From positions 76,322,001 to 76,386,000 of the forward strand of contig NC_091985.1 of assembly GCF_044704955.1 (NCBI RefSeq): DNA of 64,000 nucleotides, given 5' to 3'. Under the pieces are notes generated by a model, which saw nothing but the letters and a program-made list of their open reading frames with translations, had not been told where the DNA came from and ran no database searches. Position 1 is the stretch's first letter, and the number at the start of each line of letters is the position of its first letter. Below, one piece after another: positions 1-64,000 of the stretch. Origin of the DNA: Pristiophorus japonicus (taxonomy: Eukaryota). The position numbers and the translations under genes are program-made.

Positions 1-580
1 TTTGTGTTTCATGCACAAGTACCCCCAGGTCCCGCTGTACTTTGCAATCTTTCTCCATTTAAATAATAACTTGCTCTTCGATTTTTTCTGCCAAAGTGCA
101 TGACCTCACATTTTCCAACATTATACTCCATCTGCCAAATTTTTGTCCACTCACTTAACCTGTCTATGTCCTTTTGCAGATTTCTTGTGTCCTCCTCACA
201 CATTGCTTTTCCTCCCATCTTTGTATCATCAGCAAACTTGGCTACGTTACACTCCGTCCCTTCTTCCAAATCGTTAATATAGATTGTAAATAGTTGGGAT
301 CCCAGCGGCACCCCACTAGCTACTGGTTGCCACTTATCCCGACTCTCTGTTTTCTGTTCGTTAGCCAATCCTTTATCCATGCAAATATATTACCCCCAAC
401 CCTGTGAACTTTTATCTTGTGCAGCAACCTTTTATGTGGCACCTTGTCAAATGACTTCTGGAAGTCCAAATACACCACATCCACTGGTTCCCTTTTATCC
501 ACCCTGTTTGTTACATCCTCAAAGAATTCCAGCAAATTTTTCAAACTTTCCCTTCATAAATCTATGCTAACTCTGCCTGA
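1..580 (-). mobile_element. CR1 LINE fragment (RT domain, frameshifted), runs off window start
   Basis: ORFs 9..380 and 320..544 encode CR1-type RT motifs (VDVVYLDFQKSFDKVPH, SGVP.GS, KFADDTK); similar to 43480-43840 and 48760-48990. Confidence 0.9.
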
Positions 581-584
581 CCGA

Positions 585-3500
585 ATTACAAGAATGGTTC
601 CAGGGATGAGAGATTTCGGTTTCGTGAATAGACTGGAGAAGCTGGAGTTGTTCTCCATTACAGCAGAGAAGGTTGAGAGGAGATTTGAACTGAAAAACAA
701 AAAAGTGTTGATCACACTAATGGGTGTGTACTATAAACCCCCAAACAGTGAGAGGGAGATAGAAGAGCAAATATGTAGGCAAATTTCTGAGAAGTGCAAA
801 AACTATAGGGCAGTAATAGTAGATTTCAACTATCCTAACATTAACTGGGACAAAATTAGTGTGAAGAGTATAGAGGGTGCAGAATTCCTAAAATGCATTC
901 AAGAGAACTGTTTTAGCCAGTATGTCGCAAACCCAACATGGGAGGGGGCGGGTCTGGATTTAGTTTTAGGGAATGAAGCTGGGCAGGTGGAAGGGGTATC
1001 TGTGGGAGAGCATTTAGGTGCTAGTGACCATAATTCAGTTAGATTTAAGGTAGTTATGGAAAAGGTCAAGGATGGACCAGGAATAAATGTTCTAAATTGG
1101 GGAAAAGTCAACTTTGCTAAGCTGAGAGGTGATTTAGCCAAAGTGTACTAGAAACAGCTACTTGAAGGTAAATCAATGTTAGAGCAGTAGGTGACATTCA
1201 ACGAGGAAATAGTGAGGGTTCAGGCCAAATATGTGCCCTTAAAGAAAAAGAGTGGGACTAACAAATCTAGAGCCCCCTGGATGTCCAGGGACATACTGGG
1301 TAGGATAAAGAAAAAAAGGGAGGCTTATGACAGATACCGAGGGCTAAATACTGCAGAATCTCTAGAGGAGTATAGAAAGTTCAGGAGGGAAGTGAAAAGG
1401 GATATTAGGAAAGCAAAGAGAGAGCATTACAAATTATTGGCAAGTAAAATCAAGGAAAACCCAAAGATGTTTTATAAATATATTAAGAGCAAGAGGATAA
1501 CTAAAGAAAGGGAAGGGCCTATTAGAGACCAGAAGGGTAATCTGTGTGTGGAGGCAGAAGATATGGGTAAGGTTCTCATTGCATACTTTGCGTCTGTTTT
1601 CACAAAAGAGCGGGGCGATGCAGACACTGCTATCGAGGAGGAGGAGTGTGAAATATTAGATGAAATAAACATAGTGAGAGAGGAAGTATTAAGAGGTCTA
1701 GCAGCTTTGAAAGTGAATAAGTCCCCAGGCCTGGATGAAATGTATCCCAGGCTTTTAGGCGAAGCAAAAGAGGAAATAAAAGAGGCTCTGACCATCATTT
1801 TTCAATGCTCTCTGGCTTCAAGTGTGGTGCGAGAGGACTGGAGGACTGCTAATGTGGTACCTTTGTTTAAGAAGGGAGAAAGGGATAGACCGTGTAATTA
1901 CAGCCTAACTTCAGTGGTGGAAAAATTATTGGAAAAAATCCTGAAGGATAGGATAAATCTACATTTAGAAAGACATGGATTAATCAGGGACAGTCAGCAC
2001 GGAGTTGCTGTTAAGGAAAGGTCGTGTCTAACTAACCTGATTGAATCTTTCGAGGAGATAACCAGGTGGGTAGATGAGGGCAGTGCGTATGATGTAGTGT
2101 ATATGGACTTTAGCAAAGCTTTTGATAAGGTCCCACATTGCAGACTGGTCACGAAGGTAAAAGCCCATGGGATCCAGGGCAAAGTGGCAAGTTGGATCCA
2201 AAATGGCTCAGAGGTAGGAAGCAAAGGGTAATGGTTGATGGGTGTTTTTGTGACTGGAAGGATGTTTCCAGTGGGGTTCCGCAGGGCTCAGTACCAGGTC
2301 CCTTGCTTTTTGTGGTATACATCAATGCTCTACACTTGAATATAGGGGGTATGATTAAGACGTTTGCAGATGATACTAAAATCGGCTGTGTGGTTGATAA
2401 TAAAGAAGAAAGCTGTGGACTGCAGGAAGATATCAATTTAACTGGTCAGGTGGGCAGAACAGTGGCAAATGGAATTCGATCCAGAGAAATGTGAGGTAAT
2501 GCATTTGGGGAGGGCTAACAAAGAAAGGGAATACACATTAAATGGTAGGACACTGAGAAGTGTAGAGGAACAAAGGGACCTTGGAGTGCATGTCCACAGA
2601 TCCCTGAAGGTAGCAGGCCAGGTTGATAAGGTGGGTAAGAAGGCATACAGAATGCTTGCCTTTATTAGCCAAGGAATAGAATATAAGAGCAGGGGGGTTA
2701 TGCATGAACTGTATAAAACACCAGTTAGGGCACATCTGGAGTACTGCGTGCAGTTCTGGTCACCGCATTACAGGAAGGATGTGATTGCATTGGAGAGGGT
2801 ACAGAGAAGATTTATTAGGAAGTTGCCGGGAGTGGAGCATCTTAGCTATGAGGACAGATTAGATAGGCTGGATTAGTTTTCCTTGGAACAGAGGAGGTTG
2901 AGAGGAGACCTCATTGAGGTGTATAAAATTATGAGGGGCCTAGATAGAGTGGATAGAAAGGGCCTATTTCCCTTAGCAGAGGGGTCAACAACCAGGGGGC
3001 ATAAATTTAAAGTAATTGGTAGAAGGTTTAGAGGGGATTTGAGGGTAAATTTCCACGCAGAGGATTGTGGGGGTCTGGAATTCACTGCCTAAAAAGGTGG
3101 TAGAGGCAGAAACCCTAATCACATTTAAAAAGTACTTGGATGTGCACTTGAAGTGCTGTAATCGGCAGGGTTATGGACCTAGAGCTGGAAAGTGGGATTA
3201 GGCTGGGTAGCTTCTTGTTGGCCGGCACGGACACGATAGGCCGAAATGGTTTCCTTCCGTGCTTTAAATTTCTATGATTTTATGACTTGATAGAGGTGTT
3301 CAAAATCATGAGGGGTCCAGACAGAGTAGAGAGAGAGAAACTGTTCTCATTGGCAGAAGGATTGAGAACCAGAGGAGACAGATTTAAGGTAATTGGCAGA
3401 AGAACCAAAGGTGACATGAGGATAACCTTTTTACACAGCGAGTGGTTATGATCTGGAATGCACTGCCTGAAAGTGTGATGGAGGCAAATTCAATTGTGGC

Positions 3501-3665
3501 TTTCTAAAGGGAATTGGACAATTACCTGAAGGAACAAAATTTGCAGGGCTACGGGGAAAGGGTGGATGAGTGAGACTAGCTGAAGTGCTTTTGCAGGGAG
3601 CCGACACAGGCTCAATGGGCCAAATGGCCTCCTTCTGTGCTGTAACCATTCTATGCTTCTATGGT
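585..3665 (+). mobile_element. Older CR1 3' fragment (585-688 + 3287-3665) split by a second CR1
   Basis: gaggagatttga|tagaggtgttcaaaatc rejoins across the insertion; ends in attctatgcttctatg tail. Confidence 0.75.
689..3286 (+). mobile_element. 5'-truncated CR1 LINE, degraded ORF2 (APE endonuclease C-half + RT)
   Basis: ORFs 417..1151, 1191..2231, 2138..2494, 2469..2876 with GDFN-like, SDHN, DFSKAFDKVPH, FADD motifs; tttctatgattttatg tail; ttga duplicated at 685-688 and 3287-3290. Confidence 0.9.
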
Positions 3666-3671
3666 ACTATA

Positions 3672-4200
3672 AGGGGGCATGTGAAACGGAGGAGGACGTT
3701 CCATAGACCCTCGTGGTTGACAGTGTCAAAGGCCTTTGTAAGGTCGAAGAAGGCCATGTATAAGGGCTGGCGCTGTTCCCTACATTTTTCCTGTAGCTGT
3801 CGCGCTGCAAAGATCATGTCCATTGTGCCCAGTAGGGGACGAAATCTGCACTGTGACTCCAGGAGGAACTCCTCAGCCACGGGAAGAAGACGGTTGAAGA
3901 GGACTCTAGCGACGACTTTCCAGTGGCTGATAGCAGGGAGATTCCTCTGGAGTTGCCGCAGTTGGACTTGTCCCCTTTTTTAAAGATGGTCACAATTACT
4001 GCATCTTTAAGATCCCCTGGCATTCTCTCCTCCCTCCAAATGAGAGAGATGAGGTCGTACATTCGCGCCAGCAGTGCATTTCCGCCATACTTTAAATGCC
4101 TCAAGCAGGGATTCCATCCGCACCTGTAGCCTTGTTGTTTTTAAGCTGTCTTATGGCTTTTTTTACCTCGTGCAGGTCTTACTGAGGTGGTGGTAGGTAG
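3672..4200 (-). mobile_element. RTE-clade LINE, inverted RT N-terminal segment
   Basis: ORFs 3814..4104 and 3659..3880: IFKKGDKSNCGNSRGISLLS, ESQCRFR, QEKCREQRQPLYMAFFDLTKAFDTV. Confidence 0.85.
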
Positions 4201-4239
4201 CATGCTGTGGGATGGAGTCAAGAACACTCGAGTCAAAGG

Positions 4240-5530
4240 CACTGTCAACCGCAAGGGTCTATGGAGCGTTCTCCTCCGTTTTGGATGCCCCCAAAGGTTC
4301 GTCACCATCTTCTGTCTGCTCCACGACGACATGCAGACCATGATCCTTACCAACGGATCCATTACAGCCCCAATCCTCTTCTCAATCTTTCTAGCTGCCA
4401 TGCTCCACCTCACAGTCAACAAGCTCCCCGCTGGAGTGGAACTAAACTACAGAACCAGTGGGAACCTGTTCAACCTGCGCCGTCTCCAGGCCAGGTCCAA
4501 GACCGTCCCAACCTCTGTCGTCGAGCTACAGTACGCGGATGACGCCTGCATCTGCGCACATAGAGGCTGAACTCCAGGACATAGTCGATGTATTTACTGA
4601 GGCGTACGAAAGCATGGGCCTTACGTTAAACATCCGTAAGACAAAGGTCCTCCACCAGCCTGTCGTCACCACACAGCACTGCCCCCCAGTCATCAAGATC
4701 CACGACACGGCCCTGGACACCATGGACCACTTCCCATATCTCGGGAGCCTCCTATCAACAAGAGCAGGCATTGACGACAAAATCCAACACCACCTCCAGT
4801 GCACCAGTGCAGTCTTCGGCCACCTGAGGAAAAGAGTGTTTGAAGACCAGGCCCTCAAAACTGCCACAAAGTTCATGGTCTACAGGGCCGTAGTAATACT
4901 CGCCCTCCTGTATGGCTCAGAGACATGGATCATGTACAGTAGACACCTCAAGTTGCTGGAGAAATATCACCAATGATGTCGCCGCAAGATCCTACAAATC
5001 CCCTGGGAGGACAGGCATACCAACATCAGCGTCCTCATCCAGGCTAACATCCTCAGCATTGAAGCACTGACCACACTTGAGCAGCTCCACTGGGCAGGCC
5101 ACATAGTTCGCATGCCAGACATGAGACTCCCAAAGCAAGTGCTCTACTCGGAACTCCTTCACGGCAAACGAGCCAAAGGTGGGCAGCGGAAACGTTACAA
5201 GGACACCCTCAAAGCCTCCCTGATAAAGTGTGACAACCCCACTGACACCTGGGAGTCCCTGGCCAAAGACTGCCCTATGTGGAGGAAGTGCATCCGAGAG
5301 GGTGCTGAGCACCTCGAGTCTCAACACCGAGAGCATGCAGAAATCAAGCACAGGCAGCGGAAAGAGCGTGCGGAAAACCAGTCCCACCCACCCCTTCCCT
5401 CAACGCCTATCTGTCTCACCTGTGACAGAGTCTGTGGCTCTCGTATTGGATTGTTCAGTCACCAAAGAACTCACTTCAGGAGTGGAAGCAAGTCTTCCTC
5501 GATTCCGAGGGACTGCCTATGATGATGATG
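4240..5530 (+). mobile_element. RTE-clade LINE 3' part (RT + C-terminal zinc finger), degraded
   Basis: LQYADD, GLTLNIRKTKV, YLGS, CLTCDRVCGSRIGLFSHQRTH; 3' tail gggactgcctat(gat)n. Confidence 0.9.
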
Positions 5531-6057
5531 AGAGGAGGGGAGAAAATTGGCCCAAAAGAACACTTTAAGAGCATTAGGGACCCAGGCTTAAAACGATGCT
5601 TTACTGTTTAACATAAAGCACGTGTATCTGTTGTGGGAACACAGCCTTCTCGCCGTTTATTGGACTTCTTTTTTATTTGGAGTCCGGTGCGCTGTACTAA
5701 TGAGTTAAATGTAACAAACTGGTGTGTTCGTCAAAGGAACTGAGAACTGAAACTGTGGAGTTTCAACTCACAGTGCAGCAGCACACAACCTTGTGCGTCA
5801 TTTTTATCTCTTCTTGCCACCGCTTCCTTCTCAGCTGCACTTCTGATTTTTTTGTGTGTACTTTCACTTGTAGGTGTATATATTTATTTATTTATTTGTT
5901 TGTAATTGTAAGGGTTGAACAATTCCTTTAGGATAATAAAGTTGTCCTCACAGTATAAAACTTGTCCGTGAAAGAATTGTTCAGCATCTACCAGATTCAG
6001 AACCATTTTCTTTCAAATCCTCTTCTGCAGCATAAGTATTTTGGAACATTGTTCAAG

Positions 6058-7105
6058 AACAACAACAACAAATTGTATTTATATAGCACCTTTAACATAG
6101 TGGCATGTCCCAAGGTGCTTCACAGGAGTATTATGATAAAATATTTGACACCAGGCCACATAAGTAGAAATAAGCGCAGGTGACCAAAAGCTTGGTCAAA
6201 GAGGTATGTTTTAAGGAGTGTCTTGAAAGAGGAAAGAGACGTAGAGAGGCAGAGAGGTTTAGGCAGGGAATTACAGAGCTTGGGACTCAGGAAACAGAAG
6301 GCATGGCCACCAATAGTTGAGCGATTATAATCAGGGATGCTCAAGAGGGCAGAATTAGAGGAGCGCAGACATCTCAGGAGTTTGTGGGACTGAGATAGGG
6401 AGTGGTGAGGCCATGGAGGGATTTGTAAAAAAGGATGAGAATTTTGAAATCGAGGCATTAACTGGAAGCCAATGTAGGTCAGCGAGCACAGGGGTGATGG
6501 GTGAGTGGGACTTGATTTGAGTTAGGTCACAGACAGCCGAGTTGTGGATCATCTCGCGTTTACGTAGGGTAGAATGTGGGAGGCCAGCCAGGGGTACATT
6601 GGAATAGTCAAGTCTAGAGGTAACAAAGGCATGACTGAGGGCCTCAGCAGCAGATGAGCTGAGGCAAGGGTGGAAGTGGGAGATGTTACGGAGGTGGAAA
6701 TAGGCGGTCTTAGTTATGGTGCGGATATGTGGTCAAAAGCTCATTTCAGGGTCAAATATGACACCAAGGTTACGAACAGTCTGGTTCATCCTCAGACAGA
6801 AGTTGGGGAGCGGGATGGAGTCAGTGGCTCGGGAACGGAGTTTGTGGTGGGGACCGAAAACAATGGCTTCAGTCTTCTCAATATTCAATTGGAGAAAATT
6901 TCTGCTCATCCAGAACTGGATGTCGGACAAGCAGTCTGACAATGTAGAGACCGTGGAGGGGTCGAGAGAAGTGGTAGTGAGGTGGAGTTGGATGTCATAA
7001 GCGTACATGTGGAAACTGACACTGTGTTTCCGGATGATGTCACCAGGGGCTACATGTAGATGAGATATAGGAGGGTGCCAAGGATAGATCCTTGGGGTCA
7101 CATCA
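6058..7105 (-). mobile_element. L2-clade LINE 3' fragment
   Basis: FHMYAYDIQL (YADD variant), NFLQLNIEKTE, HSPITPVLADLHWLPV; (ttg)n tail at 6058-6070. Confidence 0.85.
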
Positions 7106-7172
7106 GTGGCATGTGCTGTATATCCACGCTATGGTCAGGAGAATAATAGTGATTCACACACACATCTTATGG

Positions 7173-8445
7173 TCATCATCATAGGCAGTCCCTCGGAATC
7201 GAGGAAGACTTGCTTCCATTCCTGAAGTGAGTTCTTTGGTGACTGAACAGTCCAATACTAGAGCCACAGACTCTGTCACAGGTGGGACAGATAGTCATTG
7301 AGGGAAGGGGTGGGTGGGACTGGTTTGCCACACATTCTTTCCGCTGCCTGCGCTTGATTTCTGCATGCTCTTGGCGTTGAGACTCGAAGTACTCAGCGTC
7401 CCCCCGGATGCACTTTCTCCAATTACGGCAGTCTTTGGTCAGGGACTCCCAGGTGTCAGTGGGGATGTCGCACTTTATCAGGGAGGCTTTGAGGGTGTCC
7501 TTGTAACGTTTCCGCTGCCCACCTTTGGATCGTTTGCCGTGAAGGAGCTCCGCATAGAACACTTGCTTTGAGAGTCTCGTGTCTGGCATGTGAACTATGT
7601 GGCCTGCCCAGCGGAGCTGATCGAGTGTGGTCAGTGCTTCAATGCTGGGGATGTTGACCTGGATGAGGACACTGATGTTGGTACGCCTGTCCTCGCAGAG
7701 GATTTGTAGGATCTTGCGGAGACATCGTTGGTGATATATCTCCAGCGACTTGAGATGTCTACTGTACATGGTCCATGCCTCTGAGCCATACAGGAGGTTG
7801 GGTATTACTACAGTCCTGTCGACCATGAGCTTGGTAGTGGATTTGAGGGTCTGATCTTCGAACACTCTTTTCCTCAGGTGGCCGAAGACTGCATTGGTGC
7901 ACTGGAGGCGGTGTTGAATCTCCTCATCAATGTTTGCTTTTGTTGATAAGAGGCTACCAAGGTATGGGAAATGGTCCACGTTGTCGAGGGCCCACCATGG
8001 ATCTTGATGACTGGGTGGCAGTGCTGTGCAGCGAGGACAGGCTGGTGGAGGACCTTTGTCTTACGGATGTTTAGTGTAAGGCCCATACTTTCGTACGCCT
8101 CAGTACGCCTCAGTAAATACGTCAATTATATCCTGGAGTTCAGCCTCAGAATGTGCGCAGACGCTGGTGTTGTCCACATACTGTAGCTCAATGACAGAGG
8201 TTGGGGTGATCTTGGGCCTGGCCTGGAGGCGGCGAAGGTTAAACAGCTTCCCACTGGTCTGTAGTTTAGTTCCACTCCAGCGGGGAGCTTATTGACTGTG
8301 AGTTGGAGCATGGCAGCGAGGAAGATTGAGAAGAGAGTTGGAGTGATGACGCAGCCCTGTTTGACCCCGGTTCGGACGTGGATTGGGTCTGTAATGGATC
8401 CATTGGTAGGGATCACAGCCTGCATGTCATTGTGGAGCAGGCGAT
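7173..8445 (-). mobile_element. RTE-clade LINE 3' part
   Basis: ORFs 8126..8476 (GVKQGC), 7874..8125, 7179..7979 (266 aa, C2H2 end); same family as 4240-5530. Confidence 0.9.
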
Positions 8446-8645
8446 AATATAGAGAATAATAATGATTCACAGCCACTTCTTATGATAAGTTGTGCTGTTC
8501 ACCATGCAGCTCGTGAGGGGAATCTGGTACTTGCTGATCACGTAGAGATGGCTCAAACTCGCACTTAGCTGACTAAACTAGTGAATATTCTCCTTGGGGA
8601 AAGATGAACGGATCTTGTTTGATTGTAGATGGCACCAAGATAACC

Positions 8646-9021
8646 GGGTAGATTTTAACCCTAGCGCCCAGCAGAATTAGGGTGGGTTTATCTGCCAATG
8701 TCCCCTCCAGATCCCATCATTTCCAATTGTTACTGAACGTTCTGGACAGACAGCTAAGCTGCCTGCCTAAAGCTGGTGAGGTCCTCCTTTAAATATGTAA
8801 ATTGTGATCCGACGACCTCATCGAGCCTTGACTGCAATTTTAACTTTGGCTTAAGTGAGGAAGCCACTACAGGATGTTTCGGCTTAATTTGGCCTGGAGT
8901 CCAACCTTCCCGCCCACAAGACCCTCCTTTGCCACACCTACCTGAATGCCCATTCCCACCCGGAACTGCAGGGTTCAGTTAGTTTTTCGTCAGAAATCCG
9001 CTGGGAGTTAAAGTTGACCCC
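8646..9021. mobile_element. Degenerate non-autonomous TIR element (Harbinger-like MITE)
   Basis: Imperfect TIRs gggtagattttaac / gttaaagttgacccc; no coding capacity. Confidence 0.45.
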
Positions 9022-9324
9022 AACATGCATGGCAATGGAAGTTTGGTATCAAGTCAATACTTCATGGTAGTCTCAATATCCTAAAAACTGACCCAAGTTG
9101 CTTCACAATACTCCATTGTTCTGTCGATAATTGACCAGCCAGCTTGGTTAGGAATCTTCACATTCGACTCCAAGCCAATGGTCTAACAGGTAGCGTGGCC
9201 CAGGGTGGACCTTCATCAGAAAGCTTACCAGTTCTCGGTGCTACCTTTTACCTTTCACACTTGGGAGTCTACAAGCGTCGTTTCTTGCTACGCCTGAGTC
9301 ACATGCACTGTGTGAATTACTTGT

Positions 9325-10142
9325 GTCAGTCGTGGTTCAGTTGGTAGCACTCTAGCCTCTGAGTCAGAAGGTTGTGGGCTCAAGTCCCACTCCACTTCAG
9401 CACAAAAATCTAGGCTTACACTCCAGTGCAGTACTGAGGGAGTGCCGCACTGTTAGGGATGCTGTCTTTCATATGAGATATTCAACTGAGGCCCTGTCTG
9501 CTCCCTCAGGTGGATGTAAAAGATTCAATGCACTATTTCAAATAAGAGCAGGGGCGTTATCCCCAGTGTCCAAGGCCAATGTGTATCCCTCAATCAGCAT
9601 CACTTAAATCGGATTATCTAGCTATTACCACATTGCTGTTTCTGGGAGCTTGCTGTGCGCAAAGTGGCTGCCACATTTCCTACATTACAACAGTGACTAC
9701 ACTTTGAAAGTACAGCTTGAACCTTCCTTATCCAGAACTCCCTTATCCGGAACCACCCCTCGCCCAGAACCATTCCCAGCCACTGGGTGGCGCATGCACA
9801 GAACTCCGACATGAACAAATTGAAGTCCTTCCTCGCTGACGACTCCCGCAATCGCTGTCCTGATCCCGCGATCCACCCCCCCCCCCCCACCATCCCCGCT
9901 TCCACGATTTCTCTGCCGCACTCCCAGCAAGTCATCCAGCCCCGATATCCCCTTGCTCAGTACCTGTACCATTAAATTTAACGTGACCACCCCTTGTCCG
10001 GAAAAATCCCTTATCCAGAACAGGCCAGGTCCTGAGGGTTCCGGATAAGGGAGGTTCACCTGTACTGCATTGGCTGTAAAGCGCTTTGGGATGTCCTGAG
10101 ATTGTAAAAGGCGCTATATAAATGTAAGTTTTTCTTCTTCTT
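9325..10142 (+). mobile_element. tRNA-derived SINE with L2-like 3' tail, interrupted by a MITE
   Basis: Pol III A/B-box-like head gtggttcagttggtagc...gggctcaagtccc; tail ggcgctatataaatgtaagt resembles the L2 3' ends in this window. Confidence 0.75.
9713..10062. mobile_element. Tc1/mariner (Tigger/pogo-like) MITE
   Basis: TIRs cagcttgaaccttccttatcc / ggataagggaggttcacctg; TA on both sides (9711-12, 10063-64). Confidence 0.8.
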
Positions 10143-10356
10143 TGGTTTGGAGACTTTTACAGATATTAATAAGTTTTTGCATGTGTTACTTAGTTTTCCA
10201 AAAAGTAGGATGCTGTAGGATATTATCGTAGACCACTGAACTTCCTTTGTCCAACTATTTTAAATGAGTTTACACTTGCTTAAACCAAAGCAAAATAATT
10301 GTATACATTATTTCACATTAAACATTCACACATTAATATTGCACAGCACAATCTCG

Positions 10357-11685
10357 GGGCTCAAAATTGGCCGCTGTACGGCCTCTCCCGGGTCTTCACG
10401 CAGCATGGCCAGTCGAGTCGGGGGCGGAGCCAGCGTCCCGTGCTGAAAACAGTGCCGGGATGTCTGCACATGCGCATTGGAGTGCGCCTGCATGCACAGT
10501 AGCTCCTTGCCCCCAGCATCTCTGTGTGCATCCCGCCCCTATCCCAGGCCGAGTGGCCAAATATTAAACCGACCCAATTCTCCTGCTTCGTCACGGGCTT
10601 TTACCCTCGTGATATCAAAGTCACCCTCATGAGAAATCGTGAGCCAATCACGGACACGGAATTCAGTGGCATCCTGCCCAACCACGATGGAACCTACCAG
10701 CTGACGTGATGGGCTGAGATCAAGTCCAAGAATGGAACCACCTATTCCTGACAGTATGAGCAGAGTGACAACACAGGAGTGAAGAACCGAGACTGGGACG
10801 GGACGTTCCGAGTGATTCCAGAGTCTCCAAAGGAAACAAATCTTGGTTTGATTGTTGGAATTGTGATTGCTGCCGTTGTCCTGATTGCTCTGGTCATTGG
10901 TGGCGTTATGTGGAAGAGAGGAGGAGAGAAGAAATCTGGTTACAACCCAGCAAACCCTGCTGAAAAAGGAGAATCATCCTCAAACTCATCAGCCCAGGCC
11001 TGAGGCTGATCCCGAAGTGAAGTTCCCTGGGACTGGAATCTGGACTTGCTGTGTTGCTGGGAGGATTCATTCAGAAGCAATCCCCATTCTGGATCTTCAT
11101 TTGGTTTGATTGATTGTCACTGGCTGCTGTCAGTGTTTATAGTAATCTGTAATGCTCCCGGGCTGAAGATGAAGGTAGGGTAGGACTTATTTATTTCTAT
11201 TTTTTATTTGGATATTTTGAAAAAATTATGTAAATATGTTTTGTCTCTTTACTTCTTTTATTTTTGTAGTTTAAGCTTCCATGAATGTTTCTGTTGTATA
11301 GTAAATTAACTTTGTAAAGTTTGTCATATGATGTCCTGTATAGCTGTTTGATTCTATTCACATTCTTTAGTCAAGTCATTAAGTTCTGCTGGCCTCCAAT
11401 GTACCTGCCTGCGCTGATTTCTTAACTCTCCGCAAGGGTTTTCACAAGCGGCCACAAGTTAGTTTGGAGTAACTACTAGCTGGCCAAAGTGGCCTAAATG
11501 GCCAAAACAGGCGTAGGTGGCTGGTAACGCCCCCTTTTGAAAAAAAAAACTAAACTAAAATAATCCTAACTAACTCACTTACACTGGCACAAATTGAATG
11601 TGTAAAATGTGGATTTTTAAGATACTCCAGCAAAAATCAAGTTGCTCCAAAAAAAACGGAGCAACTCCTGGCCAATTTTGAGCCC
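10357..11685. mobile_element. TIR element (Harbinger-like non-autonomous) carrying MHC class I cargo
   Basis: Perfect 16-bp TIR gggctcaaaattggcc (10357-72) / ggccaattttgagccc (11670-85); both arms align by eye to the ends of the element at 18310-19830. Confidence 0.8.
10560..11003 (+). pseudogene. Processed MHC class I heavy-chain fragment (alpha3 C1-Ig, TM, cytoplasmic tail); probable 3'UTR continues to ~11350
   Basis: One frame: FSCFVTGFYPRDIKVTLMRN..GILPNHDGTYQLT*W...YS*QYE...WDG...LGLIVGIVIAAVVLIALVIGGVMWKR..KKSGYNPA..ESSSNSSAQA*; no introns; stops at 10707 and 10749 (the latter replaces the second C1 Cys). Confidence 0.9.
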
Positions 11686-12499
11686 TGAAGCCCTCTCTCA
11701 TTTATTGAAATGGGATGTGAGTGAAGGAGGAATTGGCACTCGTGTAAACGCTCTGATTGGACCCAGTTCATCTTATACTCTGTGTTGAGCAAAAGTCAAC
11801 AGGATCCAATAGTTATAGGACAGCGAAAGTGCATTTTGTCACAATTAAGAGGATACTGATCTCACAAAGGTGACTTCAACTTCAGGGAGACAATGTTACA
11901 TTACTCAATGTTCCATTGTTAGGACAAATAAAAATGTCAAAGGCCTTTCTGGTGTGACTTTGAGATGAAGTAATTATAACCCTTGATCAAGGTACAGTGA
12001 AATCTATCATATGATGGAGGGACTGAGATAGTCGGGAAGCTTTTGTGATTAATTATGCACCGTATGTGTGTGTAAAATAGACGCAACTGGCTGGGAAAAC
12101 AGATGGAAATCTGTTGCACTGGGTTTAATTTGCTCTGTATTTTAAAGTTAGCACATATGTTGATTAAGGAGTAGTAAATTTGTGAGCTAGTGTGACTGAA
12201 GCAGGCGATAATATGCCCCTAAAATTGTTCCTGTAAGTAAATTATTTTATAACACATGTTAACACATAGATCCGTTAACAGCTTTTTTCACGTTAAGTAA
12301 TAATTAAAATGAAATTTGCAAATTTACTCCGAATTTTCTTAATTCCCACGTTAATTTCAGCATGAGTGAAATATCCAGCATGCAGCTTGAGTGTAACATT
12401 CAGTTTTTCAGTGCTCCATACCTTGGAGGAGAAGGAGCAGGAACATCAGGGATCATAGATGGGAGAGGTTACAGGAGTTAGACCGTTAGGACACACTGA

Positions 12500-12800
12500 T
12501 GTAGTGTTAGTACTGCCAATGTGTCATCTACTTGAATCTCAGCGAGGACATACATGAGAAAGTTTCACTTAGGCAGTAACTTGCCCTCAGACCTGTGTTG
12601 GCTCATTGGTCTCGATCAACTGCCAAGGAGCAACTTTCATCCAGTACACTCAGTGCAAGTGAAAGTGAGCAGTACACTAAATGTCTGTGCCAGTGGATAT
12701 TTTCAGGGTCAACAGCAGACATTGTTTGGGTCAGCCAGTATTCAGCTCACCTATTACATCACTGGGAGCAGGTAACAATTGCCCTCTCCCGACATGCGTC
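12500..12800 (+). mobile_element. Highly degraded Harbinger transposase remnant
   Basis: FSGSTADIVWVSQYSAH resembles the HARBI1-type GSFQ..GDI.GISQ..AH segment. Confidence 0.45.
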
Positions 12801-14778
12801 AGCATACATCACATTCAACAGCAGCACATAGCACCAGGGATAGAGGCAGACTCAGTATTGACAATGGTGTCCCCTTCCCTGAGTACTAGATGCTATTTTC
12901 ACTCACGTCCACTCGTACATCTGTAGGCAGTGCCTTTCCTTTTATCAACAATAAGGGCAACATTCAGATGGATCCAACCACCAGCAAAGAATTATGGAAG
13001 TCAAGGGTTGTCTTTGTGGATGATCAAAGTCCCATGCCTCTGATTGCTAAAACTGCCTTTCCTTTAACTAATCTTAACTTTTAACTCTCTGTAAAACTTA
13101 AGCCAATCCAAGACTTGAATACTGCCCCTATAGACATGAGGCTTTTCTCAGCTCAGCTAGTTGTCTTACAATGATCCTTCTCTCACCTCTCACCTCCAAC
13201 CCCTCTGTTGCTTTTCTGTATTGTATTGATACTACTATGGTCAGTGGTCTTCTGAACTTGTTGAGAACAATTTTCCTCTTTCCCTGTGTACCCCCATCAT
13301 GCCCCACCTGATCACAAGTTAAGTGAACCTTCCACGCCACTCCACGCAAATGGACCTGAAACCACCCAAATTGCGGGTATTAATGGCCCAGACACCAAAC
13401 CCCAATGTAGTAACATCCCCAGGCAGGGCTTGTGACCAAAAGTGGAGAGGAAACTACTGCTGCTATGAGCCTCAGAGGCTTGCTTTCTTGGCCTCACTTA
13501 ATCACTACTTCCTAATTTATCTAATCTTTGCCATTTGTTGGGCCTGCTCTAGTGGCTTTCTCCCTTAAAAATGGTTTCTCAATTTAAAAACAAAATTGTG
13601 AATTGGATTGTGATTCCCAAACTCATTTCTCTTGGAATCTTTATCTATAACTGTTTCCATAGTAACGGGAAGACATCCACCGTGTATCAGTCGTGCTTCT
13701 GTTTTCTGGTGACCACAACTGCATTGAAACTGGGCAGTTGATAATCATCACATTTTCTATTCCTGCTTTCAAAATCAACTTCTGTAAAATGTGCAAACAA
13801 TTCACTACTGGCCCCGATGGCTGCCGGGCACACTTTGAATTTCTTGTTCTCGCAAAAGCTTTGAATCAAGTTACGAAACATCACCAAATTTTACAAATGG
13901 CTTCTTACCACCAAAACCTTATTTCCTTTCCAAAATCGACAGGTTGGTGGTTGTGCAATGTGGCCACTAGGTGCACTCTGATTTCATTTGTTTGTCACTC
14001 AACTGCCTTGAAACTATTTGATTAGTCATCATCACGAATATTTTTGTATCAAAGATAACCAGATCATTCAAAGCTTATCAGGTGCATCCGCTGGTGACTT
14101 TCACCCAATGGTTCCAGTGTATAGTAATCTGGCTGGAGTCAGCTGGTTACTGCAGGTTTTGCAGTTTCCTTGGGTTCTTTTTAACCGACACATGAATTAT
14201 GGTAATAAAGCTGCTTCCGATATGTGGGCAGCATTTTCATTATCGTATTAAAATTGGTTTGCATGCCACAGTGTGTCAAGCTGAAAGCATAATCTCCAGG
14301 CCAGCCTCAAGGAGTCTGGACGTCCCAGAAGTCTAAAGTCTAAGATTTAATAGTGCATCAATTAGCCCAATTAAAGGTTATAGGGCAGATTTTCCTGCAC
14401 TACCCCCACTCTGGTACAGGGCAGGAGTGCCAGCATTTCCTGTGCAGGGCCATTTACATGACCCTTGAATTACCTCCTCAGATTCAGCATTAAAGCATTG
14501 ATCTGGGCAGGCGTGTTGGATTCGAGGACAGGACCTGGTTACACTCAATCCCTGACCCCTTTTCCCACCCTAGGAATGGGTGGATGAATTATGATGACAC
14601 GCACGGAACTTCCTGCCATTTTCACCCGAGCAATGCTGTGCGTAAGAGATGCCCACGTGTTCCTGGCATCCTGGCATCCGGCATTGCAAGGGGCCTCATG
14701 GATTTAAAATTTAAAAGGCTATTTTCCTGATTGCAGCTTTTTGTTATTTACGTTTTGAAAATTTTCAGGTTAACTCCA

Positions 14779-16444
14779 GGGGCTCGATTTTTCCTACGGA
14801 GGTAGGAGAGAGACGGGTGACGTCCGAGGTGGGCTGCAACCCCACTCCTGGCTCCACGTCAGTTTCCCCGAACGTCTTTCCCTAGATTGGGCTTGTTAAG
14901 CCCGCCCTGCGAAGTTCCCGGCCAATTAAAAGGAAGCGGGTCTGATGGTGTCATCTGATGATGCACCATTAGCCAGTTTCCTTAAAGGGATCATGCCCAC
15001 ATAGATTTTGACAGTTGTGCTGTCAGTGTTCTACAGCATTGAGGTGCTGCAAACACTCAGAAGCACTGCACAGAGGTGCAAGGTTGCACCCAGGCGCTCC
15101 CATCACTCCCTCCATATGCTTATGGAGGGGGTAACAGCATGCAGGGAGGTTCTCTTCCCTTTCCATGGGTGGAAGGGACCTCCCCAGGACACCAACACAG
15201 CCTGGTTACACACACTCAACCTCATCCAGCTGTGCCTCTCATCACCGATCACTCTGCCTTCCCTACCCTACTCCTGCACATCCTTACTCACACCAACTTA
15301 CCTTGCATCTCCACCCATCTTTCTCTATCTACATTACTTCCCCATCTCACCAGCTACCCTTCACACTCACCCTCATCTTTGTCCAATCATACCAACTAAA
15401 AACGCACAAAGGTAGGCACTTGGGTGTTATCGCCAATGCTGATGTAGTCTCTGCCAGTGCATAGTTAAACATTGAAATCTTTATTTTGAACACCAAGCCT
15501 TCTTGGACAGATCTGTGTGCACCTCTGGAAGTGGCTTAGTGAGTTGCAGTGAATGGTGAGACTTAATGGTATCCCCCCCCCCCCAATATTGATGAGTGTG
15601 AAAGGAATGGCGTGGGCATTGTAGGAATGTTTATGGTGTTGGTGTGGGGTAGTGTCAACCTGGCTCATCATGTGGCAGCCAGAGTGTACAGCATCAAGTG
15701 AAGTAAATCTGGCCGTGGTGAGGCCATCCCTGGCGTCAAGGCCAGCAATGTCCCCTGCCCTGTGCAGACATCAGGTGATTGTAGAGAAGGTTGGTGTTGT
15801 TAATGATGCTGGTGTGCCTGGTGCTGCTGCTGTTGGGGATGATCGTGTTGGGATTCTACAGATCAAGGTGAGATTTTTTGCACAGGCACCGATGCTGATG
15901 GAATAGATGACAGCTGAAGTTAAGATGACAGAAGCAATCTGTCAGTGATGAGAGAGGTTACTCCAAGGAGGTGACACCTGATAGAGAGTTCACTGCAAAC
16001 ACTTCAAACCTCCATAAAGCTGAAAAGTGTATTCCAAATCCTGAAGGCTTCAGCTTCTCAAATTGGAAATTGAACAGCTGTGAAATGGTAACTTTTATAC
16101 CACTTCTGCAGCTGTCAACTAGTCAAACCAATCCAGTGCTCTTGAGAACCTGACACACTTACCTGATGTGATACCCGAGGGACGTGAATCTTGTGACAAA
16201 CTTGGAAAAGTCCTTTGGACCTGGTAAAATGTTGCTTAAATAGCTTTAAGCAGCTTCTTAGCTATCACAATTGTCTGACATGTCGCTTAGTGCTGGGTCT
16301 GCAAACCGCAGCCAGAGACGGCACTTTGGAAATTCACAAGGAAGCGGGTACAGAGCGGACTTCCACCACACTGTCAATCATGACAATTTTGACAGCAGAC
16401 CCGCCTCTATACTCGCACTCACAGGGCTGGTAAGATTCTGGTCT
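14779..16444. mobile_element. Internally deleted Harbinger element with Myb/SANT remnant
   Basis: APRRSHHSLHMLMEGVTACREVLFP...PPQDTNTAWL (15085-15210, +) resembles the Harbinger Myb/SANT N-terminus; degenerate gggctcgatttt terminus. Confidence 0.55.
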
Positions 16445-16899
16445 AGGTTATTTACGCTGCGGCAAGGCATCGCATTGAGTTTCCTCCCTGCCACCTGAGG
16501 CAGGTGCCCCAACTGCCTCTTAACAGCGTGCTTGCCACCCGAGATATTTAAATACGTCTGACTCCAGGAACTGGGATGAAGTTAGGAGTACAAGTAGCGA
16601 GCAGCTTAGATGTCTTACCCTGTCATATGTACAGTGGTTGTAGAGCAGAACCATAGGAACTTCAGGTCCACGAAGACAAGTCATTGCATGGGCTCTAACT
16701 TGAGTTGCAATATCCGTTCACTTCTCTTAGAGGAATAAAATATCCATGAAAGGCTGAAAGAGAAAATACTAACTTTGAAAATTAGTAGTGCATTCATGCT
16801 TGCTTGGCACAGATGCTTCTCCAGGAATTTTTGAAATTTTGCACTAAAAATGATGACTTCTGGTTCATTCTAAGCAATCCAGAGTGCCCAGAGACCCAA

Positions 16900-17110
16900 A
16901 GAATGACTGGGTAACATTTGAGAGACCAAGACTGGCCTTTACAAAGCTAATGATGCCATCAAGAACCCCCATACAGAAGCAGAGTTCTGATACAATGAGG
17001 CCCAATCATCACCAGAGTTACTGTACAGCACACCTTAGGCATCGTCAGGCAATATTTCCATTGATGCTGCAAGACATTTGCTGCATGGTCACAACTTAGA
17101 CATAAAAGGA
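16900..17110 (+). mobile_element. Harbinger transposase C-terminal remnant
   Basis: Frameshifted LMMP..NPHTEAE..YNEA...ICCM.HNL motifs. Confidence 0.45.
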
Positions 17111-18309
17111 ATGGATATGCAGCACGCTGAGAGGGAGAGCAGATCTCCCTGTTGAAAAGTAAGACACACACAGAGGGAACTGATGTGAAGGCAAGCAGAG
17201 TGGAGCAAAACTGATTGACTGCTTTTTCTTGTTACTGCCCAGCTATCATTGTGTTATGAAAGCCAACATTGTAGCCATGAATATGACACACATTTCCACC
17301 ACACAATCTGCATTGCCCTCTTTCCATCCTGTACCAGCACTTAAACCTTTGCACAACTGAAACCAACAACCCTCAGTGGCCAGACAAATGAGAGATAAAA
17401 AGATCTCATTTAAGTGGTGCTAGTTACTTGTGCTAGGCCTTTGACTATGCTTTTGGCCTTTCCCTACTCTCAGCCTTACACTGCGGTGAAGTGCTCCCGA
17501 ATGAGAGGAGCGAGGTTACTGCGGGGTGCCGCGACCCTTTTGGGATGGTCATGGCCTGGAATCTCCGGGTATAGGGGGCATGTAATGTCTCTGCAACAGC
17601 TGGAGCCACATCCACCAACACAGTGGCTGCAGCACCTGCCTACTCTCTGGCACTTCCTCACTCCTTTCAGGGCTCTGGCTGGAATGGAGGTTTATGCCAA
17701 CCCCTTAAGTGGAGGCCACCTACTCAGACCATCCTGTCACATCCTCAATGCTGGACCTCCCAGCTGGAGATCCCATGATCTGCATGAGAGCTGTCAATGG
17801 GGTGTCTCTGATGTGGACGATGCCGGCTTTCGCTGCGCTTTCCAAATAATTACCATGTGTGAAATCCAGCAGTGGCAGCCTCCTGTAACTGGGAGCTCAA
17901 TGGCATTATCACTGTGTTTGTGAGAGAACACTGTTCACACTTGTTCCCGAACAGCTTTGGCACTCCCCTGCAGAAGGCCACAAAGATGCCACTTGCTCCG
18001 CGGTGCTCTGCATGTCAAGAACTCCCTGCTGTGATGACACAACTGCATATTCTCTGACAGCTGCTGCACTGCTCAAGGCAGGCTCAAAGTCTGTATTTGC
18101 TCCGATATTAACTCCCTTCTAAAGAAAGACTATAGAATATGAATCATGCTGTGGGCTTGCAGGCTCACCTTATTGTTCAGGTTCCACTGATGCCAGGTTG
18201 ATTTGCTCCTTCTGATTTGTGGTTTCTACTTTACCCAGTGACCCTTATTCAAACTCACTAAAAGTAAGTTATAGGTTGCGAGTACCTGTGCTGTAGCTTG
18301 GGCAGGTGG

Positions 18310-19830
18310 AGTGCCTGACAAGTTTCCACATGATTTGCTCCTGATTTTTAGGAGCAACTGGTGTAGAACGGAGTATCTTAGAAATCGGAATTCTCGTCAT
18401 TTAGTTTGCTCCAGTTCTCGTCAGTTAGAACAGTTTCACTTTGGAACAGAATTTTTTTTTCAAAAGGGGGCGTGTCCGGCCACTTACGCCTGATTTCAAA
18501 GTTTCGTGAGTGAAAACTTACTCCAAACTAACTTAGAATGGAGTAAGTGAAGATTTTTGTACGCTCGAAAAAACCTTGTCTACACTTTAGAAAATCAGGC
18601 GTAGGTTACAAATTAGGTGTAGGGAACGAGGTGGGGGGGGGGAAGGGAAGTCATTAAATTCTACAATCAATCCTTAGTTATACTTATACAAATATTATAC
18701 AAATAAATCCAACCTGTATAAAAATTTATAAGCAAAGAAAAGATTAAATAAACCATGTTCCTACCTGTGTGAAAGTGCTTCAGGCAGGCCTTTCATGTTG
18801 GAGACAGGCAGGGGTGTGGCGTCAGTGTCTCGACGGCAGCGGCAGCAAGCTTCGAGCTGAGCTGCAGTGCTTGAGGCAGGCCTTCATTCTCTTCGTGGCT
18901 GGCCGCGAAGAAGCAGCACCGGACGGACCCGAGGCCATTCAGCCATGAGATATCAGTGGCGTCAGTGGCTGGCCGGCAGCCAAAGAATCAGCAGCGGACC
19001 GACGTGAGGCCATTCGGCCATAGGATATCAGCAGCGTCAGTGGCTGGCCGGCAGCCGAAGAATCAACACCTGACACACGCAGCTCTTTATGGTGCTTGAG
19101 GCCATTTGGCCACGCTTTAGGGGCGACGTCAGTGGCTCGACGGCAGCCGAAGATACAGCAGCAGCCTTCGAGCTGTGAGGGGGACTGAGGCCATTTGGAC
19201 AGGGAGAGGCAGCCACATCGACAGTTTTATATTTAAATTTGCAGAATGGGTGCTGCATTGTCAACACCACGTATTATGCAATGGTTTGCCATCTTTGTTC
19301 TTGGTGGATGTTGATCCATTGCAAAGTTGAATTGGCATTCTTATTTCTCCAAACACACAGTCCTTAATTTGCATGCACCAATGCAGCACCGGTTCTGCAA
19401 GTTTAGCAGTGAAAAGCTGAACTCACTGATTTCAGCAGGTGATTTATTCAGCAGTGCTGCTAAAAGCACTCCCTCACACACAGAAATATCAAAAGAAATT
19501 AAATGACAAGCCTTTGCAGGGGTCCAAGAAACAAATCTTCACTTTTTCTGCAGTATTTTTAAAAATGGGCGAGTGCCAATGTTTGTGTGAGACTGCGCGT
19601 GCGCGCACGCTCCAACGCGCATGCGCAGGGTTGCCGGCACCACGAAGGCTAATTTAAATTGTACCCGCCCCCTGCTACTTAGAAAATTGGCGCAAGTGTT
19701 AGGCTCCGCCCCCTGCTGCGAAGAGCGCGCCGCGCCAAGCAGACATCGAGCTCCAAGGAGCTCGAGAATATCGGACTTTTTTTTAGGTGCAGTTTTCGCC
19801 GCGGGACGTGAAGTGAAGTGTTTGGGGCCG
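18310..19830. mobile_element. Non-autonomous Harbinger-like element, related to 10357-11685
   Basis: Left arm (ttgctcc..ggagcaact..ggagtatctta..tttcaaaagggggcgt..ttactccaaactaactt) matches the reverse complement of 11455-11670; right arm (GC box, gcgcatgcgc) matches 10420-10500; internal ~75-bp tandem repeats at 18930-19200; termini degenerate. Confidence 0.65.
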
Positions 19831-22178
19831 AGTTGTCATTTCCTCTGACCTCACCTTAGAGAGCAACCGGCAACAAGAGAAACAAATATGTATCCTCCAA
19901 AGAATGGTTTCCAAGGCCAGTAAGCTCATACAACTTCAGTACATACTGCAGTAGATTAGCAGATGTAGGCCCTGGTTCCAGGATTCTGAAACAGAGTCCC
20001 AATATGAGTGATCATGGCAAAAGGAGGATACTTGCTGACTAGCAGGATTACAATGTTAAACACCTCCTAGCCGATGTCCTCTTTGAATCCTTGTTCAAAT
20101 AGGGCTAGTGCCATTTCCTCATTCATAGAGAGATCCTTCAGTAGAGTTAGGCTAATCTTATCCCATTTCTCACTTTAGTCATGCGTAACCTTGGCCAGTA
20201 AGCAGAGCACATTTATGAAGATATTAGCCAGTGACAGAGCACATAAAATGGCTCTGCTGAGTCCTGACCACTTCTCTCCCTGGCTCTGACTACTCCCATG
20301 AGTTCACATAGTGGTTTTCTAGACATGACTGGTTGGCCTGGCAAGAGCTCTGTACATGGAACTAGCTCTCCCCACTGGCGATGTAGCTCTGTGGAATTAA
20401 GGTCTGCTGCAAAAAGAGAACAATACTGTGTGCTAGCATGTTAATGGACAGCTACTCTGGGCCATGCCTAATATGGATGTATGAAAAGGTGCCTATACTT
20501 ACCTTGGCACTTCCTTTTATGGCAGTAAATTTCTCCTTTATTTGCTCCTAGATCTGACAGCTCCCAGGCAGCTTGGGCCTTTGAAGAGGTGATCCAAAGA
20601 GGGCCAACTCGTTCACTGCATCACGTGAAACAGGATGTCCAAGGCATCCAATAGTAAAAGTGGGGTTTTCACCATGCCCATCATTGCACAGATCTGAAAC
20701 TGTTACCTTCACCCAGCTGCAGCACTCTTTTATTTCCTCCTAAGGGCAGGTAGCTGCCCTCTAAGAGCAGCTTGCTAATCCAATTTTCAAATACAGCCAA
20801 CCAGCCTTCAGGCTTCACTTCCTGCAAACGTTTTCCATCTCCATTAATTAATGAGAGGAGCCTCAATCACATCCTTGGACCAGGCCAGCCCCTTCCTCCC
20901 AGGTGAGCACAGACCCAGTTTTTGGAAAATCAGAGTTTAGGAACAACTTGACACAATCCCTCTTTAAGGATCTACCTATTCTGCTGATGTTGCTGCTGTT
21001 TCTCTCCCAATTACCAACGACACAATTCTTTACACCAACAGTGATTTTTGATGCTTAATTATCAATGCTTTGATCAGTAATTATCAAAGAGCATGTTTCA
21101 TGATTTTTCCAGAAATACCTAAAAGAGGAAATCTTCATGAACCCATTTGCAGCATTGTTACATACAGCGTGCAGAGGATTTCCTATTCTGATTCCAATCC
21201 ATTGATCAAATCTGGACAGCAAATAAGGGAGGGATCATTATTGTGCAGACTAGTAGGGTGAAAATATCTGAACCACTACATCAATGACCTGCTTTAAATA
21301 GATGGGATTTTTTTTAAAGTGTCACAATGAATTTAACACCTGTCCCATTTATCATTTCCATCTGCAATATGCTTCCACCCAGAAATGGAGAATGCAATTG
21401 CAGAAATACACCTACACCAAGCGATGAATGAAAAACTCCTCAGACCAATAACATTCCGATAATGTTACAGTCTTACAGTGTGAGACATGAGGGAATGTAT
21501 CCTGTTTGGGTTAATGATAGTGGTGCCAGATTGTAGTCAATGTTTTGTAGCTTGTTGTCTGTATTTATGTGAAATGGCAACTGACAATGTGGCAACTGCT
21601 AGATGCTTTGTAGTTTACAATAAAGTATATTCCAGTGCAGATCTTTGTTTCCTCAAGCAATGACATGACTTGATTTCAGCAAGAACACATAACCCTAAAT
21701 ATCGGAACTTATGATGGAAATGTCTATGACATTAATGCACAGTGTGAGGTTCACACCCTTTTATTAAGGGAAATGTGAAAACACTTTTTAGAGAACTAAT
21801 TTCAGATACTTGGGGTTTGTAGAAGAGGAACAATGGCATGCTAATCCATTTAATGTACATGCAACATTAAATATAATGAATCTGAATTATAGTTAATACA
21901 TATAATGGTACTGTCATAATAGTTTAGTACAGAATCAGGTACAACTGTTATTTATTCACAGAACAAACAAGACATATTCCTGTTTCTACTTGGTACATTT
22001 GTTACACGGTTCTTTTTAGAGTAGTAATTTTCTGTTTGGCTTGTGGTTTAGATGCTGGTGAAGTGTACGAACTTGAGTAGTAAGGGAGTGTTTGATGGGA
22101 CTGTGTAGAAGGAGCTTTACTCTGGATCTCTTTGACCAAATTTTTGGTCACCTGTTCCAATATCTCCTGAAATGGCTC

Positions 22179-22370
22179 AGTAAAGGCCTAACTCTGTCAA
22201 GCCTGTGTGGTGGCTGATGTGCAACGGTTAAAAAAATCCATGCACAGGCATCTTCCACCCCTTCAATTGGAGTTCAGGACTGGAACATCGGGTCCTTCAT
22301 TGCAACATCTGTGAACTCATGTGGAAGCATATCATCCTCGTTCAAGGGACTGCCTACGATGATAATGATA
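22179..22370 (+). mobile_element. Short retroposon with RTE-type 3' tail, inserted in an L2 3' end
   Basis: Ends ggaagca..catcctcg..agggactgcctacgatgataatgat, like the RTE tails; TSD aaatggctc at 22170-78 and 22371-79. Confidence 0.7.
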
Positions 22371-23210
22371 AAATGGCTCGGTGTCAAATCTTCCTGTGAT
22401 ACGTCTTGGGAGTTTTTACTATGTTAAAAGCATTATATAATGCAAGTTGTTGTTGAAAATGTCTCTCTGTGATACAATAAAACACTTTCTTAATTTCACC
22501 ACCTTTCTTCTGGAGTTCTTTGCATGTGGTCATTTGTCATTACAAATCGGCAGAATATTTGTACAATATGATCAACGTGAGTAGTGGGATAAGATGAAAA
22601 GAAAAGCAAAGACAGCAACAATCTATATAAGACAGATTGACATTTTCATTAGTATATGCAGTCCAAAAAATCAAATTGCTGAACTGCATAACAATAAGCC
22701 TCTTTCTGTGGACGAAAGCCAACTCCAAATGCCATGGATAACTTTAAAAAAAAACATACAGAAAATTGTGCTTAGAAAATCATTCAATGAAATGCTTTCA
22801 AAGATGATTGTACTTTTACTTATAAATCATTTGTATTAAAGCTTTACATTGCATTGCCAACAATTTGCTGATATTTTCTGCTGTGCATGTGTTATGGCTA
22901 GATGTGTGAATTTATGAGCAGCGCAGCTCACAAGAGGATTCTTGAATTTTCTCCTTTTTAATTAATGGGGCTGCATTGTGAAGGCAAAGTGTCCCTTCCC
23001 CCGCTCTCTTTTCTTGCCCATGTGTCCAGTCTCCTCCCCCTTTCCCAAAGGTGTTGATTCTTGGTATAGTTTCACAGACACTGATCATGCTTCAGTGACT
23101 CTCCAACGTAGCAGTTTTTCATGTGCAACCATTGAGAATAAATGTTGGCAGGCTGTTCGACTGCAGGAGGCATCGTAGCCAAGCCAAATCCTATTTCCAC
23201 TAGGGGGGGG

Positions 23211-23921
23211 GGGGGTGAAATTACCCTCCAATCCAAACAGGTGGATCATTTGAATTAAATGATGATTCTCCACCCCAATCCTTGGGGCGGAGAGTGAAGG
23301 GATTTTGCCCTCTTTTTCTGTGCGATTTAGTCGGGGTGGTGTTCCGGGCGACTGCGGGGTGGAAGTGGGTTGGGAGCGGGGCAGGAGGCGAGCGGTGTCA
23401 TCAGCGCTGCGCTGAGCACAGCAACGTGACGCTGACGCGTACCTACGTCCCTCCCCTTCACTTAAAGGCGAGGGTCGTTTTGAGCTCTGCAGGCACTTTA
23501 GTGGTGCCCAGTGGGCCAGCAGGGAGGGCTTTGGCCGGGTCGCCAACAGGCATCCCCGCACCCACTCTTGGGTGCCGGACCGCTGGCCTGGTCAAAGCCC
23601 TCCCTGGTGGCCCAGTGGCCGTCAGTGTTGCACCGCCCAGCCACTGGCAGCTTCCCGCCGGGAAAAGCTGTCGGGGGCAACGAGCGGTGGTGGCTCCGCT
23701 CTCACGGGCAAATCTCCCTCGCGGGGCGGAAAGTGGTCGCCACTGGGCGGTAAGGGTCGGGCACGCCGAGTGGGGCAGAAACCTGTTTCTATCGCCCCCC
23801 CCCACCCAGCCCAGGGGTAATTTCTGATGGGTTGGCCCATCCGCCTGCCCCCGGACGGAATGGCCTTACCGCCCTTTAAGATGCAGTAATGGACCTTAAA
23901 GAGGAGGGAAATTTCAGCCCC
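23211..23921. mobile_element. GC-rich Harbinger-like MITE
   Basis: TIRs ggggtgaaattaccc / gggaaatttcagcccc; internal similarity to 49841-50404. Confidence 0.65.
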
Positions 23922-24882
23922 AAAATCTTTGAAGCATGAAGGGGACTAAAAGCCATTGAGTTGAGGGGAATTAGTTAAGGCAATGCGTAGCTGTGTTGCA
24001 TATACTAAGAAGGCTCCAGATATAATTCCTGGTCTGATCTCAATAGGGGCAGAAGTAGTGGATGATACAATTAGCTCAGTTAACTCCCTGGATTAGGCAG
24101 TTGAAAATTGGCCAGGGTTCCCACTCCTAATCGCTATTCAGCAAACTATGCTGGAAATGCTTGCATGTGTGAGGATATTGGGCGAGGCCAGGCTGTGATT
24201 CCCCTTGTGTCAAGAAGCCTGCCAACACTCACTGTCCAGGCTTATACATGATGGATGACCGCCTGGGACAGATATTGTAAGGCCAACAAGCAGTTCACTC
24301 CTCGAGGAAAAGAGGACAGAAGGGATATGAGTGGCAGAAATAGAAAGCATTAAAAGATCTATCAAAGAAAGATACTATGCCATGACAGGATTAGTTAGTA
24401 TTCAGCACTGGAATCTATAAACAAAAGGGCTGAGGTACAGTTTTTTAATTTAAGATCTCCAGATTGTGGCACCAAACTGACCTTATCACCTCAGACACTA
24501 CTCACTCAGCACTGCTTTTATTTCCCAATGCTGGTTTTATAATATGTAACACCACAACCAGTCTGGTTTCTGTATTTGATAATCTAGCTACTAATTGAGC
24601 AATTAGTCGAGCAGGCTGAAAGGACAACAGGAATCAATTTGTTTATCAGTAAATTTGACAAAAACATTGGCTCAGATTTTGCGATCACCAGCGAGCAAAC
24701 AGCGCTCTCCGTTCATTACACTTACATGTACCCACAGAGCTTCTGTGGACTTTTGCACCGCAACTTGTGGTAATTAGAAATCTGAAACAGCTCGGTGCCC
24801 TCTACCGGGGATCTGTGTGAACAGGACAAGCAAAGGTATGTCTCCTTAACCAAACAAATTGAAGAATACTTACTGAGAGATG

Positions 24883-27240
24883 GGGGATGAAATGGTGCAC
24901 CCTAGCACCCGTTTTCAGGGTGCTACAAAGCCTTTTAAACGACCAAAATGGCATCTGTGACACGCTTGCTCAGTTCCAATCAGAAGTGCGCTGGAAGCCA
25001 TATTTGGAAAGGAGTTAGAGTGCGCGGACCTAACAACCCCCAGCAGCATGCAGACCAGGCAGATCATGATGTCAATCATCGTGCAATGCTCATTTGACAC
25101 CAATGCTCCATTTTAGAGCTCCACGCTCCAGGCTAAGCCCTCTTTTAACCTCCCACAGATGAACACACATTCAACGGCATGAAGGACCCCCCACCAGTGC
25201 TATTTAAAGGGATCATCAACTACTTCGGTAAATTGCTGGATTAGTCTTCTGGTTGCTGCTGCAATTCAATGCGTTTTGGGTGCTTTTCCATACTTGTTAA
25301 AAGTTTCAATTGTCTACAGGAATGGTCTGGCTGGAGCTGAAGTACTTTTTTTGGTGACTTAACGGCTTGTACACAAATCAGTTGCTTCCAGACATGGGTG
25401 GCCAAGTATGGCTGCCTCTTGGAATTAAACAATACTGGGAGAATGAGCAGAGGCCACGGAGAGCAGGACAAGATGCTAAAAGAGGGAGGAGGAGGAGGGG
25501 GGAGAAAGGATCTTAGCAGGAAGCCATATTCACAGAGGGTATTAAGGGAGCAGATGTTGGAGAACAGAGTGCTGGAATGCTGTGATGCCCTGAAAGCCCC
25601 TTTGAACAGTGACTTCCAGAGCCATGATGGCAGCAGTCTGAGCTTCCACTGCAGGAAGTTGAAATTGCATGACAGCAGCCTGAGCTCCCACTGTGGCACT
25701 CACACATTGGGTGGCTGCTGCTTGTGCTGCAGTGGAAGCTGAGACATCGGCCATCTGACGCTGCATCATGGTTGCTTCCACCAGTATGCTAATGGAGTTG
25801 GCCACCACTTCCATGCTGGAACGGATGGGCTCCAAGCTCTGCGCAAAGCCCCGTGTCAAGTTGGTGCCGGACTCCTCCATGCTCCTTGACATTGAGGGCA
25901 GGCTTTCTGGTAGGCTTCCAGTGCACCAAACATTTCAGTGTGTACACCCATCGGCCTTCTTCTGTAGCCTGGCCCATCAAAGTCCTCATCTGGGTCCTGT
26001 GCAGCAGAACTAGTGCACCACCTCCGGCAATTGCACTCTCCTTTCCCCCTGCCCTGGCTTGTGCCCAGTGTCTCGCCCATGCAAATCCCGCCTTTATCGT
26101 ATTCTCTAAATTACACACCGTGTCTGAGCTGTGTCTTCACTGTCTTCTTGCTCTTCCTCCACTGCCTAGGCAGGTTGGAGTTCTTGGGACAAGGGTAGGA
26201 TTGTGGTGAGGGAAGAAGAGATAGTAAAAAGTCCCAGCTTACACCATCAGCAGCTTCTCAGTCAGAAGAGATTGTGGGATGAGGGAGCAGTGGGATGAGA
26301 GAAGGAGGATTAGGTATGTGGATCCCCTCATCTTCAATCAACAATGGCCCTTCTCATAATGGCCAGTATCATCTCCCACACGGGGTTTAAATCATGCAGG
26401 CGGCCTCTCCCCCTCCGGATAGCTCCTGCTGCCTCCGACTGTGCGCCACCTTCTCCTGCAAGAGAGAGGGGGGGGTGTCAATGAGTGTTGTGCGATCTGT
26501 TTGGGTGATGGGGCTGTCACGGTGTAATGGCTGGCAGTGTGTGCAAGCTGTGAGATGTGGATTTGAGGCTTGCAACAGTACTAAGTGTGTTAGGATGAGG
26601 TGACGCTTACAAATGTTAGGTATGAGTCCTGATTGATAGAGAATGTTGATAGGTGAGTGATGGATGTGTGGTGAATTAAGCAGTGGCTGAGGATAGTGGT
26701 GATCTTTGTGGGATATGGCATTTGAGGATGCATTCACTGACCTTGGCCACTCATGTGAGATCATTAAACTTCTTCCTGCACTGCATCCATGTTCTTGGAG
26801 CTATACTCCTGGAATTGACCTCCTCCGTTATCTCTTGCCACTGCCTTCTGAGCAAGTGCCTGGAAGAGACAGGACATCTCTTGTTTCTTTTTTTTCAAGC
26901 AAGACCTCCAGTGCAGCATCCAAAAACCTTATTGTTCGCCCTCTCCCATGGTCAGCCATTGTTGATTGTTGCACAGCACTCGATTCCCCATGATCTCAGC
27001 ACCTTCAGCAGCCACAATGCCTTTTTTAAGAGGTGCAGGCTAGCTTTAAGTAGTGCCAGGCAATAGCAATATTGGGCCCCCGGCTGATGCGTGCCGCCAA
27101 TGAAAAGCGTAGGCTGCACGCAGAAATCATGATAATGCACAAGCATTTGGTCTCCTGACTGTATTTCAATTAATGGGCACGGGTTTATCGCGGATCACAA
27201 TGGCAGAGCCCATTTTCGGGGTTTATCCGACTTAAGCCCC
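24883..27240. mobile_element. Harbinger deletion derivative: transposase 5' stub (+) joined to a spliced Myb/SANT gene remnant (-)
   Basis: RKPYSQRVLREQ stub at ~25520; minus-strand exon pieces PRTWMQCRKKFNDLT..K|gtcagt (donor 26741), cag|EKVAHSRRQQELSGGGEA (26455), DEDFDGPGYRRR..MSRSMEESG; gggg...cccc termini. Confidence 0.7.
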
Positions 27241-27770
27241 GCAAAGTCTAAACCAGGAAGTGCAATATAGAACACTTAATTCAATGCCAAATCATGTACA
27301 GAAAGCAAAATAAAGAGAGGGAAAGATGAGGTTAAGAGAGAGAAAGAAAATGTTAAAAAAATTATTTCAATTAAAAAAAAAATTTAATCTCCAACAATAA
27401 TTAAAATCTGAAGAATTGAGTCTCAGCACTTTTAAAAGTAAATTTTCAGTGCCAGAGAGGTTGTTTGGCAGTAATTAAGACTTATCATGTTGTTAAAAAT
27501 TAATTTACACTTGAAAGGACAAGCCCTAACTTTTTCTGGCGAGTGGATAAGTACCACAACTTCACACCCTTCATGTATTTCAATGGCGAGTCTCTCAGCA
27601 AAATATAGCAAAGCTTCTGCGGAGCCGGGCAACTCAGACAGCAGCTTCTTGATTCCCGCCTTTAACTATGTGTCTGCAGTCTTTGGAAGTTGCAATCCAA
27701 TTTACTCCTTAATAACAGTGAGCACTGAGAGCCTCACCATCATTCTTATTGTTAAATGTGGGTATTGGAA

Positions 27771-28583
27771 GGGCCCCAGTGAATGGGGGGAGTGGGGAGG
27801 GCCCCAGTGAATGAGGGGAGTGGGGAGAGCCCCAGTGAATGGGGGGAGTGGGGAAGGCCCCAGTGAATGGGGGGGAGTGGGGAGTGCCCCAGTGAATGGG
27901 GGGAGTGGGGAGAGCCCCAGTGAATGGGGGGAGTGGGGAGGGCCCCAGTAAATGGGGGGAGTGGGGAGGGCTCCAGTGAATGGGGGGAGTGGGGAGGGCC
28001 CCAGTGAATGGGGGGAGTGGGGAGGGCCCCAGTGAATGGGGGGAGTGGAGAGGGTCCCAGTGAATGGGGGGAGTGGGGAGAGCCCCAGTGAATGGGGGGA
28101 GTGGGGAGGGCACCTGTGAAAGGGGGGAATGGGGAGAGCCCCAGTGAATGGGGGGAGTGGGGAGGGCCCCAGTGAATGGGGGGAGTGGGGAGGGCCCCAG
28201 TGAATGGGGGGAGTGGGGAGGGCCCCAGTGAATGGGGGGAGTGGGGAGGGCACCAGTGAATGGGGGGTGTGGGGAGGGCCCCAGTGAATGGGGGGAGTGG
28301 GGAGGGCACCTGTGAATGGGGGAGTGGGGAGAGCCCCAGTGAATGGGGGGAGTGGGGAGTGCCCCAGTGAATGGGGGGAGTGGGGAGGGCCCCAGTGAAT
28401 GGGGCGAGTGGGGAGAGCCCCAGTGAATGGGGGGAGTGGGGAGGGCCCCAGTGAATGGGGGGAGTGGGGAGGACCCCAGTGAATGGGGTGAGTGGGGAGA
28501 GCCCCAGTGAATGGGGGGAGTGGGGAGGGCCCCAGTTAATGGGGGGATTGGGGAGGGCCCCAGTGAATGGGGGGATTGGGGAT
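27771..28583. repeat. 28-bp G-rich minisatellite, ~29 copies
   Basis: Unit gggccccagtgaatggggggagtgggga. Confidence 0.95.
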
Positions 28584-28890
28584 TTTATTCATAGATATTT
28601 CATAAATATTTGATATTAACGATATCATGCAACTAAGGTATTATTGATATAACAAGGCCAAAATTGCACCTTTCTATAAGGCCTGTGGCCGCCTGCTTGC
28701 TCAGACCACCAGTGGTCTTTAAAGGCATGTTGCGTCTCGCAGCATTCTTGTCGGGGAGATTTTTTCGGACTTTTTCAGCTATTGCAAGTAGCCTTGTTGA
28801 CAGCAGGACTGAGTAACAGTGGCCCAGGCTCTTCGTACTCTACAACAGAGAGCCGCGATTGAGGAGACTGGGCTTGTGGAGGAGAACTAA

Positions 28891-30598
28891 ATGGGGTCAG
28901 TGCTGGCAGTGGAGTGCTTCCTGCACATTGTGCGCGGCAGGGAGGCATGCAGGAGAAGGTGGCGCTGGCTCCAACAGCTTGAGAGGCAGCGGGCAAGGAA
29001 CACAGCACACATGGCTGAGGAAGATGCAGAGACAATGGAGATGGTGACAGAGCTGAACCCAGAGAGTTGCCTCAGGAAGGGCCTGCCATCAGGAGGAGGG
29101 TCAGGTACGCAGACCTCCCACACAACGTTTTGGCCCAGATGGAGAGGAGGAAGTATGCACAGGAGGCAGATGCTTGCCAGCAGCAGGCTGCAGAGGGTGA
29201 GGACCAACAAGAGCAGGAGGGAGAAGGCAATGAGGTAGCTGTCAGAGGAAGACGCCTACATAGACGTGGTGGCAGGAGGCCCTATCGTCAAAGGGTCTAC
29301 AGACAGCAGTTCTCCTACATGGACCTGATGGATGATGAGTGTCTCCAGAGACTGCGATTCCACAAGGACATCGTGCCTGAGCTGTGCAATCTCCTGCAGC
29401 CAGACCTGCAGCCTCAAACAAGGTTGAGGACAGCTCTGACCATCGCATCAAAGGTCACCATCGCCCTCAATTTCTATGCGACTGGATCTTTTCAAGCTGC
29501 AGACATCTCGAACATCTCCCAGTTCAACGTGCATAGCTCCATCTGTCAGGTGACAGATGCTCTGTATAAGAGGAGGAGGGACTACATATCCTTCCCCATG
29601 AGCAGGGAGAAGCAGTTGGAGCGGCAGACCGGATTTGTCAGGATTGCGGGTTTCCCCAGGGTTTAGGGCGCCATAGACTGCACCCACGTCGCATTGAGGG
29701 CGTCACAGAACAATTCCAAGATCCTCCATAACTGCAGGGGATTCCACTCTCCCAATGTCCAGCTGGTGTGTGACCACAACCACAAAACCATGGCAATTGA
29801 TGTCCGCTATCCTGGCAGCAGCCACGATGCTTTCGTCCTGCGCCAGACCGGTGCAACCAAGATTGCAGCTGGCTCCTTGGAGACAAGAGCTACCCACTAT
29901 GCACTTGGCTGCTGACTCCCCCTCACCACCCCAGGACTGCTGTGCAGCAAGCCTACAACTCTTTTTGAGGTAAACAAAAATTAAACATTAAATCAAGTCC
30001 CCCCCCCGATCTGGGGGGACACTCGAAACACTTTTCACGTGCCCTTTTTCTTGTTTTTTTGGTTTTTTGGGGTGATTTTTGGGCAGTAAAACCATAATTT
30101 ATAAGTGCCCCCTATAAAAGGGGAGGGGGACACTAAAAACCCGGCAATTAAAACAAATTGAACTTTAAAACATATAAAATCAAATTAAAATTTGCAGCAA
30201 GCCTACAATAACTTTCATTCATCACCAGGTGCATAATTGCGCAGGCCTTCGGAATACTTAAACAGAGGTTCCATTGCCTGGATCGCTCAAGAGAAATGTT
30301 GCAGTACTCGCCTGAGCAGGTCTCCCTATTTGTGGTTATTTGCTGCATGTTTCATAACCTGGCAATCATGACGGCACAACCATTGAAGGATGAGGCAGCA
30401 GTACCACCTGAGGTGGAGGACCAGGAGGAGGAGGCATAGGAGCATGACGCGCAGGAGGAGGAGGAGGAGGAGGAGGCACAGGAGGAGAACCAGAATGTGG
30501 GTCAGCAGTCACGTAGGAGGTGGCATCACTATCCAAACCCTGCAAATCCTAAACTCTCTCATTGCTGCTCGTTTCCGCCGAGTTCATGCGCACTTTAG
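28891..30598 (+). pseudogene. Harbinger (HARBI1-like) DDE transposase, disrupted
   Basis: RRPYRQRVYR..CLQRLRF..KVTIALNFYATGSFQ..AGFPRV*GAIDCTHV..YPGSSHDAFVL..WLLGDKSYP..FGILKQRFHCL..CCMFHNLA; stop at 29664, frameshifts, insertion 29959-30192. Confidence 0.9.
29959..30192 (-). mobile_element. 234-bp insertion with 16-bp TSD; probable 3' end of an L1/Tx1-clade retroelement (strand tentative)
   Basis: TSD tgcagcaagcctacaa at 29943-58 and 30193-208; two G/C hairpins; family assignment is inference. Confidence 0.55.
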
Positions 30599-30751
30599 CC
30601 TTCTGTGCATCTCCATGGCCAAACATCATGCCCCACAGTGAAATGAGAGACCTGCACAGATATTCAAACCCAAAATAAAGATTTATTACACCAGAAATAA
30701 TGGATCAACAAAACATACACATCATCAATTCTCACCCTTGTGCATTTTCTT

Positions 30752-32733
30752 TTAACCCCTCTTACGCATACTTATTCTGGAAGTAAACCGCAGTGTCTCC
30801 CCTGCGGCTGCATCATGGCTCTGGGAAGGCTGCTGTATTTCAGGTGTAGAAGTTACAGCTGTCCTTCCAGGATGCCCTCGATCAGCTCTGGCCCTGGAAG
30901 GGCCGGCTGTAGACTGGGCCGCATCCTCCTCGGCGTGTTCAGTCGGAATTGGCTGGGGCGATTCCATGTTTGGTAGCAATGGCGGAGTGCCAGGTTTCAA
31001 GCTCAGGACTGCTGTGATCCTGAGAGAGCACATCAGGGTCCTGGTCCGAGGAGCCTGCGCCACTCCCCTAGGGCAGCACCTCACCATCCCCACCAATCTG
31101 AGGGAGCACAGGTCGGAGGGGTGGCACAATGCCAGAAGGCCCCTCGTGGACCGTGGTGGACCCAGCCGCGATGGCAGCAGTCAGATCTCATGTAGCATCC
31201 AGCTGAGACTGCATGAGAGCAGACAGGCTCGATGCCACCAGAGACGGCAGCAGTAAGATGCTCCGTGGCCTGTTGCCCAGAATGCATGAGAGCATTCTGA
31301 GCTTCCAGAGCAGCGGCCATCCTCTCCAAAGCAGCACTTAGATGTTCGTTCCCTTGTGCCTGTGCTGTAATGGCAGCTGCCACATCGCCCACGACATGTG
31401 GCATCACTCTGGAGTCCACCATCGTCTGCACACTGGCAATGATGGGCTCCATGTTGTGCACAGAGCTGTCCACAATGCGAAAGCAGACTCCTCCACACTC
31501 CTAACCATTTGCGACAGGTTCTCGGGTACCCTTGCCATTGCCCCCAACATCTGGGAATGCATGGCCTCCACCCTTCTTTCATAAGCCCCAACATCAATGG
31601 GCTCTGCAGCAGAACTCATGGGCTCACTCGCCCCCCCGGAGAGATGGCACCCAGGTTGTCTTTGCCCTTGACCATGCTACAGCCCACTAGGCCCCGGTGC
31701 ATCACCCAGTGCAAACCCCTCTGCTAAATCTAACTGACCCGACCGCATACTCCCAGTGTCTGAGCTGACGCATGCGAGTGTAGGAAGCAGAGACGTGGTG
31801 CTGACAACAGTGTCCCCCTCTTCCTCGCCATCATCGGACATGCCGCCAATGTCTGCACTCGCCTCAAGGGTCTCATCCTGACTCTGGCTCCCAGTCGCCT
31901 CAAGGGTGTCGGTCTCGCTCTGGCTCACACTCGGGGTATTCTCTGCAATCATAAATGGCACAAGGGGTCCCATCAGGGTGAGGTAGGGAATTGCACCATG
32001 CAGCTAGCAACTTGCACACAATCATAAGCCATTGACTGGTAGGTGGTTGGCCTTTCAGAGGAACTTAAAGAAAGGCCTTCACTTACCGATGCTGCCCCCA
32101 GAGGGATCCATACTACCGGCGGCCACAGGGAAGGTAACATGTGGGCCCACTAGCAGCTGCACCCTCTCTTCTATGTTGGATATCTGCCTCGCCCCCACCA
32201 GTCCTCCGTTGCTCCAAACGGTTGTGAGATAATTTCGCCTGCAAAGCAAAGAAGGGTTGCTGAGTAGCAGTGTATGCGGCCTCAGCAACTAGTGCAAGTG
32301 TGGGTCCATTACATGCAGGTATCACTCTGACATGAAAAGGACCCTCAATTGTGAGTATGCGCATATATATATATATATATATATATAGATGCCTCACCAA
32401 TCAAATGGTGCTTCAGTGACTATATAGTGAAGGTGGGAAATAAGAGAAGAGGCTCACAGATGGAAGGTGAGGAGTTGGATGAACATGTACTCACTTTCAT
32501 CAGTCGAATTATGTCGTTCAGCCTTGTGCGGCATTGGGTGGTGGTGTGGTCATGAATTGAGGACCCGACATGTCCACAGCAATCTCTCTCCACACATTGA
32601 CAAAGACGGCGTGACCGGGTCTTCCTGTGTCCAGATAGAGAACGCACCTCCTTCTCTCCACAGCTTGGACCAGGGTCTCAAGTTCACTATCGGAGAAGCC
32701 GCTGGCCCTCCTTAAACCTCTTGCATTAGCCAT
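30752..32733 (-). pseudogene. Harbinger Myb/SANT DNA-binding gene, 3 exons (32733-32495, 32238-32087, 31942-30752), frameshifted
   Basis: FSDSELETLVQAVERRRCVLY..WREIA..QCRTRLNDI; splice sites aaa|gtgagt, ttgcag|, tcg|gtaagt, attgcag|. Confidence 0.8.
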
Positions 32734-33426
32734 TCCTTCACAAGCAACAGAGACAAACTCAATGCTCAGGGCCTAGCTGCAAACCCTGCCCTTTACGAAG
32801 ACCAGGTGCAGCTGCCTCGTTATCAGTAAATGGGCATCAGCTGAATTTCGCGGCCCAATCAGCCACTCGCACCCACACCGCTGCAGAGTCCGCCACCAAT
32901 ACCACACCGCTCCTTTTTTTCAGCAAAATTGCTGAATTTCGCTCTAATGGCACGCCAAAAAGCGGTAGGTGCACCTCGTTTCGGGCGGTGGGCAATTTCG
33001 GCACCTGAAATTTTTCAAATTGGTGACAGCTGGAAAACTGACCTGTTTGAGATGGTGAAGGCTACAGCAGTAATGCAGTTTTGTAGCAATCAAGTTCTAA
33101 CCCATATCATGAATTTCAGATGAAAAGCATATGGAGCCTATTCACAGCAAGCAGTGAGTTCCCATCAAATGAATGAGATAAAATGTTTCCAATGCTGTAT
33201 AAGGCCCCCACACATTTACAATAATGCATTTATCTGAATTGGTGAGATTAGCAGCCAACCGGTAATGCTGCAGGGTTTGGAGATGGGCTGCAATCTAGGT
33301 CTGACTGTGAGATCAGCCATGTTGAATAAATAAATTGTCCATCAGTGTTCTATATGGTTTTACATTGAAAAAAATAGGCTCTGAGGAAATTATTAATTTG
33401 CATAACAAACACAATTACCAAATACA

Positions 33427-36400
33427 ATATCAGTAAATAACATTTTAGCATTGTTGTTGCCAAATTAAGTTAATCTAAGGGTTAAGTCATGGCAGGAGAG
33501 CTCGGGCACGTGTTAAGCTCCTCCTGTGCTATGTGGGAAGTCAGGGACGCTTCCAGTGTCCCTGACGACTACATGTGCTGGAAGTGCATCGGCCTGCAGC
33601 ACCTGACAGACCGCGTTGCAGCACTGGAGCTGCGGGTGGATTTACTATGGAGCATCCGCGATGCTAAGGATGCCGTGAATAACACGTTTAGTGAGTTGGT
33701 CACACCACAGGTAAAGGTAACACAGACAGATAGGGAATGGGTGACCAACAGGAAGAGCAGTGGAAGGAAGGTAGTGCAGGGGTCCCCTGCAGTCAGCCCC
33801 CGGCAAAACAGATACACCGCTTTGGGTACTGTTGAGCAGGAATACTCATCAGGGGAGAGCAGCAGCAGCCAAGTTCATGGCACCGTGGGTGGCTCTGCTG
33901 CACAGGAGGGCAAGAAAAAGAGTGGGAGAGCTATAGTGGTAGTGATTCTATTGTAAGGGGAATAGATAGGTGTTTTTGAAGCCGCAAACGAGACTGGAGG
34001 ATGGTATGTTGCCTCTCTGGTGCAAGGGTCAAGGATGTCTCGGAGTGGGTGCAGGACATTTTGAAGAGGGAGGGTGAACAGCCAGTTGTCGTGGTGCATA
34101 TAGGTACAACGATATAGGTAAAAAATGGGATGAGGTCCTACAAGACGAATTTAGGGAGCGAGGAGCTAAATTAAAAAGTAGGACCTCAAAAGTAGTAATC
34201 TCAGGATTGCTACCAGTGCCATGTGCTAGTCAGAGTGGGAATTGCAGGATAGCTCAGATGAATATGTGGCTTGAGGAGTGGTGCAGAAGGGGGGGATTCA
34301 AATTCCTGGCACATTGGAACCGGTTCTGGGGGAGGTGGGACCAGTACAAAACGTTTGGTCTGCACCTGGGCAGGACCGGAACCAATGTCTGAGGGGGAGT
34401 GTTTGTTAGTGCTGTTGGTGAGGGGTTAAACTCATATGGCAGTGGAATGGGAACCGATGCAGGGAGACAGAGGGAAGTAGAATGGGGGCAGAAGCAAAAG
34501 ATAGAAAGAAGAAAAGTAAAAGTGGAGGACAGAGAAACCCAAGGCAAAAATCAAAAAGGGTCACATTAGAGCAAAATTCAAAAGGGGCAAAGTGTGTTAA
34601 AAAGACAAGCCTAAAGGCTCTGTGCCTCAAAGCGAGAAGTATTCGGAATAAGGTCGACGAATTTACTGCGCAGATAGCAGTTAACAGATATGATGTAATT
34701 AGCATCACGGAGACATAGCTCCAGGGTGACCAAGGCTGGGAACTCAACATCCAGGGGTATTCAACATTTAGGAAGGATAGACAGAAAGGAAAAGGAGGTG
34801 GGGTGGCGTTGCTGGTTAAAGAAGAAATTAATGCAATAGTAAGGAAGGATGATGTGGAATCGGTATGGGTGGAGCTACGGAATACCAAAGGGCAGAAAAC
34901 GCTAGGGGGAGTTGTGTACAGATCACCAAACAGTAGTAGTGAGGCTGGGGACAGCATCAAACAAGAAATTAGGGATGTGTGCAATAAAGGTACAGCAGTT
35001 ATCATGGGCGACTTTAATCTACATATTGATTGGGCTAACCAAACTGGTAGCAATGCGGTGGAGGAGGATTTCCTGGAGTGCATTAGAGATGTTTTCTAGA
35101 CCAATATGTCGAGGAACCAACTAGAGGGCTGGCCATCCTAGCCTGGGTGATGTGTAATGAGAAAGGACTAATTAGCAATCTTGTTGTGCGTGGCCCCTTG
35201 GGGAAGAGTGACCATAATATGGTAGAATTCTTTATTAAGATGCAGAGTTACACAGTTAATTCAGAGACTAGGGTCCTGAACTTAAGGAAAGGTAATTTCG
35301 ATGGTATGAAATGTGAATTGACTAGAATAGACTGGCGAGTGATACTTAAAGGGTTGACGGTGGAGAGGCAATGGCAAACATTCAAAGGTCACATGGATGA
35401 ACTTCAACAATTGTACATGCCTGTCTGGAGTAAAAATAAAACGGGGAAGGTGGCTCAACCGTGGCTAACAAGGGAAATTAAGGATAGTGTTAAATCCAAG
35501 GAAGAGGCATATAAATTGGCCAGAAAAAGCAGCAAACCTGAGGACAGGGAGAATTTTGTAATACAGCAGAGGAGGACAAAGGGTTTAATTAGGAGGGAGA
35601 AAATAGAGTATGAGAGGAAGCTTGCTGGGAACATAAAAACTGACTGCAAAAGCTTCTACAGATATGTGAAGAGAAAAAGATTAGTGAAAACAAACGTAGA
35701 TCCCTTGCAGTCAGATTCAGGTGAATTTATAATGGGGAACAAAGAAATGGCGGACCAGTTAAACAAATACTTTGGTTCTGTCTTCATGAAGGAAGACACA
35801 AATAACCTTCCGGAAATACTACTGAACCGAGGGTCTAGTGAGAAGGAGGAACTGAAGGAAATTCTTATTCAGCAAGAAATTGTGTGAGGGAAATTGATGG
35901 GATTGAAGGCCGATAAATCCCCAGGGCCTGATAGTCTGTATCCCAGAGTATTAAGGAAGTAGCCCTAGAAATAGTGGATGCCTTGGTGATCATTTTCCAA
36001 CAGTCTATCGACTCTGGATCGGTTCCTATGGATTGGAGGGTAGCCTGACATCAGTAGTGGGCAAAATGTTGGAATCAATGATTAAAGATGAAATAGCAGC
36101 ACATTTGGAAAGCAGTGACGGAATCGGTCCAAGTCAGCATGGATTTATGAAAGGGAAATCTTGCTTGACAAATCTTTTGAGGATGTAACTGGTAGAGTGG
36201 ACAAGGGAGAACCAGTGGATGTGGTGCATTTGGACTTTCAACAGGCTTTTGACAAGGTCCCACACAAGAGATTGGTGTGCAAAATTAAAGCACATGGTAT
36301 TGGGGGTAATGTACTGACGTGGATGGAGAACTGGTTGGCAGACAGGAAGCAGAGAGTCGGGATAAACGGGTCCTTTTCAGAATGGCAGGCAGTGACTAGT

Positions 36401-37420
36401 GGAGTGCCGCAGGGCTCAGTGCTGGGACCCCAGCTATTTACAATATACATTAATGATTTGAATGAGGGAATTGAGTGTAATATCTCCAAGTTTGCAGATG
36501 ACACTAAGCTGGGTGGCGGTGTGAGCTGTGAGGAGGACGCTAAAAGGCTGCAGGGTGACTTGGACAGGTTAGGTGAGTGGGCAAACGCGTGGCAGATGCA
36601 GTATAATGTGAATAAATGTGAGGTTATCCACTTTGGTGGCAAAAACATGAAGGCAGAATATTATCTGAATGGCGGCAGATTAGGAAAAGGGGAGGTGCAA
36701 CGAGACCTGGGTGTAATGGTACATCAGTCATTGAAAGTTGGCATGCAGGTACAGCAGGTGGTGAAGAAGGCAAATGGTATGTTGGCCTTCATAGCTAGGG
36801 GATTTGAGTATAGGAGCAGGGAGGTCTTACTGCATTTGTACAGGGCCTTAGTGAGTCCTCACCTGGAATATTGTGTTCAGTTTTGGTCTCCTAATCTGAG
36901 GAAGGACATTCTTGCTATTGAGGGAGTGCAGTGAAGGTTCACCAGACTGATTCCAGAGATGGCTGGACTGGCATATGAGGAGAGACTGGATCAACTGGGC
37001 CTTTATACACTGGAATTTAGAAGGATGAGAGGGGATTTCATAGAAACATATGATTCTGACGGGACTGGACAGGTTAGGTGTGGGAAGAATGTTCCTGATG
37101 TTGGGGAAGTCTAGAACCAGGACACATAGTCTAACGATAAGGGGCAGGCCATTTAGGACTGAGATGAGGAGAAACTTCTTCACTCAGAGAGTTGTTAACC
37201 TGTGGAATTCCCTACCGCAGAGAGTTGTAGATGCCAGTTCATTGGATATATTCAAGAGGGAGTTAGATATGGCCCTTACGGCTAAAGGGATCAAGGGCTA
37301 TGGAGAGAAAGCAGGAAAGGGGTACTAAGGTGAATGATCAGCCATGATCTTATTGAATGGTGGTGCAGGCTCGAAGGGCTGAATAGCCTACTCCTGCACC
37401 TGTTTTCTATGTTTCTATTA
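33427..37420 (+). mobile_element. Near full-length CR1 LINE, degraded ORF1 (Zn finger + SGNH esterase) and ORF2
   Basis: ORF1 from 33489 (CAMWE..YMCWKC, GLHL); ORF2 pieces 34482-37328; tttctatgtttcta tail. Confidence 0.92.
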
Positions 37421-37544
37421 ACAATTTGAATTTGTTTGATTAGCATCTAACTTGATTTTAGAGCATATAAAAAGTATCAATAATTTGCATTTGATTATTC
37501 ACACCACAATGAATCAGAATATGTTCTATAGTTTGTGAATTCAT

Positions 37545-37915
37545 GTCCCACATCCGAACTTGAGTGCATAATCTAGGCTGAGTCTAGTTCATTTCTGGAG
37601 GAGTGCTACATTTTCAGAGGCACCATTCTTCAGATGAGAGGTTAAACCAAGGTCCTGTCTACCTGTTAAGATGGATGTTGAAAATCCCATGGCACTGTTT
37701 GAAGATCTGTAGGAAGTTCTCCTAGTGTCCTGGCAAATATCTCTGCCTGAACAACTTACCACCGATTTACTGATTATTGATTTCACTGCTGTTTATGGGA
37801 TATTGCTGGTCCAGAAATGGCTGTTATCTGACAGTCACTGCACTCCAAAATTAATTCATTCTGTGAAGCACTTTAAGAAATGTTGACATGATAAGGTGGC
37901 ATTTAAATGCACATA
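37545..37915 (+). mobile_element. Degraded SINE of the same type as 9325-10142
   Basis: Shared body (cagatgagaggttaaaccaaggtcctgtct..ccatggcactgtttgaag) and taaatgc tail. Confidence 0.55.
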
Positions 37916-38013
37916 TTATTTATTATCTTTACCCTAATAATGCAGCCATACCAGGTAGACACAGGTTCAGCTACCGATGATGATCAAGTCATTTGACCAA
38001 TGGCATTTAACAC

Positions 38014-39401
38014 TGATATGTCCTTACTATCGCAAAGAGGTCCTCTGCTCTCGGAAGCGGGTACTGGTCTTGGAGTAATACTCGATTGATGGTGGCCTTG
38101 TAATCGCCACATATCCTGACCGACCCATCCGTCTTGAGCACCGACACAATCGGGCTCACCCAGTCACTGAATTCGACTGGCGAGATGATGCCTTCCCTCA
38201 GCAGGCAGTCCAATTCGCATTCTATCTTTTCCCGCATCACGTACGACACCGTTCTGGCCTTGTGGTGTACTGGCCTGGTGTCCGGTTTATGTGAATCACT
38301 ACCTTGGCCCCCATGAAAGTGCCGATGCCAGGTTGAAATAATGAGTCAAATTTGTCCAGCATGATACTCGCTCCACAGAAGAAATTGCATTGACATCGTC
38401 CCATTTCCAGTTCATGACAGCAAGCCAACTCCGCCCCAGTAGTGCGGGACCATCCCCCGGGACAATCCAGAGTGGCAACCTGCTCTCCGAATCGTTGTGG
38501 GTCACGACTACCATGGCGCTGCCTAGCACCGGAATGATCTCCTTTGTATATGTCCATAGCTGTGCATCAATGAGCCAAGATTTTTGTCATACATCATTCT
38601 GGTCTCTTCCTCCCCTGAGATAAATGTCTGGTCTATCAGAGCCACCACTTCCAAGATCAAGCCTTTGGTCTCAATCAGTTTCCTGAAAACCCCAGTGTGC
38701 TTGATGCCCTCAATAAAAAAGCTTCGCAGCATCTCCGCTCTGCATGCATCTGGGAACTTACATAGGCTCGCCAGTCGCCGGAGATCTGCCACGAAGTCTG
38801 GAACACTTTGCCCTTCTCGCTGCCGGTGCGTGTTAAACCTGTGTCTCGCCATGTCATGCTGCTTGCCGGTTTAAGGTGTTCCCCGATCAACTTAATGAGC
38901 TCTTCAAATGACTTGTCCGCCGGCTTCTCTGGCGCTAGAAGGTCCTTCATCAGGGAGTACGTTCTGGATCCACAAACCGTCAAGAGATGAGCCCTGCGTT
39001 TGTCAGCCGAATCCTGTCCCAACCATTCCTTCGTGACAAAACTTTGCTGTCGTCTCTCAATAAAGTCATCCCAATCATCACCAACACAGTACCTCTCGCC
39101 TGTGCTGCTAGTGGCCATGCTCACATGGTTTAAATCCCAGTTTCTCGTCGCCAATGATATGCCCTTACTATACAGTATAAATGCACATAAGGCCCATATT
39201 TGAGAGAAGGTCACTCTGTGATCAGTAACCTTTATTACCAAGACCTCAGGTGATGAAGGTTGGTGAAGCTTCCCCTTTTATACCTGAAAAGCCCAGGTTA
39301 GGAGTGTCTCCCACAAGTGCACCCCTTGTGGTCAATGTTCTCAAAATGTACAACTTAGGTCAGTTTATACATGGGTTACAATGATAGTTGAATACATAAC
39401 A
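38014..39401 (-). mobile_element. Internally deleted Ty3/Gypsy (Mag-like) LTR element
   Basis: 5' LTR 39155-39401 (TG..CA), PBS tggcgacgag, gag/PR/RT-start fragments, last 17 bp of the 3' LTR at 38014-30, TSD aacac on both sides. Confidence 0.9.
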
Positions 39402-39529
39402 AACACAATATCCATGTAACTATGAATAGATTAATCCACTTTAGATTCTGATACTTGGTTCAATCAAGAGTCATGCAAGTACAGTAAATCCACAATGCTA
39501 AACCATTCAAAATGATGATGTGCTTTCTT

Positions 39530-41450
39530 TGGTTCAGTTGGTAGCACTCTTACCCTAGGTGTAGGTTGTAGGCTCACATCCTGCCCAAAGCCATGAACAT
39601 AACCTAGGCTAACATTCAAGTGTAATCTGAAGAAGTGTTGCATTGTTGGAGTTGCTGTCCTATAGATGAAACATTAAATGGAGGCCCTGTCTACTGGTTT
39701 CTTTGGATATTAAAGATCCAAAATAGATGTTCTGTGACATTTGTGGATTGACTGGGAACCAATTGTAGTGGGTCCACCCATGTTGTACACGTCTGAAACT
39801 GCGAAACATTCTGTGGTCAGGTCTGTGCAACAGTCTATTGGCATGTAATTCACCAGCAGCTGTGAGCTGGTTGATGTGGATGTGGGCTGCGGGATATCTG
39901 GGACTGGTACAGCAACTTAAAGATCTGCAGCAGCAGTTTCAAGGCGAAGACATTTTTGATAGATAAAAGTTCGACCTCATTACAGATACAAATATTACCA
40001 AAATGGAGCAGAAATAGTCCTCTTTCCAATGCACCAATAGAAGTGCTGCTGGAAAAAGTGCAGCAGAGGAGGGTTGCTATTTTTGGCAATCCAGGTAAGC
40101 CTTACACAGTCATGCTTTGAGAGGGTAGTCTGTATAAATGAAGTTTTCAGCATGCAGAGGGCATAGCTACAAACATGAAAAATGTTTAGAGACCTTATCA
40201 AATCAGCCAAGGTAAGAATACTCACCAAGAACATACACCAAGTACATAGTCAAAGCCTACATGTCACAAAACCTTCCTCTCACTCAGACTTCCTACAGCC
40301 CTTTGAATGCATACCGTGCATCCCTAGTCTGTAAGAGGACAAACTTTGTAACAAAAACTTATACCTCTAACTCTCACCACACTGACGTTGTTAAAGGACT
40401 TCTATCGAAAAATACTTCAAACAAAACCTAGCAGCATGATGTATGTACCTGTACCCATAAACTAATATGCTGCAGGATAGGCACTCCTGGCACTTCCAAC
40501 CTCTCAAATCTACCTTCCTGCTTGCAGAACACAGCAGACGAAACAAATGGAGCAGGCGTGGATGAGAGGAGAATGCCTTAACATAGAGTTCTTGAATTCC
40601 TCTCAAGAGGCAACACTGGGAATCATTGGCATGGAGGACAGAGCAGAGGGAGAAGCTAAAGTCAGAGATATTCTCCGCAGATCAGGACTGGTACAGTCTT
40701 TCCCATGTTTGTTTCTTCTCACCTTACCCAATCATTCACTCTCACCATCATTCATTCATTGCCTCACCCATCCATTCACTATCCCTTCGAGCTTATGCTC
40801 GTGTAAAGCCATGTGGCACAGTGTATTCTCATGTAAGAAATATTTCTAAGGGTGTCATACATCCAGCATTGCATGTTTTTCTTCTCTTTCTATGGGTGTC
40901 AAACAAAAAGCATCCAAAATAATGGAATTATAAACGCCTGTGTCCATTTACTGTTTAGTCTCCCATAACGTTTAACTTTAACATCCAGTCTGAATGGATG
41001 GCAGCAACACTGGGTAATATTTACACCCAAATATCAGGGAGTTTCAGCAGGTCTATTAAAGGTACCTATTAGCCTGCAGCATGAATCCTGGCAGCAGCAC
41101 CAATATTGCCTGTTGGAAAACCTTTCCTCCCACGTCACTATTGACACAACAGCTGAGAGATGTTCAAGTCAACATTCTTCCCCCAACCAACACCAAATAA
41201 AACTCAGATTAACCAAAGGAAATGAAAGTTGGGCAATAAATATTGGCCTTGCCAAAGATGCCAGACCTGAAGAATGATTTTAAAAATATTGTTCATCTCA
41301 TTGCTATTTGTGGGATCTTGCTGTGCACAAAATAGCTGCTGCATGTGTCTACACAACTTTCACTGCATTTCAAAAGCAATTAATATACAAAGTGCTTTGA
41401 GACAATTCTCAGAAACATGATGCGGTGCTATATAAATGCAAGTCTCTCTT
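39530..41450 (+). mobile_element. SINE halves (39530-39720 and ~41200-41450) flanking a degraded Harbinger Myb/SANT remnant (~40010-40690)
   Basis: ggttcagttggtagcactc head; gctatataaatgcaagt tail; PIEVLLEKVQQRRVAIFG...DLIKSAK|gtaaga. Confidence 0.5.
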
Positions 41451-43846
41451 CAAATGGCTATTTCATATAACAGAATTATAGCAAAGTTTTAGTACTGACT
41501 CTATGTATGCACGGTTGCATTTGAGGTTGTTATTATGACATCTTCTAACAGATAACCTGCCCTTCAGTCCACCTTAAAGTGATAAAAGCAAGAGTGGCAA
41601 TTTGTTAAATTGTCATCTGTGCCTCCCGGTATGCTCCATCATGAGGCAGGCAGAGTTTAGTCATTGTTGAGTCAGTTGGCGCTTTGGCAAAGCTTTCACA
41701 TGATAGAAGTAGCACAGATTCTAGGAATGATGCCAGTCACACAGGCTACTGATTTCTTGAGGTTGTACACAGCAAGGTTTAGTTATGTCGGAATCATGGA
41801 CACCTCTGTATATAACTTTCATCCTGTTTGTGCCATTGACTTTGGCAATACATTTAAGAGCATTTTTTTTTAATTGAAGTGTTTTGCATGTAGCGTCCAA
41901 CCTCTACCCTTCAGGTGGTGAGAGTGACAGTGGTCACAAATCAGCTAGCAACAGTGAGAGTTGGAAGAGAAAAAAATATTAGCAGGAAACTAGCCTGAGG
42001 CAAATGACACTGAAGCAGCACAATTATTCAACATCCACCTTGAAAGAATTATCAAGTCCCACTGCTGTGCTATCACCTAAAACACTCTGTTGAAGAATAA
42101 TGGAAAAGGACTCTGCTTCTCCCCCATTTTTGGGAGGTGGGGCAGGAGGGGAAGAACTAAGGGATGATTAACATTTGAAAGATTCAGTAACATCTCTGAA
42201 CTAAAGAAAGACTGCAATAGTTTCAGCCTACTCTGAGAATGCTAAGTGCTTTTGCAATTCTATGATTATTCTCTCATTTTCAACATCAAATATTTGGAAA
42301 TAATAAAGGGAATTTTTCAACTTCATGATACCAGTGATGAGCCTTGCTTGCTGGTAGTACACAATGGAAATTTGGGCATGCACTGACCATGATTTTCTGG
42401 CCATTTAAATTAATTTCCGATGTGCGTCTAGAAAGCAGGATTCATCACTCAGCGCAAGGTTGGAGAAAACCCTGATACGTCTATAAATATGAATCGGCTT
42501 CATTGTAACAAAAGATAACTGTCATCATGGGCTGCAAGAAAGTGTTCCATAGGGCCGATAATACATTTACCAGACAGTGTCACGCCTCCATGCGCCTGAG
42601 CCCCACACAGTTGACATGATTCTCAATGATTGTTCAGTCCTTTATACATTTTAGCACAATGCTCCTTGGCTTACAGTGCATGATATGCTGAGAGCACCGC
42701 AGGGTCAAAGGGCTTGGATATCCTGATCAGCAACTCCTAAAGTGCTGCTGTTCACTCTTAAAACAGACTTGCTACTAACGAATGGCTGGAAGAGGACAAA
42801 CATAAGAACATAAGAAATAGGAACAGGAGTAGGCCATACAGCCCCTCGAGCCTGCTCCGCCATTTAATAAGATCATGGCTGATCCGATCATGGACTCAGG
42901 TCCACTTCCCTGCCCACTCCCCATAAGCCCTTATTCCCTTATCAGTTAAGAAACTGTCTATTTCTGTCTTAAATTTATTCAATGATCCAACTTCCACAGC
43001 TCTCTGAGGCAGCGAATTCCACAGATTTACAACCCTCTGAGAGAAGAAATTCCTCATCATCTCAGGTTTAAATGGGCAGCTCCTTATTCTAAGATTATAC
43101 CCCCTAGTTGGAGTCTCCCCTATCGAAACATTCCCTCTGCATCCACCTTGTCGAGCCCCCTCATAATCTTATACGTTTTGATAAGCTCACCTCTCATTCT
43201 TCTGAATTCTAATGAATAGAGGCCCAACCTACTCAACCTTTCCTCATAAGTCAACCCCCTCATCTCTGGAATCAACCTAGTGAGCCTTCTCTGAACTACC
43301 TCCAAAGCAAGTATTTCCTTTCGTAAATATGGAAAGCAAAACAGTATTCCAGGTGTGGCCTCACCAATACCCTGTATAACTGTAGCAAGACTTCCCTGCT
43401 TTTATACTCCATCCCCTTTGCTATAAAGGCCAAGATTCCATTGGCCATCCTGATCACTTGCTGTACCTGCATACTAACCTTTTGTGCTTCATGCATAAAT
43501 ACCTCCAGGTCCTGCTGTACTGCAGCATTTTGCAATTTTTCTCCATTTAAATAATAACTTGCTCTTCGATTTTTTTCTGCCAAAGTGCATGACCTCACAC
43601 TTTCCAACATTATACTCCATCTGCCAAACTTTTGCCCACTCACTTAGCCTGTCTATGTCCTTTTGCAGGTTTTTTGTGTTCACCTCACAATTTGCTTTTC
43701 CTGCCACCTTTGTATTGTCAGCAAACTTAGCTACATTACACTCAGACCCTTCATTCAAGTCGTTAATATAGTTGGGGTCCCAGCACTGATCCCTGTGGCA
43801 CCACACTAGTTACTGATTGCCAACCCGAGAATGAACCATTTATCCC

Positions 43847-46800
43847 TGATACGTCCTTACTATACAGTATAAATGCACACAAGGACCATGCTTGAGAGAA
43901 GGTCAGCCTGTAACCTATCCTTTATTCCATAGCACTCAAGTGATGAAGGTGGGTGAAGCTTCCCCTTTTATACCTGAAGGTCCAGGTTAGGAGTGTCTCC
44001 CAAAAGTTCACCACCTAGTGGTCATTGTTCTCACAGTGTACAAATTGTCAGTTTATACATGGGTTACAATGATGGTTGAATACATGACATCACCTCCGCC
44101 CCCCAAAGTCTTATTGGGATCATAGTTGAGTCTCTTTGGTGGTTTATGCTTTCTTGTAGAGCGCCTGAGTTGGGGCTCCGGTTGTTGGGCGCTGGCCTGA
44201 GTGTCTGCTGTTTGCGGTGCCTCAGGCCTGTCCGGACTTCCCACAGTGACTGAGCTCTCCTCCCTTTGGTTCCGTTGTTCGGTCACCTGTGGTGGAGTGA
44301 ACTTTATATCTTGTTCTTCCTCTGCTTCTTCTACGGGGTTGCTGAACCTCCTTTTTGCTTGATCCAAGTGTTTGCGGCAGATTTGTCCATTGGTAAGTTT
44401 AACTACCAGAATCCTATTCCCCTCTTTTGCAATCAAAGTGCCTGCGAGCCATTTGGGCCCTGCAGTGTAGTTGAGAACAAAGACAGGATCATTGACATCA
44501 ATACATCGCGCCCTCGCATTCCTGTCATGGTAGTCACATTGTGACTGGCGCCTGCTCTCGACAATTTCTTTCATGGTGGGGTGTATAAGGGATAACCTGG
44601 TTTTGAGCATCCTTTTCATTAGCAGCTCTGCGGGTGGAACCCCTGTGAAAGAGTGTGGTCGGGATCTGTAGGCCAACAGGAAGCGTGATAAGCGGCTTTG
44701 TAGGGAACCCCCTTGGATTCTGAGCCTCCCCTGTTTGATTATCTGCACTGCTCGTTCTGACTGGCCATTTGAGGAAGGCTTGAACGGTGCCGTTCTGACT
44801 TGGTTAATTCCATTGCCTGCCATGAAGTCCTGGAATTCAGTACTTGTGAAGCACGGGCAATTGTCGCTGACCAAGATATCCGGTAGACCATGGGCGGCGA
44901 ACATTGCCCGTAGACTTTTTACCGTGGCAGAGGATGTGCTTGAATTGAGAATGTCACACTCGATCCATTTGGAGTAGGCGTCTACGACAATCAAAAACAT
45001 TTTTCCCATGAAAGGACCTGCGTAGTCCACATGGATGCGTCACCAAGGCTTGGCGGACCAAGACCAGGAGCTAAGGGGGGCTTCCCTGGGTGCATTGTCC
45101 AGCTGGGCACATGTGTTGCACCTGCGAACACAAAGTTCCAGATCTGTGTCTATCCCTGGCCACCAAACGTGTGACCTGGCAATTGCCTTCATTATGACAA
45201 TGCCCGGGTGCTCATTGTGGAGTTCTCTGATGAACACCTCTCTGCCCATCTGGGGCATGATAAAAACAGAGAGACAGACTATTATCTGAATGGTGACAGA
45301 TTAGGAAAAGGGGAGGTGCAACGAGACCTGGGTGTCATGGTACATCAGTCATTGAAGGTTGGCATGCAGGTACAGCTGGCGGTTGAGAAAGCAAATGGCA
45401 TGTTGGCCTTCATAGCGAGGGGATTTGAGTACAGGGCAGGGAGGTATTGCTACAGTTGTACAGGGCCTTGGTGAGACCACACCTGGAGTATTGTGTACAG
45501 TTTTGGTCTCCTAACCTGAGGAAGGACATTCTTGCTATTGAGGGAGTGCAGCGAAGGTTCACCAGACTGATTCCCGGATGGCGGGACTGACATATCAAGA
45601 AAGATTGGATCAACTGGGCTTGTATTCACTGGAGTTCAGAAGAATGAGAGGGGATCTCATAGAAACGTTTAAAATTCTGACGGGTTTAGACAGGTTAGAT
45701 GCAGGAAGAATGTTCCCAATGTTGGGGAAGTCCAGAACCAGGGGTCACAGTCTAAGGATAAGGGGTAAGCCATTTAGGACTGAGATGAGGAGAAACTTCT
45801 TCACCCAGAGAGTGGTGAACCTGTGGAATTCTCTACCACAGAAAGTTGTTGAGGCCAATTCACTAAATATATTCAAAAAGGAGTTAAATATAGTCCTTAC
45901 TACTAGGGGGATCAAGGGGTATGGCGAGAAAGCAGGAATGGGGTACTGAGGTTGCATGTTCAGCCATGAACTCATTGAATGGTGGTGCAGGCTCGAAGGG
46001 CCGAATGGCCTACTCCTGCACCTATTTTCTGTTTCTATGTTTCTATGACTACGCGGTTTCCCCACAGTAGGCAATCGGCCTGAATCGAGTGTTCATCCCT
46101 GCACCTGTGAAATGGTTTAAATTCCTCAGGACATGCCCCGTACATGGCTGCCCAGTCCCCATTCAGGACACATTTCTTGACTAAAGACAATAGCGGGTCT
46201 CTATTTGGCCAGACTTTAATCTGACGGGCTGTCACGGGTGAGCCTTTGCCTCCGAAAGCTTCAACAGCCATGACAATCTCAGCAGCATGCTCGGTTGCCC
46301 CCTCAGTGGTGGCTAGTGGGAGCCTGCTGACTGCATCGGCGCAGTTTTCGGTGCCTGGTCTGTGCCGAATTGTATAGTCATAGGCAGCTAACGTGAGTGC
46401 CCACCTCTGTATGCGGGCCGATGCATTTGCATTTATGGCCATGTTGTCGGCCAAAAGGGACGTTAGGGGTTTGTGATCTGTCTCCAGCTCAAATTTCCTG
46501 CCAAACAGGTACTGGTGCATTTTCTTTACCGCATATACACATGCAAGCGCCTCCTTTTCAACCATCCCGTAGCCCCTTTCTGCCTGGGACAGACTTCTGG
46601 AGGCATAAGCTACCGGCTGTAACTGACCCTTGGCATTAACATGCTGCAACACACACCCGACACCATAGGATGACGCATCGCACGTTAACACAAGTTTCTT
46701 ACTTGGGTCATATAGCGTTAACAGATTGTTGGAACATAACAAATTGCATGCTGTATTAAAAGCCCTTTCCTGGCTGTCCCCCGAGACCCATTCACGACCT

Positions 46801-48759
46801 TTGCGTAGGAGCACGTGTAGCTCAATTTGGGAAGAAAGTTACCAAAATAGTTCAGCAGCCCCGGGAACGAACGCAGCTCTGTCGTGTTACGGGGTCTGGA
46901 TGCTCGCTGGATCACTTCTGTCTTGGACGCAGTAGGGCTGATCCCGTCTGCTGCTACCCTCATCCCCAGGAATTCTATCTCTGGAGCTAGGAAGACGCAC
47001 TTCGCCTTTTTCAGTTGCAGCCCTACCCGGTCCAGTCTGTGTAGCACCTCCTCCAGGTTGTGGAGGTGTTCTTCAGTATAGCAACCCGTGATGAGGATGT
47101 CGTCTTGAAAAACCACCGTCCCTGGAACCGACTTGAGGAGGCTTTCCATATTTCGTTGGGAGATCGCGGCGGCAGAGCGAATCCCGAACGGACATCTGTT
47201 GTACTCAAACAACCCCTTGTGTGTCGTGATGGTGGTCAGCTTCTTCGACTCACTCGCCAGCTCCTGGGTCATGTAAGCTGAGGTCAGGTCCAATTTTGAA
47301 AAATGTTTGTCACCGGATAGCGTTGCAAAGAGGTCCTCCGCTCTCGGTAGCGGGTACTGGTCTTGGAGTGACACCTGATTGATGGTGGCCTTGTAATCAC
47401 CACATATCCTGACCGACCCATCCGCCTTGAGCACCGGCACAATCGGGCTCGCCCAGTCACTGAATTCGACTGGCGAGATGATGCCTTCCCTCAGCAGGCG
47501 GTCCAATTCGCCTTCTATCTTTTCCCGCATCACGTACGGCACCGCTCTGGTCTTGTGGTGTACTGGCCTGGCGTGCGGGTTTATGTGAATCGCTGCCTTG
47601 GTCCCCATGAAAGTGCCAATGCCGGGTTTAAACAGTGAGTCAAATTTGTCCAGGATCTGTGAGCATGATACTCGCTCCACGGAGGAAATTGCATTGACAT
47701 CGCCCCATTTCCAGTTCATGACAGCAAGCCAACTCCTCCCCAGTAGTGCAGGACCATCCCCCGGGACAATCCAGAGTGGCAACCTGTTCTCCGAACCTTT
47801 GTGGGTCACGACTACCGTGGCGCTGCCGAGCACCGGAATGATCTCCTTTGTGTAAGTCCGTAGCTGTGCGTCAATCGCCGATAATTTTGGCCTCCTGGCT
47901 TTGGACGCCCACAACTTTTCGAACTGTTTGATACTTATCAGAGGCTGGCTGGCCCCGTGTCTAGCTCCATTGATACTGGGATGCCATTGAGGAGCACTTT
48001 CATCATTATCGGTGACGTCCTGGTGTATGAACTGTATACGTGCTCCACATGAACTCGCTGAACTTCAGCTTCCAGCGATTTCTCCCAGCATTCATTTCTG
48101 CAATTTCTGCAGATATTTTGCTCATCTCTGCAAATTCCGGCTGAGTGTGTGCCTTCACACTTCCAACATGAGCTGTTGTTGGAAACAAAAGGCCCCTTGC
48201 CAGTCGATCGTCTCTGACTGCCTCTGTGACTGTCCTTAAGTGCGCCATTAACAGGTGTTGATGGCCCCATTACTGGTCGCATTGTCCCTTGCAATGGCGT
48301 GAATCGCCATTCAGCTTGCCATTGTCTCTGTCGAACTCTCCCTCTGGGCTCGACTACATGTTGGGGCATGCCCAATTGACCTTGTCTACCTGGAGAACTG
48401 TGTGCAGCTTTAACAATGTTGATTCTCAGTCCCAACCATTCCTTAACACAGTACCTCTCATCTGTTCTGCTAGTGGCCATACCCGCGTGGTTTAAATCCC
48501 AGTTTCTCGTCGCCATTGATACGTCCTTACTATACAGTATAAATGCACACGAGGCCCATGTTTGAGAGAAGGTCACTCTGTGACCTGTCCTTTATTCCAT
48601 AGCACTCAAGTGATGAAGGTGGGTGGAGCTTCCCTTTTTATACCTGAAGGTCCAGGTTAGGAGTGTCTCCCAAAAGTTCACCACCTAGTGGTCATTGTTC
48701 TCACAGTGTACAACTTGTCAGTTTATACATGGGTTACAATGCTGGTTGAATACATGACA
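43847..48759 (-). mobile_element. Ty3/Gypsy (Mag-like) LTR retrotransposon, two LTRs, degraded gag-pol
   Basis: LTRs 48517-48759 and 43847-44089; TSD atccc; PBS tggcgacgag (matches tRNA-Ser(GCU) 3' end as recalled); PPT ggggggcggagg; PR (ELDTG), RT (VFQDD), RNase H (CDASSYGVG, TDHKPL), IN (HPG, DYAGP, VSDN, SNGQSER). Confidence 0.95.
45261..46044 (+). mobile_element. 5'-truncated CR1 inserted into Gypsy pol
   Basis: Near-identical to 53157-53945; atga duplicated at 45257-60 and 46045-48. Confidence 0.9.
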
Positions 48760-50404
48760 ATCCCGACTCTCTGTTTTCTGTTAGTTAGCCTCTATCCATG
48801 CTAACATATTACCCCCAACCCCGTGAACTTTTATCTTGTGCAGTAACCTTTTATGTGGCACCTTGTCAAATGCCTTCTGGAAGTCCAAATACACCACATC
48901 CACTGGTTCCCCTTTATCCACCCTGTTCGTTACATTCTCAAAGAATTCCAGCAAATTTGTCAAACATGACTTCCCCTTCATATATCCATGCTGACTCTGC
49001 CTGACTGAATTTTGCTTTTCCAAATGTCCTGCTACTGCTTGTTTAATAACGGACTCCAACATTTTCCCAACCACAGATGTGAAGCTAACTGGTCTATAGT
49101 TTCCTGCTTTTTGTCTGCCTCCTTTTTTTAAATAGCGGCGCTACATTTGCAGTTTTCCAATCTGCTGGGACCTCCCCAGAATCCAGGGAATTCTGGTAAA
49201 TTATAACCAAGCATTACAGAATCTGGATTAGGTCTGCAAGAACTTATAATGCATCTTAACAGCATTTCACCATAAGCTTGTTGCTGGATCACCAAGGGAC
49301 AACGCACAACACTCTGCGCCAACTGCTCATTCTAAATATCCAGTCATGACCATCATTTTTCCAGGGAGCTCTGCTTTGCTGGTAGGACAAGGCATTTATC
49401 GATGGTCCATTGAATGAGGTAAGCCACCAATGCCGAGCACATTAGCCACACCAGACATCTGCAAGCTGCATGTTCACATGCTCACATAGGTGGCTGCTGG
49501 CCTGGGCACTTGGATCAAAGACACCTCTCGTTTTCCTTCTAACAACATGTCTTTTTTCTATGTGAGTTTAACATTTAACTGGCACCAGTGCCCATAGGCA
49601 GAAGCTTTGTCTGATTGTGAAGAGAGGGCCATGCCTATTCTGGTATGGAGTGGGGGAAGGTGATCAAGCTCATGGCTAGTATCACACTTTACTTTTCATG
49701 CCTTATCTTCTTATTCACTCATTCATTTTCTCCTACACACACAGACATATATTGTAGCCAAATGTACCTCATTATATCACTCGTCATATTTTGTCCTTGG
49801 GAGACTCACTGTGGTAAACAGCTATAACTCTGGCACAAAGGGGCCGAAAATGCCCCTCCCGATAAAGCCTCTGGCCACCTGAAAACGGTGGCCATGGGAC
49901 AGTGCGGAATGGTCACCGACTCTCCACGGATGGGCCACCATTTTGTAAATTGCCCTTCGTGAATTTAGGAGCGGTGCCCGGGACCGCTCCGCCCATTTTC
50001 CCACCGCAACATGCACGCGCCAACCCCTTACCAATTGGCGGGGACCCCCTCATGAAATTGCCCCTCGGGAAATTGCCCCTTTCCTGGTATGTCCCCGTGG
50101 GAGCATGCCCGCCACAGGTCGGTGCCCCCGACAGCTTTTTGTGTCAGTGCACTCTCTATAGCATGGCGGCTCGGCTGCCTTTAAAGGAGAGGGCACACTG
50201 CCGCGGCAACCATGTTATATTTTTTGTCAGCTCACTGCCAGGTCTGCCCAACAATTATGCCCCCGGGATCAGCCGGGCCGCCAACAGGTAGCCTGGCACC
50301 CCCTCTTAGGTGCCAGGCCACTGGCTCAACCAAAACCCTCCTTGGTGGCCCAGTGGACTTAATTTTAAATTATGCAGTGCTCGCAGCGGCCCTCCCCTTT
50401 AACT

Positions 50405-53400
50405 GCGGCCGCAACCGTGACTCCAGGATGGTATGTTGCCTCCCTGGTGCAAGGGTCAAGGATGTCTCGGAGCGGGTGGAGGACATTCTAAAAAGGGAGG
50501 GAGAACAGCCAGTTGTCGTGGTGCACGTTGGTACCAATGACATAGGTAAAAAAAGGGATGAGTTCCTACGAAATGAATTTAAGGAGCTAGGAGCTAAATT
50601 AAAAAGTAGGACCTCAAAAGTAGTAATCTCGGGATTGCTACCAGTGCCACGTGCTAGTCAGAGTAGGAATCGCAGGATAGCTCAGATGAATACGTGGCTT
50701 GAGCAATGGTGCAGCAGGGAGGGATTCAAATTCCTGGGGCATTGGAACCGGTTCTGGGGGAGGTGGGACCAGTACAATCCGGACGGTCTGCACCTGGGCA
50801 GAATCGGAACCAATGTCCTCGGGGGAGTGTTTGCTAGTGCTGTTGGGGAGGAGTTAAACTAATATGGCAGGGGGATGGGAACCAATGCAGGGAGATAGAG
50901 GGAAACAAAAAGGAGGCAAAAACAAAAGACAGAAAGGAGATGAGGAAAAGTGGAGGGCAGAGAAACCCAAGGCAAAGAACAAAAAGGGCCATTGTACAGC
51001 AAAATTCTAAAAGGACAGAGGGTGTTAAAAAAACAAGCCTAAAGGCTTTGTGTCTTAATGCAAGGAGTATCCGCAATAAGGTGGATGAATTAACTGTGCA
51101 AATAGATGTTAACAAATATGATGTGATTGGGATTACGGAGACGTGGCTCCAGGATGAGCAGGGCTGGGAACTCAACATCCAGGGGTATTCAACATTCAGG
51201 AAGGATAGAATAAAAGGAAAAGGAGGTGGGGTAGCATTGCTGGTTAAGGAGGAGATTAAGGCAATAGTTAGGAAGGACATTAGCTTGGATGATGTGGAAT
51301 CTATATGGGTAGAGCTGCAGAACACCAAAGGGCAAAAAACGTTAGTGGGAGTTGTGTACAGACCTCCAAACAGTAGTAGTGATGTTGGGGAGGGCATCAA
51401 ACAGGAAATTAGGGGTGCGTGCAATAAAGGTGCAGCAGTTATAATGGGTGACTTTAATATGCACATAGATTGGGCTAACCAAACTGGAAGCAATACGGTG
51501 GAGGAGGATTTTCTGGAGTGCATAAGGGATGGTTTTTTAGACCAATATGTCGAGGAACCAACTAGGGGGGAGGCCATCTTAGACTGGGTGTTATGTAATG
51601 AGAAAGGATTAATTAGCAATCTCGTTGTGCGAGGCCCCTTGGGGAAGAGTGACCATAATATGGTGGAATTCTGCATTAGGATGGAGAATGAAACAGTTAA
51701 TTCAGAGACCATGGTCCAGAACTTAAAGAAGGCTAACTTTGAAGGTATGAGGCGTGAATTGGCTGAGATGGATTGGCGAATGATACTTAAGGGGTTGACT
51801 GTGGATGGGCAATGGCAGACATTTAGAGACCGCATGGATGAACTACAACAATTGTACATTCCTGTCTGGCATAGAAATAAAAAAGGGAAGGTGGCTCAAC
51901 CGTGGCTATCAAGGGAAATCAGGGATAGTATTAAAGCCAAGGAAGTGGCATACAAATTGGCCAGAAATAGCAGCGAACCTGGGGACTGGGAGAAATTTAG
52001 AACTCAGCAGAGGAGGACAAAGGGTTTGATTAGGGCAGGGAAAATGGAGTATGAGAAGAAGCTTGCAGGGAACATTAAGACGGATTGCAAAAGTTTCTAT
52101 AGATATGTAAAGAGAAAAAGGTTAGTAAAGACAAACGTAGGTCCCCTGCAGTCAGAATCAGGGGAAGTCATAACGGGGAACAAAGAAATGGCGGACCAAT
52201 TGAACAAGTACTTTGGTTCGGTATTCACGAAGGAGGACACGAACAACCTTCCGGTTATAAAAGGGGTCGGGGGGTCTAGTAAGGAGGAGGAACTGAGGGA
52301 AATCCTTATTAGCCGGGAAATTGTGTTGGGGAAATTGATGGGATTGAAGGCCGATAAATCCCCAGGGCCTGATGGACTGCATCCCAGAGTACTTAAGGAG
52401 GTGGCCTTGGAAATAGTGGATGCGTTGACAGTCATTTTCCAACATTCCATTGACTCTGGATCAGTTCCTATGGAGTGGAGGGTAGCCAATGTAACCCCAC
52501 TTTTTAAAAAAGGAGGGAGAGAGAAAACAGGGAATTATAGACCGGTCAGCCTGACATCGGTAGTGGGTAAAATGATGGAATCAATTATTAAGGATGTCAT
52601 AGCAGTGCATTTGGAAAGAGGTGACATGATAGGTCCAAGTCAGCATGGATTTGTGAAAGGGAAATCATGCTTGACAAATCTTCTGGAATTTTTTGAGGAT
52701 GTTTCCAGTAGAGTGGATAAGGGAGAACCAGTTGATGTGGTATATTTGGACTTTCAGAAGGCGTTCGACAAGGTCCCACACAAGAGATTGATGTGCAAAG
52801 TTAGAGCACATGGGATTGGGGGTAGTGTACTGACATGGATTGAGAACTGGTTGTCAGACAGGAAGCAAAGAGTAGGAGTAAATGGGTACTTTTCAGAATG
52901 GCAGGCAGTGACTAGTGGGGTACCGCAGGGTTCTGTGCTGGGGCCCCAGCTGTTTACACTGTACATTAATGATTTAGATGAGGGGATTGAGTGTAGTATC
53001 TCCAAGTTTGCGGATGACACTAAGTTGGGTGGCAGTGTGAGCTGCGAGGAGGATGCTGTGAGGCTGCAGAGCGACTTGGATAGGTTAGGTGAGTGGGCAA
53101 ATGCATGGCAGATGAAGTATAATGTGGATAAATGTGAGGTTATCCACTTTGGTGGTAAAAACAGAGAGACAGACTATTATCTGAATGGTGACAGATTAGG
53201 AAAAGGGGAGGTGCAAAGAGACCTGGGTGTCATGGTACATCAGTCATTGAAGGTTGGCATGCAGGTGCAGCAGGCGGTTAAGAAAGCAAATGGCATGTTG
53301 GCCTTCATAGCAAGGGGATTTGAGTACAGGGGCAGGGAGGTGTTGCTACAGTTGTACAGGGCATTGGTGAGGCCACACCTGGAGTATTGTGTACAGTTTT

Positions 53401-53945
53401 GGTCTCCTAACCTGAGGAAGGACATTCTTGCTATTGAGGGAGTGCAGCGAAGGTTCACCAGACTGATTCCCGGGATGGCGGGACTGACCTATCAAGAAAG
53501 ACTGGATCAACTGGGCTTGTATTCACTGGAGTTCAGAAGAATGAGAGGGGACCTCATAGAAACATATAAAATTCTGACGGGGTTAGACAGGTTAGATGCA
53601 GGAAGAATGTTCCCAATGTTGGGGAAGTCCAGAACCAGGGGTCACAGTCTAAGGATAAGGGGTAAGCCATTTAGGACCGAGATGCGGAGGAACTTCTTCA
53701 CCCAGAGAGTGGTGAACCTGTGGAATTCTCTACCACAGAAAGTTGTTGAGGCCAATTCACTAAATATATTCAAAAAGGAGTTAGATGAGGTCCTTACTGC
53801 TAGGGGGATCAAGGGGTATGGCGAGAAAGCAGGAATGGGGTACTGAAGTTGAATGTTCAGCCATGAACTCATTGAATGGCGGTGCAGGCTAGAAGGGCCG
53901 AATGGCCTACTCCTGCACCTATTTTCTATGTTTCTATGTTTCTAT
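50405..53945 (+). mobile_element. Young CR1 LINE, 5'-truncated within ORF1
   Basis: ORF1 esterase C-half (HVGTND, DGLHL) to stop at 50862; intact ORF2; (tttctatg)3 tail. Confidence 0.95.
50940..53846 (+). CDS. CR1 ORF2: APE endonuclease + reverse transcriptase, uninterrupted 968 aa (frame open from upstream of the ORF1 stop)
   Basis: NARS, ITETW, GGGVAL, YRPP, GDFN, SDHN, PGPDG, LDFQKAFDKV, GVPQGS, FADD motifs. Confidence 0.92.
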   Translation: MRKSGGQRNPRQRTKRAIVQQNSKRTEGVKKTSLKALCLNARSIRNKVDELTVQIDVNKYDVIGITETWLQDEQGWELNIQGYSTFRKDRIKGKGGGVALLVKEEIKAIVRKDISLDDVESIWVELQNTKGQKTLVGVVYRPPNSSSDVGEGIKQEIRGACNKGAAVIMGDFNMHIDWANQTGSNTVEEDFLECIRDGFLDQYVEEPTRGEAILDWVLCNEKGLISNLVVRGPLGKSDHNMVEFCIRMENETVNSETMVQNLKKANFEGMRRELAEMDWRMILKGLTVDGQWQTFRDRMDELQQLYIPVWHRNKKGKVAQPWLSREIRDSIKAKEVAYKLARNSSEPGDWEKFRTQQRRTKGLIRAGKMEYEKKLAGNIKTDCKSFYRYVKRKRLVKTNVGPLQSESGEVITGNKEMADQLNKYFGSVFTKEDTNNLPVIKGVGGSSKEEELREILISREIVLGKLMGLKADKSPGPDGLHPRVLKEVALEIVDALTVIFQHSIDSGSVPMEWRVANVTPLFKKGGREKTGNYRPVSLTSVVGKMMESIIKDVIAVHLERGDMIGPSQHGFVKGKSCLTNLLEFFEDVSSRVDKGEPVDVVYLDFQKAFDKVPHKRLMCKVRAHGIGGSVLTWIENWLSDRKQRVGVNGYFSEWQAVTSGVPQGSVLGPQLFTLYINDLDEGIECSISKFADDTKLGGSVSCEEDAVRLQSDLDRLGEWANAWQMKYNVDKCEVIHFGGKNRETDYYLNGDRLGKGEVQRDLGVMVHQSLKVGMQVQQAVKKANGMLAFIARGFEYRGREVLLQLYRALVRPHLEYCVQFWSPNLRKDILAIEGVQRRFTRLIPGMAGLTYQERLDQLGLYSLEFRRMRGDLIETYKILTGLDRLDAGRMFPMLGKSRTRGHSLRIRGKPFRTEMRRNFFTQRVVNLWNSLPQKVVEANSLNIFKKELDEVLTARGIKGYGEKAGMGY

Positions 53946-54219
53946 GAAGGGGAGAGCCATTGTGACGCGCCAGCGTGACGTGACACGTCTGCGTCACGTT
54001 GACATCATCAGCGCGGCACTGATGACTAGTCAGGGCGGCGGATCCACTGCAAGGGCACTTCCACCCCTCAGCCGCCACGACTTCCACCCCGAGCCAAAAA
54101 AATTCTAAGTGCCAAATCTCGCCGGCATCTCCGCCGCATAGGTTGCGGCGGAGAAAAACTTCAAAAAATGGAGGGTACGCCCCTTTTCAGGCGGAGGGCA
54201 GTTTCTACCCACAAGTCTT

Positions 54220-54492
54220 TTAGGACCGGGATGAGGAGAAACTTCTTCACCCAGAGAGTGGTGAACCTGTGGAATTCTCTACCACAGAAAGTTGTTGGGG
54301 CCAATTCACTAAATATATTCAAAAGGGAGTTAGATGAAGTCCTTACTACTAGGGGGATCAAGGGGTATGGCGAGAAAGCAGGAATGGGGTACTGAAGTTA
54401 CATGTTCAGCCATGAACTCATTGAATGGCGGTGCAGGCTAGAAGGGCCAAATGGCCGACTCCTGCACCTATTTTCTATGTTTCTATGTTTCT
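54220..54492 (+). mobile_element. Short CR1 3' fragment
   Basis: Matches 53671-53945; TSD aagtctt at 54213-19 and 54493-99. Confidence 0.9.
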
Positions 54493-57300
54493 AAGTCTTG
54501 GTTTCCCAGCAGCCATCCATCCAGTCTTACTGACTCTTGAAGTAACGGTGGAACCATGGATTACCATCAAATGAATGGCAACTGAAATAGTCATTCACAT
54601 GTATGATTGTGCACCTATGGTCACAGACCAGCTGCACATTTGTTTACTTGAAACGTTATCTGTTCATAAAAGGAAGACATTGGGGTCGAGCCCTGTATGG
54701 TCACACATCTGCCATCACTAATTCCACAGTGAAAAAGTGCAGGGCTCTTGTGCATTTTCCATAGGGAAACAGGCACAGCTGAAAGATGCAATGCATCTTT
54801 AAAAAGCCTGCAGAATTTTTCTTTCTCCCAAAGCAGCAATAGAACAGTACAAAAACTATTAATGAAGGGCTTTAGAGAAAATTCTGAAAATTGCAGTCCA
54901 CCTTAAAGAGCAAATATCCAATATGAGAGAAGGGGACTTCCAAACAGTCTCCCCAGCCACCCACACGCCCCATTGCATATGGGCAATGTTCAGGTGCTCA
55001 GAGCATATTATAGCGCTTTGCCCTCATTTAAATCTTTTTCCAAATTCATAATGAGCTGAATGCGGGACTGATTTCTCGGCTCTCAGTGCCACTAGAAGTT
55101 TCAGGGGATCGTTCCTGTGCTCCATGGGCACAGAGTGCTGAGCAAGCCTGAGGCTTCAACGTTACATAAAGTGGGAGCCCGATGCCCTTTGTACAGCAGC
55201 ATAATGGGCACCGAAAATTACATTACATCGATATCAAAAAAAACAACGCAAATGTTTAACATTGAAACATAGAAAATAGGTGCAGGAGTAGGCCATTCGG
55301 CCCTTCGAGCCTGCACCACCATTCAATAAGATCATGGCTGATCATTCCCTCAGTACCCCTTTCCTGCTTTCTCTCCATACCCCTTGATCCCCTTAGCCGT
55401 AAGGGCCATATCTAACTCCCTCTTGAATATATCCAATGAACTGACATCAACAACTCTCTGCGGCAGGAAATTCCATAGGTTAACAACTCTCAAAGTGAAA
55501 AGTTTCTCCTCATCTCAGTCTTAAATGGCCTATCCCTTATCCTAAGACTATGTCCTCTGGTTCTGGACTTCCCCAACATTCTTCCCGCATCTAACCTGTC
55601 CAGTCCCGTCAGAATCTTATACGTTTTTATGAGATCCTCTCTCATCCTTCTAAATTCCAGTGAATAAAGGCCCAGTTGATCCAGTCTCTCCTCATATGAC
55701 AGTCCAGCCATCCCTGGAATCAGTCTGGTGAACCTTCGCTGCACTCCCTCAATAGCAAGAACGTCCTTCCTCAGATTAGGAGACCAAAACTGTACACAAT
55801 ATTCCAGGTGAGGCCTCACTAAGGCCCTGTACAAATGCAGTAAGACCTCCCTGCTCCTATACTCAAATCCCCTAAGCTATGAAGGCCAACATACCATTTG
55901 CCTGCTTCACGGCTTGCTGTACCTGCATGCCCACTTTCAGTGACTGATGAACCATGACACCCAGGTCTCGTTGCACCTCCCCTTTTCCTAATCTGCCGCC
56001 ATTCAGATAATATTCTGCCTTTGTGTTTTTGCCCCCAAAATGGATAAACTCACATTTATTCACATTATACTGCATCTGCCATGCATTTGCCCACTCACCT
56101 AACCTGTCCAAGTCACCCTGCAGCCTCTTAGCGTCCTCCTCACAGCTCATACCGCCACCCAGTTTAGTGTCATCCGCAAACTTGTAGATATTACACTCAA
56201 TTCCTTCATCTAAATCGTTAATGTACATTGTAAAGAGCTGGGGTCCCAGCACTGAGCCCTGCGGCACTCCACTCGTCACTGCCTGCCATTCTGAAAAGGA
56301 CCCGTCTATCCCGACTCTCTGCTTCCTGTCCACCAACCGGTTCTCTATCCACATCAGTACATTACCCCCAATACCATGTGCTTTGATTTTGCACACCAAT
56401 CTCTTGTGCGGGACCTTGTCAAAAGCCTTTTGAAAGTCCAAATACAACACATCCACTGGTTCTCCCTTGTCCACTCTGCCAGTTACATCCTCAAAAAATT
56501 CCAGAAGATTCGTAGAGCATGATTTCCCTTTCATAAATCCATGCTGACTTGGTCCAATCCTGTCACTGCTTTCCAAATGCGCTGCTATTTCATCCTTAAT
56601 GATTGATTCCAACATTGTCCCCACTACTGATGTCAGGCTAACCGGTCTATAATTACCCGTTTTCTCTCTCCGTCCTTTTTTAAAAAGTGGTGATACATGA
56701 GCTACCCTCCAGTCCATAGGAACTAATCCAGAGTCGATAGACTGTTGGAAAATGATCACCAATGCATCCACTATTTCTAGGGCCATTTCCTTAAATACTC
56801 TAGGATGCAGACGATCAGGCCCCGGGGATTTATCGGCCTTCAATCCCATCAATTTCCCTAACATAATTTCCCGCCTAATAAGGATATCCTTCAGTTCCTC
56901 CTTCTCACTAGACCTACTGTCCCCTAGTACAATTGGAAGGTTATTTGTGTCTTCTTTCGTGAAGACAGAACTGAAGTATTTGTTCAATTGGTCTGCCATT
57001 TCTTTGTTCCCCGTTATAATTTCAGCTGAATCCGACTGCAAGGGACCTACGTTTGTCTTCACTAATCTTTTTCTCTTCACATATTTATAGAAGCTTTTGC
57101 AGTCAGTTTTTATGTTCCCTGCAAGCTTCCTCTCGTACACTATTTTCCCCCTCTTAATTAAACCTTTAGTCTTCCTCTGTTGAATTCTAAATTTCTCCCA
57201 GTCCTCAGGTTTGTTGCTTTTTCTAGCCAAATTATATGCCTCTTCCTTGGCTTTAACACTATCCCTAATTTCCCTTGTTAGCCATGGTTGAGCCACCTTC

Positions 57301-57432
57301 CATACATAAGAACATAAGAACATAAGAATTAGGAACAGGAGTAGGCCATCTAGCCCCTCGAGCCTGCTCCGCCATTCAACAAGATCATGGCTGATCTAGC
57401 CGTGGACTCAGCTCCACTTACCCGCCCACTCC
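57301..57432 (-). mobile_element. Very short CR1 3' end inserted in CR1 ORF2
   Basis: (ttcttatg)n tail plus 3'UTR similar to 42801-42920. Confidence 0.8.
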
Positions 57433-59539
57433 CCATTTTATTTTTACTCCAGACAGGGATGTACAATTGCTGAAGTTCATCCATGTGATCCTTAAATGTT
57501 TGCCATTGCTTATCCACCATCAACCCTTTAAGTATCCTTTGCCAGTCTATTCTAGCCAATTCGCGCCTCATACCATCAAAGTTACCTTTCCTTAAGTTCA
57601 GGACCCTAGTTTCTGAATTAACTGTGTCACTCTACATCTTAATAAAGAATTCTACCATATTATGGTCACTCTTCCCCAAGGGACCTCGCACAACAAGATT
57701 GTTAATTAGTCCTTTCTCATTACACATCACCCAGTCTAGGATGGCCAGCTCTCTAGTTGGTTCCTCGACATATTGGTCTAGAAAACCTAATGCACTCCAG
57801 GAAATCCTCCTCCACCGCATTGCTACCAGTTTGGTTAGCCCAATCAATATGTAGATTAAAGTCGCCCATGATAACTGCTGTACCTTTATTGCACACATCC
57901 CTAATTTCTTGTTTGATGCTGTCCCCAACCTCACGACTACTGTTTGGTGGTCTGTACACAACTCTCACTCGCGTTTTCTGCCCTTTGGAATTCCGCAGCT
58001 CCACCCATACCGATTCCACATCATCCAGGCTAATGTCCCTCCTTATTATTGCATTAATTTCCTCTTTAACCAGCAATGCCACCCCGCCTCCTTTTCCTTT
58101 CTGTCTATCCTTCCTAAATGCTGAATACCCGTGGATATTGAGTTCCCAGCCTTGGTCACCCTGGAGCCATGTCTCCGTGATGCCAATTACATCATACCCG
58201 TTAACTGCTATCTGCGCAGATAATTCGTCCACCTTATTCCGAATACTCCTCGCATAAAGGCACAGAGCCTTCAGGCTTGTCTTTTTAACACACTTTGCCC
58301 CTTTAGAATTTTGCTGTAATGTGGCTCTTTTTATTTTTTGCCTTGGGTTTCTCTGCCCTCCGCTTTTACTTTTCTCCTTTCTATCTTTTGCTTCTGTCTC
58401 CATTTTATTTCTCTCTGTCTCCCTGCATAGGTTCCCATCCCCCTGCCATATTAGTTTAACTCCTCTCCAAGAGCACTAGCAAACACTCCCCCTTGGACAT
58501 TAGTTCTGGTCCTGCTCAGGTGCAGACCATCCGGTTTGTACTGGTCCCACCTCCTCCAGAACCGATTCCAATGCCCCAGGAATTTGAATCCCTCCCTTCT
58601 GCACCACTGCTCAAGCCACGTATTCATCTGAGCTATCCTGCGATTCCTACTCTGACTAGCACATGGCACTGGTAACAATCCTGAGATTACTACTTTTGAG
58701 GTTCTACTTTTTAATTTAAGTCCTAGCTCCCTAAATTCGTCTCGTAGGACCTCATCCAGTTTTTTACCTATATCGTTGGTACCTATATGCACCCCGACAA
58801 CTGACTGTTCACTCTCGCTTTTCAGAATATCCTGCACCCGCTCCGGGACATCCTTGACCCTTGCACCAGGGAGGCAACATACCATTCTGGAGTCTCGCTT
58901 GTGGCCGCAAAAACGCCTATCTATTCCCCTTACAATTGAATCCCCTATCACTATCGCTCTCCCTCTCTTTTTCCTGCCCTCCTGTGCAGTAGAGCCAGCC
59001 ACGGTGCCATGAACTTGGCTGCTGCTGCTCTCCCCTGATGAGTCATCCCCCTCAACAGTACTCAAAGCGGTGTATCTGTTTTGCAGAGGGATGACCGCAG
59101 GGGATCCCTGCACTACCTTCCTTGCACTGCTCTTCCTGTTGGTCTTCCATTCCCTACCTGGCTGTGGACCCTTTACCTGCGGTAAGACCAACTCACTAAA
59201 TGTGCTATTCACATCATTCTCAGCATCGTGCATGCTCCAGAGTGAATCCACCCACAGCTCCAGTTCCGTAATGCAGTCCGTCAGGAGCTGCAGGCGGATA
59301 CACTTCCCACATGGTACACGAGGAGCATAACACGTGTCCGAGCTGTCCTGCCATGACTTAACCCTTAGATAAATTTAAATTGGCAACAACAATGCTAAAT
59401 GTTACTTACTGATATAGAAAAGAAAAAAGAAAAGCTACTTACCAATCACCAGCCAATCACTTACCCCCTTGACTGTGATGTCACCTTTTGATTTCTTTCT
59501 ACTTCTTTTTTGACACCCTGCTGCAGCTGCACTGGTAGG

Positions 59540-59758
59540 CCTCTCGGAACGCTGGGCCTTCTCGGCCTCCCCATGCTCGCCTCACCAATGCTGCTCCGAC
59601 TGCCGCCTCTCCGAACTCTGGGCCTTCTCGGCCTCCCCACGCTCGCCTCACCAACGCTGCTCCGACTGCCGCCTCTCCGAACGCTGGGCCTTCTCGGCCT
59701 CCCCACGCTCGCCTCACCAATGCTGCTCCGACTGCCGCCTCTCCGAATGCTGGGCCTT
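59540..59758. repeat. 66-bp tandem repeat (~3.3 copies) at the CR1 5' end
   Basis: Unit ctctccgaacgctgggccttctcggcctccccacgctcgcctcaccaatgctgctccgactgccgc. Confidence 0.85.
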
Positions 59759-60199
59759 TACCCACAAGGCTTGGAGTTCACAAAAAGGAAGTGATCATCT
59801 TCTTGTATTTAAGAAATCCTGAGGTCGATTCCCCATCCATGTTTCCTGGTAATCATTGCATGATCAGGCTAGAGGGGCTTAGAGACTCGGGCAAGCAGGA
59901 CAGAGGTCCATTTATCACCAATGTTGCCCAGTGTATGATTTTTCACCCAATTTCTGATTTTGTGATACACCCTCATTAAGGGCCTCAATTGTTAGCTGGA
60001 AATGCCATTTCCTGTTTTTGTTTGCTGGCAATTCACCAATATTGTTGTGCCTACTTTAAATATGCACTGGCGAGTAAGATTGGGCATTCATTTTGTTTAG
60101 TACACTCTTAAAGGTGAGTGCTATTATTACATTCATAAGTTACTTTAACAGGGATACAGATTTGAATGTCTTTGGTGAACAACTGGTTTATTCATCCAT

Positions 60200-61590
60200 C
60201 GCCAGATCTGACTGGACTAAAAGCATTATCGGGTTATGTTCTCCACTGCTAAAACTGCTCACTATTCAAAGATCATCCAAGAATGCAAAGATAATCCACT
60301 GTTTCTCTTCTCCACCACGAACTATTTTCTTTACCACCCTTCTCTGTCTCCTCCATCCTCACCTCCGACAATTAGTGCGAGGAGCTCATGGACTTTTTTG
60401 TCACAAAGATTGAGACAAAGATTGAGGTTCAGTTGCCTCTGCCACTTCCCTCCCTTCCTCTAGTCCATTGGGATAAACTTCCCCAAATTTCCCCCGCTGC
60501 TCTAGCCCTGAACTCATGTCTTTCTCTAGATTCCATCCCATCTCCTGCCTTGCTCTCTCCGATCTCATCTTGTCCATGAGACCCACCTCCTGCTCTTCGA
60601 TCCTATTTCATTCAAACTGCTGATCACGCAACTTCCTGTTCTGGGCCCCATATTTGCTGATATTGTTAACTGTTCCCCCTGCTCAGAAACTGTTCCCCGC
60701 CCCCACTTTAAAATCTGCTGTCATCACCTCTCTCCTTAAAAACACCCACCCTTGACCCCTCTGTCCTTGCAAACTACTCCCCCATCTCCAACCTCCCTTT
60801 CCTCTTCAAAGTCTTTGAATGTGTTGACGCTTCCCAAATCTGTGCCCATCTTTCCTGCAATTCCATCTTTTAATCCCTCCAATTGGTCACAGTACTCAAG
60901 CAGCCCTTGACAAAGTCATAAATGATATTCTTTGTGACTGTGACCATGATAAACTATCACTCCTCATCCTTCTCAACATATCTGCAGCCTTTGACACAGC
61001 TGACCACACCATCCTCCTCCAATGCCTCTCCTCCATCACCCAACTGGGTAGAACTGCTCTAGCTTGGTTCCATTCTTATCTATCTAATCATATCCAGAGA
61101 ATCACCAAGAGTGGCTTCTCTTCCTGCTCCCACACCGTTACGTCTGGAGTCCCCCAAGGACTCCTTGACCCCCTTCTATTTCTCATCTACATGCTACTCC
61201 TTGGCCAAAAACACAATATCAGGTGTATGCTGACGACACACAGCTCTATCTCACCATCTACCCTTTGGACCCCTTCACGATCTCTGATTTGTCATACTGC
61301 TTGTCCAGCATAATTCTAGCCTCTTGTGCATCACCGACTTTAATCACTCCACTGTTGGCAACTGTGCTTTCAGGTGCCTTGACCCTAAAGCTCTGGAATT
61401 CCGTCCCTAAACCTCTCCACTTCCTTTCCTTTTTTAAGATGCTCCTTAAAATCAAGTTTTTGATCATCGGTCCTGATATCTCCTTCTGTGACTGTGTCAA
61501 AAAATGTTTTTTTATTGATATCGCTCTTGTTAAGCGCCTTGAGAAATTTTACTATGTTAAATGCGCTATATAAATGTACGTTGTTGTTGT
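60200..61590 (+). mobile_element. Degraded, internally deleted L2 LINE
   Basis: AKTAHYSKIIQECKDNP, PISNLPF, SAAFDT, SGVPQG, YADDTQLY; (gtt)n tail. Confidence 0.8.
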
Positions 61591-61899
61591 AGTAATTGTG
61601 CACAACTGCACATTTTTCATTGCATACGCTTCTGGTTTGGATTTTGACTTCCTTTTTGCGGCCCCCATTATTCGAGATCTCTAACTTGGTCACAGCTGCA
61701 ATTTAAATTATCGCAACCACAGTTAAGAAGTTTGGGAAAAGGAAGAGGAATATTTGAAGAGAATTGAGAGAGAGATGCATTTATAACTGGGGCAATCTTG
61801 CTCCCTCTGTTCTTACCCAGCCTCCCATGTTTACAGGTCAAGGCGTAGTGATCTGCAGTCTTTGACAATAATTGTTGACCACACCATCCTCCTCCATAA

Positions 61900-62640
61900 A
61901 CTCTGCCTTCAGTGGCTACACTTCATCGGTCACAGAAACATTTGTATCTCCTCAAATCAGACATGCCACAGGCTCCACAATAGGGACACATCTACAGGTG
62001 GCTGCCAATTTGACCGCTGCCGTAAACCTTTATGCCACTAGATCCTGCCAAGCAATTACAGGGGATTTTTGCCATCTACTCAACAAGCAATGCACGGATG
62101 CATTGAACAGGACACGGATGCCTTGTTTGCTGGGACAAATCCCTTCGTCACTTTTTCTATGGGAAGCAGCCAGCAACACAAAATAACCCAATACTTTTAT
62201 GGTTTTCCCAAAGTTCAAAGCATTATTGATGGCACACATCGTATCCCCAATCCCATAGTCTTCACATACAGAAAGTGGTTTAATTCCATCAATGCGACCA
62301 TATCAGTGACCTTAGCCATGAAGTTACGCATGTTTGACTCTCTGAAGTGGCCTAGAAGACCACTCCAATCAGCTAGGAATGAGCAATAAATGTTGGCCTT
62401 CCCAGCGACGCCCGCATCCTGAGAATAAAAGAAAAATTATGCACTTGAACGCCTACTACTCTATCAGTAATCATATCGTCTTCATTTTATGTCGCACTGT
62501 CACAATCTGTTGCACTATGTCATCCTACAAAGAGGCATTACCATGGAGAAGGAATGAGGACACCCAGCCACAATCATCGGCAGGGAAGGTCACTGAGACG
62601 CAACCTAAAATCATGCTTACTGATCCTGAGTTGTGGACAG
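61900..62640 (+). mobile_element. Degraded Harbinger transposase remnant
   Basis: LTAAVNLYATRSCQAITGD..GFPKVQSIIDGTH..RKWFNSIN. Confidence 0.65.
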
Positions 62641-62754
62641 AAAGAGCGTTAACGTAGGTTCTAATTACCAAGACTTTCACTTAAATTCCTATTCCACACA
62701 AAGCACAAATACTCCAGTCCACATGTACACAATAAAGTGAACCGATACCCTATT

Positions 62755-63760
62755 CAACAACACAACAACTTGTATTTATATAGCGCCTTTAACGTAGTGA
62801 AATGTCCCGAGGTGAGACAAAAAAAATTTGACCCTGAGCCACATAAGAAGAAATTAGGGCAGTTGGCCAAAAGCTTGGTCAAAGAGGTAGGTTTTAAGGA
62901 GGAATGAGAGGTAGAGAGGCAAAGAGGTTTAGGCAGGGAATTCCAGAGCTTAGGGCCGAGACAACAGAAGGCACGGCCACCAATGGTTGAGCAATTATAA
63001 TCAGGGATGCTCAAGGTGACAGAATTAGAGGAGCGCAGACATCTCAGGGGGTTGTGGAGCTGGAGGAGATTACAGAGATAGGGAGGGGTGAGGCCATGGA
63101 GGAATTTGAAAACAAGGATGTTAATTTTGAAATCAAGGCATTGCTTAACCAGGAGCCAATGTAGATCAGCGAGCACAAGGGTGATGGGCAAGCGGGACTT
63201 GGTGAGAGTTAGGACAGGGGCAGCCGAGTTTTGGATCACCTCTAGCTTACATAGGGTAGAATGTGGGAGACCAGCTAGGGGTGCATTGGAATAGTCATGT
63301 CTAGAGGTAACAAAGGCATGGATGAGGGCTTCAGCAGTGGATGAGCTGAGGCAAGGGTGGAGACGAGCGATGTTACGGAGGTGGAAATAGGTGGTCTGCG
63401 GAATTATGGTCGAAAGCTCGTTTTGCGTTCAAATATGACACCAAGGTTGCGAACAGTCTGGTGCAGCCTCAGACAGGAGTTGGGGAAAGGATTGGAGTCA
63501 GTTACTAAGGAAAGCAGTTTGTGGTGGGGACCAAAGGCAATGGCTTCAGATTTCCCAATATTCAATTGTAGAAAATTTCTGCTCATCCGGAGCTAGATGT
63601 CAGACAAGCAATCTGACAATTATAGAGACGGTGGAGGGGTCAAGAGATGTGGTAGTAAGTTGCTGGGTGTCATCAGCATACAGCTGGAAACTGACGCTGT
63701 GTTTTTGGATGATCTCGCCAAGGGGCAACATATAGATGAGAAATAGGAGGGGATAAGGGG
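62755..63760 (-). mobile_element. L2 LINE 3' fragment, same family as 6058-7105
   Basis: MSRNFLQLNIGKSE, IQNSAA..PITLVLADLHWL; (ttg)n tail. Confidence 0.85.
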
Positions 63761-64000
63761 TGGGTAGTAATGGTCATGATCGGGAGGGGGGGAAAGGAGT
63801 GGTGGCCGGGGGGTGGGGGAGGAGTAATGATGATGATCGGGGGTTGGGGGGGGAGGAGTGGTGGCCGGGGGGTGGGGGGGGAGTAATGGTGATGATCGGG
63901 GGTTGCGGGGGGAGGAGTGGTGGCTGCGGGGTGGGGGAGGAGTAATAGTGATGATCGGGGGTTGGGGGGGGAGGAGTGGTGGCCGGGGGGTGGGGGGGGG
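63760..64000. repeat. ~58-bp G-rich tandem repeat, runs off window end
   Basis: Unit ~gatgatcgggggttggggggggaggagtggtggccggggggtggggggggagtaatggt. Confidence 0.9.

Follow-up and report, generated by a model that had tools for sequence, protein, structure and literature searches.

The ORF1 of esterase-type vertebrate CR1 LINEs ends in a candidate slippery heptamer that directly adjoins the stop codon, and ORF2 continues from the same point in the -1 frame; programmed -1 ribosomal frameshifting at this junction probably yields the predicted ORF1-ORF2 fusion. The layout is conserved at the DNA level, the -1 linker is open and no upstream ORF2 AUG is conserved, some sub-families lacking such an AUG altogether. 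Because a conserved heptamer precedes the stop and ORF2 lies in the -1 frame, a minority of ribosomes likely slips back by one base, and because sub-families exist without a start codon ahead of the enzyme, the enzyme is likely made by slippage that fuses the two ORFs.

The ORF1-ORF2 junction and its element

The window, a stretch of 64,000 nucleotides from contig NC_091985.1 of Pristiophorus japonicus, contains the junction at 50853-50862 as well as two older copies of it. Its features are:

50403..50862, + strand: 3' half of ORF1, an SGNH/GDSL esterase ending E-E-L-N-stop (Pfam PF13472, E=1.8e-12)
50853..50859, + strand: G_TTA_AAC, candidate slippery heptamer for a -1 shift; most relatives have T_TTA_AAC (sequence, cross-lineage conservation)
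50860..50862, + strand: TAA, the ORF1 stop, adjoining the heptamer; other lineages use TAG or TGA (sequence)
50864..51010, + strand: frame of an out-of-frame (+1) ATG one base past the stop; 48 codons, ORF2 not reached
50870..50879, + strand: G-rich motif GGGGG-NN-GGG, candidate 3' stimulator, 11 nt past the heptamer
50838..53846, + strand: ORF2 frame (-1 relative to ORF1) with basic linker, AP-endonuclease and reverse transcriptase (PF03372, PF14529, PF00078)
50940..50942, + strand: first in-frame ORF2 ATG, at codon 29 counted from the heptamer, its position differing between sub-families
53923..53946, + strand: 3' tail of the element, TTTCTATG x3 (sequence)
34425..34434, + strand: older copy, GTTAAAC, stop decayed to TCA, ORF2 ATG at codon 19
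58451..58460, - strand: older copy, GTTAAAC followed by TAA, first ORF2 ATG at codon 19

The first-pass annotation had placed a G_TTA_AAC heptamer at 50853-59 directly before the ORF1 stop, and the terminal codons GAG TTA AAC TAA confirm it. The -1 frame had also been described correctly as open for 27 codons into ORF2: it starts L-I-W-Q and runs to the ATG at 50940. From stop to stop the ORF2 frame is open over 1002 codons and overlaps ORF1 only from 50838; a second in-frame ATG is found at 51444, within the I-M-G-D-F motif of the endonuclease. The heptamer does recur at 34425-31 (+) and 58460-54 (-), and the first ORF2 ATG is indeed non-homologous between the copies (codon 29 versus codon 19). 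The stop-adjacent ATG at 50864-66, in the +1 frame, had been overlooked. In the window GTTAAACT occurs five times against 1.54 expected; three of these occurrences are the CR1 junctions and the other two lie at 44396 and 49565.

The PF13472 domain gives ORF1 the SGNH esterase expected of an esterase-type vertebrate CR1 LINE, and its profile matches the ZfL2-1 ORF1 esterase 4C1B (E=4e-44). ORF2 encodes AP-endonuclease and reverse transcriptase, and the short tandem 3' tail, the 5' truncation and the high copy number (29,932 exact matches of one 28-mer) are all those of a CR1 LINE. The assignment to CR1 and not L2 is provisional and was made by eye, from the resemblance of the junction to published CR1-labelled consensuses. 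Canonical vertebrate CR1 elements (type IVB of PMC4120745; PMC13343379) likewise have an ORF1 with a zinc-finger-like N-terminus and an SGNH esterase, an ORF2 with AP-endonuclease and reverse transcriptase, and a short tandem 3' tail. In sharks, reptiles and birds, esterase-type CR1 LINEs make up a major class of repeats.

The copy had been called intact, which it is not: three relatives carry complete ORF1 frames of 316 codons, and the copy matches them (99.5-99.8%) from 50403 on, roughly the midpoint of ORF1. A full fusion therefore cannot come from this copy itself.

Conservation of the heptamer, the stop and the -1 frame

The ORF1 relatives include proteins of sharks, rays, coelacanth, frogs, turtles, lizards and a snake; 81 of the 87 readable C-termini are Leu-Asn-stop, preceded by any of 11 amino acids (120 relatives were listed, 91 had a readable DGLH-type motif, and 87 ended at most 32 residues further on). 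Three ray-type proteins that read through in the -1 frame show F-K-L, which fits T_TTA_AAC_T. Leu-Asn invariance in a separate alignment, A1, was set aside as circular, since its 43 rows were hand-chosen.

At the DNA level, TTA AAC was found at 10 of 11 junctions in 600 kb of stretches chosen by place alone, in 23 of 30 distant-family loci, and at 7 of 9 site-spanning amniote-type metagenome loci; 24 of 45 metagenome loci were examined, the other 21, whose identity and contig size suggested remote bacterial SGNH hydrolases, being left out. TTA supplies 14 of 97 Leu codons in the 50403 copy and 4 of 60 in the relative L065; the corresponding figures for AAC among Asn codons are 22 of 49 and 15 of 21. 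The common variant TTA AAT (5/30 in family C, 2/30 in family B) still fits X_XXY_YYZ. An ungapped alignment of seven lineage representatives leaves only TTAAACT, G at +11 to +15 and one further G invariant, and over the final 60 nt of ORF1 just 14 to 27 positions are identical between distant lineages. The representatives used for the alignment, folding, codon and linker tests were chosen by heptamer pattern and readability, and the lineages are not independent. Contigs of other organisms carry T at 50853 in nearly all of their depth, and none of the changes listed for them falls at 50854-62 or 50870-74. Relatives were sought in viral contigs, where none was found, and in prokaryote genomes, which gave one short contig ending before the junction.

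An X_XXY_YYZ heptamer stands in the zero-frame register, as U_UUA_AAC in most lineages and as G_UUA_AAC in the 50403 copy, and it is conserved at synonymous sites across lineages that are not independent of one another. A protein-level test for T at heptamer position 1 gave P=0.037, 0.13 and 0.087 at three de-replication levels, and in the family of the 50403 copy the first 100 listed matches, read by eye, have 81 G, 16 T and 3 A. G in this position allows a less perfect P-site re-pairing, which counts against frameshifting.

From the heptamer a long -1 frame encoding the needed protein is open to the endonuclease in every sub-family examined by its majority reading and in the near-identical relatives of the 50403 copy. 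Between 1 and 28 codons before the heptamer (5 in the 50403 copy) the -1 frame has a stop, so that the two frames overlap only around the heptamer. Linkers of 33, 51, 57, 62, 65 and 84 codons all lead to an endonuclease in the -1 frame with no stop. Shuffling gave probabilities of 0.01-0.52 for the stop-free linkers of ten copies and 1.0 for one copy in which a single codon was tested; the copies were chosen as open, and these values are no statistic.

The first in-frame ORF2 Met is less constant than the frame: depending on the lineage it lies at codon 4, 19, 22, 29 or 43, or is absent before the endonuclease. In a sub-family of 51 matches on 15 contigs the first majority Met is codon 197, that of the endonuclease I-M-G-D-F motif. 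Family C (1,618 matches) has no Met in its first 121 majority codons, beyond which an internal G-run throws the majority reading out of frame; of its 9 copies that are open for at least 100 codons, 5 have no Met in that stretch. The amniote-type locus L074 has no in-frame AUG ahead of the endonuclease start. The check proposed beforehand, of ATG against frame conservation, returned no conserved ORF2 ATG and an open -1 frame in the sub-families tested, and frameshifting was not refuted by it.

The predicted slip and the G-rich motif

We propose that most ribosomes stop at the junction and release ORF1p, while a minority would slip by -1 into ORF2. The tRNA-Leu and tRNA-Asn would slip in tandem from UUA/AAC to NUU/AAA, which would hide the stop; CUA would be read next, giving a junction of approximately L-N/L-I-W-Q and, from a full-length copy, a fusion of about 1,310 residues. 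Slow termination at the adjoining stop possibly helps the slip, which would set a high ORF1p:ORF2p ratio, as for gag and gag-pol in retroviruses. A G-rich motif 11 nt downstream may stimulate it.

The G-runs noted about 10 nt downstream are present in the 50403 copy, at 50870-74, 50877-79, 50890-92 and 50900-02. The first two are conserved at a fixed distance, the four-tract G-quadruplex or stable hairpin is not, and the candidate stimulator is borne out only in part. G occupies +11 to +15 in 7 of 7 lineage representatives, and the motif is also found in published crocodilian and catshark consensuses and in family C, where the G-run formed part of the search pattern that found the family. The G-run is conserved at the wobble positions of codons for four amino acids (CAG, AAG, TCG and CCG at +9 to +11). 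Over 12 junctions the folding z-scores range from -3.8 to +1.6, with one below -2, that of the 50403 copy (z=-3.8, a hairpin of -7.4 kcal/mol); 2 of the 12 have four G3 tracts inside 60 nt. We therefore rejected both the quadruplex and the hairpin as a universal stimulator, neither form being conserved across these junctions. Among nested, short-range folds, no stable 3' RNA structure common to the 12 was found.

Downstream of their -1 sites, nidoviruses and retroviruses use a pseudoknot or a stem-loop. The CR1 junction differs from such sites in having no conserved 3' structure and an immediate zero-frame stop, and it resembles them in its heptamers, their register and their position at the end of the upstream ORF (PMC5009743). 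U_UUA_AAC, the site of IBV, is among the most shift-prone heptamers, and the G_UU(A) form, G_UUA_AAC, is that of equine arteritis virus (PMC5009743), in agreement with the earlier mention of both as nidovirus slippery sites. Among non-LTR retrotransposons, a -1 frameshift is stated to be needed for ORF2 of TRE5-A and TRE3-A of Dictyostelium, which like CR1 are two-ORF, APE-type elements; they belong to another clade and another host kingdom and have no esterase ORF1, and the cited passage gives neither slippery site nor stimulator (PMC5911963).

Could a protein bound to the G-rich site take the place of the RNA structure? It is conceivable, though doubtful, that a single -1 cassette has persisted since early jawed vertebrates and is stimulated by a protein on the site 11 nt downstream, the putative binder being a G-run-binding protein of the host, or else ORF1p. 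The -2/-1 frameshift in PRRSV nsp2 is trans-activated by nsp1-beta together with PCBP; it differs in its C-rich motif, its shift site and its viral partner protein, the CR1 motif being G-rich and its binder only putative (PMC4937337). If activated in this way, CR1 would offer frameshifting of this kind in a genomic retrotransposon, as a G-rich mirror of the PCBP system, and the host or the element would gain a switch over the supply of reverse transcriptase.

Published crocodilian, bullfrog, chimaera, ray and shark CR1 consensuses contain the identical TTTAAAC-stop junction; the main texts of the two papers do not mention frameshifting or treat the route of ORF2 translation (PMC4120745, PMC13343379). 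Our literature search, whose coverage does not extend to the 1997 CR1 papers, found no report of CR1 frameshifting. The conserved -1 site offers a direct and cheap test of ORF2 translation for a whole vertebrate clade. If frameshifting occurs, the CR1 endonuclease-reverse transcriptase is made as an esterase-bearing fusion, the annotated CR1 ORF2 starts are wrong, and one genome carries, tens of thousands of times over, a recoding signal like that of retroviruses which apparently lacks the usual RNA structure.

Other routes to ORF2

The translation of ORF2 in two-ORF LINEs has been described as unclear; the described routes, UAAUG coupling in SART1 and AUG-independent initiation in mammalian L1, yield ORF2p as a protein of its own and do not require a slippery heptamer (PMC3708506, PMC5009743). 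By analogy, ribosomes that terminate at the CR1 ORF1 stop might reinitiate at or near it in the -1 frame, via an AUG or without one, with the heptamer and G-run as a coupling signal; we consider this unlikely. It would predict an open linker equally well, and since L1 ORF2 is thought to start AUG-independently, a missing AUG is not by itself proof of a fusion. Some other sharks have an in-frame TAATG, the arrangement used by SART1: it is present in a published catshark consensus, and in two out of four contig runs it takes most of the depth, a row unlisted in a narrower comparison; L062 has an in-frame ATG two bases past the stop. In the Pristiophorus japonicus genome, however, only 682 of 33,398 matches (about 2%) have TAATG. 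The remaining 32,716 read TAATA, as does the 50403 copy, and their stop-adjacent AUG, which has a strong context, is out of frame; a deletion that would bring it into the ORF2 frame was found in 10 matches, 6 of them from one local block. In most lineages the codon that overlaps the stop reads CUA and would start translation poorly, which also counts against reinitiation. Nor does reinitiation explain an exact X_XXY_YYZ in the ORF1 register with ORF2 always at -1. The retention of heptamer plus stop across vertebrate CR1 lineages supports frameshifting, the reading preferred in the first-pass annotation.

Much less probable is that the Leu-Asn end is kept for ORF1p function, the slippery appearance being a by-product and ORF2 starting from its first AUG. 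Leu-Asn-stop is the most constant protein end, and many sub-families have an AUG 19-43 codons downstream, but synonymous codons go unused although TTA is a minority Leu codon, and these codon data already weaken the explanation. It also leaves aside the conserved G-run beyond the stop, at wobble positions, and the sub-families without an AUG ahead of the endonuclease. The zebrafish L2 esterase 4C1B (171 residues) aligns only to position 317 of the 321 of the profile and leaves two residues past the alignment, and thus folds without an aligned Leu-Asn end.

A role of the motif in RNA processing, as a weak poly(A) signal helped by a G-rich downstream element or as a splice acceptor or branch point, with ORF2 made from processed RNA, is hardly credible: UUUAAA is similar to a poly(A)-signal variant and the TAG-ending junctions are similar to a splice acceptor, but several lineages have a TAA or TGA stop and no AG, the family of the 50403 copy has G as first base and a purine-rich sequence upstream, the four contig runs (only guessed to be RNA) list no joint across the site, and the fixed -1 phase is left unexplained.

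A search for longer fused ORF1 proteins gave three matches, one of them a gene model from a ray in which F-K-L connects ORF1 with the endonuclease; we regard it as a mutated copy and not as evidence for an active in-frame family.

Layout of the junction

The element in the window is an ordinary CR1 in a host genome of 5.9 Gb, and the observation made at its junction is real.

Features of the CR1 copies
50403-53946 (+): CR1 copy under study
ORF1 of this copy (+): SGNH esterase domain, ending GAG TTA AAC TAA
50853-59 (+): heptamer GTTAAAC
50838 to 53846 (+): stop-free ORF2 frame, -1 relative to ORF1, with AP-endonuclease and reverse transcriptase
34425 (+) and 58460-54 (-): heptamers of two older CR1 copies

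Among the relatives listed, the nearest named ones of ORF1 are shark proteins (84-86% identity). The first-pass annotation had called this copy intact; in fact the CR1 begins at 50403 and half of ORF1 is absent; what remains is 99.5-99.8% identical to three copies in which the ORF1 frame is full. The heptamer is present, as had been reported, in both older copies, one of which (34425) has its stop decayed to TCA. ORF2 has its first in-frame ATG at 50940 and no further one until 51444, within the endonuclease; a +1-frame ATG one base 3' of the ORF1 stop opens 48 dead-end codons.

We consider it probable that -1 slippage at this junction yields an ORF1-ORF2 fusion, a prediction for the bench. 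Ribosomes decoding UUA AAC would slip to NUU AAA, read CUA in place of the ORF1 stop and go on into ORF2; a full-length copy would give a fusion of ~1,310 residues (315 from the first Met of ORF1 at locus L033, plus 995). Passages of PMC5009743 place U_UUA_AAC among the most shift-prone heptamers and name G_UU(A) as the equine arteritis virus exception, the form that dominates in family A, to which the window copy belongs. Among LINEs, Dictyostelium TRE5-A is a precedent, since TRE5-A and TRE3-A are described in part of PMC5911963 as requiring a -1 frameshift.

Where ORF2 translation could begin

The main rival is reinitiation at the ORF1 stop, which we regard as unlikely. Upstream of the heptamer the -1 frame meets a stop at a distance of 1 to 28 codons, depending on the copy (5 in family A), and therefore ORF2 does not start far back inside ORF1. 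Beyond the heptamer, linkers of 33 to 84 codons lead to an endonuclease in the -1 frame and are stop-free in readable copies: in 28 of 30 copies near-identical to the window CR1, in the majority readings of families B, C and a sub-family of A, and at loci L062, L065 and L074. The earlier remark that the first ORF2 ATG occupies non-homologous positions holds more widely, as no ATG is conserved; the first in-frame Met falls at codon 4, 19, 22, 29 or 43, or is missing before the enzyme. It is absent from the first 121 majority codons of family C (1,618 matches) and, at L074, ahead of the endonuclease start. In the A sub-family (51 exact matches on 15 contigs) the first majority Met is codon 197, in an I-M-G-D-F motif, with a search pattern that barred the codon-19 ATG by construction and left the codon-29 ATG and linked marker changes free.

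Of the matches with an AUG beside the ORF1 stop, 32,716 have it outside the ORF2 frame and 682 within it (TAATG). Reinitiation is supported by an in-frame TAATG in a published catshark consensus, by TAATG in the greater part of the depth in two of four contig runs (the row is not listed in a narrower later comparison), by an ATG two bases past the stop at L062, and by the AUG-independent initiation proposed for L1 ORF2 in passages of PMC5009743. It does not account for a slippery heptamer that keeps register with the constant -1 phase. A 7-base linker deletion would join the +1 post-stop ATG to ORF2; it has 10 exact matches, 6 of them in one locally repeated block, and in one such copy, L263, the frame beginning at that ATG stays open for 543 codons.

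Loci listed for the 7-base deletion
L007, L009, L013, L020, L026, L257-L266: contig C1 of the source genome (G000), 0.75-2.9 Mb, and four other places

On the same contig (36 kb-3.1 Mb, L001-L030) junction copies with identical variants are paired on opposite strands ~5.5-6.4 kb apart, which suggests that the contig starts with a large repeat, segmental or tandem. Four loci (L005, L008, L015, L028) are nested or chimeric copies, in which a family A junction with ORF2 broken at the endonuclease start precedes a B-like linker and a second endonuclease start. At L212 and L213 a B-like endonuclease start follows a family C junction.

Conservation of the heptamer

A 28-base anchor just 5' of the junction has 29,932 matches in the genome, and there are 27,900 for a shorter anchor with GTTAAACTAA after it; these counts measure abundance rather than selection, because common descent makes the copies of a family alike in sequence. 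A motif-blind sample of 60 stretches of 10 kb, chosen by place and with ORF1 ends found by a profile without the Leu-Asn columns, gave 11 junctions from families A, B and C. TTA AAC plus stop was present in 10 of them, preceded by G in five and T in five. Family B, whose ORF1 is P0055-like and 39% identical to that of A, was readable at 26 of 30 loci, the site being changed or deleted in 4 (T_TTA_AAC TAA 21, A_TTA_AAC 2, T_TTA_AAT 2, stop lost 1); family C at 24 of 30 (T_TTA_AAC TAG 16, T_TTA_AAT TAG 5, C_TTA_AAC 1, stop lost 2). G occupies the first heptamer base in 81 of the first 100 listed family A matches, counted by eye. The G form looks derived, since family A of this genome mostly has G while its relatives have T.

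Among ORF1 relatives (120 listed of 140 matches), a DGLH-type motif is readable in 91, and 87 of these end within 32 residues. Leu-Asn is C-terminal in 81 of the 87, mostly 26 residues from the motif start, and the preceding residue varies freely. Sharks, rays, coelacanth, frogs, turtles, lizards and a snake are among the sources named. At the junction, F-K-L (the -1 reading of T_TTA_AAC_T) stands in three ray-type proteins that derive from frameshifted copies. The site reads TTTAAAC in seven, TTTAAAA in one and is decayed in one of nine amniote-type metagenome loci spanning it; a tenth has the junction deleted. Published consensuses with TTTAAAC-stop come from alligator, crocodile, bullfrog, chimaera, stingray, catshark and dogfish (PMC13343379 supplement, searched by motif in the first 400 letters per cell, which tells that the site occurs and not how often). 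In contigs from other organisms nearly all depth reads T at 50853, and positions 50854-62 and 50870-74 have no listed change; in many the match ends near 50883, contig placement favouring conserved blocks.

Seven representatives, chosen with the heptamer pattern and partly akin (A-C 42/60, L065-L069 47/60), were aligned without gaps. The invariant positions are TTAAACT, a block of five G at +11 to +15 downstream of the heptamer and one further G, and no others; over the last 60 nt of ORF1, distant lineages share 14-27 identical positions. These CR1 elements use TTA for a minority of their Leu codons (14/97 in the window copy, 4/60 in L065), and on this codon usage the constraint acts on the RNA. 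That Leu-Asn is kept by constraint on the protein alone fits poorly and is very improbable; an RNA-processing signal fits poorly too and is less probable still. Judged from these comparisons, the recoding-type signal at the junction is deeply conserved.

Vertebrate-type CR1 ORF1 sequence also occurs under a Pseudomonas aeruginosa protein label (P0007) and in a contig labelled Providencia (L106), probably through host contamination.

Downstream motif, literature and neighbouring elements

Across 12 junctions no conserved RNA fold was found 3' of the heptamer, with z < -2 in only one. The window copy has a hairpin of -7.4 kcal/mol (z -2.7 to -3.8), and the 34425 copy a z of -0.15. In 2/12 junctions a span of 60 nt holds four G3 tracts, and the best ViennaRNA fold includes a G-quadruplex in 5/12, the window copy not among them. 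The proposal of G-runs as a stimulator thus survives in part: GGGGG-NN-GGG, starting 11 nt after the heptamer, is conserved, and the four-tract quadruplex and the hairpin are not. In family B the run starts at +9 and still spans +11 to +15. Its length there varies highly between copies (L127-L156), so that the phase of ORF2 to ORF1 looks scrambled in individual old copies. Depending on lineage, the first G of the motif occupies the wobble position of CAG, AAG, TCG or CCG, which points to constraint on RNA rather than peptide. Passages of PMC4937337 describe in PRRSV a C-rich motif, also 11 nt downstream from the site of the shift and with no obvious structure, that is bound by PCBP and nsp1-beta. 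Because that motif is protein-bound at the same spacing, a protein-bound G-motif may be a lead for the CR1 stimulator.

While -1 frameshifting as such is known, we found no description of such a signal or of frameshifting for CR1 in full-text literature searches; the original chicken/turtle CR1 papers, the SART1/L1 primary papers and Repbase notes may mention the overlap. In the portions of the sources searched, frameshift passages of PMC11835228 concern ALV, 'CR1' is absent from PMC5009743, and there are no matches for 'frameshift' in PMC3905857, for frameshifting in PMC4120745, for frameshift or slippery in the text of PMC13343379, or for frameshift in its supplement. A passage of PMC3708506 calls ORF2 translation 'not clear' and states that SART1 uses UAAUG.

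Other elements in the window
44053-48591 (-), 38675-39277 (-): Gypsy-like LTR retroelement pieces with protease, RT, RNase H and integrase-like frames, judged by eye
~45436-46024: CR1 3' fragment interrupting a Gypsy-like piece
4145-5522 (+), 7179-8060 (-): by eye, 3' fragments of RTE/BovB-like LINEs carrying a zinc-finger-like motif at the C-terminus
27700-28590: tandem repeat array; each of the three minus frames holds long open stretches rich in Pro/His/Ser
29019-29666 (+): 215-codon frame, by eye like the N-terminus of a Harbinger/PIF-type transposase
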